A DNA stretch of 49,211 nucleotides from positions 1 to 49,211 of the forward strand of contig JACRDM010000071.1 in NCBI GenBank assembly GCA_016218565.1. Reading direction: 5' to 3'. Origin of the DNA: Elusimicrobiota bacterium (GTDB lineage Bacteria > CAYTYR01 > UBA6262). Under the pieces are notes generated by a model that made no database searches, was not told the DNA's origin, and was given only the letters and a program-made list of their open reading frames with translations. A program made the position numbers and the translations under genes. Of the stretch, positions 1-49,211 are shown piece by piece. Within the stretch, counting starts at the first letter, position 1, and every line of letters begins with the position of its first letter.

Positions 1-26
1 AATATATCAGTTGCGACCGGGCGACG

Positions 27-1331
27 GTGTTTATACTTGATAAAAATGAACAGGTTTATCGCAGCCGGTTTATTATTGATCAGCAAGGTCGGATCGAGCT
101 GGAAGAAAATATCTCCAGCGCCAGCAGCGACCGGGAATTGGCAGATTTGGTTTTAGGTAACCGGTGGTTAGTAGTCACCGCCGAAGGATTAAGCGCTTAC
201 CTGCCTTTAAAGAATGAACGTGGCGTGTTCGGGCTGGTCCGGGTGGACAATGTGGCGACCCGTACTCCTTTGAGCGAAGATCAGCTGAAACATTTCCAGG
301 ATTTTGTTTCCAAATTCGGAATCGGCGTCGAGAGCGCGTTGCTGCAGGAACGGAACCAGAACCTGACTGATGAACTGCTGATCTTGTCTAAGATCAATAA
401 TTCCATCGTCCGGACGATGGACTTGGGCGAAGCGCTGGAAATTATCCTGAAAAATATCGTCAAGCATTTGGGTGTGGACCGGGTCAGGTTATTTTTGATC
501 GAACATGATAAAAATATTCTGCAGGGGAAAATAGCGGTTGATCGCCAGGGGACCATTCGTTCTATTGAGGAATATAAATACCCGGTTAAACCAGGCGGGA
601 ACGAAGTAGTGGAGGCGCTCTTCTCTAAACGAGTTGACGATATCCGTCAGAAACCGATTATTAATCTGCCCATCAAAACCAGAGATGAATATCTCGGCGT
701 GCTCACCATTGATAATGTATTCTCCAAGCAACTTCTCGCCGCGGAAGACGAAAAATATCTCCTGCTTTTTGCCAATCAACTCGGGACCGCTATCCAGAGC
801 ATCCGCCTGGCTAAAAAAATGGCAGAAGCCACCATCATCGATAGCCTGACCAGGCTTTATGTGCAAAAGTATTTTAACCAAAGACTGGGCGAAGAATTAG
901 CCCGGGCGCGGAGATTTAAACAAGAGCTATCCCTGTTGCTGCTGGATGTGGACCATTTCAAAGTATACAATGATACCTATGGCCATCCGGTAGGCGATAC
1001 TATTTTACAGGAGTTAGCCAAGATCGTCATAAACAATACCCGTGAAGTTGATTTTGCCGCCCGTTTTGAAGGAGATGGGGTAGCGATGATTTTACCCAAT
1101 ACGCCGCGGGAGGGATCAAGGTCAGTGGCTTCCCGGATCAGACAATTGATCGAGAATCATGGCTTTGTCGTGCCTAACGGAGTGATAAACATAACCATAA
1201 CTCTCGGTGTAGCCACCTTCCCAGGGGACACTGATGATAAAGAAGAATTGCTGAAAATATGTCAGGAAGCGCTTAACTGTGGCAAGGCTCATGGTCGTAA
1301 CCAAGTGATACTTTACTCGGAAATATTCTAA
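27..1331 (+). CDS. GAF-domain protein with a degenerate GGDEF (diguanylate-cyclase-like) domain. The frame is open to the 5' window edge, so the N-terminus may be incomplete.
   Basis: 434-aa ORF. The C-terminal half has the GGDEF-domain pattern LLLLDVDHFKVYNDTYGHPVGD...REVDFAARFEGDGVAMILP. The signature reads EGDGV (nt 1068-1082) instead of GGDEF. An RxxD motif (REVD, nt 1041-1052) sits 5 residues upstream. There is no in-frame stop upstream of nt 27. Confidence 0.8.
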   Translation: MFILDKNEQVYRSRFIIDQQGRIELEENISSASSDRELADLVLGNRWLVVTAEGLSAYLPLKNERGVFGLVRVDNVATRTPLSEDQLKHFQDFVSKFGIGVESALLQERNQNLTDELLILSKINNSIVRTMDLGEALEIILKNIVKHLGVDRVRLFLIEHDKNILQGKIAVDRQGTIRSIEEYKYPVKPGGNEVVEALFSKRVDDIRQKPIINLPIKTRDEYLGVLTIDNVFSKQLLAAEDEKYLLLFANQLGTAIQSIRLAKKMAEATIIDSLTRLYVQKYFNQRLGEELARARRFKQELSLLLLDVDHFKVYNDTYGHPVGDTILQELAKIVINNTREVDFAARFEGDGVAMILPNTPREGSRSVASRIRQLIENHGFVVPNGVINITITLGVATFPGDTDDKEELLKICQEALNCGKAHGRNQVILYSEIF

Positions 1332-1366
1332 GCTACTAAGCTTAAGAAGCAGGTAAACAATCGCCA

Positions 1367-3907
1367 ATGACCATTAACCACATCTTCAACCTTTTTTTGC
1401 TGTTCTTCATAGGTATAATTACGGTCCTGCTGACCGGAATTTTTTTACAAAACAGGGGTTTAAAGAAGATCAGTCCGAAGGATGAAGAACCAGACTTAGG
1501 TCTGGCTGAGTTCAGCGTGGAAACTGAAATCGCGGTAAGCGTACTGAGTGAGGGCGTAGACGCAGTAGTGGCCTGTGACCTGACTGAAGCTATGACGTTT
1601 GTTAATTACCGTGGTGAAAAATTTCTAGAATATACCGCGGTAGAATTGCGGGGAAAAAACCTGCTGACCGTGGTGGCTGAACCGGCCCGCGCAGATTTAA
1701 AAAAGGAAATCAGTTTCCGTCAAGCTAACGAGTACCGGGTTATCCAAACGACCCTGCTCTCTAAGAACAATCGGCGCCTTGAGGTTATGGTCAAGATGCT
1801 GCCACTTTATCATAACGGTAAGATCGCCGGGTCTATTTATCTTTTCACTGACATTTCTTTCCTTAAACAAGCCGAAAAAGAAACTCAACTGCAGCAAAAA
1901 GAGCTCCAATCCCTGATTAAGCTGTGCGCGATGCTGGGCGCGAGCCTGGACCTCAAAGAAGTCCTGGATTTTATCGTCAAAGCCATTACTGAATTTGCCA
2001 GAGCTGACGCGTGTACCTTGCGCTTACTCAGCGACGACGGGCAGGACCTGGTTTTGAGCGCCAGCTATGGAGTCGAAGTTAGCCATCATCCGGAAAAAGT
2101 ACGCCTGGACGGCAGTATTACCGGCCAGGTGGTACAGGGAAAAAGAGTCGTCATTATTCCTGATCTCAGCCAGGAATCCACGTATCAGTCTTCCCCGATC
2201 GTAGCTGAAGAAAAAATGGCTTCGCTGTTATGCATTCCACTGGTGGTGAAAAATACCGCTAAAGGGGCTTTTTGCCTTTATACCAAACAAACCTGCCAAT
2301 TTACCCAGCGCCAAATTGACCTGGTCAAAGCCTTTGCCGACCAGGCGGCTATTGCTCTGGAAAATGCCCGGCTCTATTCCCAGGAACAGCAAATGGTAGT
2401 TAAATTGAGGGAATTAAATCAAGCCAAGAGTGATTTTCTCTCCATGGTCTCACATGAACTGCGTTCGCCGCTGACCTCGATCAAGGGCTATACCGCGCTG
2501 ATGCTGGCTGGTCATGCTGGCGAGACCAACGAAAGCCAAAAAAGATTTTTAAAAATAGTGGAAGAGCAAAGCGATCACCTGACCAACCTGATCACCGAAC
2601 TGCTTAACCTGTCCAGGATCGAGGCCGGACAGGTAAGAATGAACAAATCTTCGCTTAGCCTTAAAGCTCTGACTGAAACTATCGTGGACCGTCTGCGTTC
2701 CCACTTTGAGCAAAAAAAGATAAATTTGACCGCGATCATCCAGGATGATCTGCCTTTTGTCTACGCGGATAAGGATAAACTAATTCAGGTGTTGGCTAAT
2801 TTCCTGACCAATGCTTTGAAGTTTACGCCTGAAAATGGCCGGGTGATCATTGAAATATTCGAGAAGGATAAAAATGTGGAGGCGCGTATCAGTGATACCG
2901 GGATTGGTATTCTGCCGGGAGAGTTAGAGAAAATATTCGAAAAGTTCTACCAGGTTGATTCTTCTTCCACCCGGCAGACTGGCGGCGCCGGTTTAGGGCT
3001 GGCTATCGTCAAGCGTATCGTCGAGATGCATGCCGGAAAAGTCTGGGCTGAAAGTGACGGGCCAAATAAGGGCAGCCATTTTTGTTTCCTCCTGCCGGCT
3101 TTCCGTCCCATGACTAGTGATAGAGAACTAGTGAGGGCTAGCCGTTCCAAGCGGGACCTGCCCGGGCAAAAAACTATCTTATTGGTTGATGCCGAACAGG
3201 ATATATTAAACTTGCATAAAATTTATCTCGAAGACGAGGGCTATCATGTCATTTGGGCACTGACCGGACAGCAGGCTATCGCCCGTTCCCGGTCCGACCG
3301 GCCCGATTTGATCTTATTAGATATTAAATTGCCGGATCTAGACGGTATACAGGTATTAAAAACGCTTAAAGATGACCCGCAAACCAAAAACATCGCGGTC
3401 CTAATTGTTTCTGTTTTACCTGACCGGGAAAACCAGACCCGGCTGTTAGGGATTAATGATTACCTGACAAAACCAGTCGACAAAAAGCAGCTCTTGGCTA
3501 AAGTCAGCGAAACACTGGGAGAGCGCGGTGCGAAAAAACGGGGCACCGTGTTAATTGCTGATGACGAACCGAATGTCGTTGAATCGATCAAGATCAGCCT
3601 GCAGGAAGAAGGGTATAATACCAAAGTGGCCATTGATGGGGAAGAAGCTTTGGCCAAAACCAAAGAACTGAAGCCTGATTTGCTCCTGTTAGATGTGATG
3701 ATGCCCAAAATCGACGGTTATGAAGTGCTTAAAACCCTGAAGAGCGATCCTGATTTATTTATTCAAAAAATACCGGTTATTATAATCTCAGCCCGTAAAA
3801 TGGCAGAAGATAAACGCCAAGGCCTGGATCTGGGCGCGGCCAAGTATATAACCAAGCCGTTTAAAGTGAAAGAATTGTTGTCTGAAATAGCCAGAATTAT
3901 TGGATAA
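1367..3907 (+). CDS. Hybrid sensor histidine kinase (TM, PAS-like, GAF-like, HisKA, HATPase, two receiver domains)
   Basis: 846-aa ORF with an N-terminal hydrophobic helix. H-box SHELRSPLTSIKGY. ATPase boxes NALKFTPENGRV, SDTGIGI and GGAGLGLAIV. Two receivers: LLVDAEQD...LLDIKLPDLDG...LTKPV and VLIADDEP...LLDVMMPKIDG...ITKPF. Confidence 0.9.
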   Translation: MTINHIFNLFLLFFIGIITVLLTGIFLQNRGLKKISPKDEEPDLGLAEFSVETEIAVSVLSEGVDAVVACDLTEAMTFVNYRGEKFLEYTAVELRGKNLLTVVAEPARADLKKEISFRQANEYRVIQTTLLSKNNRRLEVMVKMLPLYHNGKIAGSIYLFTDISFLKQAEKETQLQQKELQSLIKLCAMLGASLDLKEVLDFIVKAITEFARADACTLRLLSDDGQDLVLSASYGVEVSHHPEKVRLDGSITGQVVQGKRVVIIPDLSQESTYQSSPIVAEEKMASLLCIPLVVKNTAKGAFCLYTKQTCQFTQRQIDLVKAFADQAAIALENARLYSQEQQMVVKLRELNQAKSDFLSMVSHELRSPLTSIKGYTALMLAGHAGETNESQKRFLKIVEEQSDHLTNLITELLNLSRIEAGQVRMNKSSLSLKALTETIVDRLRSHFEQKKINLTAIIQDDLPFVYADKDKLIQVLANFLTNALKFTPENGRVIIEIFEKDKNVEARISDTGIGILPGELEKIFEKFYQVDSSSTRQTGGAGLGLAIVKRIVEMHAGKVWAESDGPNKGSHFCFLLPAFRPMTSDRELVRASRSKRDLPGQKTILLVDAEQDILNLHKIYLEDEGYHVIWALTGQQAIARSRSDRPDLILLDIKLPDLDGIQVLKTLKDDPQTKNIAVLIVSVLPDRENQTRLLGINDYLTKPVDKKQLLAKVSETLGERGAKKRGTVLIADDEPNVVESIKISLQEEGYNTKVAIDGEEALAKTKELKPDLLLLDVMMPKIDGYEVLKTLKSDPDLFIQKIPVIIISARKMAEDKRQGLDLGAAKYITKPFKVKELLSEIARIIG

Positions 3908-4280
3908 AAGCCGCTGAAAAAAATCTGGCTCGTTGATGATGACCCGTTAATATTGGATTTATTTGAATTTGGTTTTGAGCCAGCCAGGGTTGAGATTATC
4001 CGCGCTCATAACGGCCGGGAAGGGTTGGAGAAAGCCTTAAAAAAAAGAAACAGTGGACTTGATCCTGCTAGCCGTAAGGCGGCCGGATCTTAATGGTTAT
4101 GAAGTGTGCCGGCAGATCAAAAACAATCCTGCCACCAGAGCCGCTAAGGTGATCATGGTTTCGGCTAAGGCACAAAAAGAAGAAATTGAGGCCGAGCTCC
4201 AAGCCGGGGCAGACGAATATATTACCAAACCCTGTGATCCGTTGCGCCTGGTGGAGAAAATAACTAAACTGTTGGACTAA
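3908..4280 (+). pseudogene. Decayed CheY-like receiver domain. It continues in frame directly after the kinase stop codon, has no canonical start, has a frameshift in an A8 run, and has lost the acceptor Asp.
   Basis: The frame of the kinase continues after TAA 3905-3907 as KPLKKIWLVDDDPLILDLFEFGFEPARVEIIRAHNGREGLEKALKK and stops at 4091-4093. The rest of the domain (VDLILLAVRRPDLNGYEV...VSAKA...ITKP) is the ORF 4053-4280 in another frame. Removing one A from the A8 run 4039-4046 joins them into a ~120-aa receiver. The acceptor position reads LLAV (Ala codon 4071-4073) instead of LLD. Confidence 0.55.
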
Positions 4281-4343
4281 TTTAAAGCATAGGAGCAACG
4301 CCCGTCCGATACTTGAAATAGGAATTATTAAGAGGGGGATGAC

Positions 4344-4739
4344 ATGCCCGGTAGGAAAATACTGGTGATAGAAGATGATGCTTTAATCAGAGAATTAGAC
4401 CGGCTCAGTTTGGCTGCCGCGGGTTTTGTAGTGGTCCTGGCGACAGACGGGTTCCAGGGACTGGAAATGGCCCGTTCTGAAAATCCCGACTTGATCGTCC
4501 TGGATATAATGCTGCCCAAAATGGATGGATTTAAGGTTTGCCGCATCCTGAAATTTGACGATAAATATAAACACATACCGATCATCATGCTGACCGCGCG
4601 GATCCAGGAAGTTGATAAAGAAACCGGCTTCAGGACCGGGGCCGATGCTTACATGACGAAACCGTTTGAGCCGGAAGAATTAATTAAAAAAATAAATCAG
4701 GTATTGGCCGACGCTGAGAAAAAACCGGGGCCCAAATGA
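4344..4739 (+). CDS. Stand-alone response-regulator receiver (CheY/PilH-like)
   Basis: 131 aa. KILVIEDDALIRE...DLIVLDIMLPKMDGFKV...LTAR...MTKPF. SD AGAGGGGG lies upstream of ATG 4344. Its stop overlaps the pilB start (ATGA). Confidence 0.9.
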   Translation: MPGRKILVIEDDALIRELDRLSLAAAGFVVVLATDGFQGLEMARSENPDLIVLDIMLPKMDGFKVCRILKFDDKYKHIPIIMLTARIQEVDKETGFRTGADAYMTKPFEPEELIKKINQVLADAEKKPGPK

Positions 4740-6436
4740 AAGGTGAAAAGAAAAAGCTTGGCGAAATCCTGGTTGAAGCGGGCTTAGTTAGCAAGCAGCA
4801 GATAGAAGAGGCCTTGCGAGTCCAAAGAGAAACAGGCGAACGCCTGGGCAAAGTATTGGTGCGTTTGAATTTACTCAATGAAGACACGCTGATCAATTTC
4901 CTGGGAGAACAGTTGGGCATTCCCCATGTGGACCTGCAAGACTATCTGATGGACCCGGACACCATTAATCTCGTCTCGGAGTATGTAGCCCGGAAATATC
5001 AGTTGATGCCTTTGTTTAAAATTGGGGATATCTTGACCGTGGCGATGGTGGACCCGTTGAATGTCTTTGCTATCGACGAGGTAAGTTTAAAAGCCGGGTG
5101 CGCGGTTGAGCCGGCCTTAGCGACTGAAAGTGATATTAAGCGAGCCATCGACCAGTATTACGGTGTCACCGGCACCATGGAGGAGGTGATCAAGAAGATC
5201 GAGGAAGAAGAAGGAGAATTGTTAGGGACTGGTGAGCATGAGATAGAAACTAAAAAATTAGCAGACCTGGCGGAAGAAGCTCCGGTTATAAAATTAGTGA
5301 ACCTACTGATCGTAAATGCTATCCGGGACGGCGCCAGCGATATTCACATTGAACCGGAAGAAAATATGCTGCGTATCCGGTATCGTATTGATGGGGTGAT
5401 GCAGGAAGTGCCGGCTCCGCCCAAGAATTTGCAGGCCGCGGTTATTTCTCGCTTGAAGATCATGTCGGAAATGGATATTGCCGAGAAGCGGTTGCCACAG
5501 GATGGCCGTTTCAGGATAAAAGTTGAGAATCGTCAGGTGGATATGCGTGTCTCAACATTGCCGACTATTCACGGCGAGAACGTGGTGATGAGGATTTTAG
5601 ATGTTTCCAAAGCCCTGTTGGGCCTGGAACAATTGGGTTTTGCGCCGGATGTATTGGGAGACTTTACCAGGACCATTAATAAATCTTATGGAATCGTTTT
5701 GGTGACTGGCCCTACAGGCAGTGGTAAAACTACCACGCTCTATAGCGCGCTGAACGTGATTAACACTGTTGACAAGAACATTATTACTGTTGAGGACCCG
5801 GTGGAATACCGGCTCAAGTTGATCCGCCAGGCCCAAGTCAATGTCAAAGCCGGCTTGACGTTTGCCTCAGGTCTAAGAGCTATTTTGCGTCAGGATCCTG
5901 ACATCGTGATGGTGGGTGAAATCAGAGACTTGGAGACAGCGGAAATTGCCATTCAGGCGGCCTTGACTGGTCATTTAGTGTTTAGCACCCTGCATACTAA
6001 TAACGCGCCAGGCGCCGCGACCAGGTTGGTGGACATGGGTGTCGAGCCCTTCCTGGTATCATCGTCAATATTAGCGATCATTGGCCAACGCCTGGTGCGT
6101 AAAATCTGCCTCAATTGCAAGGAAGAATATCATCCACCAGAGGCCTTGTTAATGCAGGCGGGGTTGGATCCTAAAAAAAAGGACTTAAAAGTATATCATG
6201 GAAAAGGTTGTAAGATGTGCTTGGATACTGGCTATAAAGGCCGTATTTGTATCTTTGAACTGTTCTTGCCAAATGATAAGATCAGAAGTCTGATCGTGCA
6301 AAAAACCTCTATGGACGTCATCAGGAAAGAGGCCGTAGGCGCGGGTATGAAAACCATGCGCGACGATGGCCTGATCAAGGTGCTGCAAGGGGTGACCACA
6401 GTAGCAGAAGTGATCCGGGCGACGCAGGAAGACTAA
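4736..6436 (+). CDS. pilB: Type IV pilus assembly ATPase PilB (GspE family) with an MshEN-type N-terminal domain
   Basis: 566 aa. Walker A GPTGSGKTT, the Asp/His boxes typical of GspE ATPases, and a tetracysteine CLNC...CKMC. The N-terminus carries two 24-residue MshEN-like motifs (nt 4754-4912). Confidence 0.92.
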   Translation: MKGEKKKLGEILVEAGLVSKQQIEEALRVQRETGERLGKVLVRLNLLNEDTLINFLGEQLGIPHVDLQDYLMDPDTINLVSEYVARKYQLMPLFKIGDILTVAMVDPLNVFAIDEVSLKAGCAVEPALATESDIKRAIDQYYGVTGTMEEVIKKIEEEEGELLGTGEHEIETKKLADLAEEAPVIKLVNLLIVNAIRDGASDIHIEPEENMLRIRYRIDGVMQEVPAPPKNLQAAVISRLKIMSEMDIAEKRLPQDGRFRIKVENRQVDMRVSTLPTIHGENVVMRILDVSKALLGLEQLGFAPDVLGDFTRTINKSYGIVLVTGPTGSGKTTTLYSALNVINTVDKNIITVEDPVEYRLKLIRQAQVNVKAGLTFASGLRAILRQDPDIVMVGEIRDLETAEIAIQAALTGHLVFSTLHTNNAPGAATRLVDMGVEPFLVSSSILAIIGQRLVRKICLNCKEEYHPPEALLMQAGLDPKKKDLKVYHGKGCKMCLDTGYKGRICIFELFLPNDKIRSLIVQKTSMDVIRKEAVGAGMKTMRDDGLIKVLQGVTTVAEVIRATQED

Positions 6437-6440
6437 TAAT

Positions 6441-6565
6441 AGAAATATCAAAAATCAAAAATATTATATCAAAATGACAATGATAAATTAAAATATTAAT
6501 AAGCCAACGACTTTTTTTCTATTTGATATTTAAATTTTGGTTTGTGATTTTGATTTTCAAATTCT
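6441..6565. repeat. AT-rich palindromic intergenic element, family B, copy 1 (pilB-pilC spacer)
   Basis: The left arm aaatatcaaaaatcaaaaat... is the approximate reverse complement of the right arm ...gtgattttgattttcaaattc. It shares the 17-mer atatcaaaatgacaatg (6466-6482) with copy 25210-25226. Confidence 0.75.
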
Positions 6566-6587
6566 AATATTTTATTTGAGGTACTTC

Positions 6588-7796
6588 GTGCCGGTATTTG
6601 TTTATAAAGCCAGAGATGAATTAGGCAAACAGATCAAAGGGGTCATGGAAGCTAAAACTCGCGAGGCTCTGGCGGCTAAACTAGGTAGTATTGGTTACTT
6701 TGTCACTAATATTACCGAGCAGAAAACAGCAATAAAGCTTAGTTTCGGGGAACGGTTCATTAAGGTTAGGACCGAAGACCTGATTCTTTTTAATGTGCAA
6801 TTGGCCAATATGATCGCGGCTGGCTTATCGCTGCTAACCAGTTTGCGGACCCTTACCAAACAGGTGGAAAACCGCAAATTCCGGGAAGTTATCCAGGATG
6901 TGTACCGGAGCATTGAAGCTGGCGGCACCTTTTCTGATTCCCTGGCCAAGCATCCCAAAATTTTTACCCCATTAATGATCCATATGATCCACGCCGGCGA
7001 GGTTAGCGGCACTTTGGATAAGGTATTAGACCGCCTATCTGTTTTTGCCGAGCATCAGGCTGATCTGGAAGAGAGAATCAAAAGCGCCATGGTCTATCCG
7101 ATCATCCTGGTTATCGTCGGCTTTAGCGTTATTATGTTCCTATCTATTTTTCTTATTCCCATGTTTGTTGATGTGTTTCTGAAAGCCGGGGTCACGCTCC
7201 CGCTGCCGACGAAGGTGGTGTTCATTTTCAGCCAGATCGTCAAAAAATACTGGTATGCGCTGATTGCCGGTGGCATTGGCCTGATGGCGGGCCTAAAATA
7301 CTATGTCAACACCTCTAACGGGAGATTGGTCTTTGATAAATATTTATTGAAAGTTCCGGTTATTGGCTTGTTAGCCAGGAAACTAGCTATTGCCAGGTTT
7401 GCCCGTACCCTGTCTACCTTAACCGCCAGCGGCGTACCCATCCTGGAATGTCTCGAAATCGTCGAAAAAGTGGTAGGCAATGAAATCATCTCACGAGTGA
7501 TCAAGCGGGTCAGAGAAGGGGTCAGTGAAGGCGCTAAATTAGCTGAGCCGCTGCGGATCAGTGAAGAGTTTCCCCCAGACACTATCCAGATGATCGCGGT
7601 AGGAGAAGAATCAGGCAGCCTAGATGTCATGTTGACCAAAATTGCCGATTTCTATGATACCAGCGTCAATTATAGCGTTAAGAAACTGACCACCCTGATC
7701 GAACCGTTATTCCTGATCCTGGTTGGTTCTGCGGTAGGATTCTTGTTAGCCAGCGTCTTCCTGCCGATGTTTGAGATGATGAAAATTATTAAGTAA
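6588..7796 (+). CDS. pilC: Type IV pilus platform protein PilC (GspF family)
   Basis: Three-TM GspF-like protein. The start is moved from TTG 6537 to GTG 6588 (VPVFVYKARDELGKQIKG is a typical PilC N-terminus; GAGG lies 6 nt upstream), because 6537-6587 is repeat sequence. Confidence 0.9.
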   Translation: MPVFVYKARDELGKQIKGVMEAKTREALAAKLGSIGYFVTNITEQKTAIKLSFGERFIKVRTEDLILFNVQLANMIAAGLSLLTSLRTLTKQVENRKFREVIQDVYRSIEAGGTFSDSLAKHPKIFTPLMIHMIHAGEVSGTLDKVLDRLSVFAEHQADLEERIKSAMVYPIILVIVGFSVIMFLSIFLIPMFVDVFLKAGVTLPLPTKVVFIFSQIVKKYWYALIAGGIGLMAGLKYYVNTSNGRLVFDKYLLKVPVIGLLARKLAIARFARTLSTLTASGVPILECLEIVEKVVGNEIISRVIKRVREGVSEGAKLAEPLRISEEFPPDTIQMIAVGEESGSLDVMLTKIADFYDTSVNYSVKKLTTLIEPLFLILVGSAVGFLLASVFLPMFEMMKIIK

Positions 7797-7805
7797 AGAT
7801 TCCGG

Positions 7806-7835
7806 AGATTATTAAAGCAGATTACGGTGATTAAG
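7806..7835 (+). promoter_or_regulatory. AGATTA-rich 30-nt block upstream of pilA, shared with the LTD-gene upstream region
   Basis: agattattaaagcagattacggtgattaag is 25/30 identical to 39276-39305. It contains three (A)GATTA units. Confidence 0.4.
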
Positions 7836-7839
7836 ACTA

Positions 7840-7855
7840 TGGTAAAGGACTTGCG
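7840..7855 (+). promoter_or_regulatory. Possible sigma-54 type -24/-12 element upstream of pilA
   Basis: tGGtaaaggacttGCg has GG and GC separated by exactly 10 nt, as in TGGCAC-N5-TTGC. Only partial identity to the consensus. No enhancer-binding protein is seen in the window. Confidence 0.3.
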
Positions 7856-7856
7856 T

Positions 7857-7885
7857 TTTACACAAAAAAGTGGTATGTTTATAGT
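7857..7885 (+). promoter_or_regulatory. Possible sigma-70 type promoter upstream of pilA
   Basis: TTTACA (7857-7862), 17 nt, TATAGT (7880-7885). The predicted start would leave a very short leader that cuts into the GGAGG SD at 7891-7895, so the call is uncertain. Confidence 0.4.
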
Positions 7886-7904
7886 AGAGGGGAGGTGAAA
7901 AAAA

Positions 7905-8474
7905 ATGATGAGGTTGTTGAAAAGTAAAAAAGGTTTTACCTTGATCGAGTTGTTGATCGTAATGGCAATCATCGCTATTTTAATCGGTATCAGCTTGCCG
8001 CGTTTTAGAGGTATGCAAGATGAGGGGCAAAAGTCTAGGGCAAGATCAAACTTGGCTACCGTGAGAACCGCTGTGGAAGCATATGCCGCTGCCCCGCGTT
8101 CCAATGGATTATCAAAATATCCTGATAATGGAGCTGATACAGCTCCTCAACAAAATGCCGGAGCTGCTCTGTCAAGAGTTGCCGGGACAGGTTGGGAGAC
8201 TACCCGTTTAATGGTGGCTTGGGTTGTCGCTGGAAATTTAGGCACAAGGGGACCGGTAATGCTTGCCACCGAATTGTTTGACCCCTTTTCACCAGCGGCC
8301 GGTAATGTGGAATATGGTTATTATCAAAATAGTGGGTATTATGTAATATGGTCTAACGGTACAGGTAGAGTAAATACAGCTTGTACTATTAGTAATGCTG
8401 GACTTGCAACCATCGTGGGCACTTCAGTTTTTGTCACTAACGGTCGTGATGCTAATAATCAGCAAAGCAATTAA
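7905..8474 (+). CDS. pilA: Type IV major pilin candidate
   Basis: Class III signal MMRLLKSKKG/FTLIELLIVMAIIAIL with Glu at +5. 189 aa. Strong SD GGGGAGGTG. Confidence 0.85.
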   Translation: MMRLLKSKKGFTLIELLIVMAIIAILIGISLPRFRGMQDEGQKSRARSNLATVRTAVEAYAAAPRSNGLSKYPDNGADTAPQQNAGAALSRVAGTGWETTRLMVAWVVAGNLGTRGPVMLATELFDPFSPAAGNVEYGYYQNSGYYVIWSNGTGRVNTACTISNAGLATIVGTSVFVTNGRDANNQQSN

Positions 8475-8490
8475 TTTATCGTAAGGGATA

Positions 8491-8535
8491 AGGTGGCTAC
8501 TTAAGTTTTTATTAAAAAACCTTTGGTAGCCACCT
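8491..8535 (+). terminator. 10-bp perfect inverted repeat after pilA (possible attenuator or partial terminator)
   Basis: aggtggctac (8491-8500) pairs with gtagccacct (8526-8535), with a 25-nt A/T-rich loop. No T-run follows the stem, so it is not a canonical intrinsic terminator. Confidence 0.35.
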
Positions 8536-8564
8536 ATACCTATTACAGGATACTAGGGTAAAAA

Positions 8565-8942
8565 ATGCGCAAACCCAACCAAGGCTTTACGATCATGGAA
8601 ATACTTTTTGCGGCGGCCCTGTTAGCTGTCGGCCTGGCTGAAGTGGTAGTTATTATGGGTGAAGGGCAGTTCCATAATAATCTGAATAGAATGAATATAG
8701 TGGCGCTGAGTTTGGCCAAGGAACGAATGGAGATTACTAAAAATTTGCCATATGCTGGTGTTAATCCTGTAGCTAGTACAGGATATCCGGCCCCTTACCT
8801 GGATTATTCATATCAAGTTCTTGTCAATTCTGTCGGGGTTCTACCTGGACAAATAAAAGATGTGGAGGTGCGTGTTTCTTATAGCGCGGCTAAAGGCACT
8901 ACTAATTCTATAAATTTGGAAACATATATTGCTAATTATTAA
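8565..8942 (+). CDS. Minor pilin-like protein (prepilin-type N-terminus)
   Basis: MRKPNQG/FTIMEILFAAALLAVGL. 125 aa. Confidence 0.7.
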   Translation: MRKPNQGFTIMEILFAAALLAVGLAEVVVIMGEGQFHNNLNRMNIVALSLAKERMEITKNLPYAGVNPVASTGYPAPYLDYSYQVLVNSVGVLPGQIKDVEVRVSYSAAKGTTNSINLETYIANY

Positions 8943-8964
8943 AGACTAAGAAGTGAGGTGAAGG

Positions 8965-9501
8965 ATTATACCCCAGGAAAAAGGCGTAACTATCGTTGAG
9001 TTATTAGTAGCCATGGCGCTGCTGGCGATATTGCTGGTAGTAACCGTGACTTTTTATCCGCCGGTCATCAAGACTTTCAATGCCGGCAAGGATGATTTTG
9101 ATTTAAGGAGCGATCTAGCCACGGCCAGAGAGGTGATGAGCAATTATCTCACTAAAGCCAGCACGTTTACTATGGTCAATCCGGGCCGGATGAATTTTAC
9201 GGCCAATGTCGATGTCACCACCCCCCTATCTGAGAATTGCACTTTTTATCTTTATAATGCCAGTGATGCGGGTTGGCCAACAACATATCCTTATGTTTCT
9301 TATGAGTTGCGTTATACCGAGGTTAATGTTTTTGGCAGCGGCCGGACTATCGCGTATAATCTGAACCCGCCTAATCTTCCCACTTTTCCAAGTACTTATT
9401 TTGAAAGTAGAGGGAATAATAATATAGCTGTTAATTTAAACGCCACTAAGAACACGCAGAATTTCGAATTGCGTTTTGAGATCCATCCGCGTAATTTATA
9501 G
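8965..9501 (+). CDS. Minor pilin-like protein whose prepilin leader has no canonical in-frame start (ATT/ATA start or A5 frameshift)
   Basis: In frame upstream of ATG 9013 the sequence reads IIPQEKG/VTIVELLVAMALLAILL, a prepilin cleavage/methylation-type motif. It is bounded by stop 8959-8961 and has no ATG, GTG or TTG. SD GAGGTG (8955-8960) lies 4-7 nt before ATT 8965 / ATA 8968. Confidence 0.55.
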   Translation: MIPQEKGVTIVELLVAMALLAILLVVTVTFYPPVIKTFNAGKDDFDLRSDLATAREVMSNYLTKASTFTMVNPGRMNFTANVDVTTPLSENCTFYLYNASDAGWPTTYPYVSYELRYTEVNVFGSGRTIAYNLNPPNLPTFPSTYFESRGNNNIAVNLNATKNTQNFELRFEIHPRNL

Positions 9502-9606
9502 TATAGAATTTAATAATTCTATACTTGATTACACAGATTTTAAAGAAAGATTATCCCCTGCTGATCCCGATAACTCGGGATCAAGGCTGCGGGGACAGGC
9601 ACAGAT
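9501..9606. repeat. Family C structured repeat, copy 1 (hairpin + GATTACACAGATT module + ~58-nt nested-stem unit)
   Basis: Hairpin gtatagaatt-taat-aattctatac (9501-9524). gattacacagatt-N8-agatta (9527-9553). Unit gattatcccctgc[gatcccga-taac-tcgggatc]...gcggggacaggcacagatt (9549-9606). Homologous pieces recur at 15590-15960. Confidence 0.7.
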
Positions 9607-9613
9607 TAAAAAT

Positions 9614-10564
9614 ATGGGAAAATATTCAGTAAGGCATAATAGATCCGGGTTTGCCCTTATCTTTGTATTTTTCTTTGTTATCCTGGTGGCCGGCATAGTG
9701 CTTGCTTATTTAAATATGAATTCACAGAGTACCGCCAATGTAGGAATTAAGCAAACAGAAATGCAAACGTTTTATGCTGCCGAAGGTGCCCAGGCTAGGG
9801 CGGTGCAGTATTTGCAACTTGACACGCTGGGTATTTGGAATACTATTCAGCCGGCAGCTGGCGCGTTGGGGACATATGGACCAATTACTGAAAATTTATG
9901 GACCTATCAGAGTATCTCTTATGATTTCATAGTTGATAACTGGAACCTGGCCTATAGATTTAACCCCGTACCGTTTGGTCCAACAACAGCAAGCACAACT
10001 CCTTTGCCTCTGCCTGCGGGAAATCCTATGAATGCTATTGATGGGGCGGTAGGGACATTTTGGCTCGCCGGAGTTCCCCGATCATTAACCATAGATTTCC
10101 CAGCAGGATCAAATTATACCATTAACGAATTTCGAATTAGATCTACAGGTCCTGCCGGCCAAAGACCATCCGATTATACATGGGACGTAAATATAAATGG
10201 ATCAGGTTGGCAGTCTACAGGAATTAATGTTTCTGGTAATAATACTCCAGAAAGGATGGATTTTGTGAATCCCCCTTTGCAAAATGTAATCGGAGTACGT
10301 ATTAATATTACAAATGTTGGTAATGTGAGAATAAACGAAATCGAAATCCCTTGGGTGCGCATTCGTTCAAGATGCAGGATTAATAATAAAAGCGGCACCA
10401 GTTATACAGAAAAATATATCCGCAGTTGCGTGTTAAATAATGGGTTAATTGGCGGTACTACCGCAGTTTTTAAGATTACTCCGAGTACATTGCCCGGAAC
10501 TAATATTACTTCTATCTGGGATGAGATCAGTTACGATACTTATACTACCCCGAGTGATTTTTAA
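9614..10564 (+). CDS. PilX-like minor pilin with a C-terminal F5/8 type C (discoidin)-like domain
   Basis: Start set at ATG 9614, because the upstream 46 codons of the ORF lie in the repeat. The N-terminus SGFALIFVFFFVILVAGIVLAYL is PilX_N-like. Later, NAIDGAVGTFWLAG...SLTIDFPAGSNYTINEFRIRS...VRINEIEI resembles discoidin domains. Confidence 0.6.
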   Translation: MGKYSVRHNRSGFALIFVFFFVILVAGIVLAYLNMNSQSTANVGIKQTEMQTFYAAEGAQARAVQYLQLDTLGIWNTIQPAAGALGTYGPITENLWTYQSISYDFIVDNWNLAYRFNPVPFGPTTASTTPLPLPAGNPMNAIDGAVGTFWLAGVPRSLTIDFPAGSNYTINEFRIRSTGPAGQRPSDYTWDVNINGSGWQSTGINVSGNNTPERMDFVNPPLQNVIGVRINITNVGNVRINEIEIPWVRIRSRCRINNKSGTSYTEKYIRSCVLNNGLIGGTTAVFKITPSTLPGTNITSIWDEISYDTYTTPSDF

Positions 10565-10579
10565 AAAAGGAAGAGATGA

Positions 10580-12340
10580 TTGAAACTTATCCGTAATACA
10601 CAGCCTTCGTTAGGACTGGATATCGGGACTACCTCGGTAAAAGCCGTGGTGCTGAAGGAGGGCGTCAGCGGTGTGGCCATCGTTGATTATCGCATTGAAG
10701 AATTCCCTTTGAGCACCGAGAAAAAGGAAAATGTTCCCCTGGAAACAGTGCTGGAAGGTTTACGTAAATGCCTGGCCGGCCTTAACCTTAAAAAGATGAA
10801 GGTTACCACCGTAGTGTCTGGCCAGCGGGTTTCAGTGAGAAAAGTGCTGGTTCCCAATATGCCGAAAGAAGAGTTGCTGGAAGCTATAAAATGGGAAGCC
10901 AAGGAACACATTCCCTTCCCGATTGAAAATGCGGTCATTGATTATCATTTGATCGGCGAAGTGCTGGATAAAGGGGCAAAAAAATTAGAACTCCTGGTAG
11001 TAGCCGTAGAAAAATTCGTCATTGACCAGCATTTATCCCTGCTGCAGAATATCCAGGTTAGGCCCGCCTCGATCACCGTTACCCCATTCGCTTTAGTTGC
11101 CGTCCTGCGGGAAAATGATTATCTCAAGGCTGATAAGACTTTCGCGGCAGTCAGCTCGGGGGCCGATGCCACCACGATTAATATTTTTAGCGGAGAACAC
11201 CTGGTCTTTAACCGGGGAATCCCGCTGGGCGGCAATAATATCACCAGGGCCATGGTCGGTACCTTGATCTCTGATTCTGGACAAGTGGAGTTAGATATCA
11301 ACCAGGCAGAAATTCTGAAAAAAGACTGGGGCGTGCCTGATGAGAAGAATCCCCAGCAATTAACCCCAGAGATCAGTAGTATCCAGATCGCTCCTCTGAT
11401 GCGGCCGATACTGGAACGTTTAGCCAATGAAATACGCCGCTCGCTAGACTACTACCGCGAAGAATCAAGAGGAAAGCGGGTAACCAAAGTAGTGCTTTTG
11501 GGTGGCAATGCAGAATTAAAAGGACTGGAAACATTTTTAGATAATGCCTTGGGAATACCAGTGGAGATTTGTCATCCCCTGAAACATCTTGAGCTCGAGC
11601 TGTCGGAAGAACGCAAGAAAGAACTGGAACAGCTAATCCCGCGCTTAGTGATTGCCCTGGGCGCCAGTCTGCAAGGGACGAAAGGGATTAACCTTTTACC
11701 GCCAGAATTAAAAGAGCAGGCGGCCAGGACCGCGCGCAGCGCCATGACCGCAGTAATCAGTTTTTTAATTATTTTTATTTTCAGCATGGTCTATGCTTCT
11801 TTATATATGCAACGGCGGACTTATGAAAAAGTGATAACTAGTAACCAGGCGGCCTTAAATGATTTGAAACAGCAGGTAGCCAGGGCCTATGAGCTGCAGC
11901 AATTAAAAGAAAAAATGACGGCCCGGCGGAATTTGATTAATCTGCTCATGATGGGCAACCCGAGATGGGTCGAGATGATGAAAGCCCTTAGCAATCTTAC
12001 CCCGCGCCGGATTATCCTGGAAGAGGTGACTTTTGCAAAAGAAGTAGAGACTAACACCGCGCCTGTCCCTGTGCCGCCGCCGGGGGAGGCTGGAGCAGCA
12101 GTTGCTGAACCTGTGAAGGTGCCATTCCCAGGGCTTAATATCAAAGGGATGGTTATGTTGGGCGGTGACCGGCCGGAAGCCATTCTGGCGCAATTTATGC
12201 AGTCGTTGGAAAAATCAACTTATTTTATGGAAACAGACCTGTATTCCCTGACCAAAGCGCTGGCCGGAACGGGGCTGGATAAGAATTATATTAATTTCGA
12301 GATACAATGTAAATTAAGAAATTTCAGTGGTGGAGAATAA
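10580..12340 (+). CDS. pilM: Fused PilM (actin-like ATPase) - PilN pilus alignment protein
   Basis: 586 aa. The N-terminus LGLDIGTTSVKAVVL has an ASKHA fold pattern. After ~370 aa comes the PilN signature GINLLPPELKE, followed by a TM helix AVISFLIIFIFSMVYASLYM and a periplasmic region. TTG start. Confidence 0.85.
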   Translation: MKLIRNTQPSLGLDIGTTSVKAVVLKEGVSGVAIVDYRIEEFPLSTEKKENVPLETVLEGLRKCLAGLNLKKMKVTTVVSGQRVSVRKVLVPNMPKEELLEAIKWEAKEHIPFPIENAVIDYHLIGEVLDKGAKKLELLVVAVEKFVIDQHLSLLQNIQVRPASITVTPFALVAVLRENDYLKADKTFAAVSSGADATTINIFSGEHLVFNRGIPLGGNNITRAMVGTLISDSGQVELDINQAEILKKDWGVPDEKNPQQLTPEISSIQIAPLMRPILERLANEIRRSLDYYREESRGKRVTKVVLLGGNAELKGLETFLDNALGIPVEICHPLKHLELELSEERKKELEQLIPRLVIALGASLQGTKGINLLPPELKEQAARTARSAMTAVISFLIIFIFSMVYASLYMQRRTYEKVITSNQAALNDLKQQVARAYELQQLKEKMTARRNLINLLMMGNPRWVEMMKALSNLTPRRIILEEVTFAKEVETNTAPVPVPPPGEAGAAVAEPVKVPFPGLNIKGMVMLGGDRPEAILAQFMQSLEKSTYFMETDLYSLTKALAGTGLDKNYINFEIQCKLRNFSGGE

Positions 12341-12391
12341 AGAACAAGGCACAAAGGTTTAAAGCAAAAACAGGCACAAAGGAAGTACAAC
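12341..12391. repeat. Family A (GGCACAAAG) element, partial copy ending in the SD + GTG of pilO
   Basis: GGCACAAAG at 12348-12356 and 12373-12381. The copy ends ggcacaaaggaagtacaacGTG (GTG 12392). Confidence 0.7.
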
Positions 12392-12958
12392 GTGGTGAAA
12401 AAACCAGGCAAAAAAGAAAAGATGCTGTTAAAATATTTTGCGATTTTTGCCATGATTGCCTTGGGGTTCCAGTACCTCCTGATCCAGCCAACGCGGGTCA
12501 AGATTGCCCAGAAGAAAGAAGAAGTCCGAAAGATCAATGATGAGATCCAGCGGGCTTATGAGTTTCTGCGGGATTTAAACAGGATCCGGGAAGAAGCAGA
12601 CAAGATGGAAGAATTATGGCAGATTTTTAAAGCCAAACTTCCTGATTCTAAGCAAATTCCTTTGCTGCTCAAGGCTCTGGCTAATGTTGCCAACCAGGCT
12701 AATATTAATTATGTTTCCATTAATACCAAGCCTATGGAAACAGGAAACTCGCAGGGAGGCTTGACCTATAGCCGCTTGCCGATAGAGATCACTTTACGGT
12801 GCCGGTATCGTAATTTAGGCGAATATTTGGCTAATTTGCGGGACATGCCCCGCCTGGTTAAAGTAGATAGTTTAAAGATTGTACGCAATAAAGAGATTTT
12901 GCCTAATGTCGATGTTACGATTGATGTGTATACGTATGTGTTGACTAACGAGGGATAG
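12392..12958 (+). CDS. pilO: PilO-like pilus biogenesis protein
   Basis: 188 aa. One N-terminal TM helix (FAIFAMIALGFQYLLI), a coiled coil and a C-terminal alpha/beta part. Positioned between pilMN and pilP/Q. Confidence 0.7.
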   Translation: MVKKPGKKEKMLLKYFAIFAMIALGFQYLLIQPTRVKIAQKKEEVRKINDEIQRAYEFLRDLNRIREEADKMEELWQIFKAKLPDSKQIPLLLKALANVANQANINYVSINTKPMETGNSQGGLTYSRLPIEITLRCRYRNLGEYLANLRDMPRLVKVDSLKIVRNKEILPNVDVTIDVYTYVLTNEG

Positions 12959-13196
12959 AAATACCAGGCACAAAGGGAAGAACGAGGAACAAAGGCACAA
13001 AGATTTAAGTACAAGGCACAAAGTTAAAAGAAAGCGAGAAGTTCAATATTAGGCACAGAGGCACAGAGTAAAAGATCTATAATTTTGTTTCTAATTAGCC
13101 TTATTCTTATACTTACTTTGTGCCTGCTTTTGTTTTAAAACTTTGTGCCAAGTACTTGTTTTTAACTTTATGCTTATTTTGAGAGGGTTTAACAGC
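12959..13196. repeat. Family A element, long compound palindromic copy
   Basis: GGCACAAAG at 12967, 12994 and 13015. GGCACAGAG x2 at 13052-13068. CTTTGTGCC at 13116 and 13141. The left half is the reverse complement of the right halves of copies 29157-29297 and 42762-42918. It ends cttattttgagagggtttaacagcGTG. Confidence 0.8.
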
Positions 13197-13733
13197 GTGA
13201 GTTCACCAACAACTGGAGGCGCTCCTCCAGACAAGAAAAAAATGTTCCTGCTGGCAGGATTGGGACTGGTGATCATCATGGTGTATAAGCAAATGGCGTT
13301 GTCGCCGCCGACACCGCCGCCGGACGCGCAGTCAGTCGATAGTGGCGTCGGGCCAGTAGTAGAAACACCTTCTGGCGAAGAACGTGCGCCAACTACTACT
13401 GAAGAACCTAGTCCCAAGGAAAGAATTGAAACCGCAGGCCAATCCTGGGGCCGAGATCCTTTTATTGGGGATGATACCGTGGATGCGCAAAATACCGGAA
13501 CCACTCCGGTGATGACCAGGCCGCAAGTCAACGAGGAAGCAGCTCTAATGCTTTCCGGCATAGCCTGGAGTAAAAACAAAGCCGCGGCCATCATTAATGG
13601 CCAGATAGTGCGCGCCGGGGATTTATTGCCGGTAAAAGGGAAAAAGATATATAAGGTGCTTAGTATTTTGAAAAACCGAGTGATCTTGCAAGGTCAGGAT
13701 AAAACTATTACGCTACGGGTAAGGGGAGGATGA
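13197..13733 (+). CDS. PilP-like (GspC/PilP beta-domain) protein; start uncertain (GTG 13197 or ATG 13242)
   Basis: TM helix MFLLAGLGLVIIMVY, a Pro/Thr/Glu-rich linker, and a C-terminal GIAWSKNKAAAIINGQIVRAGDLL...YKVLSILKNRVILQ pattern as in PilP/GspC. Located between pilO and pilQ. Confidence 0.5.
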   Translation: MSSPTTGGAPPDKKKMFLLAGLGLVIIMVYKQMALSPPTPPPDAQSVDSGVGPVVETPSGEERAPTTTEEPSPKERIETAGQSWGRDPFIGDDTVDAQNTGTTPVMTRPQVNEEAALMLSGIAWSKNKAAAIINGQIVRAGDLLPVKGKKIYKVLSILKNRVILQGQDKTITLRVRGG

Positions 13734-13740
13734 GGAAGTC

Positions 13741-13790
13741 CAAATTCAAATATCAAATATCGAAAATCTAAATTATCTAAAATAGAGATG
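13741..13790. repeat. Family B-like AT-rich element, partial copy (upstream of pilQ)
   Basis: caaattcaaatatcaaatatcgaaaatctaaatt resembles the left arms of 6441-6565 and 25192-25290. Confidence 0.4.
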
Positions 13791-13829
13791 ATAAGAATTA
13801 TTTACGCGCGGCATAGGAGGTAGGGCTAA

Positions 13830-15386
13830 ATGAAAAGAATTGTAAAAATTGTAATATGTATTCTCTTTTATTTCATTGTTGGTAGCCTGGCGTCGGTTTT
13901 GACAGCAGAGACGGCAGATATATCAACGGAGCCGAATTTCTGGGAGTTGATCAGGCAGAAAAAGATCTCTATTGATTTTAAAAGTGCCGACCTGGATGAT
14001 GCCCTCCGCTTGCTAGCCCAGCAGAATAATATTAATTTCTATCTCGCGCATAAAACCCGCGGGAAAAAAATAAATTTCTATTTTAAAGATGTTCCCCTGG
14101 AAGAAGTGCTTAATTCCATCCTCCTCAACAGCGGGTTCGTCTATCAGGTTTTTCCGGCAAAAAATATAATCGAGGTGAAAGCTAATGACGAGAATAAATT
14201 GGATACGCGCATTTTTAACGTTAAGTACGTCGACCCTTTAGTCATTAAGAATACCCTGGTCAATATTATCGGGCCGCAAGGCACGATCAGTGTCGACCGG
14301 GAAAATAAAGTATTGATCATTACCGAGGCTTACCAGAATTTTAACAAGATCATAGAGGTGATCGACTCTTTGGATATTAAAGCAACCAGTAATCCGGAAA
14401 AGAGCTCCGCGGCGCCTGGCGAAGTATTTACTAAAGTGTTTAATCTGCAATTTGCCAGCGCCTCTAAAATTAAGGAGGTGGTAGCGAAATCCCTTTCCGA
14501 GGGTGGCAGTATTGATGTGGACGAAGGCCTTAATTCATTGATCATTAAAGACCGGCCGGGGGTTCTGGAAAACATCGGCGATCTAATTCTTAGGCTGGAC
14601 CGGGAAACTCCACAGGTTATCATCAGCGCGGAATTGATCGAAGTGAATACAGGAGTGCTCAGTGAGATCGGGGCCAAGTGGATCTACCAGCCTGGCAGCC
14701 ATGGCCAGGTCCTGACCCTCAATAGCCAATACAATACTCCGCCGGTGGTAGGGTCAAGCGCTGAAAATTTAGGGTTTGTCACCCAGCCGCTCGGCGCCAG
14801 CCTGGTGTATGGAGAAGTGACCGATAAATTCCGGGGCCTGATTAATGCTCTCGTAACCACCAGCCAGGCAGAAGTGCTGTCTAACCCGATGATCACCGTG
14901 GTAAATAATGAAAAAGCCAAAATAGAAATAGCCGAAAAAATTCCCTATAACCAATTTTCCGGTTTTGACGCTAAAGGCAATCCGCAATATGCCACGGAAT
15001 TTATTGACGTAGGGATCACGCTGACTGTTACCCCGCACATTAAGGAAGGTAACGTCGTTAACCTGGAATTAGAGCCAGAGGTGAGCTATCAGTCAGGGGA
15101 ACGTATCGGTATTCCTATCCGGGCGACGAGAAAAGCGTCTACCAAGGTAAATGTGCGCGATGGTAAAACCATTGTTATTGGCGGGTTGACCTCGAATCGG
15201 AAGTCCCGCACGGTATATAAAATCCCGATTTTGGGCAGCATCCCGCTGCTTGGCCAACTTTTTCGGATGAATAATGATAGTGTCGATAAAGTTGATTTGA
15301 TGATTTTTGTTACGCCACGAATTGTTTCCAGCGGAAAAATAGAAGAATATTCCTCCCAGAACAAACAAAGACTCGAACCCCGTTAG
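13830..15386 (+). CDS. pilQ: Type IV pilus secretin PilQ
   Basis: 518 aa. Signal/TM N-terminus, an STN-like segment DFKSADLDDALRLLAQQNNINF, and a secretin C-domain with IPILGSIPLLGQLFR and DLMIFVTPRIV. Confidence 0.9.
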   Translation: MKRIVKIVICILFYFIVGSLASVLTAETADISTEPNFWELIRQKKISIDFKSADLDDALRLLAQQNNINFYLAHKTRGKKINFYFKDVPLEEVLNSILLNSGFVYQVFPAKNIIEVKANDENKLDTRIFNVKYVDPLVIKNTLVNIIGPQGTISVDRENKVLIITEAYQNFNKIIEVIDSLDIKATSNPEKSSAAPGEVFTKVFNLQFASASKIKEVVAKSLSEGGSIDVDEGLNSLIIKDRPGVLENIGDLILRLDRETPQVIISAELIEVNTGVLSEIGAKWIYQPGSHGQVLTLNSQYNTPPVVGSSAENLGFVTQPLGASLVYGEVTDKFRGLINALVTTSQAEVLSNPMITVVNNEKAKIEIAEKIPYNQFSGFDAKGNPQYATEFIDVGITLTVTPHIKEGNVVNLELEPEVSYQSGERIGIPIRATRKASTKVNVRDGKTIVIGGLTSNRKSRTVYKIPILGSIPLLGQLFRMNNDSVDKVDLMIFVTPRIVSSGKIEEYSSQNKQRLEPR

Positions 15387-15488
15387 ACCTCCAAGAACTA
15401 TCGGGATAAGTTAACTGATAACGTATCAAAGTTTATTTAAGAAATAACCTGAATCCGGTTTATAACTTTTCATGGAGGTCTAACGGGG
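15378..15488. repeat. Perfect 16-bp inverted repeat spanning the pilQ stop codon
   Basis: ccccgttagacctcca (15378-15393, contains TAG 15384-15386) pairs with tggaggtctaacgggg (15473-15488), with a 79-nt loop. The right arm resembles the SD/GTG end module of family A (gaggaggtctaacagggtg). Confidence 0.7.
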
Positions 15489-15589
15489 CGAACTGTAGGG
15501 AAATAAGACGGATGAATAAGCTTGACAAAGGCCGGCAGATATAATAGAATCTCTCTAATAGAGAAAGGCCAGGGATTACTTATTTTAAA

Positions 15590-15960
15590 GTATAGGAATT
15601 TCAATCCTATACTTGATTGCCCAGATTAAAAATCAGATTATTCACTGTTATTAGATATAAATTATCTAACCGGGCAGGCAGATTTAAGCCAGAGCTGGTA
15701 AGCGGCGTAATCATTTAGAAATCTGTGCCTGTCCTCGCGGGTTTGACCCCGCTAATTTGGGATCCGCAGGGGATAATCAGTTAGCGAAGTCTAACTTGGG
15801 ATACAGATATCCAATGGGCCTATAAATTATCGACGCCAAGGTCGGGTTGAGATTTGAAATCAGCGCCTGTTCTCCCTGCTTTGATCCCGATTTGTCGGGA
15901 TCAAGGGGGGATAATTTGTTTTAAAATCCGTCCTGTCCCCCGTAGTGGGGAGAAATCCCG
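15590..15960. repeat. Cluster of family C structured repeats in both orientations (BIME-like array)
   Basis: Hairpin gtataggaatt-tc-aatcctatac (15590-15612). gattgcccagatt-N7-agatta (15615-15640). Units at 15634-15685 (forward), 15719-15778, 15857-15915 and 15923-15960 (reverse), each homologous to 9549-9606 (for example the gatcccga-tttg-tcgggatc hairpin). Confidence 0.7.
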
Positions 15961-16064
15961 CTTGACGACAGAATAATTACGGATAAGCTTATGATTTGAT
16001 GTAACCCTTGAGTTAATTTGGACAGCAATAAGTATAGAAATAGGTTGAAGGAGGACGCCGGAGC

Positions 16065-16604
16065 ATGATCCAGGAAAAAAAGCAGGAAGGGACGTCCCAA
16101 TTAGTAGTATTCAACTTAGCCAATGAAGAATATGGCGTGGCCATTGGGCAGGTTCAGGAAATTATCCGTCCTCAGGGTACTACCCGTATTCCCGGCATGC
16201 CTAGTTTTATCGAAGGGGTTATTAATCTGCGTGGTAAAATAATCCCCATCATCGATTTGCGGGAGCGGTTCAGCCTGGTGAAAAAAGAGAGCGATGCCAG
16301 GACCCGGGTAGTGGTAGCTGAAGTTTCCAGCCAGACGGTTGGGCTGGTCGTTGATAGCGTGAGTGAGGTATTGCGCCTGGCTAATGAGGCGATCGACCCG
16401 TTACCTCCGACGATTACTGATATTGACGGGGAATATTTAAAAGGGGTGGGGAAATTAGACCGACGGCTGATCATACTGCTCGACTTGGAAAAAGTGTTGA
16501 CTGACCTGGAAAAAAGCACCCTGGAAAAAATAAACAAAACTTTAGCTGAAGAAACCACGAGTAGCGGCGGCGCTAAAAAGGAGACCGCGGCTAAAGCAGA
16601 ATAA
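16065..16604 (+). CDS. cheW: Chemotaxis coupling protein CheW
   Basis: 179 aa. QLVVFNLANEEYGVAIGQVQEI...INLRGKIIPIIDLR is a typical CheW domain. SD GAAGGAGG. Confidence 0.9.
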   Translation: MIQEKKQEGTSQLVVFNLANEEYGVAIGQVQEIIRPQGTTRIPGMPSFIEGVINLRGKIIPIIDLRERFSLVKKESDARTRVVVAEVSSQTVGLVVDSVSEVLRLANEAIDPLPPTITDIDGEYLKGVGKLDRRLIILLDLEKVLTDLEKSTLEKINKTLAEETTSSGGAKKETAAKAE

Positions 16605-16687
16605 TTATGAGCGTGGAATTGAGTAAAGCGAGTAACCAGTGGCGACGAGTAGCGGCTAAATTTGAAATTTAGGAATAAACAAATACC

Positions 16688-17503
16688 ATGACCTTTGCAG
16701 AGCCTGATTTTGATCTGTTAGTGCGGAAAATATTACGGGAGCGCGGGTTTGACTGCCGGCAATACCGGGAAAGCTATTTGAAACGCAGGTTCGGAGTGCG
16801 TCTGCGGGCCTGGAAGATAGCCACCTTCACTGATTATGTCAGTATTTTGGACCAGCATCCGGAAGAATATAATAAGCTCTTTGATGATATCACGATCAAT
16901 GTCACCCAGTTTTTCCGGGATATTACGGCTTACGATACTTTTGATAAAACCGTGCTGCCGCTAGTTTTGGCAGCTAAGAAAAAAACGCAAAGTAATATCA
17001 TCCGGATATGGAGCTGCGGTTGTTCCAGCGGGGAAGAACCATATTCTATCGCGCTTTGTCTGGCTGATCGTCTGGGGACCAAGATCAATAATTACAGTAT
17101 TACCATATTTGGTTCGGATATTGACGATCTTAGCTTAAATCGGGGGCGGGCGGGGATTTATGGCGCCGCGAGCCTGGAGAACGCCCCGGCTGATATAGTA
17201 GCGAAATATTTTGTCCAGGACGGTAACAAATTTGCCATCAAAGATGAGATCAAATCACTGGTAAAATTCATCAAGCATGATTTTATCCGGGAAGAACCGT
17301 TTAAGAACCTGGACCTGGTATTCTGCCGTAACGTAATGATCTATCTCACCCGGGAAATGCAGACCAGGTTGCTAGTTAATTTTTATAAAAGTATAAATGC
17401 TAAAGGCTTTCTGATATTGGGAAAAGTGGAAGGATTAATGAGCGCGAACGAAGGGCTGTTTGAACGGTTTAATATTACGGAGCGTATTTATCAAAAAGGG
17501 TAA
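16688..17503 (+). CDS. cheR: Chemotaxis methyltransferase CheR
   Basis: 271 aa. Has the CheR N-domain and the SAM-binding segment IWSCGCSSGEEPYSIAL...VFCRNVMIYL. Confidence 0.9.
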   Translation: MTFAEPDFDLLVRKILRERGFDCRQYRESYLKRRFGVRLRAWKIATFTDYVSILDQHPEEYNKLFDDITINVTQFFRDITAYDTFDKTVLPLVLAAKKKTQSNIIRIWSCGCSSGEEPYSIALCLADRLGTKINNYSITIFGSDIDDLSLNRGRAGIYGAASLENAPADIVAKYFVQDGNKFAIKDEIKSLVKFIKHDFIREEPFKNLDLVFCRNVMIYLTREMQTRLLVNFYKSINAKGFLILGKVEGLMSANEGLFERFNITERIYQKG

Positions 17504-17509
17504 AAAATA

Positions 17510-17625
17510 AAGACAATTTCAAAAATCAAGTGACAAAATCCAAAGGAATCTTTAGCGCATAATCTTGGAATAAGTAATTTAATGGCCCTTACTGATTTAT
17601 GTGGGTTTTTAATTTTATTTGGAAT
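17510..17625. repeat. Family B-like AT-rich palindromic element (cheR-cheY spacer)
   Basis: The left side caatttcaaaaatcaagtgacaaaatcc is the approximate reverse complement of the right side gtgggtttttaattttatttggaattg. Followed by AAAGGAGG and ATG 17651. Confidence 0.5.
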
Positions 17626-17650
17626 TGTATTAGAAAAGGAGGCGAGAAGT

Positions 17651-18016
17651 ATGGGGACAAAAATCCTGATCGTAGATGACTCAGCTTTTATGCGGATGAC
17701 TCTCAAGAATATCCTCTCCAAAGAGGGCTATGAAATAGCGGGAGAAGCCGAAAACGCAGAACAAGCGGTAGCCAAATACACCGAGACCCAACCCAATCTG
17801 GTAACGATGGATATCATTATGCCGGGTGAGAATGGAATCAAGGCGGTAAAAGAGATCATGAAAGTAAATGCCAGCGCTCAGATAGTGATGGTCAGCGCCA
17901 TGGGGCAGGAAGCTCTGATCGTTGAAGCTATGCAGGCTGGGGCTAAGAATTTTATCATTAAACCTTTTCAGCCGGAAAAAGTGATCGAAGCGGTCCGGAA
18001 AGTGCTTAAACCGTAA
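17651..18016 (+). CDS. cheY: Chemotaxis response regulator CheY
   Basis: Start set at ATG 17651 (MGTKILIVDDSAFMR, SD AAGGAGG). Also VTMDIIMPGENG...VSAMG...IIKPF. Confidence 0.9.
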   Translation: MGTKILIVDDSAFMRMTLKNILSKEGYEIAGEAENAEQAVAKYTETQPNLVTMDIIMPGENGIKAVKEIMKVNASAQIVMVSAMGQEALIVEAMQAGAKNFIIKPFQPEKVIEAVRKVLKP

Positions 18017-18037
18017 CTCCAGAAGGGGGCCTTAGTT

Positions 18038-19087
18038 GTGGACAAGATAAAAGTATTTGTCGTCGATGATTCTAATTTTATGCGTAAGATCATCACCGAT
18101 ATGTTGAATTCTGACCCGCAGATCACGGTAATTGGGACGGCCAGCGATGGCCGGGAGACTGTGGAAAAGGTCAAAGCCTTGGCTCCGGATGTGATTACCC
18201 TGGATATTATCATGCCGGAAATGGATGGGTTGACCGCCTTGGAACAGATCATGAAAATATGCCCGACACCGGTAGTCATGTTCAGTAAAGTGACTCGCGA
18301 TGGAGCTGAAGCGACACTCAAGGCCCTGGAATTTGGAGCAGTTGATTTTGTCACCAAGCCCCAGGATGCGGACCTGGGCAGTATAAAAATGGAGATCGAC
18401 AAAGTCAAAACCGAACTAAGCGATAAGATTAAGATCGCGGCCTGTATTGACCGCAATAAATTGAAAGCGCTTTATCCTCCGACCAGGAGCGGGGAAAAAA
18501 TAACCAATGTAGCCGAACCGACGGAACGCATTATTTGTATCGGTTCCTCCGCGGGCGGGCCGAAAGTATTAATGGAAATAGTGCCGCAGTTACCCTTTGA
18601 TCTGAATAGCGGGGTACTGGTCGCTCAGCATATGCCGTCATTCTTTATCAAGTCGTTTACCGAACGGCTCAGTAATATTTCCAAGATCAGCGTGCGCGAA
18701 GCCAGGATCGGCGATATTGTCACTTCAGCGACGGCTTTCCTGGCTCCTGAAAGTTATACGATCAAAGTGGAAAAGATCAAGAAAGGCAGCGCGATTACTT
18801 TATCAAGTGAACCCTCAGTGCATCGGGTCAAGCCGTGCATTGATTCCATGATGGAGGCCGCGGCGCAGGTATATGGCTCTAACTCCATAGGTGTCCTGCT
18901 CAGCGGTATGGGGCGCGATGGTGTCAAGGGCCTGCAAACGATTAAAGCCGCGGGCGGCAAAACCATTGTGCAGGATGAATCTTCCAGCATCGTCTTTGGC
19001 ATGGCTAAAGCAGCTATTGAAGAGGGTGTAGTTGATAAAGTGGTTTCGGCTAATAAGATCATCGAAGAAATTATTAAATTAATTTAA
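18038..19087 (+). CDS. cheB: Chemotaxis methylesterase/deamidase CheB (receiver + esterase)
   Basis: 349 aa. VFVVDDSNFMRK...LDIIMPEMDG receiver, followed by the esterase segment IGSSAGGPKVL. Confidence 0.9.
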   Translation: MDKIKVFVVDDSNFMRKIITDMLNSDPQITVIGTASDGRETVEKVKALAPDVITLDIIMPEMDGLTALEQIMKICPTPVVMFSKVTRDGAEATLKALEFGAVDFVTKPQDADLGSIKMEIDKVKTELSDKIKIAACIDRNKLKALYPPTRSGEKITNVAEPTERIICIGSSAGGPKVLMEIVPQLPFDLNSGVLVAQHMPSFFIKSFTERLSNISKISVREARIGDIVTSATAFLAPESYTIKVEKIKKGSAITLSSEPSVHRVKPCIDSMMEAAAQVYGSNSIGVLLSGMGRDGVKGLQTIKAAGGKTIVQDESSSIVFGMAKAAIEEGVVDKVVSANKIIEEIIKLI

Positions 19088-19097
19088 GAGGTTATTT

Positions 19098-20720
19098 ATG
19101 ACCGAGGATATGTCGCGCTACAAGGATATGTTTATCAGTGAGGCGACAGAATATCTGCAGAATCTGAATAAGTCCCTGCTGAGCCTGGAAAAAAACCCGG
19201 AAAACCTGGAATTGCTCAATGAAATCTTCCGGTTGGCGCATACCATGAAAGGTATGGCCGCAACTATGGGGTACCAAAAAATTACTACCGTGGCCCACCA
19301 GATGGAAGACGTGCTGGACCGGCTGCGCCAGCAGGAATTGAAAGTAGCACCGGAAATAATAGAGACTCTGTTCAAAGCTTTAGATGTGCTTGAACCGTTA
19401 GTGCGGGAAATAGTCAGCGGCGAAGATAAAAAAGTAGATATTAACGAGATCATTGTCGACTTAAGAATGATCATGGAACAAAAACAACCTGCAGCCGCGT
19501 CGCCAGCTAAAGAAACAGAAGCAGGAACTCCCCCGGACGAAAAAAAAACAGTAAGTAAAGAAGGCGAAAAAAAAAGAGCTCAAAATAGTGTCAGAATTAA
19601 TATCGAACATCTTGACAATCTGATGAATTTAGTCGGTGAATTGGTAATCAATAAAGCTCGGCTGTTCCAAATTGGAGCCAATTATAAATTAGGAGCGCTT
19701 AATGAAAGTTTAACCCAGTTAGAACGTATCACCGGCAGTTTGCAGGAAGAAGTTCTTAAAACCAGAATGATCCCGGTTTCCCATATCTTTGACCGGTATC
19801 CGCGGGTGGTCAGAGACCTGGCGAAGCTTAAAAATAAAGAGATAAATTTTGAAATTGAAGGATCGGATATCGAACTGGACCGGCTGATCGTAGATGAGAT
19901 TAATGATCCGTTGATCCATTTGATCAGAAATTCGGTAGACCATGGCATCGAAACCCCGCAGGAAAGGGTAAAAAATGGGAAAAGCGAAGCTGGTTATGTA
20001 AAACTTTCAGCCCGGCGTGAAAAAGGCTACGTGCGTATCGAATTAACTGATGACGGTAAAGGCATGGATCCGCAGGAGATCGCGGAGAAAGCTATTGAAA
20101 AAGGAATGATGACCAGGGAAAAATTAGTCCTGCTGACAGAGCAGGAAAGGCTCATGCTAATCTGCGAGCCGGGTTTTTCCACTGCGGCGGAGATAAGCGA
20201 TACCAGCGGCCGCGGCGTAGGCATGGATGTGGTCAAGACCAAGGTAGAGGCCTTCAATGGTTCAGTGACCATTGAAACCCAGAAGGGTAAAGGGTCCACC
20301 TTTATTATTAAGTTGCCTTTGACCCTGGCCATTATCCAGTCCCTCATGGTCAAGGTAGCAGAGGAGGTTTATGCTATACCGCTCTCTAATATTACTGAAA
20401 TAAATTCTTTTACTCCTGATTTTATCAGGACCATTGAAAAAAGAGAAGTGATAAAAATCAGGGAGGAAATACTGCCGCTGCTAAGTTTGCGTGAAGTATT
20501 TGATCTGCCGTCGCGGCAATATGGCGAAGAAATATGTGTCGTCACCGTGGAAGTGGGAGAAAAAAGATTGGGGCTCGTGGTTGATTCCATATACAGCCGG
20601 GAAGAAATAGTGATTAAAACATTAGGCGGCATTTTAAAAAGGACAAAGGGTATCAGCGGCGCTACTATCCTGGGCGATGGACGGGTGGTGTTGATCGTGG
20701 ATATTACCGGGATCATGTGA
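19098..20720 (+). CDS. cheA: Chemotaxis histidine kinase CheA, short form (Hpt, low-complexity linker, dimerisation, HATPase, CheW-like); no recognisable P2 domain
   Basis: 540 aa. Hpt FRLAHTMKGMAATMG. Only ~60 low-complexity residues lie before the dimerisation region SVRINIEHLDNLMNLVGELV. DDGKGMD and GRGVGMDVV boxes, and a CheW-like C-terminus. Confidence 0.9.
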   Translation: MTEDMSRYKDMFISEATEYLQNLNKSLLSLEKNPENLELLNEIFRLAHTMKGMAATMGYQKITTVAHQMEDVLDRLRQQELKVAPEIIETLFKALDVLEPLVREIVSGEDKKVDINEIIVDLRMIMEQKQPAAASPAKETEAGTPPDEKKTVSKEGEKKRAQNSVRINIEHLDNLMNLVGELVINKARLFQIGANYKLGALNESLTQLERITGSLQEEVLKTRMIPVSHIFDRYPRVVRDLAKLKNKEINFEIEGSDIELDRLIVDEINDPLIHLIRNSVDHGIETPQERVKNGKSEAGYVKLSARREKGYVRIELTDDGKGMDPQEIAEKAIEKGMMTREKLVLLTEQERLMLICEPGFSTAAEISDTSGRGVGMDVVKTKVEAFNGSVTIETQKGKGSTFIIKLPLTLAIIQSLMVKVAEEVYAIPLSNITEINSFTPDFIRTIEKREVIKIREEILPLLSLREVFDLPSRQYGEEICVVTVEVGEKRLGLVVDSIYSREEIVIKTLGGILKRTKGISGATILGDGRVVLIVDITGIM

Positions 20721-20803
20721 TCAAAGACAGGCACAGAGGCACAAAGTTTTAAAACAAAAGCAGGCACACAGGAAGTACAAGAACAAGGCACAAAGGAAAA
20801 ATA
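20721..20803. repeat. Family A element, partial copy ending in the SD + GTG of the actin-like ATPase gene
   Basis: GGCACAGAG 20730, GGCACAAAG 20738, GGCACACAG 20763, GGCACAAAG 20787. The copy ends ggcacaaaggaaaaataGTG (GTG 20804). Confidence 0.7.
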
Positions 20804-22942
20804 GTGGATAAAATATTCGCTTTAGATATCGGCACCAGAAAAGTAGCTGGGCTGGTGGTAGCTAAGGAAAACAGGGTCATCACTATCCTGGATTGCGAAA
20901 TCCGGGAACATCAGACCCGGGCTATGCTGGCTGGCCAGATCCATGATGTGGACCGGGTGGCGGCTGTTGTACAGGAGATAAAAACAGTCCTGGAGCAGCG
21001 GCAGGGCGAACGCCTGGAGAAGGTAGCGGTAGCAGTAGCTGGACGCACTCTTAAAACTCGGCGCGGCCAGGCTAATAAAACCATCTTTTTTGAAAATGAA
21101 ATTGGCCCGGCTGAAGTGCTGGATCTTGAATTGGCAGCGGTGCAACAGGTATTAAATAATTTGGGCAGCCAGCCGGAACAGGATTTGGCAGAGAGTTTTT
21201 ACTGTGTCGGATATAGTGTGATCAACTACTTCCTGGACCAGGAAAGAATTGATAATTTGAGCGGGCAAAAGGGCCATGAGATAAGCGTGGAAATTATTGC
21301 CACCTTTCTGCCGCGCATTGTTTTAGAGAGCCTATTTACGGTGCTTAAAAAAACAGGTTTAGAAGTATTTTCCCTTACCTTGGAGCCGATTGCGGCAATC
21401 AATGCCATTATTCCGCCTGATCTGCGCCGGCTCAACCTGGCTCTAATAGATATCGGCGCCGGTACCAGCGATATTGCCATTACCACTGGAGGCAGTGTGA
21501 CGGCCTATGGGATGGTCCCGGCAGCAGGAGATGTGATCACTGAAAAATTATGCGATCTGTATCTACTCGATTTTTGCGTTGGAGAAAAAATAAAACGTTC
21601 ACTAGCTACCCAGTCCCAATTGGAATTTATTGATATTTTTGGTAAGTCATGGAGCAGGTCTGCGTTGCAGATCCTGGCTGACTTAACTCCAGCGATTGAG
21701 GAATTAGCTGAAGCCGTTGCGGAGCGAATTCTGGCCTTAAATAAAACTGTTCCCAGCGCTTTGGTATGTGTTGGCGGCGGCAGCCTGACCCCCCTGCTTC
21801 AGGAAAAACTAGCCCGGTCTTTACATCTCTCCCGGGAACGCGTCGGGATCAGAGGTCCGGAATTGATCACCTGGCTCCACAACCCGACCGGCAAATTAAC
21901 TGGCCCGGAGGCCATTACTCCATTAGGTATTGCCAGTATTGCTACGGAGCGGCAGGGGTTGCAGTTCGTCAATATTAATGTTAATGGCAGGCGTATCCAT
22001 TTACTGAATATAAATCAAAAACTCAATGTTTTAAACGCTCTTTTAGCTAGTGGCGTAAGTATGAAAAAAATGCATTCCCATCCCGGATTGTCCAAGACCT
22101 TTGAATTAAACGGCGACCTGCGCATTATTCAGGGTACTCTGGGAAAACCAGCAACAGTGTTATTGAATAATACTCCCGCCAGACTGGAAGATCCGATCAA
22201 TGACCACAGCCAGATTTTATTCGAAGAAGCCTGTGATGGACAGGAGGGACAAGCTAAGATTAGTGATTTTATTGGCTTGCTATCCCGTAAAAAAATAATA
22301 TTGAATGGTGAAGTGGTTTCCGCTGGTCCGGTAGTGTATCTGAATCATGAACCAGTGGGTTTGGATACGGTAATCCCGGATCTGGCTAAGATTGAGATTA
22401 GGGCCGATGTTTCACTGCGGGAAGTATTACGGCAGAAATATGATGTCAGCCAGGCCAATGAACGCAGTATCGTGGTTACGATTGATAATGAACCGCGGAT
22501 CCTTACCCAGCAAAGTTTCCATTTGACTATTAACAGGCAGGAAGCCAGCCTGGAAGCGCCTTTACATGATGGCGATACCATTGAATATATAGCTCATAAT
22601 CCCCGGCATTATCAACTTAAGGAAGTGGTTTCTGCTCCGCTGGTCGGGCGGGGAGTGCGGGTCTATATCAATGGCCAGGAGTATACCATTGAAGGCCAAT
22701 GCGGCAAAATATATATGAATGGCCAGGAAGTGTCGCCTGAGGAATTTATTATCAACGGAGCTGATATCCGGACCGTACCAGGCAAGGACGCTGAGTTGAT
22801 CGTGGTTGATCTGCTGCGGTATATATCTCTGGATGTGGACCGGAATGCCGGTAAAAAATTAAAAATGTTCGTTAATAACCAGGCCGCAAATTTTACCACG
22901 GCTTTGTCTCAGGGAGCAGAAGTCAAGCTCTACTTTGAATAG
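20804..22942 (+). CDS. Actin-like (FtsA/PilM/EutJ-superfamily) ATPase with a ~330-aa repetitive C-terminal extension, embedded in the che cluster
   Basis: 712 aa. The N-terminal ~380 aa carry ASKHA motifs IFALDIGTRKVAGLV, ALIDIGAGTSDIAI and LVCVGGGSLTPLL. The C-terminal half has 4-5 modules of the type (V/I)N(G/N)...DG(D/A)x(I/V), for example INVNGRRI, KIILNGEVV, PLHDGDTIEYI, VYINGQEY...INGADIRTV and QGAEVKLYF. These are reminiscent of ThiS/MoaD-type beta-grasp units. Confidence 0.6.
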   Translation: MDKIFALDIGTRKVAGLVVAKENRVITILDCEIREHQTRAMLAGQIHDVDRVAAVVQEIKTVLEQRQGERLEKVAVAVAGRTLKTRRGQANKTIFFENEIGPAEVLDLELAAVQQVLNNLGSQPEQDLAESFYCVGYSVINYFLDQERIDNLSGQKGHEISVEIIATFLPRIVLESLFTVLKKTGLEVFSLTLEPIAAINAIIPPDLRRLNLALIDIGAGTSDIAITTGGSVTAYGMVPAAGDVITEKLCDLYLLDFCVGEKIKRSLATQSQLEFIDIFGKSWSRSALQILADLTPAIEELAEAVAERILALNKTVPSALVCVGGGSLTPLLQEKLARSLHLSRERVGIRGPELITWLHNPTGKLTGPEAITPLGIASIATERQGLQFVNINVNGRRIHLLNINQKLNVLNALLASGVSMKKMHSHPGLSKTFELNGDLRIIQGTLGKPATVLLNNTPARLEDPINDHSQILFEEACDGQEGQAKISDFIGLLSRKKIILNGEVVSAGPVVYLNHEPVGLDTVIPDLAKIEIRADVSLREVLRQKYDVSQANERSIVVTIDNEPRILTQQSFHLTINRQEASLEAPLHDGDTIEYIAHNPRHYQLKEVVSAPLVGRGVRVYINGQEYTIEGQCGKIYMNGQEVSPEEFIINGADIRTVPGKDAELIVVDLLRYISLDVDRNAGKKLKMFVNNQAANFTTALSQGAEVKLYFE

Positions 22943-22967
22943 ACAGAGGTCTTGATTACAGGTATTA

Positions 22968-23618
22968 ATGAATATTATACCAGGAGAAACAATGGCGGAT
23001 AAAGAATATCTAAAATTAAGCCCCAAGCAGTTAGATGTCTTAAAGGAAATCAGTTCTATCGGCGCTGGTAACGCGGCGACCGCTTTCTCCCAGATGCTAA
23101 ACCGCACTGTGATGATGACGGTCCCTAGTATCCATGTCGTGTCGATCAAAGAGGTACCCAATTACATGGGCGGCCCGGAGACATTAGTAGCTGGAGTATA
23201 TACCCGCCTTTTGGGAGATGTGTTCGGCAGCGTCCTCCTTACCTTTCCCCGGGAAAGCGCCTTTGCCCTGGCCGATATTTTAATGGGCAAAAAAATAGGC
23301 GCCACCAAGATCCTGACCAGTATAGGACGCTCTTTGCTGAAAGAGACCGGGATGATTGTCACTGGTTCGTTCCTGACTGCTTTGTCTAAAATGGTCAACA
23401 CCACTATTATTCCGCGAGTGCCTAACTTGACGCTGGATATGGTGGGAGCTATTATTGATTATATCCTGATTGATCTGAGCCAGGAAGTTGAATTTGCCAT
23501 TGTCATCGAAATACGTTTTGAAGAAAAGCAGACCCAGGTCAGCGGGCATTTTTTTCTATTACCCAATCCCGCGTCATTGAAAATAATATTAAATGCGATT
23601 GGAGTCGAACATGATTGA
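22968..23618 (+). CDS. CheC-family protein with both phosphatase motifs degenerate; start 22968 or ATG 22992
   Basis: 216 aa. LDVLKEISSIGAGNAATAFSQML...VP and SLLKETGMIVTGSFLTALS...VP. The consensus (D/S)xxxExxN has S and M in place of the Asn. Confidence 0.75.
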   Translation: MNIIPGETMADKEYLKLSPKQLDVLKEISSIGAGNAATAFSQMLNRTVMMTVPSIHVVSIKEVPNYMGGPETLVAGVYTRLLGDVFGSVLLTFPRESAFALADILMGKKIGATKILTSIGRSLLKETGMIVTGSFLTALSKMVNTTIIPRVPNLTLDMVGAIIDYILIDLSQEVEFAIVIEIRFEEKQTQVSGHFFLLPNPASLKIILNAIGVEHD

Positions 23619-24225
23619 TCTGATAAATTTAACACTGTTCCAGTTGGATGCCCTCAAAGAGATTGGCAATATCGGCGCGTCCCACGCGGACACGGCCCTT
23701 TCAGAACTGCTCCGCAAAAAAGTTTGGATCAGTGTGCCGGAAGCCAAGGTTGTTCCCTTGGATGAGGTGCCGCAGGAGTTCGGCGGAGCAGAGAAGATGG
23801 TGGTTGGCGTGTACCTGCAAATGCAGGGGCAGATCAGCGGCAACATCCTGTTCTTTTTCAGCCAGGAAACGGCTATGACCCTGGCTGATATCCTGATGAA
23901 GCGGCCGGCTGGCACTACCAAGGTGCTCAATGAAATGGACCAGTCAGCTATTAAAGAAACCGGCACGATCCTGGCTGGCTCCTGTTTGACGGCGCTCTCC
24001 GCGCTGACGAACAAAGAGATCATTCCTTCTATCCCCTACTATGCCATGGATATGCTGGGAGCTTTAGTTGACTTTATTATCATCAACCTGAGCCAGAATG
24101 CCGAATATGCCATGATCATCCAACTGGAATTCAGCGAATCAGAATATAAAATTGATGGAAGTTTCCTGTTATTACCTGACCCGCAATCTTTGGAAGTGAT
24201 CCTTACTTCTTTAGGCGTGGGCTGA
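23611..24225 (+). CDS. cheC: CheC-family phosphatase with one intact motif
   Basis: Start set at ATG 23611 (an 8-nt overlap with the upstream gene). LDALKEIGNIGASHADTALSELLRKKVWISVP fits DxxxExxN-x22-P. The second site SAIKETGT lacks the Asn. Confidence 0.75.
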   Translation: MIDLINLTLFQLDALKEIGNIGASHADTALSELLRKKVWISVPEAKVVPLDEVPQEFGGAEKMVVGVYLQMQGQISGNILFFFSQETAMTLADILMKRPAGTTKVLNEMDQSAIKETGTILAGSCLTALSALTNKEIIPSIPYYAMDMLGALVDFIIINLSQNAEYAMIIQLEFSESEYKIDGSFLLLPDPQSLEVILTSLGVG

Positions 24226-24246
24226 TGTGCGGGAAGGAGAGGAATA

Positions 24247-24732
24247 ATGGACGATCCAATTAAAGTGGGAATTGCCGATCTTAAAGTCAGCGCCGCCCCA
24301 AACAAAATAGTGACGAACGCGCTGGGTTCCTGTGTTGCCATTGTTTTGTATGATGTGGCGCACCGGATAGGCGGACTGGCTCATATTATGCTGCCTACTA
24401 CGGCTTTTTCGAAGATCCGGTCGAATCCGGCTAAATTTGCCGATACAGCAATACCAGAGATGCTCATCATGATGAAGCGGTTGGGAGCTACCAAGGCCAC
24501 TGTTTCAGCTAAAATTATCGGTGGAGCGCAGATGTTTGCCAATGTGCTGGTGGAACCATTAGGGAATATCGGACTGCGTAATGTGCAGGCGGCCAAAGAA
24601 GCGCTGGCTAAGGAAAGTATCAATATCATAGCTGAAGACACTGGCGGCGATTGCGGGAAAAGCGTTGAGATTGACCTGAATAACGGGGGGGTAACGGTCA
24701 GGTCTATCAAATACGGAATAAACAAACTATGA
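24247..24732 (+). CDS. cheD: Chemoreceptor glutamine deamidase CheD
   Basis: 161 aa. GIADLKVSAAPNKIVTNALGSCVAIVLYD...GLAHIMLP is the typical CheD pattern. Confidence 0.85.
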   Translation: MDDPIKVGIADLKVSAAPNKIVTNALGSCVAIVLYDVAHRIGGLAHIMLPTTAFSKIRSNPAKFADTAIPEMLIMMKRLGATKATVSAKIIGGAQMFANVLVEPLGNIGLRNVQAAKEALAKESINIIAEDTGGDCGKSVEIDLNNGGVTVRSIKYGINKL

Positions 24733-24757
24733 GAAAGGCTCGCGGTAGGGGGAGATA

Positions 24758-25141
24758 ATGGATAAACGCGCCAAAATATTAGTTGTTGACGATTCACCTT
24801 TCATATTGGAAATCATCGAGACCATCTTAAAAGACAGCGGATTTGAAGTGATCACTGCTGATGATGGCGAGCGGGCTTATGCCCGGGCCACCACCGAATC
24901 CCCTGACTTGTTAGTGCTGGATTTGATGTTGCCGAAAAAGAATGGTTATGAAGTATGTAAGATGCTGAAAGGCGATGAAAAATACCGCGCCATACCAATT
25001 ATTATATTAACGGCCCGGGTCAATGAAGAAGACGAGGTTAAAGGAAAAGCTGCTGGGGCTGATGTCTATATGGGGAAACCATTTGAGTTAGATGATCTGG
25101 TCTCTAAAGTAAAAGAGTTATTGCAGGCTAAAAACAAATAG
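24758..25141 (+). CDS. Stand-alone response-regulator receiver
   Basis: 127 aa. KILVVDDSPFILE...LLVLDLMLPKKNGYEV...LTAR...MGKPF. Confidence 0.9.
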   Translation: MDKRAKILVVDDSPFILEIIETILKDSGFEVITADDGERAYARATTESPDLLVLDLMLPKKNGYEVCKMLKGDEKYRAIPIIILTARVNEEDEVKGKAAGADVYMGKPFELDDLVSKVKELLQAKNK

Positions 25142-25191
25142 TTCGTGCCAATCTCCTAAATAGATCATCAGAAATAGCCTTATTTATTAAT

Positions 25192-25290
25192 CCAAATATC
25201 AAAAATAAGATATCAAAATGACAATGTAAAATTAAAAGTTAATTTTAGATTTTTGATATGTGATTTTGATTTTTGGATTTTGATTTTTGG
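25192..25290. repeat. Family B AT-rich palindromic element, copy 2
   Basis: aaatatcaaaaataag (left) pairs with agatttttgatatg (right). The right arm tgattttgatttttggattttgatttttgg is the reverse complement of the left arm of copy 1. Shares the 17-mer at 25210-25226. Confidence 0.75.
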
Positions 25291-25306
25291 TACAGGGAAG
25301 AATAAA

Positions 25307-27469
25307 ATGCCTAATAATAAATTACTGGAACATTTAAATCCGAAGCAACAGGAAGCAGTCGAGCATATTGCCGGCCCGTTGCTCATTATTGCCGGGGCTG
25401 GCAGCGGCAAGACCAGGGTCATAACCTATCGCCTGGTCTATCTGTTGGCCAATAATGTGCCTGGGTGGAATATTTTGGCCGTAACTTTTACCAATAAGGC
25501 GGCTGAAGAAATGCGGGTCCGGGTTGATAAACTGCTGCGGGAAATATTCCCGGGGACCTATACAGCGCCGCCTCTGCTTTCCACTTTCCATTCATTCTGC
25601 GTGCGGGTTTTGCGCCAGGATATAGAACAGATCGGGTTTAAGCGCGGTTTTGTTATCTATGATGAAAATGATTCACTCAGTCTGATCAAGCAATGTCTGC
25701 GCGAGCTTAACCTTGATGAAAAAAAGACCAGGCCGAAAGAAGCGCTGTATATTATTGATAAAGCTAAAGATGATTTACTCGATGCGGAATCCTATCAGAT
25801 CTATGCCCATACCAGTCATAATGACGTGCGCCAGATTGCCGCGGAGATTTATCGCCGCTACCAAAAAAAACTTAAGGATAACAACGCCCTTGATTTTGGG
25901 GATTTGATCATGCTGACCGTGCATCTCTGGCGGTCCTGCCCAGAGGTGCTGCAGCGTTACCAGGAGCGTTTCCGGTATGTCCTGGTTGATGAATACCAGG
26001 ATACCAATCATGCTCAGTATATCCTTACCAAAATGTTGACTCAGAAATTCCAAAATATTTGCGTGGTCGGTGATGAAGACCAAAGTATTTATATGTTCCG
26101 CGGCGCGGATATCCGCAATATTCTTGATTTTGAGAAAGATAATAAGAATTGCAAGGTGATCAAGTTAGAACAGAACTATCGCTCCACCAGGCATATCCTG
26201 GAAACCGCGCAAAAAGTTATTAGCCATAATAAAGACCGCAAAAGCAAAGAATTGTGGACGGCTAATAAAAAAGGCGACCCAGTCGATTTTTATGAAGTCG
26301 TTAATGAAATAGAAGAAGCCAGCTTTGTTGCCGGTTCCATCAGGCGGCTGGTCAAAGAAGATGTCCGGCCGCTAGAGATCGCCGTTTTTTACCGGACTAA
26401 TGCCCAATCCCGGGTAATGGAAGATGCCCTGCGCCGTGAACAGCTGCCTTATATGGTAATCGGCGGTATGCGGTTCTATGAGCGTCGGGAAGTTAAAGAT
26501 ATCCTGGCTTACTTACGGGTATTGGTTAATCCCCAGGATTCGGTTCATTTAAAACGGATCATCAATGTTCCTAACCGGGGTATTGGCAAGACCAGTCTGG
26601 AAATGATCGAGAAATACGCGGCAGAACAGGAAATCGGCCTGCCCGAAGCTCTTCAACAGCTTGACCTGATCGCGGGTTTGCAGGACCGGGCCAAGAAAAA
26701 TCTGCGCGGGTTCCGGCAGCAATTACAGAACTGGAGCGCGGCCCGAATAAACTTATCAACCAGTGAATTGGCCGCGAAAATAATCGAGGAGTCGCATTAT
26801 ATTAAAGAATTGGAAGCTGATCCCCAGGAAGCGAGCGAGCGTATCGCAAATGTTAAGGAATTAATCTCCGCGATTAAAGAGTTTGAGGAACAAAGCAAAG
26901 ATAAATCTCTGGAAACTTATCTGGAACAGGTAGCGTTGATCTCAGACCTTGATTCCTGGCAACAGGAAAAGAATTATGTAACCCTCATGACCCTGCATTT
27001 AGCCAAGGGATTGGAATTCAATTATGTCTTTATGACCGGGCTGGAAGAAGGATTGTTACCTCATGCTAATTCATTAGCCACACAGATAGAACGGGAAGAA
27101 GAACGGCGCTTATGTTACGTAGGTATGACCAGAGCTAAACGCCGACTGGTGATTACCAGCGCGGCTGAACGCCGGGTAAACGGCGTCAGGCGGTGGAATA
27201 TTCCTTCCCGGTTTATTGCCGAAGCAGAATTAATAGAACGGGAGATCGAAAAGCCGTTCGTGGAAAATACAGAAATGACGCCAGAAGCCAGACACCAGAT
27301 ACCAGAAAGTGGATTTAAAAAAAATCAGCGGATTGGACATGAAGTGTTTGGCGCGGGTAGAATAATAGAGGTTTCAGGTTCTGGGGAAGACCAGAAAATT
27401 ATAGTTGATTTTAATTCCGGGGTTCGAAAAAAACTGCTGGTAAAAGCTGCAAATCTTAAGGTTTTGTGA
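25307..27469 (+). CDS. UvrD/PcrA-family ATP-dependent DNA helicase
   Basis: Start set at ATG 25307 (MPNNKLLEHLNPKQQEAV). Walker A AGAGSGKTRV, VLVDEYQDTN, and other SF1 motifs. Confidence 0.9.
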   Translation: MPNNKLLEHLNPKQQEAVEHIAGPLLIIAGAGSGKTRVITYRLVYLLANNVPGWNILAVTFTNKAAEEMRVRVDKLLREIFPGTYTAPPLLSTFHSFCVRVLRQDIEQIGFKRGFVIYDENDSLSLIKQCLRELNLDEKKTRPKEALYIIDKAKDDLLDAESYQIYAHTSHNDVRQIAAEIYRRYQKKLKDNNALDFGDLIMLTVHLWRSCPEVLQRYQERFRYVLVDEYQDTNHAQYILTKMLTQKFQNICVVGDEDQSIYMFRGADIRNILDFEKDNKNCKVIKLEQNYRSTRHILETAQKVISHNKDRKSKELWTANKKGDPVDFYEVVNEIEEASFVAGSIRRLVKEDVRPLEIAVFYRTNAQSRVMEDALRREQLPYMVIGGMRFYERREVKDILAYLRVLVNPQDSVHLKRIINVPNRGIGKTSLEMIEKYAAEQEIGLPEALQQLDLIAGLQDRAKKNLRGFRQQLQNWSAARINLSTSELAAKIIEESHYIKELEADPQEASERIANVKELISAIKEFEEQSKDKSLETYLEQVALISDLDSWQQEKNYVTLMTLHLAKGLEFNYVFMTGLEEGLLPHANSLATQIEREEERRLCYVGMTRAKRRLVITSAAERRVNGVRRWNIPSRFIAEAELIEREIEKPFVENTEMTPEARHQIPESGFKKNQRIGHEVFGAGRIIEVSGSGEDQKIIVDFNSGVRKKLLVKAANLKVL

Positions 27470-27511
27470 TATAATACAAAAAAATATAATATCAATATAT
27501 AGGAGATTAAT

Positions 27512-29158
27512 ATGCTTACAATTGTTTTTTTGCTAGCCTGCGTGCTGTTTATATTAGCCTATGTCAAGTATGGTGGTTTTCTTAAGAAACATTTTGAGTT
27601 GGATAATAAGAACGATCCGCCGTCCTGCTCTAGGTATGATGGGGTAGATTACTGCCCGGCTCCTGCTCTCGTATTGTTTGGCCATCATTTCTCTTCTATT
27701 GCCGGCGCTGGCCCTGTTTTAGGCCCGATTATAGCTGGTATTGCTTTTGGCTGGGGACCGGTTTGGCTCTGGGTGGTGATCGGTTCAATTTTTATCGGCG
27801 GGGTCCATGACTTTTCCAGCCTGGTCATCTCTATCCGTAACCGAGGCCGTTCGATCGCTGAAATTGCTAATATTTACATGTCCCGGCGCGCTTATCGGCT
27901 CATGCTGGCATTTATTTGGCTGTGCTTAGTATATGTGCTGACTGTTTTTACAGATTTGACTGCCGCTACTTTCAAAGCCGATGGCGGGGTAGCCACTTCT
28001 TCTATTTTGTTTATGGTATTGGCAATTGGATTTGGCATAACGCTTTATCGTTTCAAAATGCCGCTTTCCTGGGCTACAGGGATATTCGTCTCCTTACTAT
28101 TTTTCAGCGTTTGGCTTGGTCAGCAGATACCCATGAATAATATCCCGGCAATTCTTGGCGATAAAGCCAAAACCTGGGATCTAGTATTAATAATATATTG
28201 TTTTATTGCTTCAGTCACCCCGGTCTGGATCTTACTGCAACCCAGGGATTATCTTTCCAGTTTCCTGCTCTATGGTTCGATCATCGGCGGCTTTTTGGGG
28301 ATTCTTTTTGGCGGGTTACCGCTTAATTATCCGGCATTTACGACTTGGAATGCTCAGGGAGTGGGTCCCATGTTCCCTCTGCTTTTTGTGACAGTTGCCT
28401 GTGGCGCCATTAGCGGTTTTCATTCTATTGTTGCCAGCGGCACATCTTCCAAGCAGATTAAGAAAGAATCTGATGCCCAACCGATCGGCTATGGAGCCAT
28501 GTTGGTTGAAGGATTGGTAGCAGTGATTGCTTTATGTACAGTCATGGTAATCAATAAGGATGACCCTTTGGTTGCTAAAGCTCCTTTGGCCATTTATGGC
28601 GCTGGCATAGCTAAATTTTTGTCCATTTTTGGCATTCCGGTAAAATTTGGCGCTTCGTTTGGATTATTGGCTCTTTCCACGTTTATTTTGACCACCCTGG
28701 ATACGGCAACCAGATTGGCCCGTTATATCTTCCAGGAATTTTTTAATATAGAGGGAAAGAAGACACGCTTTCTGGCTACAGCTGTTACTCTATTTCTGCC
28801 CGCGGTTTTTGTCTTGATCACTATTAAGGATGCCAATGGCAATATCGTCCCGGCCTGGAAAAGCATCTGGCCGATCTTTGGCGCTACCAACCAGCTGTTA
28901 GCTGGCCTGGCGCTGATGGTAGTGGCCGTGTGGCTCAAGAAAAAAGGCAAACAGATCTGGTTTGTGATCCTGCCCATGATCTTTATGCTGGGCATGACTT
29001 TAGGGGCTTTATTCCTGGTCATTATACGGTATAAATTAAGTTTATTAGGTTTCATCGGAGACGTATTATTATTGCTGGCGATCTTGCTGATACTAGAGGC
29101 CATAGATATTTTTGAAGTCAAAAAGCATATTAAGAAATTAATCAAAGGAAGAAGCTAG
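27512..29158 (+). CDS. cstA: Carbon starvation protein A family transporter
   Basis: 548 aa, polytopic. Has the CstA signature GHHFSSIAGAGPVLGPI. Confidence 0.85.
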   Translation: MLTIVFLLACVLFILAYVKYGGFLKKHFELDNKNDPPSCSRYDGVDYCPAPALVLFGHHFSSIAGAGPVLGPIIAGIAFGWGPVWLWVVIGSIFIGGVHDFSSLVISIRNRGRSIAEIANIYMSRRAYRLMLAFIWLCLVYVLTVFTDLTAATFKADGGVATSSILFMVLAIGFGITLYRFKMPLSWATGIFVSLLFFSVWLGQQIPMNNIPAILGDKAKTWDLVLIIYCFIASVTPVWILLQPRDYLSSFLLYGSIIGGFLGILFGGLPLNYPAFTTWNAQGVGPMFPLLFVTVACGAISGFHSIVASGTSSKQIKKESDAQPIGYGAMLVEGLVAVIALCTVMVINKDDPLVAKAPLAIYGAGIAKFLSIFGIPVKFGASFGLLALSTFILTTLDTATRLARYIFQEFFNIEGKKTRFLATAVTLFLPAVFVLITIKDANGNIVPAWKSIWPIFGATNQLLAGLALMVVAVWLKKKGKQIWFVILPMIFMLGMTLGALFLVIIRYKLSLLGFIGDVLLLLAILLILEAIDIFEVKKHIKKLIKGRS

Positions 29159-29297
29159 GCACAAAGGCACAAAGTTTAGAACAAAGACAGGGCACAAAGC
29201 GAAATAGTGTTTAAATCTTTTACTCTGTGCCTCTGTGCCTAACATTGAACTTCCTGTTTCTTTTAACTTTGTGCCTATTTTAGGAGGTTTTAATATA
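29157..29297. repeat. Family A element, full palindromic copy; overlaps the cstA stop and ends in the SD + GTG of gatC
   Basis: GGCACAAAG at 29158, 29166 and 29191. CTCTGTGCC at 29223 and 29231. CTTTGTGCC at 29267. The copy ends ctattttaggaggttttaatataGTG. Confidence 0.85.
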
Positions 29298-29585
29298 GTG
29301 AAAATAACTAAAAAAGAAGTAGAATATGTAGCCCGTCTGGCACGGCTGGCGCTCAGCGGAGCAGAAAAAGAAAAAATGACTGCCCAGCTTGATTCAATTC
29401 TCCAGTATATGGATACGCTTAATAAGCTGGATACTAAAAAAGTCGAGCCAACCAGCCATGTTCTGCCGCTGAAGAATGTTTGGCGGGAAGATGTGACAAA
29501 ACTCAGCTATGCCCGGGAGGAAATATTAGCCAATGCTCCGGAGCAGGCAGAAGGGTTTTATAAGGTGAAAAAAGTGATAGAGTAA
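29298..29585 (+). CDS. gatC: Glu/Asp-tRNA amidotransferase subunit C
   Basis: Start set at GTG 29298 (VKITKKEVEYVARLARLALSGAEKEKM is a typical GatC N-terminus). 95 aa. Confidence 0.85.
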   Translation: MKITKKEVEYVARLARLALSGAEKEKMTAQLDSILQYMDTLNKLDTKKVEPTSHVLPLKNVWREDVTKLSYAREEILANAPEQAEGFYKVKKVIE

Positions 29586-30035
29586 TAAAGTGGTAGAGTG
29601 GTAAGGTTATGACAAAGAGAAGCATTATTAAAACTGGACAAGTGCAGAACTTAACGATTCTAAAACTGTTGCCGCGGTCTGGAGCGCGTTGCCTCTGGCT
29701 AGGGATGAGATTTATTTTGAGATCCCGGTTAAAACCGGGTTAGAGAATAGGGTAGAAGAAGTGCCGGAAGGTGATCTATGATACTGGCCGCCGGGAAACT
29801 GTTTTTGTATATTTTTTGGCTTGCCGCCGCTGTCCACTGCAGGGCATAGCAAACCGGCCAGCGCAGGGTCCATTATTGGCAGGCTCCTGGGGACTCCTGA
29901 AAACTGGAAAGAAGTAGCAGTAGGAGAATGGATTTCAGTCGAAAAAAATAGCGTGAAGCGTATAGCGGATAGAAAAACAATAAATCTATACGCTGAACGC
30001 TGCCCGCTATACGCTAAGGAAGTAAGGAGTAGCTG

Positions 30036-31496
30036 GTGGAACTGTTTAAAATGACGGCGCATGAATTAAGTGAAAAGATCCGAAACAAGGAAGTGACTTC
30101 CCAAGAAGTTACGGTTAGTATTTTTAAAAGGATAGAAGCAGTAGAACCAAAGGTTAAAGCTTATGTCACCCTGCTCAAAGAAAATGCATTGCCGCAGGCT
30201 GATAAAATAGATCAGAAAATAAAAGCCGGGGAAAAGTTAGGTTCGCTTGCGGGTATCCCTATTGCTGTTAAAGACAATATGAATATTAAAGGGGTAAGAA
30301 GCACCTGCTCCAGTAAGATATTGAATAATTTTATTGCTCCATATGATGCCACGGTGATCAAGTTGCTGAAAAAGCAGGACGTGGTGTTTATCGGCAAGAC
30401 TAATATGGATGAATTTGCCATGGGCTCATCAACAGAGACCAGCTATTTCGGTAAAACCTATAATCCCTGGAACCTGGAGACGATCCCTGGCGGTTCCAGC
30501 GGAGGGAGTACGGCCAGCGTCGCGGCTGATGAAGCGATCTTAGCGCTTGGTTCTGATACCGGAGGTTCTGTCCGCCAACCGGCATCATGCTGTGGTATCG
30601 TTGGGTTAAAGCCGACGTATGGACGGGTTTCACGTTTTGGACTGGTAGCCTTTGCTTCTTCACTAGACCAGATCGGGCCGTTGACTAAAGACATTAGAGA
30701 CGCAGCTTTACTGATGAACGCTATTGCGGCTTATGATAAGAACGATTCCACCAGTGTTAACGTGCCAACCCCTGACTATACCAAATCTCTCATCAAGGAT
30801 TTGACCGGATTAAAGATCGGCATCCCTAAAGAATATTTTGTGGAAGGCCTGGATAAAGAAGTTGAGCAAAGTGTCAGGGAAGCGATTAAATTGCTGGAAA
30901 AGCAAGGGGCAAAAATTATAGAGATTTCCTTGCCGCATACGGAATATTGCCTGGCAGTTTATTATATCTTGGCGCCTTCTGAAGCCAGCGCTAACCTGGC
31001 CAGATATGATGGGGTTAAGTATGGCTATCGCACTCCTGAGGCTAAGGATTTACTGGAGCAATGTGAAAAAACGCGGGGCGAAGGATTTGGCCCAGAAGTA
31101 AAGCGCCGGATCATGCTGGGAACCTACGCTCTATCCAGTGGTTATTATGACGCTTATTATTTAAAGGCGCAAAAGGTGCGGACTTTGATCAAGAATGATT
31201 TTGCTGAAGCCTTTAAAAAGGTTGACGCTATTATTACCCCGACTGCGCCAACGGCAGCTTTTAAGATTGGGGAAAAGACCGCTGATCCGTTGCAGATGTA
31301 TTTATCGGATATTTTTACAATTTCCGTGAACCTGGCCGGAATTCCGGCGCTATCCATACCGTGCGGATTTACTTCACAGAAGATGCCGATCGGGCTGCAG
31401 ATCATGGCCAAGCACTTTGCTGAAGAAACAATATTTAAAGTAGCGTATGCCTATGAGCAGAATACGCAATGGCACAAAGAAAAGCCGATTTTGTAA
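30036..31496 (+). CDS. gatA: Glu/Asp-tRNA amidotransferase subunit A
   Basis: 486 aa. Amidase signature [13 protein letters not shown]...[13 protein letters not shown]. The start may be ATG 30051. Confidence 0.92.
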
Positions 31497-31509
31497 AGAA
31501 AGGAAGAAG

Positions 31510-31740
31510 ATGATAAGAAATTATACTAGATGGCAGAATTTTGAGAATAAACTTAGGAAAAAACAAAAAGTTAATATAAAAGAAAATTTTGCCCTGATGG
31601 ATGCTATGTACAAAGAAGCCGTGGCTTTAAAGATATTACCATTGAAGGATCTTTTAGAGGACTTAGCAGTAAAAATAAAGTTTGCCAAGGCGGTAAATAG
31701 TGTTCCAGCAGCTGCTCATAAAATTAGGCAAAGAGCTTAA
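31510..31740 (+). CDS. Small hypothetical protein (76 aa), first gene of a cassette inserted between gatA and gatB
   Basis: ATG 31510 lies just after the gatA stop. A/T-rich. It overlaps the next ORF by 41 nt. No motif recognised. Confidence 0.4.
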   Translation: MIRNYTRWQNFENKLRKKQKVNIKENFALMDAMYKEAVALKILPLKDLLEDLAVKIKFAKAVNSVPAAAHKIRQRA

Positions 31741-32254
31741 TAAAAATAAAATTCCCTATATGGTAATTGGCGGTCAGGCCGTCTTGGTATACGGCGAACC
31801 ACGATTAACTAAGGATATTGATATTACTTTGGGGATAGGCAGTGAAGAAATTGCCAAAATAAAAACAGTTATTAAGAAAATTGGTCTACGAGTATTAGTG
31901 AAGGATTTAGAAACTTTTGTTCATAAAACCATGGTTTGTCCGGTAGTTGATAAAAAATCCGGGATAAGGATAAATTTTATCTTTTCTTTTACTCTCTATG
32001 AACAGCCAGCTATAAGCCGAGCAAAAAAAGTAAAAATAGGGAAAACAGATATACCTTTTGCTTCGCTGGAAGACCTGATTATTCATAAGCTGATAGCTAA
32101 ACGGGAAAGAGATATAGAAGATGTTAAGACTATCCTGTTAAAAAATCCGAACTATGACAAAAAATATATACTAAAATGGTTGCGTGATTTTGATGAGACC
32201 TTAGGCACTAATTTAGCGAAGGTGTTTGCGAAAGTAACGAAAGATCTAAAGTAG
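31700..32254 (+). CDS. Minimal Pol-beta-fold nucleotidyltransferase (AbiEii / DUF6036-like pattern)
   Basis: 184 aa. IPYMVIGGQAVLVYGEPRLTKDIDITL fits hG[GS]-x13-DhDh. GTG 31700 is the first possible start after stop 31694-31696. Confidence 0.55.
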   Translation: MFQQLLIKLGKELNKNKIPYMVIGGQAVLVYGEPRLTKDIDITLGIGSEEIAKIKTVIKKIGLRVLVKDLETFVHKTMVCPVVDKKSGIRINFIFSFTLYEQPAISRAKKVKIGKTDIPFASLEDLIIHKLIAKRERDIEDVKTILLKNPNYDKKYILKWLRDFDETLGTNLAKVFAKVTKDLK

Positions 32255-32307
32255 GGAATAGAGTGAATTGTTTTAATCAGCAGCATCAATTTTACCAGAG
32301 GTAAAAT

Positions 32308-33741
32308 ATGCAATACGAAGCAGTGATTGGGCTGGAAGTGCATGCCCAGCTAAAAACCAAATCTAAAATATTCTGTGGCTGTTCCACGCAATTCGGAGCC
32401 GAGCCTAATACCCAGACCTGTCCGATATGCATCGGTATGCCCGGAGTGTTGCCGGTCTTGAATAAGACGGCGATTGAATATATTATCAAAACCTCCCTGG
32501 CTCTTAGTTGCCGGGTGAATCCGCTGAGCCGGTTTGCCAGAAAGCAGTATTTTTATCCTGACCTGCCGAAGAATTACCAGATCTCCCAGCATGAACAGCC
32601 AGTATCTGCACATGGCTATCTGGACGTCCGGATTGAGGGAGGCACTAAAAGATTCGGCATTACCCGCATTCATCTCGAAGAAGATGCCGGTAAACTCCTG
32701 CATGAGATTGGTTCGCGCCAGATTGACGGCAGTTATGTGGATTTGAACCGCACCGGGGTGCCTCTCATGGAGATCGTCTCTGAGCCGGATATGCGCACCC
32801 CGCAGGAAGCCTACGCGTATCTTACCGCGCTGAAAAGTGTTTTGGAATATGTTGATGTCAGCGACTGCAATATGGAGGAAGGCAGTCTCCGCTGTGATGC
32901 CAACGTCAGTATCCGGCCAATAGGACAAAAAGAGTTTGGCACTAAAGCTGAAGTCAAGAATATGAACTCATTCAAGGCAGTACAGAAAGCCCTGGAATAT
33001 GAGATTAACAGGCAGATCAAAGCTACGGAAGATAGCGAACGGATAGTCCAGGAAACCCGTCTTTGGGACGCGGACAAAGAAATGACCTTTTCCATGCGTT
33101 CCAAGGAAGAGGCTCACGATTACCGTTATTTCCCGGAACCGGATCTGGTGCCGGTAACCGTAGATGATACGTGGCTGGCAGAGATCAGGAAAACATTGCC
33201 AGAACTCTCGGCGCGGAAAAAAGAAAGATTTATCAAAGAATATAGCTTGCCAGAATACGATGCCGGCGTGCTGACTGCTGACCGGGCTATTTCCGAGTAT
33301 TTTGAAAATACGGTTAAGGGTTATGCTAACCCGAAAGCTGCCTCTAACTGGATCATGACCGAACTGCTGGCGCAGCTTAAGGCTGCCAATAAAACAATTA
33401 ATGAATCGCTGGTCACACCGAAACACTTACGGGATATGCTGGAATTGATCGATAAAGGCGCCATTAGCGGCAAGATTGCCAAAACTGTATTTGAAGAAAT
33501 GTCTGTTTCAGGAAAAATGCCGGAAGTAGTTGTGAAAGAAAAGGGTCTGGTACAGATCTCCGATGAGGGGGCCATTGCCAAAGTGATTGAAGAGGTATTG
33601 ACGGCTAATGCCAAATCAGTGGAAGAATATAAAGCTGGCAAGACCGCGGCGATGAATTTCCTCCTAGGGCAAGTGATGAAGAAGACGCAGGGCAAAGCTA
33701 ATCCGGGAGTGGTTAATAAGATATTGAAAGAAAAATTATGA
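32308..33741 (+). CDS. gatB: Glu/Asp-tRNA amidotransferase subunit B
   Basis: 477 aa. MQYEAVIGLEVHAQL...CPICIGMPGVLP, plus a GatB/YqeY C-domain. Confidence 0.92.
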   Translation: MQYEAVIGLEVHAQLKTKSKIFCGCSTQFGAEPNTQTCPICIGMPGVLPVLNKTAIEYIIKTSLALSCRVNPLSRFARKQYFYPDLPKNYQISQHEQPVSAHGYLDVRIEGGTKRFGITRIHLEEDAGKLLHEIGSRQIDGSYVDLNRTGVPLMEIVSEPDMRTPQEAYAYLTALKSVLEYVDVSDCNMEEGSLRCDANVSIRPIGQKEFGTKAEVKNMNSFKAVQKALEYEINRQIKATEDSERIVQETRLWDADKEMTFSMRSKEEAHDYRYFPEPDLVPVTVDDTWLAEIRKTLPELSARKKERFIKEYSLPEYDAGVLTADRAISEYFENTVKGYANPKAASNWIMTELLAQLKAANKTINESLVTPKHLRDMLELIDKGAISGKIAKTVFEEMSVSGKMPEVVVKEKGLVQISDEGAIAKVIEEVLTANAKSVEEYKAGKTAAMNFLLGQVMKKTQGKANPGVVNKILKEKL

Positions 33742-33755
33742 CAGGAGGATAGTAT

Positions 33756-34808
33756 ATGTCGGAAAAAAATGTTGCGGGGCAAAAGATTTCTCCCAAAAGC
33801 ACCAAACAAGAGATGTTGGAAGCTTATAACGATTTGGTGGTGCAAATGGAGGAAAAGGAAAAAGCGACCTTGAAACCCGAGGTGGCTATGGAACGTAAGA
33901 AGAGTAAAGAAGTGGTAGAAATTGCGGATGGGTTATCAACTGAAAGCATTATTCAGGGAGTCAATGCGGTCAGAATGGAAAGCGGCAGGCTCTTGTCGCA
34001 GCTTACTGAGTCGTTAGAGAAGGAAGCGCAAAAATATAGAACTATCAAAGACGCTATTGAAATAAGGGAAAAAGATTTGCAGGATATTTACGAGATTGAA
34101 AAATCAGCGCAAACATTGGCGGCGCTGATTGAGGCGCAGACAGTCAAAAGAGAAGCATTCGAAGGAGAAATGGCTGAGGAAAAAGAGCGATTAACGAAAG
34201 AAATAGCCGCCTTGCGGACTACGTATGAAGAAGAAAAGAAATTGAATGAAACGCAAAAGAAAGAGCGTGATGAGGCGGAACAGAAGAGACGGCAGAGAGA
34301 AAAAGAAGAGTATGAGTATTCCTTTAAGAGGGAGCAGCAGCTGGCCCACCATACCTTAGAAGACGATAAACTTACCAAGGAAAAAGAGATATTGCAGAAA
34401 AAGGAAGCGGTAGACAAAGAGCTGGCTGAAAGAGCGCGGAAAATGGCAGAGGACGAAAAGAAAGTTGCCGAGCTGCAAAAACGATTTGCCAATGTACCGC
34501 AGGAAACAGAGGTAGCCCTGCAGCGGGCGGTGAAAGAAACCACGGAGAAATTGTATAAAGAAGCGGGAGCGAGAGAGGAATTGTCGAACAAAACCTTTGA
34601 AGGTGAAAAGAATGTATTAATGGCTCAGATTGATTCTCTGGAGGAGACGACGAAAGATCAAAAGGAACAAATTCTCCGGCTTACAGGACAATTGGAAAAA
34701 GCCTATCAAAAGATTGAAGATATAGCCGTGAAAACCGTGGGCGGAGTGGCTGAGGCAAAAGCGGCGTTAGTAAATGTTCAGCGAAATGAAGAGCAGACTA
34801 AGCGATAG
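33756..34808 (+). CDS. Glu/Lys-rich coiled-coil protein of unknown function
   Basis: 350 aa, almost entirely heptad-like charged sequence. No enzymatic motif. Confidence 0.55.
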   Translation: MSEKNVAGQKISPKSTKQEMLEAYNDLVVQMEEKEKATLKPEVAMERKKSKEVVEIADGLSTESIIQGVNAVRMESGRLLSQLTESLEKEAQKYRTIKDAIEIREKDLQDIYEIEKSAQTLAALIEAQTVKREAFEGEMAEEKERLTKEIAALRTTYEEEKKLNETQKKERDEAEQKRRQREKEEYEYSFKREQQLAHHTLEDDKLTKEKEILQKKEAVDKELAERARKMAEDEKKVAELQKRFANVPQETEVALQRAVKETTEKLYKEAGAREELSNKTFEGEKNVLMAQIDSLEETTKDQKEQILRLTGQLEKAYQKIEDIAVKTVGGVAEAKAALVNVQRNEEQTKR

Positions 34809-34977
34809 AAGCAGAAAGAAGCAAGAGTGGCGCTATCAAAATGTACCCTGAACAAAAGAACATTCAGAAATATAGTCGATTCTTGATATTATTGGTTTTT
34901 ACCAAGAAGCCAGCAGTGGCTACGGGTTTTAAAGCCAACGGGAACATTTATTCTGAATATTAAAGAAAAAATCAGAA

Positions 34978-35472
34978 TTGGTGGGAATTGATTTGGAATT
35001 TGAAAAAGACGGTCTTAGGTATGCTGTAGAAAGCAAAGCCGGTTGGAATTGGGGTAATTCAAGCCAGATAAGACAACTACGGATCAATTTTGAAAACGCA
35101 AAAAAGATATTACGCGTAAAGACTGGCAAAAAAGTTGTTGCGGTGAAGGGATGTTGTTTTGGTAAAGACAATAAGCCCGATAAAAATGGCTATTTCAAAG
35201 TAGGTGGACAGAATTTTTGGGAGTTTATTTCTGGCGATACGAACTTATATGTAGAAATAATTGAACCGCTAGGATGTAAAGCAAAACAAAAGAACGAGGA
35301 ATTTTTGGAAGGCTACGCGCAAATAATCAATAAGCTGACATTGGAGTTTTCGCAAAAGTTTTGCGATGACGGGAAAATTAACTGGGTAAAACCGGTCAAG
35401 TATAATTCGGGATTTGAAAAACTGGACCATGAAGGGGAGGTTAGATTTAGACAAAGAGGTAAAAGTTGCTGA
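34978..35472 (+). CDS. PD-(D/E)xK restriction-endonuclease-like ORF, probably a gene fragment
   Basis: GIDLEFEKDGLRYAVESKAG gives D-x12-E-x-K. FWEFISGD follows later. Out-of-frame related pieces flank it (34841-34963 and 35390-35593). A/T-rich. TTG start. Confidence 0.4.
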   Translation: MVGIDLEFEKDGLRYAVESKAGWNWGNSSQIRQLRINFENAKKILRVKTGKKVVAVKGCCFGKDNKPDKNGYFKVGGQNFWEFISGDTNLYVEIIEPLGCKAKQKNEEFLEGYAQIINKLTLEFSQKFCDDGKINWVKPVKYNSGFEKLDHEGEVRFRQRGKSC

Positions 35473-35605
35473 AGAGTTTTGGGACTTTGTAGGTGGAAAA
35501 GGGGCCTACACTGATTTGTTGGATTGTTTTGAAAAAGCGGGTATCGAATTAAGACCGGAAATAGATCAGTATTTTGAAAGATATAAAAAGTAAAATAGGT
35601 GGTTT

Positions 35606-35926
35606 ATGAAAAGGTTTGATGTGAAGTTGAAGAATGGGACAGCAGAGGGGTATGAGATCCAATTTCCCAATGCCAGTTTAGTTTTTGTGTTGGCTAAGCA
35701 GGGTTATGTGATGTGCGGCTATCTGAATATGGCTACCGCGGATAAAATGGGTGACGTAGCGGCGTTAGTACGCGGGGTAACTACTGTTAATGAACTTTTA
35801 AAAGCTAAAGTACAAGAAGTCTCGGTTATAGCCAAACAACTCGGGGTCGAGCTTGGGATGACCGGAGAATCAGCGCTGGAAAAAATGATACCAGGAGGTG
35901 GTTATGAAAAAGAAGGATTTGTTTAG
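35606..35926 (+). CDS. DUF1805 (YunC-like) protein
   Basis: 106 aa. VFVLAKQGYVMCGYLNMATADKMGDVAALVRGVTTVNELL...LGMTGESALEKM matches my recollection of the YunC family pattern. Confidence 0.65.
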   Translation: MKRFDVKLKNGTAEGYEIQFPNASLVFVLAKQGYVMCGYLNMATADKMGDVAALVRGVTTVNELLKAKVQEVSVIAKQLGVELGMTGESALEKMIPGGGYEKEGFV

Positions 35927-36107
35927 TCTCTTCAAGATCGCTATTGGGAAAGAACAATTGGCCCAAAAGTTTTATGAGCGAATGATCAAGGAAACACCCG
36001 ACCCGAAGATGAAGAAAATACTTGAGAAGTTCCTGAATCAGGAAAGATATCATGAAGAAATTTTGACGGATATGTACGCAGAACTGAAAGAAACAGCAGA
36101 GGATTAA
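35904..36107 (+). CDS. Small ferritin/rubrerythrin-like helical protein
   Basis: 67 aa. AIGKEQLAQKFYERM...KKILEKFLNQERYHEEIL resembles half of a rubrerythrin-type four-helix bundle (ExxH). SD AGGAGG. Confidence 0.45.
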   Translation: MKKKDLFSLFKIAIGKEQLAQKFYERMIKETPDPKMKKILEKFLNQERYHEEILTDMYAELKETAED

Positions 36108-36125
36108 TACCAAGGAGTTTTAATT

Positions 36126-37544
36126 TTGACAACTTTAGTAAAGTCCCTAGAAGTAAAAGAAAAAGTGAACCTGAAAATAAAGAACCTTATCCTCGGTGGC
36201 GAGGCCTTAGCCCGTTACCGGGGGTTTACTATTTTCCTGCCGTATGGCTGCCCGGGCGATGAGGTAGAGGCAGAGATCACGGAAGTAAAAAAAGATTACG
36301 CCCGAGCCAGAATAACCAAGATCATAACGCCTTCCAGCAATCGCATTTATCCGCCCTGCCCCTACTTTTATCGCTTGGAAGAGCAGGTAGAAGATAAGCT
36401 TTTCTGCGGCGGCTGTGATTGGCAGCATATTAATTATGAAACGCAGCTTAAATTAAAGACGGCCATGGTCCAGGACGCTCTGAGCTATATTGCCCGCTTT
36501 AAGAATCCTAAGGTGCTGGGTATTATTCCCGCAGATAGTCTTTTTAATTACCGCAACAAAACGCAGTTAAAAGTAGGTTTACGGGAAAAAGAAGAAGGCG
36601 GGAAAAAGATCGTCTGTGGCTTCTATGCTAAGAATACTCATCGTATTATTGATGTAGAAAAATGCCAAATCCAGACTGAAACAGCTAATGCCATATTGGC
36701 GCTGACGCGCCACCTGCTTAGTGAATATGAATTACCTGGTTATGATGAAGAAACGCATCGCGGTTTAGTGCGCCATATCATCTTGCGCGCCGGAGTGAAT
36801 ACCGGCCAGTACATGTTGATTTTTGTCACCAAGGAGAAGGACTTCCCCAATAAGGCGGAGATCGCGTCTAAAATTATGGAACGTTTCCCGCAGGTGGTCA
36901 GCGTTATCCAGAATATAAATAAAGCCAAGACTAATGTGATCCTGGGAGAAGACACCCTGGTTATGGCCGGCAAAATAAAGATACAGGAGAAGATCAAGAA
37001 CCTTTCCTTTGATATATCCCCGGTTTCTTTTTTTCAGACTAATACCAGGCAGGCCGAGAAATTATATGATACGATCTTGGAATTCGCTGAACTTACTGGT
37101 AATGAGTTGGTTTTCGATGTATATAGCGGGGCCGGGGCGATCGCTTTATCTATAGCTTCGCGGGCGCAAAAAGTGGTGGGTATTGAGTCGGGACAAAGCG
37201 CGGTGAAAGACGCTATGGCGAATACCGACTGGAACAAGATAGATAATGTGGAATTCCGTATAGGCGAAGCCGAGTTGGTATTATCCCGGTTATATAAACA
37301 ACAAGTAAAGCCGGAGGTCATTATTGTTGATCCACCGCGCAAAGGCCTGTCCCCAAAAGTAATAGAGGCGATCATTAACCTGGTACCCAAAAGAATTATC
37401 TATGTTTCCTGCGAGCCATCGACCATGGCGCGCGATCTGCAGATCCTGCATAAAAAGCATTATAAATTAGAAGTAGCGCAGCCAGTGGATATGTTTCCGC
37501 AGACGGCCCATATTGAATGCGTGGCGAAAATAACCAAAAGTTGA
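36126..37544 (+). CDS. RumA/RlmD-family 23S rRNA (uracil-C5)-methyltransferase (TRAM + Fe-S + SAM MTase)
   Basis: 472 aa. TRAM-like N-terminus, a Cys cluster including CGGCDWQH, and SAM-fold motifs DVYSGAGAI, DPPRKG and YVSCEPSTMARD. Confidence 0.85.
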   Translation: MTTLVKSLEVKEKVNLKIKNLILGGEALARYRGFTIFLPYGCPGDEVEAEITEVKKDYARARITKIITPSSNRIYPPCPYFYRLEEQVEDKLFCGGCDWQHINYETQLKLKTAMVQDALSYIARFKNPKVLGIIPADSLFNYRNKTQLKVGLREKEEGGKKIVCGFYAKNTHRIIDVEKCQIQTETANAILALTRHLLSEYELPGYDEETHRGLVRHIILRAGVNTGQYMLIFVTKEKDFPNKAEIASKIMERFPQVVSVIQNINKAKTNVILGEDTLVMAGKIKIQEKIKNLSFDISPVSFFQTNTRQAEKLYDTILEFAELTGNELVFDVYSGAGAIALSIASRAQKVVGIESGQSAVKDAMANTDWNKIDNVEFRIGEAELVLSRLYKQQVKPEVIIVDPPRKGLSPKVIEAIINLVPKRIIYVSCEPSTMARDLQILHKKHYKLEVAQPVDMFPQTAHIECVAKITKS

Positions 37545-37631
37545 TACGTTGATACGTAAAAGCTTTTCGATTTACTTTCCTTATAATCTTATCATCATAT
37601 CATCGCCTTATTAACAGGAGGCTATACTGAA

Positions 37632-39020
37632 ATGAGCCAGCGCATTACTATTGATTATACTAATTGTATGGATACGGTTATCAAGCGTGACGGTATCAGC
37701 AAAAACAAGCTGAAATCCCAGCAAGCCGCGTTGCGTCAGGCTCAGCAAGAGATCAGTCGCAAGAAAAAAGCCGGGCAGCTTGGGTTTATGGAATTGCCTT
37801 ACAAAAAAGAGGAAGCGGTAAAAATAAAAAAACTGGTAGCTGAGCTAAAAAGTAAATTTGACAATTTCGTCGTGCTGGGTATTGGCGGTTCGGCTCTGGG
37901 CAATATCTGTTTGCAAAATTCTCTAAACCATCTCTATTATAACTTCCTGCCCAAAGATAAGCGCCGCGGCTTTCCGCGGATTTTTGTGCTGGACAACGTG
38001 GACGCAGACATGGTCAAGGGTTTAATGGAGGTCATTGATGTAAAAAAGACCATCTTTAATGTGATCACCAAAAGCGGCGCTACCAGTGAGACTATAGCCC
38101 AGTATTTTATCTTCCGCCGGGAATTGGAAAAACAGTTAGGTAAAAAGTACAACCAGAATATCATTGCTACTACTGATGCGGAGAAAGGGTATCTACGGGA
38201 ATTGGCGAATAAGGAAAGCTATGCTAGTCTTGTGGTGCCAAAGAATGTCGGTGGCCGATTTTCGGTTTTGTCCCCAGTGGGATTATTAAGCGCCGCGTTT
38301 GGCGGAATTGATATTGAGAAATTGTTGGCCGGAGCGCGGGATATGGATGAGCGGTGTTCAATCAGCATTATGAGCCATAATCCGGCGATGATGTATGCAG
38401 TTATCCAGTATTTGATGTACCAGGAAGGTAAGATTATTTCCGTAATGATGCCGTATGCCCAGCATTTAAAAGAAGTGGCTGACTGGTATGCGCAATTATG
38501 GGCAGAATCATTGGGTAAGGCCGTTAATAATCAAGGGAAACAGATCAATGTAGGTCCGACCCCGGTAAAAACCCTGGGCGCTACTGATCAGCATTCACAG
38601 GCGCAATTATATATGGAAGGTCCGTTTGATAAAGTGGTAACTATATTATCAGTGGGGAAGTTGGCAGCGTCCTTAACGATTCCTGCGTATGATGATCATT
38701 TCCTGGGTGGCCAGACCATGAATAAATTGCTGCAGACTGAAGAAAAAGCTACGGCTATGGCTCTGGCGCAAAAGGATCGACCCAATTTAACTATTACTTT
38801 GCCTGAAATCAATGAGTTTACCATGGGCCAGTTAATTCACCTTTTTGAATTAGCTACCGCCTATATGGGCGAATTGCTGGAAATCAATACTTTTGACCAG
38901 CCAGGCGTGGAATTGGGCAAGATCTTGACGTATGCGCTGATGGGGCGCCAGGGCTTTGAGGATAAAAAGAAAGAAATCGAAGCTAATTTGAAGAAAATGA
39001 AAAGCCACTACAAAGTATAA
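37632..39020 (+). CDS. pgi: Glucose-6-phosphate isomerase (short bacterial type)
   Basis: 462 aa. GIGGSALG, ITKSGATSET and GGRFSVLSPVGLL. Confidence 0.9.
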   Translation: MSQRITIDYTNCMDTVIKRDGISKNKLKSQQAALRQAQQEISRKKKAGQLGFMELPYKKEEAVKIKKLVAELKSKFDNFVVLGIGGSALGNICLQNSLNHLYYNFLPKDKRRGFPRIFVLDNVDADMVKGLMEVIDVKKTIFNVITKSGATSETIAQYFIFRRELEKQLGKKYNQNIIATTDAEKGYLRELANKESYASLVVPKNVGGRFSVLSPVGLLSAAFGGIDIEKLLAGARDMDERCSISIMSHNPAMMYAVIQYLMYQEGKIISVMMPYAQHLKEVADWYAQLWAESLGKAVNNQGKQINVGPTPVKTLGATDQHSQAQLYMEGPFDKVVTILSVGKLAASLTIPAYDDHFLGGQTMNKLLQTEEKATAMALAQKDRPNLTITLPEINEFTMGQLIHLFELATAYMGELLEINTFDQPGVELGKILTYALMGRQGFEDKKKEIEANLKKMKSHYKV

Positions 39021-39275
39021 GATTATTTGAAAAATTTGCTTGAATAGGGTATATTTATTTTTATAGCTGTATGTGAAACCATAAAAAACGAAGTCGTATA
39101 TAGGTTAGGCGCTAAAGCAGGTTTATGATAGAATCAAAAGAGAAGCAAGTGGCTGAAAGTTTATCGTAGTGGCAGGTAAAATTTGGATAATCGGTAATTG
39201 AGAAAATTGTCGATAAAATATTTTCGCTGGAGACTGAGAGGAGAGATAGCCTCTTTTTTGTTAATACGATTACAC

Positions 39276-39305
39276 AGATTATTGAAACAGATTACACGGA
39301 TTAAG
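39276..39305 (+). promoter_or_regulatory. AGATTA-rich 30-nt block directly upstream of the LTD-protein gene
   Basis: agattattgaaacagattacacggattaag is 25/30 identical to 7806-7835. Preceded by gattacacagatt (39268-39280). Overlaps the SD AAGGAGG (39303-39309). Confidence 0.4.
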
Positions 39306-39316
39306 GAGGAGCCTTT

Positions 39317-42300
39317 GTGTTTAAAATAATAGGGCTAGTATTATTATTGCTGACTGCGAACTGCCAGCTGCGATCTGCTTTTGCTGTTTCCCCGGGAGAT
39401 GTCGTTATTAATGAGATCATGTGGATGGGAAATACGGCTTACAGCAATGACGAGTGGATAGAATTGCGTAATATGACTAAGACAGATATTAATATCGACG
39501 GGTGGGATATTACCAAATGGAATAGCGCGGATAAAGAAGAGTTAATGCTGACTGTTCCTGCTGGGAAAATTATTCCCGCGGAAGGCTATTTTCTCATTGC
39601 GCATTATAGTAGCAGTAACAGTAGTTCAACGCTTAATATTGAACCTGATTTCGTGAAACCTTCTATAACTCTATCAAATAGTAATTTACAGATTAAACTC
39701 TATGGCGGGAAATGGGATAATGGCGCTATACTTGTTGATATTGCTGGAGACAGTGGTGTGCCTTTGGCCGGTGATAATAGTAAGAAATATTCTATGGAAA
39801 GAATTGATCCTCCAGGTGATGGAACTAATTTCGCTTCTTGGCAGACAGCAATGACCGCTATAAATTGGGATGCCACAGCTACCGAAAAAGGAACTCCGAA
39901 AGCAGCCAATAGTAAAGATATTATTCCCCCAGGTTCTGTCCCTGATTTATCTGCAAGTACCGGCCTAAATACCGGTGAAATAGATTTGACCTGGACCGCG
40001 CCGGCAGAAGACAATTCTGAGGGAGGGACAGTTGCTTCGTATGATCTGCGGTACGCTACTATGGCTTTCAGTGAGATTGCCTGGAATCAACCTTGGGTAT
40101 ATCAATTTTCTCTTAATGGTATAATACCGAAAAAACCTGGTGAAAAGGAAACATTGACAATTTCAGGATTAGACGCTGGAGCAACATATTATTTCGCTAT
40201 CAAGTCACAAGATGAAGTTTCTCAAGTTTCCCCTATAGACGTACAATCCGCCCAGAGTAATCAAGCTTGCGCTAGAGCTCAGGTAAAATTTACGGCGCGT
40301 ATTACTGAAGTGAGTTTTGCTTCTGCCGTAGACTGGGTAGAATTGTATAACTATGGAGATACCGCATTAGATATCTCGCATTTTATGCTTACTGATTTAG
40401 ACGGCACTACGGATACAGCTTTTGCTGAATTACCGGTAACGCTGCCTCCCGGCAAATATGCTGTAGTATATTGGGATGAAGCGGGTATAGATGAAACTAA
40501 TGTCGCCGGTGATCTTAACGGTAACGGGGTCATAGATTTGTATGTAAGTGACACCAGCCTGTCGGCTACTGATGACCAGATAGTCTTAATGAGCGCGGCC
40601 AGCGGCGGGCAATTTGTTGACACTATTTGCTGGGCCAATCAGAGTGGAGGATTTTCACCGGGGGAAGAAAATGATCTGCTTTTGCTGTCAGGCCAGGGAA
40701 TGTGGAAATTGGGCGGCGCTGGTCCGAGTGAAGCAGATTGTGTCAATAGTAAGGATATAACAGTGGACCAGTCCTTTGGGCGCCTGACCGCGACAGCGGT
40801 TGATAATAATGACAGCAGTGACTGGAAATTATTCAAACTGCCGACGCCGGGAAAAGATAATCCGGAACTGGTTCCGCCAAAAGTTACTTTATTATTTGAC
40901 CCGCCTCCCCCATTCACCACGGGACGGATCAAGGTATCTCTAAATATCGAAGCCGGCAATTTGATCGGCAAAGAGCCGCAAATATCATATTTTTGGGGAC
41001 TGGAACCGGCGCAACCACTGTCGCTAATCGGAGCCGATAAAGCCTGGGTAGGAGAATTGACCATCCCCGCCCACTCGGAAGAAAGAAATATTATATTCCA
41101 ATATACAGTGGAAGATATAGCTCAAAATATCACTGTCGGAGAGGTAACGGCTCTAGGTCTGGCGCAAGAATTGCCGTCTGAACAGCCGGCGGGAGATGAT
41201 AAAGATCCCGGCAATCCGGCGGTAGAGTACAAAATTCGAATTACGGAAGTAGCTTTTGCAGCTTCCATCGATTGGGTAGAGCTGTACAACTACGGCGAGA
41301 CGGCGGTTGATATAGCTGATTTTATGCTTACTGACCTGGATGGGATAGATACCAAGATCGCTGACCAGAAAACGACGTTGGCTCCGGGCAAATATGCGAT
41401 AGTCTACTGGGATGATGCAGGTATAGATGAAACTGATGCTGCCGGAGATTTTAATAATAACGGTTTTATAGATTTGTATGTAAGTGACACCAGCCTGTCG
41501 GCTACTGATGACCAGATAGTCTTAATGAGCGCGGCCAGCGGCGGGCAATTTGTTGATGCGGCCTGCTGGAGCACGGGCCTAGGTGAATTCAGCAGTGGCG
41601 AAGATAAAGATATAAGATTGTTAGCAGATAACAAGCAATGGATTATTGCCGGGGGTACGGTTACTAAAAGCGATTGTTGGAGCGATACTAATAAAATAAC
41701 CAGTGAGCAAGCTATCGGGCGGCTTAACCCGACTGCGCCTGACACTGATTCCAAAAACGACTGGCATTTATTTAAATTACCCACTCCCGGGCAAGACAAT
41801 CCCAGCTTGCTCCCGCCAATCATTACCTTGCTCTTTGACCCGGAGCCGCCTTTTAAAGCCGGCCAGATAAAAATCAGCCTGCACATTGGAACTTTGAATT
41901 CTATAACCGCGGCACCAGAAATAAGCTTTAATGAAGGAGTTGGGGATTTCCAAAACATTACGTTGAGCGGAGCGGATAAGACCTGGCAGGGTGTTTTTGA
42001 GATTTCTCAGAACGAGGCAGAAAGGAATGTTTCCTTTAAATATAAAGTCAGCGACCAGGCTAAAAACAGCACTGAACAGGAAATAATGTACCTGGGACTG
42101 GCCTATGTGCCGCCTGAATATGGAGAGCGGATGTATTGTTTCCCTAATCCCTGGGCTATGAATTCAGGGCAAAACCTTAAGTTCTCCAATCTAGGGGTTG
42201 ATGAAAGCACGATAAAGATCTTTACTTTGCATGGTGAGTTGGTTAAAATGCTCACTGGACAGGGCGACGCTTATTGGGATGGTACCAATGAAAATGGAGA

Positions 42301-42382
42301 AAAAGTAGCTGCTGGCATATATGTTTATTGCTTGGGAAACGCCCAATGTGTGAAGAAAGGTAAAATCGCCATACTAAAGTAG
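39317..42382 (+). CDS. Secreted multidomain surface protein: signal peptide, lamin-tail domain (LTD), FN3-like domain, two 312-aa tandem repeats each starting with an LTD-like module, and a C-terminal T9SS/FlgD-Ig-like sorting-type domain
   Basis: 1021 aa. Signal MFKIIGLVLLLLTANCQLRSAFA. LTD pattern VVINEIMWMGN...DEWIELRNMT...IDGWDI. FN3-like DLTWTAPAEDNS...ASYDLRYA. The repeats start RITEV(S/A)FA...DWVELYNYG(D/E)TA. C-terminus YCFPNPW...IKIFTLHGELV...WDGTNENGEKVAAGIYVY...GKIAILK. GTG start. Confidence 0.75.
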   Translation: MFKIIGLVLLLLTANCQLRSAFAVSPGDVVINEIMWMGNTAYSNDEWIELRNMTKTDINIDGWDITKWNSADKEELMLTVPAGKIIPAEGYFLIAHYSSSNSSSTLNIEPDFVKPSITLSNSNLQIKLYGGKWDNGAILVDIAGDSGVPLAGDNSKKYSMERIDPPGDGTNFASWQTAMTAINWDATATEKGTPKAANSKDIIPPGSVPDLSASTGLNTGEIDLTWTAPAEDNSEGGTVASYDLRYATMAFSEIAWNQPWVYQFSLNGIIPKKPGEKETLTISGLDAGATYYFAIKSQDEVSQVSPIDVQSAQSNQACARAQVKFTARITEVSFASAVDWVELYNYGDTALDISHFMLTDLDGTTDTAFAELPVTLPPGKYAVVYWDEAGIDETNVAGDLNGNGVIDLYVSDTSLSATDDQIVLMSAASGGQFVDTICWANQSGGFSPGEENDLLLLSGQGMWKLGGAGPSEADCVNSKDITVDQSFGRLTATAVDNNDSSDWKLFKLPTPGKDNPELVPPKVTLLFDPPPPFTTGRIKVSLNIEAGNLIGKEPQISYFWGLEPAQPLSLIGADKAWVGELTIPAHSEERNIIFQYTVEDIAQNITVGEVTALGLAQELPSEQPAGDDKDPGNPAVEYKIRITEVAFAASIDWVELYNYGETAVDIADFMLTDLDGIDTKIADQKTTLAPGKYAIVYWDDAGIDETDAAGDFNNNGFIDLYVSDTSLSATDDQIVLMSAASGGQFVDAACWSTGLGEFSSGEDKDIRLLADNKQWIIAGGTVTKSDCWSDTNKITSEQAIGRLNPTAPDTDSKNDWHLFKLPTPGQDNPSLLPPIITLLFDPEPPFKAGQIKISLHIGTLNSITAAPEISFNEGVGDFQNITLSGADKTWQGVFEISQNEAERNVSFKYKVSDQAKNSTEQEIMYLGLAYVPPEYGERMYCFPNPWAMNSGQNLKFSNLGVDESTIKIFTLHGELVKMLTGQGDAYWDGTNENGEKVAAGIYVYCLGNAQCVKKGKIAILK
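40298..42100 (+). repeat. Intragenic tandem duplication (period ~936-939 nt) inside the LTD-protein gene
   Basis: Unit 1 spans ~40298-41236 and unit 2 ~41237-42100. Overall they are diverged, but an 89-nt block is identical (40532-40620 = 41468-41556). Confidence 0.85.
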
Positions 42383-42391
42383 TAAAAAAGC

Positions 42392-42420
42392 TTGATTGAG
42401 GGAATATTTTTTGCTATACT
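42392..42420 (+). promoter_or_regulatory. Sigma-70 type promoter candidate for the PilZ gene
   Basis: TTGATT (42392-42397), 17 nt, TATACT (42415-42420). ATG 42455 lies ~35 nt downstream. Confidence 0.5.
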
Positions 42421-42454
42421 TAACCTATCCAAATTATCACTAAAGGGATCAGTT

Positions 42455-42757
42455 ATGAAAAATGACCAGCGGTCTTACGGTCGGATACCTTCATTAAAAC
42501 ACATTTCGGGAACTCTTTACTCTGAGCCTAAGCCAGACGAGCTGATTATAATACAAATAAAGGATCTTAGCCCGGGCGGGGTCCTCTGTGAAAGTAAAAC
42601 CGCAGTTCCGGTCGGGATTATTGTACATCTGGAGATTAAATTCCCAGCTACGGTCAATGATGAACCGTGCCGGGTAACCGGTAAAATAGTGCGGTGCAAT
42701 AAAAACGACCGGAGTAATAGATTTGAAGTGGCAGTAGCGTATATAAGAAAAAAATAG
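42455..42757 (+). CDS. PilZ-domain c-di-GMP receptor
   Basis: Start set at ATG 42455. RxxxR = RSYGR (42470-42484). DxSxxG = DLSPGG (42563-42580). 100 aa. Confidence 0.75.
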   Translation: MKNDQRSYGRIPSLKHISGTLYSEPKPDELIIIQIKDLSPGGVLCESKTAVPVGIIVHLEIKFPATVNDEPCRVTGKIVRCNKNDRSNRFEVAVAYIRKK

Positions 42758-42761
42758 AAGT

Positions 42762-42918
42762 AAGGCACAAAGGCACAAAGTTTTGAAGCAAAAGCAGGCA
42801 AAAAGCGAAACAATTTTTCTAATCTTTTACTCTGTGCCTAACTTTGAACTTCTTGCTTGTTGTTAACTTTGTGCCTTTGTGCCTTGTATTGGTACCTATT
42901 TTGAGGAGGTCTAACAGG
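42762..42918. repeat. Family A element, full palindromic copy ending in the SD + GTG of the nucleotidyltransferase gene
   Basis: GGCACAAAG at 42764 and 42772. CTCTGTGCC at 42830. CTTTGTGCC at 42867 and 42875. The copy ends ctattttgaggaggtctaacaggGTG. Confidence 0.85.
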
Positions 42919-45423
42919 GTGAAAGCGCTCATAATGGCGGGAGGATTAGGAACGAGACTGCGCCCGTTGACTATCAATTATCCTAAACCGATGGTGCCGG
43001 TGGTCAATAAGCCAATGATGGCTCACCTCATCGAATTGCTGAAGAAACATAGCATTAATGAAATGATTTCCATTCTCTATTATCAGCCGGAAATGATCAA
43101 GAATTATTTTGCCGACGGCAGTGATTTTGATGCGCAGATGGAGTATGTCGATGCCGTAGAAGATTTCGGCACTGCGGGCAGCATAAAAAACGCCGAACCA
43201 GGTATCAATGAAACTTTCCTGGTCATCAGCGGTGATGTACTCACTGATTTTGATTTGACTGCGGCCCTGAATTTCCATCAAGCCAAAAAGGCTCTGGCTA
43301 CCATGATCCTGACCAGGGTTGCTAATCCGCTTGCTTACGGTGTGGTGATCACTGATAAAGAAGGCGCGATTGAGAGATTTCTCGAAAAGCCGGTGTGGGG
43401 AGAGGTGTTCAGCGATACTGTTAATACCGGTATCTATATCCTGGGCCCGCAAATCTTTGAATTTATTCCAGAAAAAAAAGAGTTTGATTTTAGCCGCAAT
43501 TTATTTCCGCATTTACTGGAGAGTAAGCAAGCCCTCTATGGCTATATAGCCGATGGTTATTGGAAAGATATCGGTGACTTGGCTGAATATCGCCTGGCCC
43601 ATCAGGATATATTGACTGGTAAGGTGCAGGTGAAGATTCCAGGTAATAAGCTCAATACGATAGGTCGGGATATCTGGGTAGGCGAGGATAGTGAAATAGA
43701 TAAGCAGGCTGACCTGAAAGGGGGCGTGATCATCGGCCAGAATTGCGTGATCAAGCGTGGAGCAGAGATAATCAATTCAGTGATTGGCGATAATGTTCAG
43801 ATTGAAGAAGGGGCTAAAATAATAAATTCAGTTATCTGGGAAAACACTCATATCGGGGCGAAAGCCGAGTTGAAAGAGAATATCATCGGCCAAGGAGTAG
43901 ACATTCGCCGGCAGGCTTTTATCCAGGATGGCGTGGTAATCGCTGATGAATGTGTGATCGGCGAAGAGGCGCGCATCAAAGATAATATTAAGTTGTGGCC
44001 GCATAAAGTGGTGGAGGACGGAGCTACGTTATCAACGAGCCTGGTGTGGGGAGAGAAATGGTCTAGGACTCTTTTTGGGGCCTACGGAATTTCCGGCCTG
44101 GCTAATATAGAGATGACTCCTGAATTCGTCGCCAAAGTAGGCGCGGCCTATGGCGCGTTTCTGGGTAAAGGCGCCACGGTAATGACTAGCCGTGATTCGC
44201 ACAAAGCCAGCCGGATGATCAACCGGGCCTTTATCTGCGGCCTGCTGTCCAGCGGTGTAAATGTGAAAGATTTAAGGAATATTCCGACTCCCTTATTACG
44301 TTATAATCTGGGCAAGGAAGGGGAAAAAGGCGGTATCCATGCCCGTAAGTCTCCTTATGACCCGCAGGTTATCGATATAAAGTTTTTTGATATTGGCGGT
44401 CTAGACTTGTCGTTCTATAAGGAAAAGTCCATTGAGCAATTATTCTTCCGTGAAGATTTCCGTCGGGCTAAAGTGGAAGATACCGGCGAATTGACCTTCC
44501 CTGGACGTATTATTGAAGATTATAAAGAGGGTTTCTTAAATTCCATAGACCATAAAGCTATCAGCCAGACCCGCTTGCGGGTAGTGATCGATTATGCTTT
44601 TGGCGATGGAGCTACCTTGTTCCCATCTATTCTTGGCGACTTGGGATGTGAAGTCATTTCTTTGAACGCCAATATTGATCCGGTCAAATTCACCAAAAGC
44701 GAAGACGAATTCCATCAAGCCTGGAAAAAATTAGCGGATATTACTGTAGCCCTGAAAGCTGATGTCGGGTTCATGCTGGATACCGGCGGAGAAAAACTGT
44801 TTTTGGTAGATGAAAAAGGGCAGGTAGTTACTGATGATAAAGCCTTGGCTCTGGTGGCGACGCTGATCATGCGGGAAAAGAAAGGGGCCAAGATCGGTAT
44901 TCCGGTAACTGCCAGCAAGGTAATTGAGGAGATGGCTAAAAAGTATCAGGCCGAGGTCATTCGTACTAAAACCTCGCCGCGTTCCATCATGGAACAGGCT
45001 TTAAGAAAAGAGCAGGACTTGCTGGGAGATAATTTAGGCGGCTTTATTTTTCCGCATTTCATGGGAGCGTTTGACGCCATGTTTTCCCTGGCGAAAATAC
45101 TGGAGTTAATGGCCAGGCAAAACGCGCGTCTGCATCAGTTGAACGAAGAATTGCCCAAAATACATATCCGGAAAGAGCGTGTCCCCTGCACCTGGGCCGC
45201 CAAAGGGACGGTCATGCGTAATGTTGTCCAGCGGGCCAAAGATGACGGGGAAAAATACGAGTTGTTCGACGGTATTAAAATTATCAACAAAGACTACTGG
45301 GTCTTGCTGATCCCGGACCCGGATAAGCCTTTCTTTAATATTTATGCAGAGTCTGAATCCAGCGGTAAAATACTGGAAGTTATCAATAAATATAAAAACA
45401 GAGTGCTAGAGTGCCAAGGGTAA
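42919..45423 (+). CDS. Sugar-1-phosphate nucleotidyltransferase (NTP-transferase + left-handed beta-helix) fused to a phosphohexomutase-like domain with degenerate catalytic motifs
   Basis: Start set at GTG 42919 (VKALIMAGGLGTRLRPLT). Hexapeptide-repeat region. The C-terminal PGM/PMM-like part has GGIHARKSPYDP where the canonical sequence is GGIxxTASHNP, and DTGGEK where it is DGDADR. Confidence 0.8.
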   Translation: MKALIMAGGLGTRLRPLTINYPKPMVPVVNKPMMAHLIELLKKHSINEMISILYYQPEMIKNYFADGSDFDAQMEYVDAVEDFGTAGSIKNAEPGINETFLVISGDVLTDFDLTAALNFHQAKKALATMILTRVANPLAYGVVITDKEGAIERFLEKPVWGEVFSDTVNTGIYILGPQIFEFIPEKKEFDFSRNLFPHLLESKQALYGYIADGYWKDIGDLAEYRLAHQDILTGKVQVKIPGNKLNTIGRDIWVGEDSEIDKQADLKGGVIIGQNCVIKRGAEIINSVIGDNVQIEEGAKIINSVIWENTHIGAKAELKENIIGQGVDIRRQAFIQDGVVIADECVIGEEARIKDNIKLWPHKVVEDGATLSTSLVWGEKWSRTLFGAYGISGLANIEMTPEFVAKVGAAYGAFLGKGATVMTSRDSHKASRMINRAFICGLLSSGVNVKDLRNIPTPLLRYNLGKEGEKGGIHARKSPYDPQVIDIKFFDIGGLDLSFYKEKSIEQLFFREDFRRAKVEDTGELTFPGRIIEDYKEGFLNSIDHKAISQTRLRVVIDYAFGDGATLFPSILGDLGCEVISLNANIDPVKFTKSEDEFHQAWKKLADITVALKADVGFMLDTGGEKLFLVDEKGQVVTDDKALALVATLIMREKKGAKIGIPVTASKVIEEMAKKYQAEVIRTKTSPRSIMEQALRKEQDLLGDNLGGFIFPHFMGAFDAMFSLAKILELMARQNARLHQLNEELPKIHIRKERVPCTWAAKGTVMRNVVQRAKDDGEKYELFDGIKIINKDYWVLLIPDPDKPFFNIYAESESSGKILEVINKYKNRVLECQG

Positions 45424-45482
45424 AGACAGTGGTAAAGTGGTAGAGGGGTAGAATAATAAAGTGAAAAGGGAAAAGAATAAAA

Positions 45483-48507
<3,025 letters not shown>

Positions 48508-48578
48508 TCTGGTTTTTAATCCCTGCCCCGATGTTCCTCGGGGTGAATGCAATCTTTTCAGCGGACCCTAAATAAAGG

Positions 48579-48607
48579 TTGACAGAAAAGACTTTTTGGG
48601 ATAGTAT
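48579..48607 (+). promoter_or_regulatory. Sigma-70 type promoter candidate for the tRNA genes
   Basis: TTGACA (48579-48584), 17 nt, TAGTAT (48602-48607). Confidence 0.5.
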
Positions 48608-48737
48608 TATCTTCCCCAGTGGTTCGACCATGCTCGCCATTCTTCAATGAACTCGTTCGACAGGCTCACGACTCTTTCGACGAACAACCCGGAGCTTGTT
48701 GAAGGGCATCATGAGCTCGGTCGAAGGACTAATACTG

Positions 48738-48820
48738 GGGCGAGTGGCGGAATGGCATACGCGGCAGACTTAAAATCTGCTGGCCTTATGGTCTTGAGGG
48801 TTCAACTCCCTCCTCGCCCA
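48738..48820 (+). tRNA. tRNA-Leu, anticodon UAA; CCA not encoded
   Basis: Acceptor GGGCGAG/CTCGCCC. D arm GCG-GAATGGCATA-CGC. Anticodon arm GCAGA-CTTAAAA-TCTGC. Long variable arm GGCC-TTAT-GGTC. T arm GAGGG-TTCAACT-CCCTC. Discriminator A. Confidence 0.85.
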
Positions 48821-48897
48821 AAGAAATAGCTCGTAGCTCGTAGGAAAAATAATAAAAGAGCTACTAACTATGAACTACAAAACGAAGTTTTGTTGAT

Positions 48898-48974
<77 letters not shown>

Positions 48975-49066
48975 ATTCAGAGGCAACTACTTTTAGCAGC
49001 TAGATTAGGCAATTAGTTAGGCAATTAGATATTGACAAACTTCACCATAAGTGACAATATAACAAC

Positions 49067-49211
49067 ATGCCAAGACAAGGACGAATCAACATAGAAGGCG
49101 GGATATATCATGTAATACAGCGCGGGATAGAACGTCGGGAGATATTTAAAGATGACGCTGACCGTGAAGAATTTCTTCGCCGGTTAGGTGAGGGTATTCA
49201 AGAAACGGGGC
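49067..49211 (+). mobile_element. 5' part of an IS200-like / REP-associated tyrosine transposase (RAYT, Y1 family) gene, truncated by the window end
   Basis: MPRQGRINIEGGIYHVIQRGIERREIFKDDADREEFLRRLGEGIQETG matches the N-terminal pattern PRxxRxxxxGxxYHVxxRGxxRxxIFxDDxDxxxFL that I recall for COG1943-type transposases. The frame is open to the window edge. Confidence 0.65.

Follow-up and report, generated by a model that had tools for sequence, protein, structure and literature searches.

The REP and BIME elements of enterobacteria are reportedly described in the work of Gilson et al. (1991), Nunvar et al. (2010) and Liang, Rudd and Deutscher (2015). The REP unit is an imperfect palindrome of 20–40 nt with a conserved 5' GTAG-like tetranucleotide, recognised by the IS200/IS605-like Y1 transposase RAYT. 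The BOX elements and the MITEs of the Correia and ERIC type sit in transcribed intergenic regions and can alter the expression of their neighbours. The TAACTGA heptamers of marine Beggiatoaceae and the cyanobacterial STRR sequences occur mostly a few nucleotides upstream of starts, in distant phyla and with no functional pattern among the downstream genes, and a role in translation has been proposed for them (PMC4679880). In the SAS/ESAS of Cluster K mycobacteriophages, an RBS-containing motif lies 3–8 bp upstream of the starts of unrelated genes; roughly half of the SAS copies have an imperfect inverted repeat of variable spacer ahead of them, and nearly all are in one orientation (PMC3203893).

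The window, i.e. the whole stretch of 49,211 nt analysed, contains a repeat family built on the unit GGCACARAG. Exact matches to the unit on both strands number 24, where 0.66 ± 0.79 would be expected and no shuffle out of 100 exceeded 3. All except one are intergenic and fall in five clusters (12348–12381, 12967–13149, 20730–20795, 29158–29275 and 42764–42883), corresponding to the five copies listed in the initial annotation; the remaining match, at 31471, is isolated and inside a gene. The copies (A–E, Table 1) have lengths of 51, 83, 141, 157 and 238 nt, and two of them, A and C, are without one whole arm.

Table 1. Positions and composition of the five repeat copies in the window.
Feature	Position	Strand	Composition and context
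Copy A	12341–12394	+	L module only: AGAACAA-GGCACAAAG-GTTTAAAGCAAAAACA-GGCACAAAG-GAAGTACAAC
Copy A, spacer	pilMN stop TAA 12338–12340 to pilO start GTG 12395	+	wholly filled by copy A
Copy A, SD	12379–12385	+	AAGGAAG, made by the last unit
Copy B	12959–13196	+	composite: GGCACAAAG run 12967–13023, inverted core, right-hand linkers
Copy B, core	13014–13150	−	matches the core model on the − strand
Copy B, S module	13175–13199	+	TATTTTGAGAGGGTTTAACAGCGTG; SD GAGAGGG 13181–13187
Copy B, downstream start	13197–13199	+	GTG, opens a 178-aa gene
Copy C	20721–20803	+	L module and one further GAAGTACAAGAACAA-GGCACAAAG unit
Copy C, spacer	cheA stop TGA 20718–20720 to GTG 20804	+	GTG of a 712-aa FtsA/PilM-like gene
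Copy C, SD			AAAGGA, from the last unit
Copy D, core (L-centre-R)	29156–29276	+	nhmmer 29157–29276, 122 bits
Copy D, left end	29156–29158	+	cstA stop TAG, overlaps the first GGCACAAAG unit
Copy D, S module	29276–29300	+	TATTTTAGGAGGTTTTAATATAGTG; SD AGGAGG 29282–29287
Copy D, downstream start	29298–29300	+	GTG, gatC
Copy E	42758–42895	+	AAGTAA, L arm, centre, R arm, short tail; core model 116 bits (nhmmer)
Copy E, left boundary	stop TAG 42755–42757		1 nt past the stop of the PilZ-domain gene
Copy E, L arm			GGCACAAAGGCACAAAG, linker TTTTGAAGCAAAAGCA, GGCAAAAAG
Copy E, R arm			CTCTGTGCC, linker TAACTTTGAACTTCTTGCTTGTTGTTAA, CTTTGTGCCTTTGTGCC
Copy E, S module	42897–42921	+	TATTTTGAGGAGGTCTAACAGGGTG; SD GAGGAGG 42903–42909
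Copy E, downstream start	42919–42921	+	GTG, 834-aa NTP-transferase/phosphomannomutase gene

The copies share a composite core of 115–140 nt, consisting of an L arm, a centre, an R arm and conserved linkers, with 79–87% identity. The unit itself is non-palindromic and overlaps in tandem, GGCACAAAGGCACAAAG being a direct array with an 8-nt period. The earlier picture of 9-mer clusters was therefore correct as to the units but incomplete, since the element is composite and also includes conserved linkers of non-octamer sequence. That the full copies are imperfect palindromes is evident in copy E, where the 21-nt arms 42762–42782 and 42865–42885 are 100% complementary. A full copy opens with a sense-strand run of units of 8-nt period, 0–9 nt past the upstream stop codon, and continues with conserved linkers, a complementary run of units and a 25-nt S module formed by a U-tract, a strong Shine–Dalgarno (SD) sequence and the start codon. 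The short copies consist of the sense-strand half only, the last unit (..CAAAG+GA) doubling as the putative SD. The left ends adjoin stop codons as had been noted, with 6–9 A-rich nucleotides before the first unit in the copies other than D.

The S module terminates copies B, D and E, and the close alignment noted earlier for these right ends was upheld and reflects homology. The query TATTTTGAGGAGGTTTAACAGNGTG matched 13175–13199 with two mismatches and 42897–42921 with one, and had no matches in 100 shuffles. The modules of B and E are identical at 22 of 25 positions, and the right end of D (29276–29300) is a more diverged module with a 1-nt deletion. Part of the likeness to D, and to L113, a Bacillota contig with no relation to the window, may stem from convergence towards a consensus ribosome-binding site. 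In copy B the core runs opposite to those of D and E but the S module does not; the module may be a separate unit, or copy B may have flipped internally.

The GTG codons following the copies had been taken as clearly real starts in at least two cases, and they lie at the same positions as the start codons of the orthologues. Close homologues of the 834-aa enzyme all have 834 aa with 100% coverage, and its start position is kept in four relatives (L128–L131). The L132 orthologue of the 178-aa gene has ATG at the codon position of the window GTG, and gatC of L130 has ATG at the equivalent position after a 16-nt spacer. The start of pilO is likewise a GTG, most likely the second one (12395) because the homologues have 187 aa, which corrects the initial annotation. 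The SDs lie 6–10 nt ahead of the starts at the window copies. The GTG itself had been regarded as a part of the element, and it does follow all five window copies, whereas of 108 genes called in the relatives 17% have GTG (Fisher p = 0.003). The association is real in the window but not obligatory for the element: ATG follows the full copy of L133 as well as the L127 copy, the L068 copy lies between convergent genes, and GTG opens pilO and the NTP-transferase gene also in relatives with unrelated spacers. Two other candidates were rejected: copy B as the source of a new N-terminus for its gene, since the element-free L132 has an identical N-terminus, and a small upstream ORF ending at a conserved TAA 4 nt before the GTG, which has no start codon and no consistent frame.

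Four junctions were compared with the orthologous sites in the relatives L121–L133, and presence/absence polymorphism was found. Between pilO and the next gene the site is empty in L121 and L123 (TAGtATG), L125 (TAAccATG) and L132 (TGAcATG), while the window has the 238-nt copy B and L133 an orthologous copy; copy B is accordingly present in the window and the outgroup L133 and absent from the sister L132. At the junction of cheA and the FtsA-like gene, L125 has a 7-nt spacer and ATG, L123 a single L module and GTG, and the window a longer copy. The pilMN/pilO junction is an ATGA overlap in L125 and holds unrelated spacers in L121, L123 and L132, and the L module of the window stands against a full 224-nt copy in L133. 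Between the PilZ-domain and NTP-transferase genes, five relatives show four different spacers beside a flanking protein that is 81–94% identical. The equivalent junctions in the relatives are thus either overlapping or 1–7 nt long with ATG, or occupied by unrelated palindromic repeat families.

At the level of sequence, these comparisons demonstrate that copies entered junctions which originally overlapped or measured 1–7 nt, that gain, loss and exchange of copies continue there, and that the predicted SD of the downstream gene sits in repeat DNA after the insertion. Because the orthologous junctions show the copies to be lineage-specific insertions, it is the element that supplies this predicted SD. 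The earlier claim that entire spacers within operons consist of the repeat, which bears the SD of unrelated genes, was upheld. The pattern of presence and absence is what suggests that the element is mobile. Comparisons of filled and empty sites gave no target-site duplication and no sharply defined termini, no mobilising enzyme or transposase was found among the ORFs of the 49-kb window, and a BLAST search with copy E had no match in annotated phage and plasmid collections. The composite core was found only in the clade of the window (four times in the window, twice in L133, and in L068, L127 and L123), L127 being the sole match of the 29-nt L-module pattern in a metagenome scan.

With REP/BIME the family shares its extragenic and often intra-operon position, mosaic clusters in opposite orientations with conserved linkers, mRNA hairpins just past stop codons, and many dispersed copies present or absent among relatives. 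It differs in its non-palindromic 8–9-mer in overlapping tandem, in having no GTAG-type head, in that no RAYT gene was found among the ORFs of these 49 kb of genome, and in copies that carry the downstream SD and fill the entire gap from stop to start. BOX of Streptococcus pneumoniae and the Correia/ERIC-type MITEs are comparable in their modular A-Bn-C-like structure, variable internal units and partial self-complementarity; the present element has no terminal inverted repeat with target duplication, no sequence similarity to them, no promoter-like sites and no uniform length (51–238 nt), and shares with MITEs the presence/absence polymorphism. Like the TAACTGA and STRR repeats, it has oriented short tandem units between genes, downstream genes of no functional pattern and a unit scattered over distant phyla. 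Arrays of TAACTGA contain only direct repeats, show little SD character and mostly stand in place of an SD (PMC4679880), whereas here there is an inverted half and an explicit GGAGG module, and the array is not the whole element, as conserved non-repetitive linkers and the S module belong to it. A SAS consists of one 13-bp motif accompanied by 17-bp inverted repeats; it occurs exclusively in phage genomes and is kept at orthologous genes (PMC3203893), whereas the GGCACARAG copies are 50–240 nt long, built of octamer arrays, situated in a cellular genome and subject to rapid turnover. The resemblance to SAS/ESAS is one of functional analogy only; the layout is alike and the sequences are unrelated. 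In the full-text literature the 9-mer was found only in primers, and the 17-mers of the element in no paper. The family is previously undescribed, yet it belongs to the known kinds of intergenic repeats and is not a new type of system.

On balance, the copies are best regarded as a clade-specific, mosaic, non-coding family of dispersed repeats of the same kind as REP/BIME, BOX and the cyanobacterial STRR, functioning as a stop-to-start cassette with its own SD, an interpretation that is favoured here with some reserve. Termination–reinitiation coupling, as outlined in PMC10666635, needs overlaps or very short distances, and therefore a gene separated from its neighbour by an insertion would need an SD of its own. 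The insertion would break the coupling and leave the old SD, which lay inside the upstream gene, too far away to act, and in operons only those copies with their own ribosome-binding site would survive selection. The element would then act as a portable intercistronic cassette from stop to start. A full copy would place a long hairpin right after the stop codon, which probably acts as a buffer for the upstream message and makes the two cistrons independent, like a REP hairpin. A half copy would form a leader that is rich in purines and unstructured, its SD-like AAGG/GAGG recurring at 8-nt intervals and favouring the loading of ribosomes.

In a wider sample, the unit was found in many phyla and also in phage contigs, of which L213 has eight near-identical sense-strand copies in intercistronic spacers. 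Arrays begin just past stop codons on the sense strand in 25 loci, against 5, and palindromes have the order GGCACARAG...CTYTGTGCC in 55 cases, against 2. The preference for start codons, set earlier as a test of the idea, is borne out only in part: the strong association in the wider sample is with the upstream stop codon, not with the downstream start. The unit is not uniquely widespread, as control octamers gave comparable counts in viral contigs, and GACGCARAG builds the same type of palindrome. Other array families with units of 7–9 nt are numerous in the window and the relatives. GGCACARAG therefore belongs to a broader and little-described class of such arrays. A bolder reading makes it a visible representative of polar octamer arrays and palindromes from stop to start, always with the purine-rich arm 5', which would form a widespread undescribed class in many phyla and phages, spread, and replace termination–reinitiation coupling with an autonomous SD-bearing, perhaps ribosome-retaining leader; this is conceivable, but is put forward tentatively.

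The arrays might alternatively be binding sites, either of an RNA-binding regulator (CsrA-, Hfq-, S1- or Csp-like) or of a DNA-binding protein, the repeats then defining a regulon. Proteins binding to repeats in DNA are exemplified by IHF and gyrase on BIMEs and by phage repressors on stoperators, and the terminal CACAAAGGAAG resembles the CsrA site, ACA-GGA. The units are also tandem, evenly spaced, strictly sense-oriented and placed beside start or stop codons, the spacers of L213 repeat this arrangement, and the same proposal has been made for TAACTGA repeats upstream of starts (PMC4679880). However, the downstream genes are unrelated in function, many different octamers behave alike, and no candidate protein was found among the window ORFs. 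At the same junction close relatives have entirely different repeats, which fits a structural or selfish role better, and a regulon of this kind appears unlikely.

The overlapping 8-nt periodicity and variable numbers of units would suit neutral or selfish simple-sequence DNA, produced by slippage and quasi-palindrome template switching, in which the SD-like end and GTG are a local adaptation. Orthologous copies have gained or lost modules, as seen when L123 is set beside window copy C and L133 beside window copy A; the many other short-unit array families point the same way, and long SSRs of 5–11 nt occur in scattered bacteria according to Mrazek (2007) as cited in PMC4679880. On the other hand, the strict polarity relative to stop codons is unexpected from slippage alone, and the near-identity of the S modules of B and E also speaks against it. 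Because the non-repetitive linkers and centre of the core are 79–87% identical at unrelated loci, a template has been copied from place to place rather than generated by local slippage, and purely neutral simple-sequence DNA is quite improbable.

The initial annotation also suggested a hairpin that could hide or expose the SD. As a riboswitch-like device, such a hairpin would by turns mask and free the SD or start, for instance according to whether a ribosome is finishing the upstream gene, and so regulate downstream translation. The premise that the arms can pair was sound, as the full copies are predicted to fold into long hairpins: MFE is −54.5 for copy E (z −3.2), −41.4 for D (z −2.1) and −67.7 for B (z −4.6). 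Some pairings would also suit a switch. The MFE structure of copy D pairs AGGAGGUU with AACUUCCU of the R linker, and without the L arm, CUUUUACUCUGUGCC 5' of the R arm can pair with the region from SD to start in E, D and B. An anti-SD-like CCUCU lies within the R-arm units, and the unrelated L132 spacer has both SD and GTG in its 3' arm. Nevertheless, the main stem of copy E, the best-folding copy, joins the L arm to the R arm and does not include the SD, and the alternative folds of B, D and E without the L arm are no stabler than shuffles (z −0.6 to +1.2). The half copies A (MFE −1.6, z +1.3) and C are unstructured and yet lie at the same type of junction. The core also occurs in either orientation (B versus D and E), which a specific switch could hardly tolerate. 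The hiding and exposing of the SD is thus not supported, and such regulation is distinctly doubtful.

Intrinsic terminators or attenuators have a short GC-rich stem, a loop of 3–8 nt and a U-run of at least 5, and uptake sequences (DUS/USS) are species-specific, highly over-represented 9–12-mers, often in inverted pairs after genes and dispersed as single copies also inside genes. In each full copy the hairpin leads into UAUUUU, there is one weak terminator-like match at 42879–42895 in copy E, and the over-representation and inverted pairs recall DUS/USS in a window that encodes a type IV pilus. Both readings are nevertheless very improbable. The stems are rich in A/U and interrupted by large interior loops, the U-run has just 4 nt, and consensus scans gave no match in D, none inside copy B and no surplus relative to shuffles. 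Five spacers contain 23 of the 24 units, and the unit is present in many phyla and in phage contigs. Rfam, with the gathering threshold as well as with E ≤ 1, yielded only two tRNAs for the window, and no match fell on the arrays in 15 other loci. Scans for sigma-70 promoters gave no excess, and inspection by eye spoke against a sigma-54 promoter formed from TGGCAC-like units, because a GG-N10-GC spacing is incompatible with the 8-nt period.

If the copies are stop-to-start cassettes of the kind favoured here, selfish or semi-selfish repeats can split translationally coupled genes and the operon survives, because the repeat brings the ribosome-binding site. Gene callers would then encounter GTG starts and "new" SDs derived from repeats, and the stoichiometry of operons in such lineages could shift quickly. 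The sense-strand arrays adjacent to stop codons, together with the fixed order of the arms, would also offer a testable handle on the long-unexplained repeats of the STRR and heptamer type.

Scanning of the window for GGCACARAG gave 24 matches, whereas 0.66 would be expected and the richest of 100 dinucleotide-preserving shuffles had three. The repeat family reported in the initial annotation is thereby borne out, as 23 of the matches were located inside the five clusters named there; the remaining one, at 31471, is solitary and lies within a gene. Direct reading of the sequence confirmed that the units overlap with an 8-nt period, that the right side of the three long copies (B, D and E) carries complementary CTYTGTGCC units, and that the upstream stop codons adjoin the left ends, the cstA TAG being shared with the first unit in copy D. 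The repeat finder produced extensive cross-matches among the copies in both orientations, and in copy E two arms of 21 nt (42762-42782 and 42865-42885) with perfect complementarity.

Alignment and profile search showed that the copies have much in common beyond the 9-mer, sharing a composite core of ca. 115-140 nt in three parts, with pairwise identities of 79-87% between copies in the profile search. The core is in forward orientation in D and E and reversed in B, where it is nested within additional units, while copies A and C include the L arm only. According to the profile search, the core with its linkers is limited to the clade of the window. At the terminus of each long copy lies an S module of 25 nt, TATTTT-GAGGAGG-TYTAACAG-N-GTG, which includes the Shine-Dalgarno sequence (SD) and start codon; copies B and E have two mismatches and one mismatch to this consensus, respectively, copy D has a more diverged version, and the shuffles included zero matches. 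In the short copies A and C the SD (AAAGGA, AAGGAAG) is made by the last unit together with GA. In each of the five copies, 6-10 nt separate the SD from the start.

Features of the window and of related loci. Gene assignments flanking copies A-E are from Pfam, core parts from alignment and profile search; positions without a locus name are those of the window.
Feature	Position	Description
Copy A	12341-12394	between pilMN and pilO
Copy B	12959-13199	between pilO and 178-aa protein gene
Copy C	20721-20803	between cheA and 712-aa FtsA/PilM-like protein gene
Copy D	29156-29300	between cstA and gatC
Copy E	42758-42921	between PilZ-domain gene and 834-aa NTP-transferase/phosphomannomutase fusion gene
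Core, L arm		GGCACAAAGGCACAAAG-TTTTRAARCAAAAGCA-GGCACAAAG
Core, centre		..AATTTTTCTAATCTTTTA
Core, R arm		CTCTGTGCC-TAACATTGAACTTCCTGCTTTCTTTTAA-CTTTGTGCC
PilZ/enzyme junction in relatives	L128 3006-3138; L129 4426-4563; L130 9907-10000; L131 8914-8955	orthologous to 42758-42918
Hairpin in pilMN-pilO spacer of sister genome	L132 1392-1488	unrelated; 3' arm GGAAAGGAAGAGCGGGGTG holds SD and GTG start and pairs with CCCCCGCTCTTCC directly after stop codon
Second dispersed spacer family	6436-6575; 13742-13773; 17506-17529; 25186-25295	AATATCAAAAATCAA units and complement TGATTTTGATTTT; predicted hairpins, z -3.9 (25180-25295) and weaker, z -1.1 (6436-6575)
AGTGGTAR octamer direct arrays	29574-29603; 45428-45460	directly after stops of gatC and NTP-transferase gene, respectively; latter kept at orthologous junction in two relatives (L128 5644-5702, L129 7069-7133)
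Further short-unit spacer repeats	29950-30015; 37540-37560; 39270-39310; 16605-16650	GCGTGAAGCGTATAGCG...CGCTATACGCT palindrome, GTTGATAC x2, GATTACAC-type, GAGTAAAGCGAGTAAC
Hairpin repeat family, ca. 60 nt	15720-15960; 9549-9607; L121 7089-7196	AATCTGTGCCTGTCC...GGGGATAATC, z down to -3.7, GGCACAGA-like units at ends; about three copies in 678-nt secretin-cheW gap; inverted copy upstream of F5/8-type-C gene, kept in L121
Gene order in relative	L130 1-3961	uvrD-gatC-x-gatA-gatB; window has additional inserted genes by comparison
cstA	27512-29158	additional to L130, between uvrD and gatC
AbiEii/DUF6036-like nucleotidyltransferase pair	31447-32254	additional to L130, between gatA and gatB
EcoO109I-like restriction-enzyme fragment	33756-35472	additional to L130, downstream of gatB
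Internal duplication, ca. 300 nt	40298-40633 vs 41237-41569	in 1021-aa lamin-tail-domain/CHU_C protein gene; 73-87% identical
Palindrome in Bacillota contig (59% GC)	L113 1396-1650	GGCACAAAG palindrome ending CTCTGTGCC-TGTTATTTTCTAAGGAGGTTTTCCC-TTG, before aminotransferase-like gene
Bracketed arrays, several Desulfobacterota/Bacillota MAGs	L064 ~5025-5200; L074 ~4380; L076 1-230 and ~4365; L010 ~50-230; L055 ~835-1010	bracketed by GTAACTAYTCAGG ... CCTGAGTAGTTAC

Homologues of PilO and the 834-aa enzyme were used to retrieve orthologous loci in relatives, and four junctions were compared. The junction between pilO and the next gene is empty in the relatives L121 and L123 (gagggaTAGtATG), L125 (ggaTAAccATG) and L132 (gagggaTGAcATG), and filled by the 238-nt copy B in the window and in L133. 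Upstream of the FtsA-like gene, cheA is followed by a 7-nt spacer and an ATG start in L125, by one L module and GTG in L123, and by a longer copy and GTG in the window. At the pilMN/pilO junction there is an ATGA overlap in L125, an unrelated 50-nt spacer in L121 and L123, and an unrelated 97-nt hairpin in L132; the element is present as an L module in the window and as a full copy of 224 nt in L133. The PilZ/enzyme junction includes a different palindromic family with GATTACAGT units in L128 and L129 (protein identity 94 and 86%, respectively), a third family (GTAGAGCT) in L130, and a repeat-free 42-nt spacer in L131. Four unrelated spacers are found there among five close relatives, three of them palindromes from distinct octamers (GGCACAAAG, GATTACAGT and GTAGAGCT), and GTG and ATG starts alternate.

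DNA identity places L132 as sister to the window (89-90%), with L133 as the outgroup of both (86%). Copy B, shared by the window and L133, is missing from L132, and its presence and absence is therefore not tree-like. Comparison of the junctions shows that the copies are insertions, and their turnover outpaces the divergence of the flanking genes. No target-site duplication was visible at any of the four junctions, and no transposase is encoded within the 49-kb window.

At empty sites the downstream SD is embedded in the end of the upstream gene (e.g. GAGGGA ahead of TAGtATG), while filled sites have their functional SD within repeat DNA, in a segment homologous from copy to copy. The suggestion that the repeat carries the SD of the downstream gene is consistent with this difference, and the repeat, as judged from sequence, does supply it. 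The relocation matters because termination-reinitiation coupling, according to PMC10666635, requires overlapping genes or very short gaps.

The close homologues of the 834-aa enzyme are all 834 aa long with a coverage of 100%, and the start codon in L128-L131 is at the exact position of the window GTG at 42919. Start positions are likewise matched by orthologues for gatC (L130), the FtsA-like gene (L123 and L125) and the 178-aa gene (L132). The PilO homologues are 187 aa long, and therefore the pilO start is most likely the second GTG, at 12395. These lengths and positions indicate that the GTG codons after the copies are real starts, as had been proposed for at least two of them. That the repeat also supplies the GTG holds only partly. 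GTG follows all five window copies and was found at five of the seven element-adjacent starts, compared to 18 of the 108 called starts in relatives (Fisher p=0.003), and a clean contrast between ATG at empty and GTG at filled sites is seen for copies B, C and D. However, the terminus of the full L133 copy reads ...AAGGAAGTATACGGG-ATG, the copies at two other loci carrying the core precede ATG (L127) or sit between convergent genes (L068), and GTG at pilO and the enzyme gene is also seen in relatives having unrelated spacers.

The long hairpin envisaged in the initial annotation was recovered in the predicted RNA folds of copies B (-67.7 kcal/mol, z -4.6), E (-54.5 kcal/mol, z -3.2) and D (-41.4 kcal/mol, z -2.1), but the short copies A and C are unstructured (MFE -1.6 to -2.8, z>0). 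In the predicted folds the main stem is formed by L units paired with R units, its base is within a few nt of the stop codon, and the SD lies 3' of the stem. When the L arm was removed in silico, the segment preceding the R arm could pair with the SD-to-start region. Since the stability of these alternative folds was no better than that of shuffles, a switch hiding or exposing the SD is unsupported, and regulation through SD masking finds no support. Within the copies, consensus scans detected neither a promoter nor a convincing terminator, and no conserved small ORF was found.

Both the window and its relatives are rich in other 7-9-nt array families forming palindromic or direct spacers. A scan of ca. 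185,000 genomes for two tandem GGCACARAG units found at least 120 loci, with ca. 280 single matches expected by chance. Among the matches listed, ca. 40 loci had at least four units, as arrays or palindromes, and these represent many phyla and GC contents of 35-73%. Viral contigs included 114 loci with GGCACARAG arrays. One of these, L213 (IMGVR_UViG_3300010342_000922; 13.6 kb, 61% GC), has eight nearly identical GGCACAGAGGCACAAAGGCAGAAGGCACAGAG arrays, each of them on the coding strand; six start at most 6 nt from the upstream stop codon, and for several the distance from their end to the next ATG is a few nt.

Polarity was counted from the listed matches of the genome scan (L001-L120) together with the viral scan (L134-L247). 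Among these, palindromes had the arm order GGCACARAG...CTYTGTGCC in 55 cases against two clean reverse cases, and a long ORF ended within 30 nt of the palindrome edge in 30 of the 55, compared to 14% at random positions. Direct arrays after a stop codon had the purine-rich strand at 25 loci and the other strand at five; association with downstream starts was not significant. The control octamers ruled out GGCACARAG as a unique unit: 41 loci were found for the reversed unit, at least 120 for GCAGCARAG (direct arrays in all matches listed, probably coding), and 116 for GACGCARAG, including 11 palindromes in the same arm order as GGCACARAG and none reversed. Of the loose ends, the most interesting is how such arrays are oriented with respect to stop codons in many phyla and in phage contigs. 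The layout of the L113 palindrome equals that of the window S module, which could be due to common ancestry or to convergent evolution towards a consensus ribosome-binding site. The GTAACTAYTCAGG ... CCTGAGTAGTTAC pair has the appearance of a genuine terminal inverted repeat belonging to another, MITE-like element.

Rfam included no family matching the element, its 17-mers were found in no paper of the searched literature library, and the annotated phage and plasmid collections gave no match. REP/BIME mosaics and modular BOX elements are among the nearest described elements. The TAACTGA/STRR heptamer arrays adjoining start codons (PMC4679880) and the start-associated sequences of Cluster K mycobacteriophages, with upstream inverted repeats (PMC3203893), are also among the nearest. 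The family differs from REPs in unit type, from MITEs in termini and duplication, and from pure STRRs in having unique conserved sequence, and it is therefore classed as a variant of intergenic mosaic repeats and a member of none of these groups. As a whole, the finding is real and had been accurately described. The best-supported interpretation is that of an intercistronic repeat cassette which is specific to the clade and turns over rapidly; it would separate genes that had been coupled and provide the ribosome-binding site for the downstream one. Selection seems to have retained the translation-competent copies.
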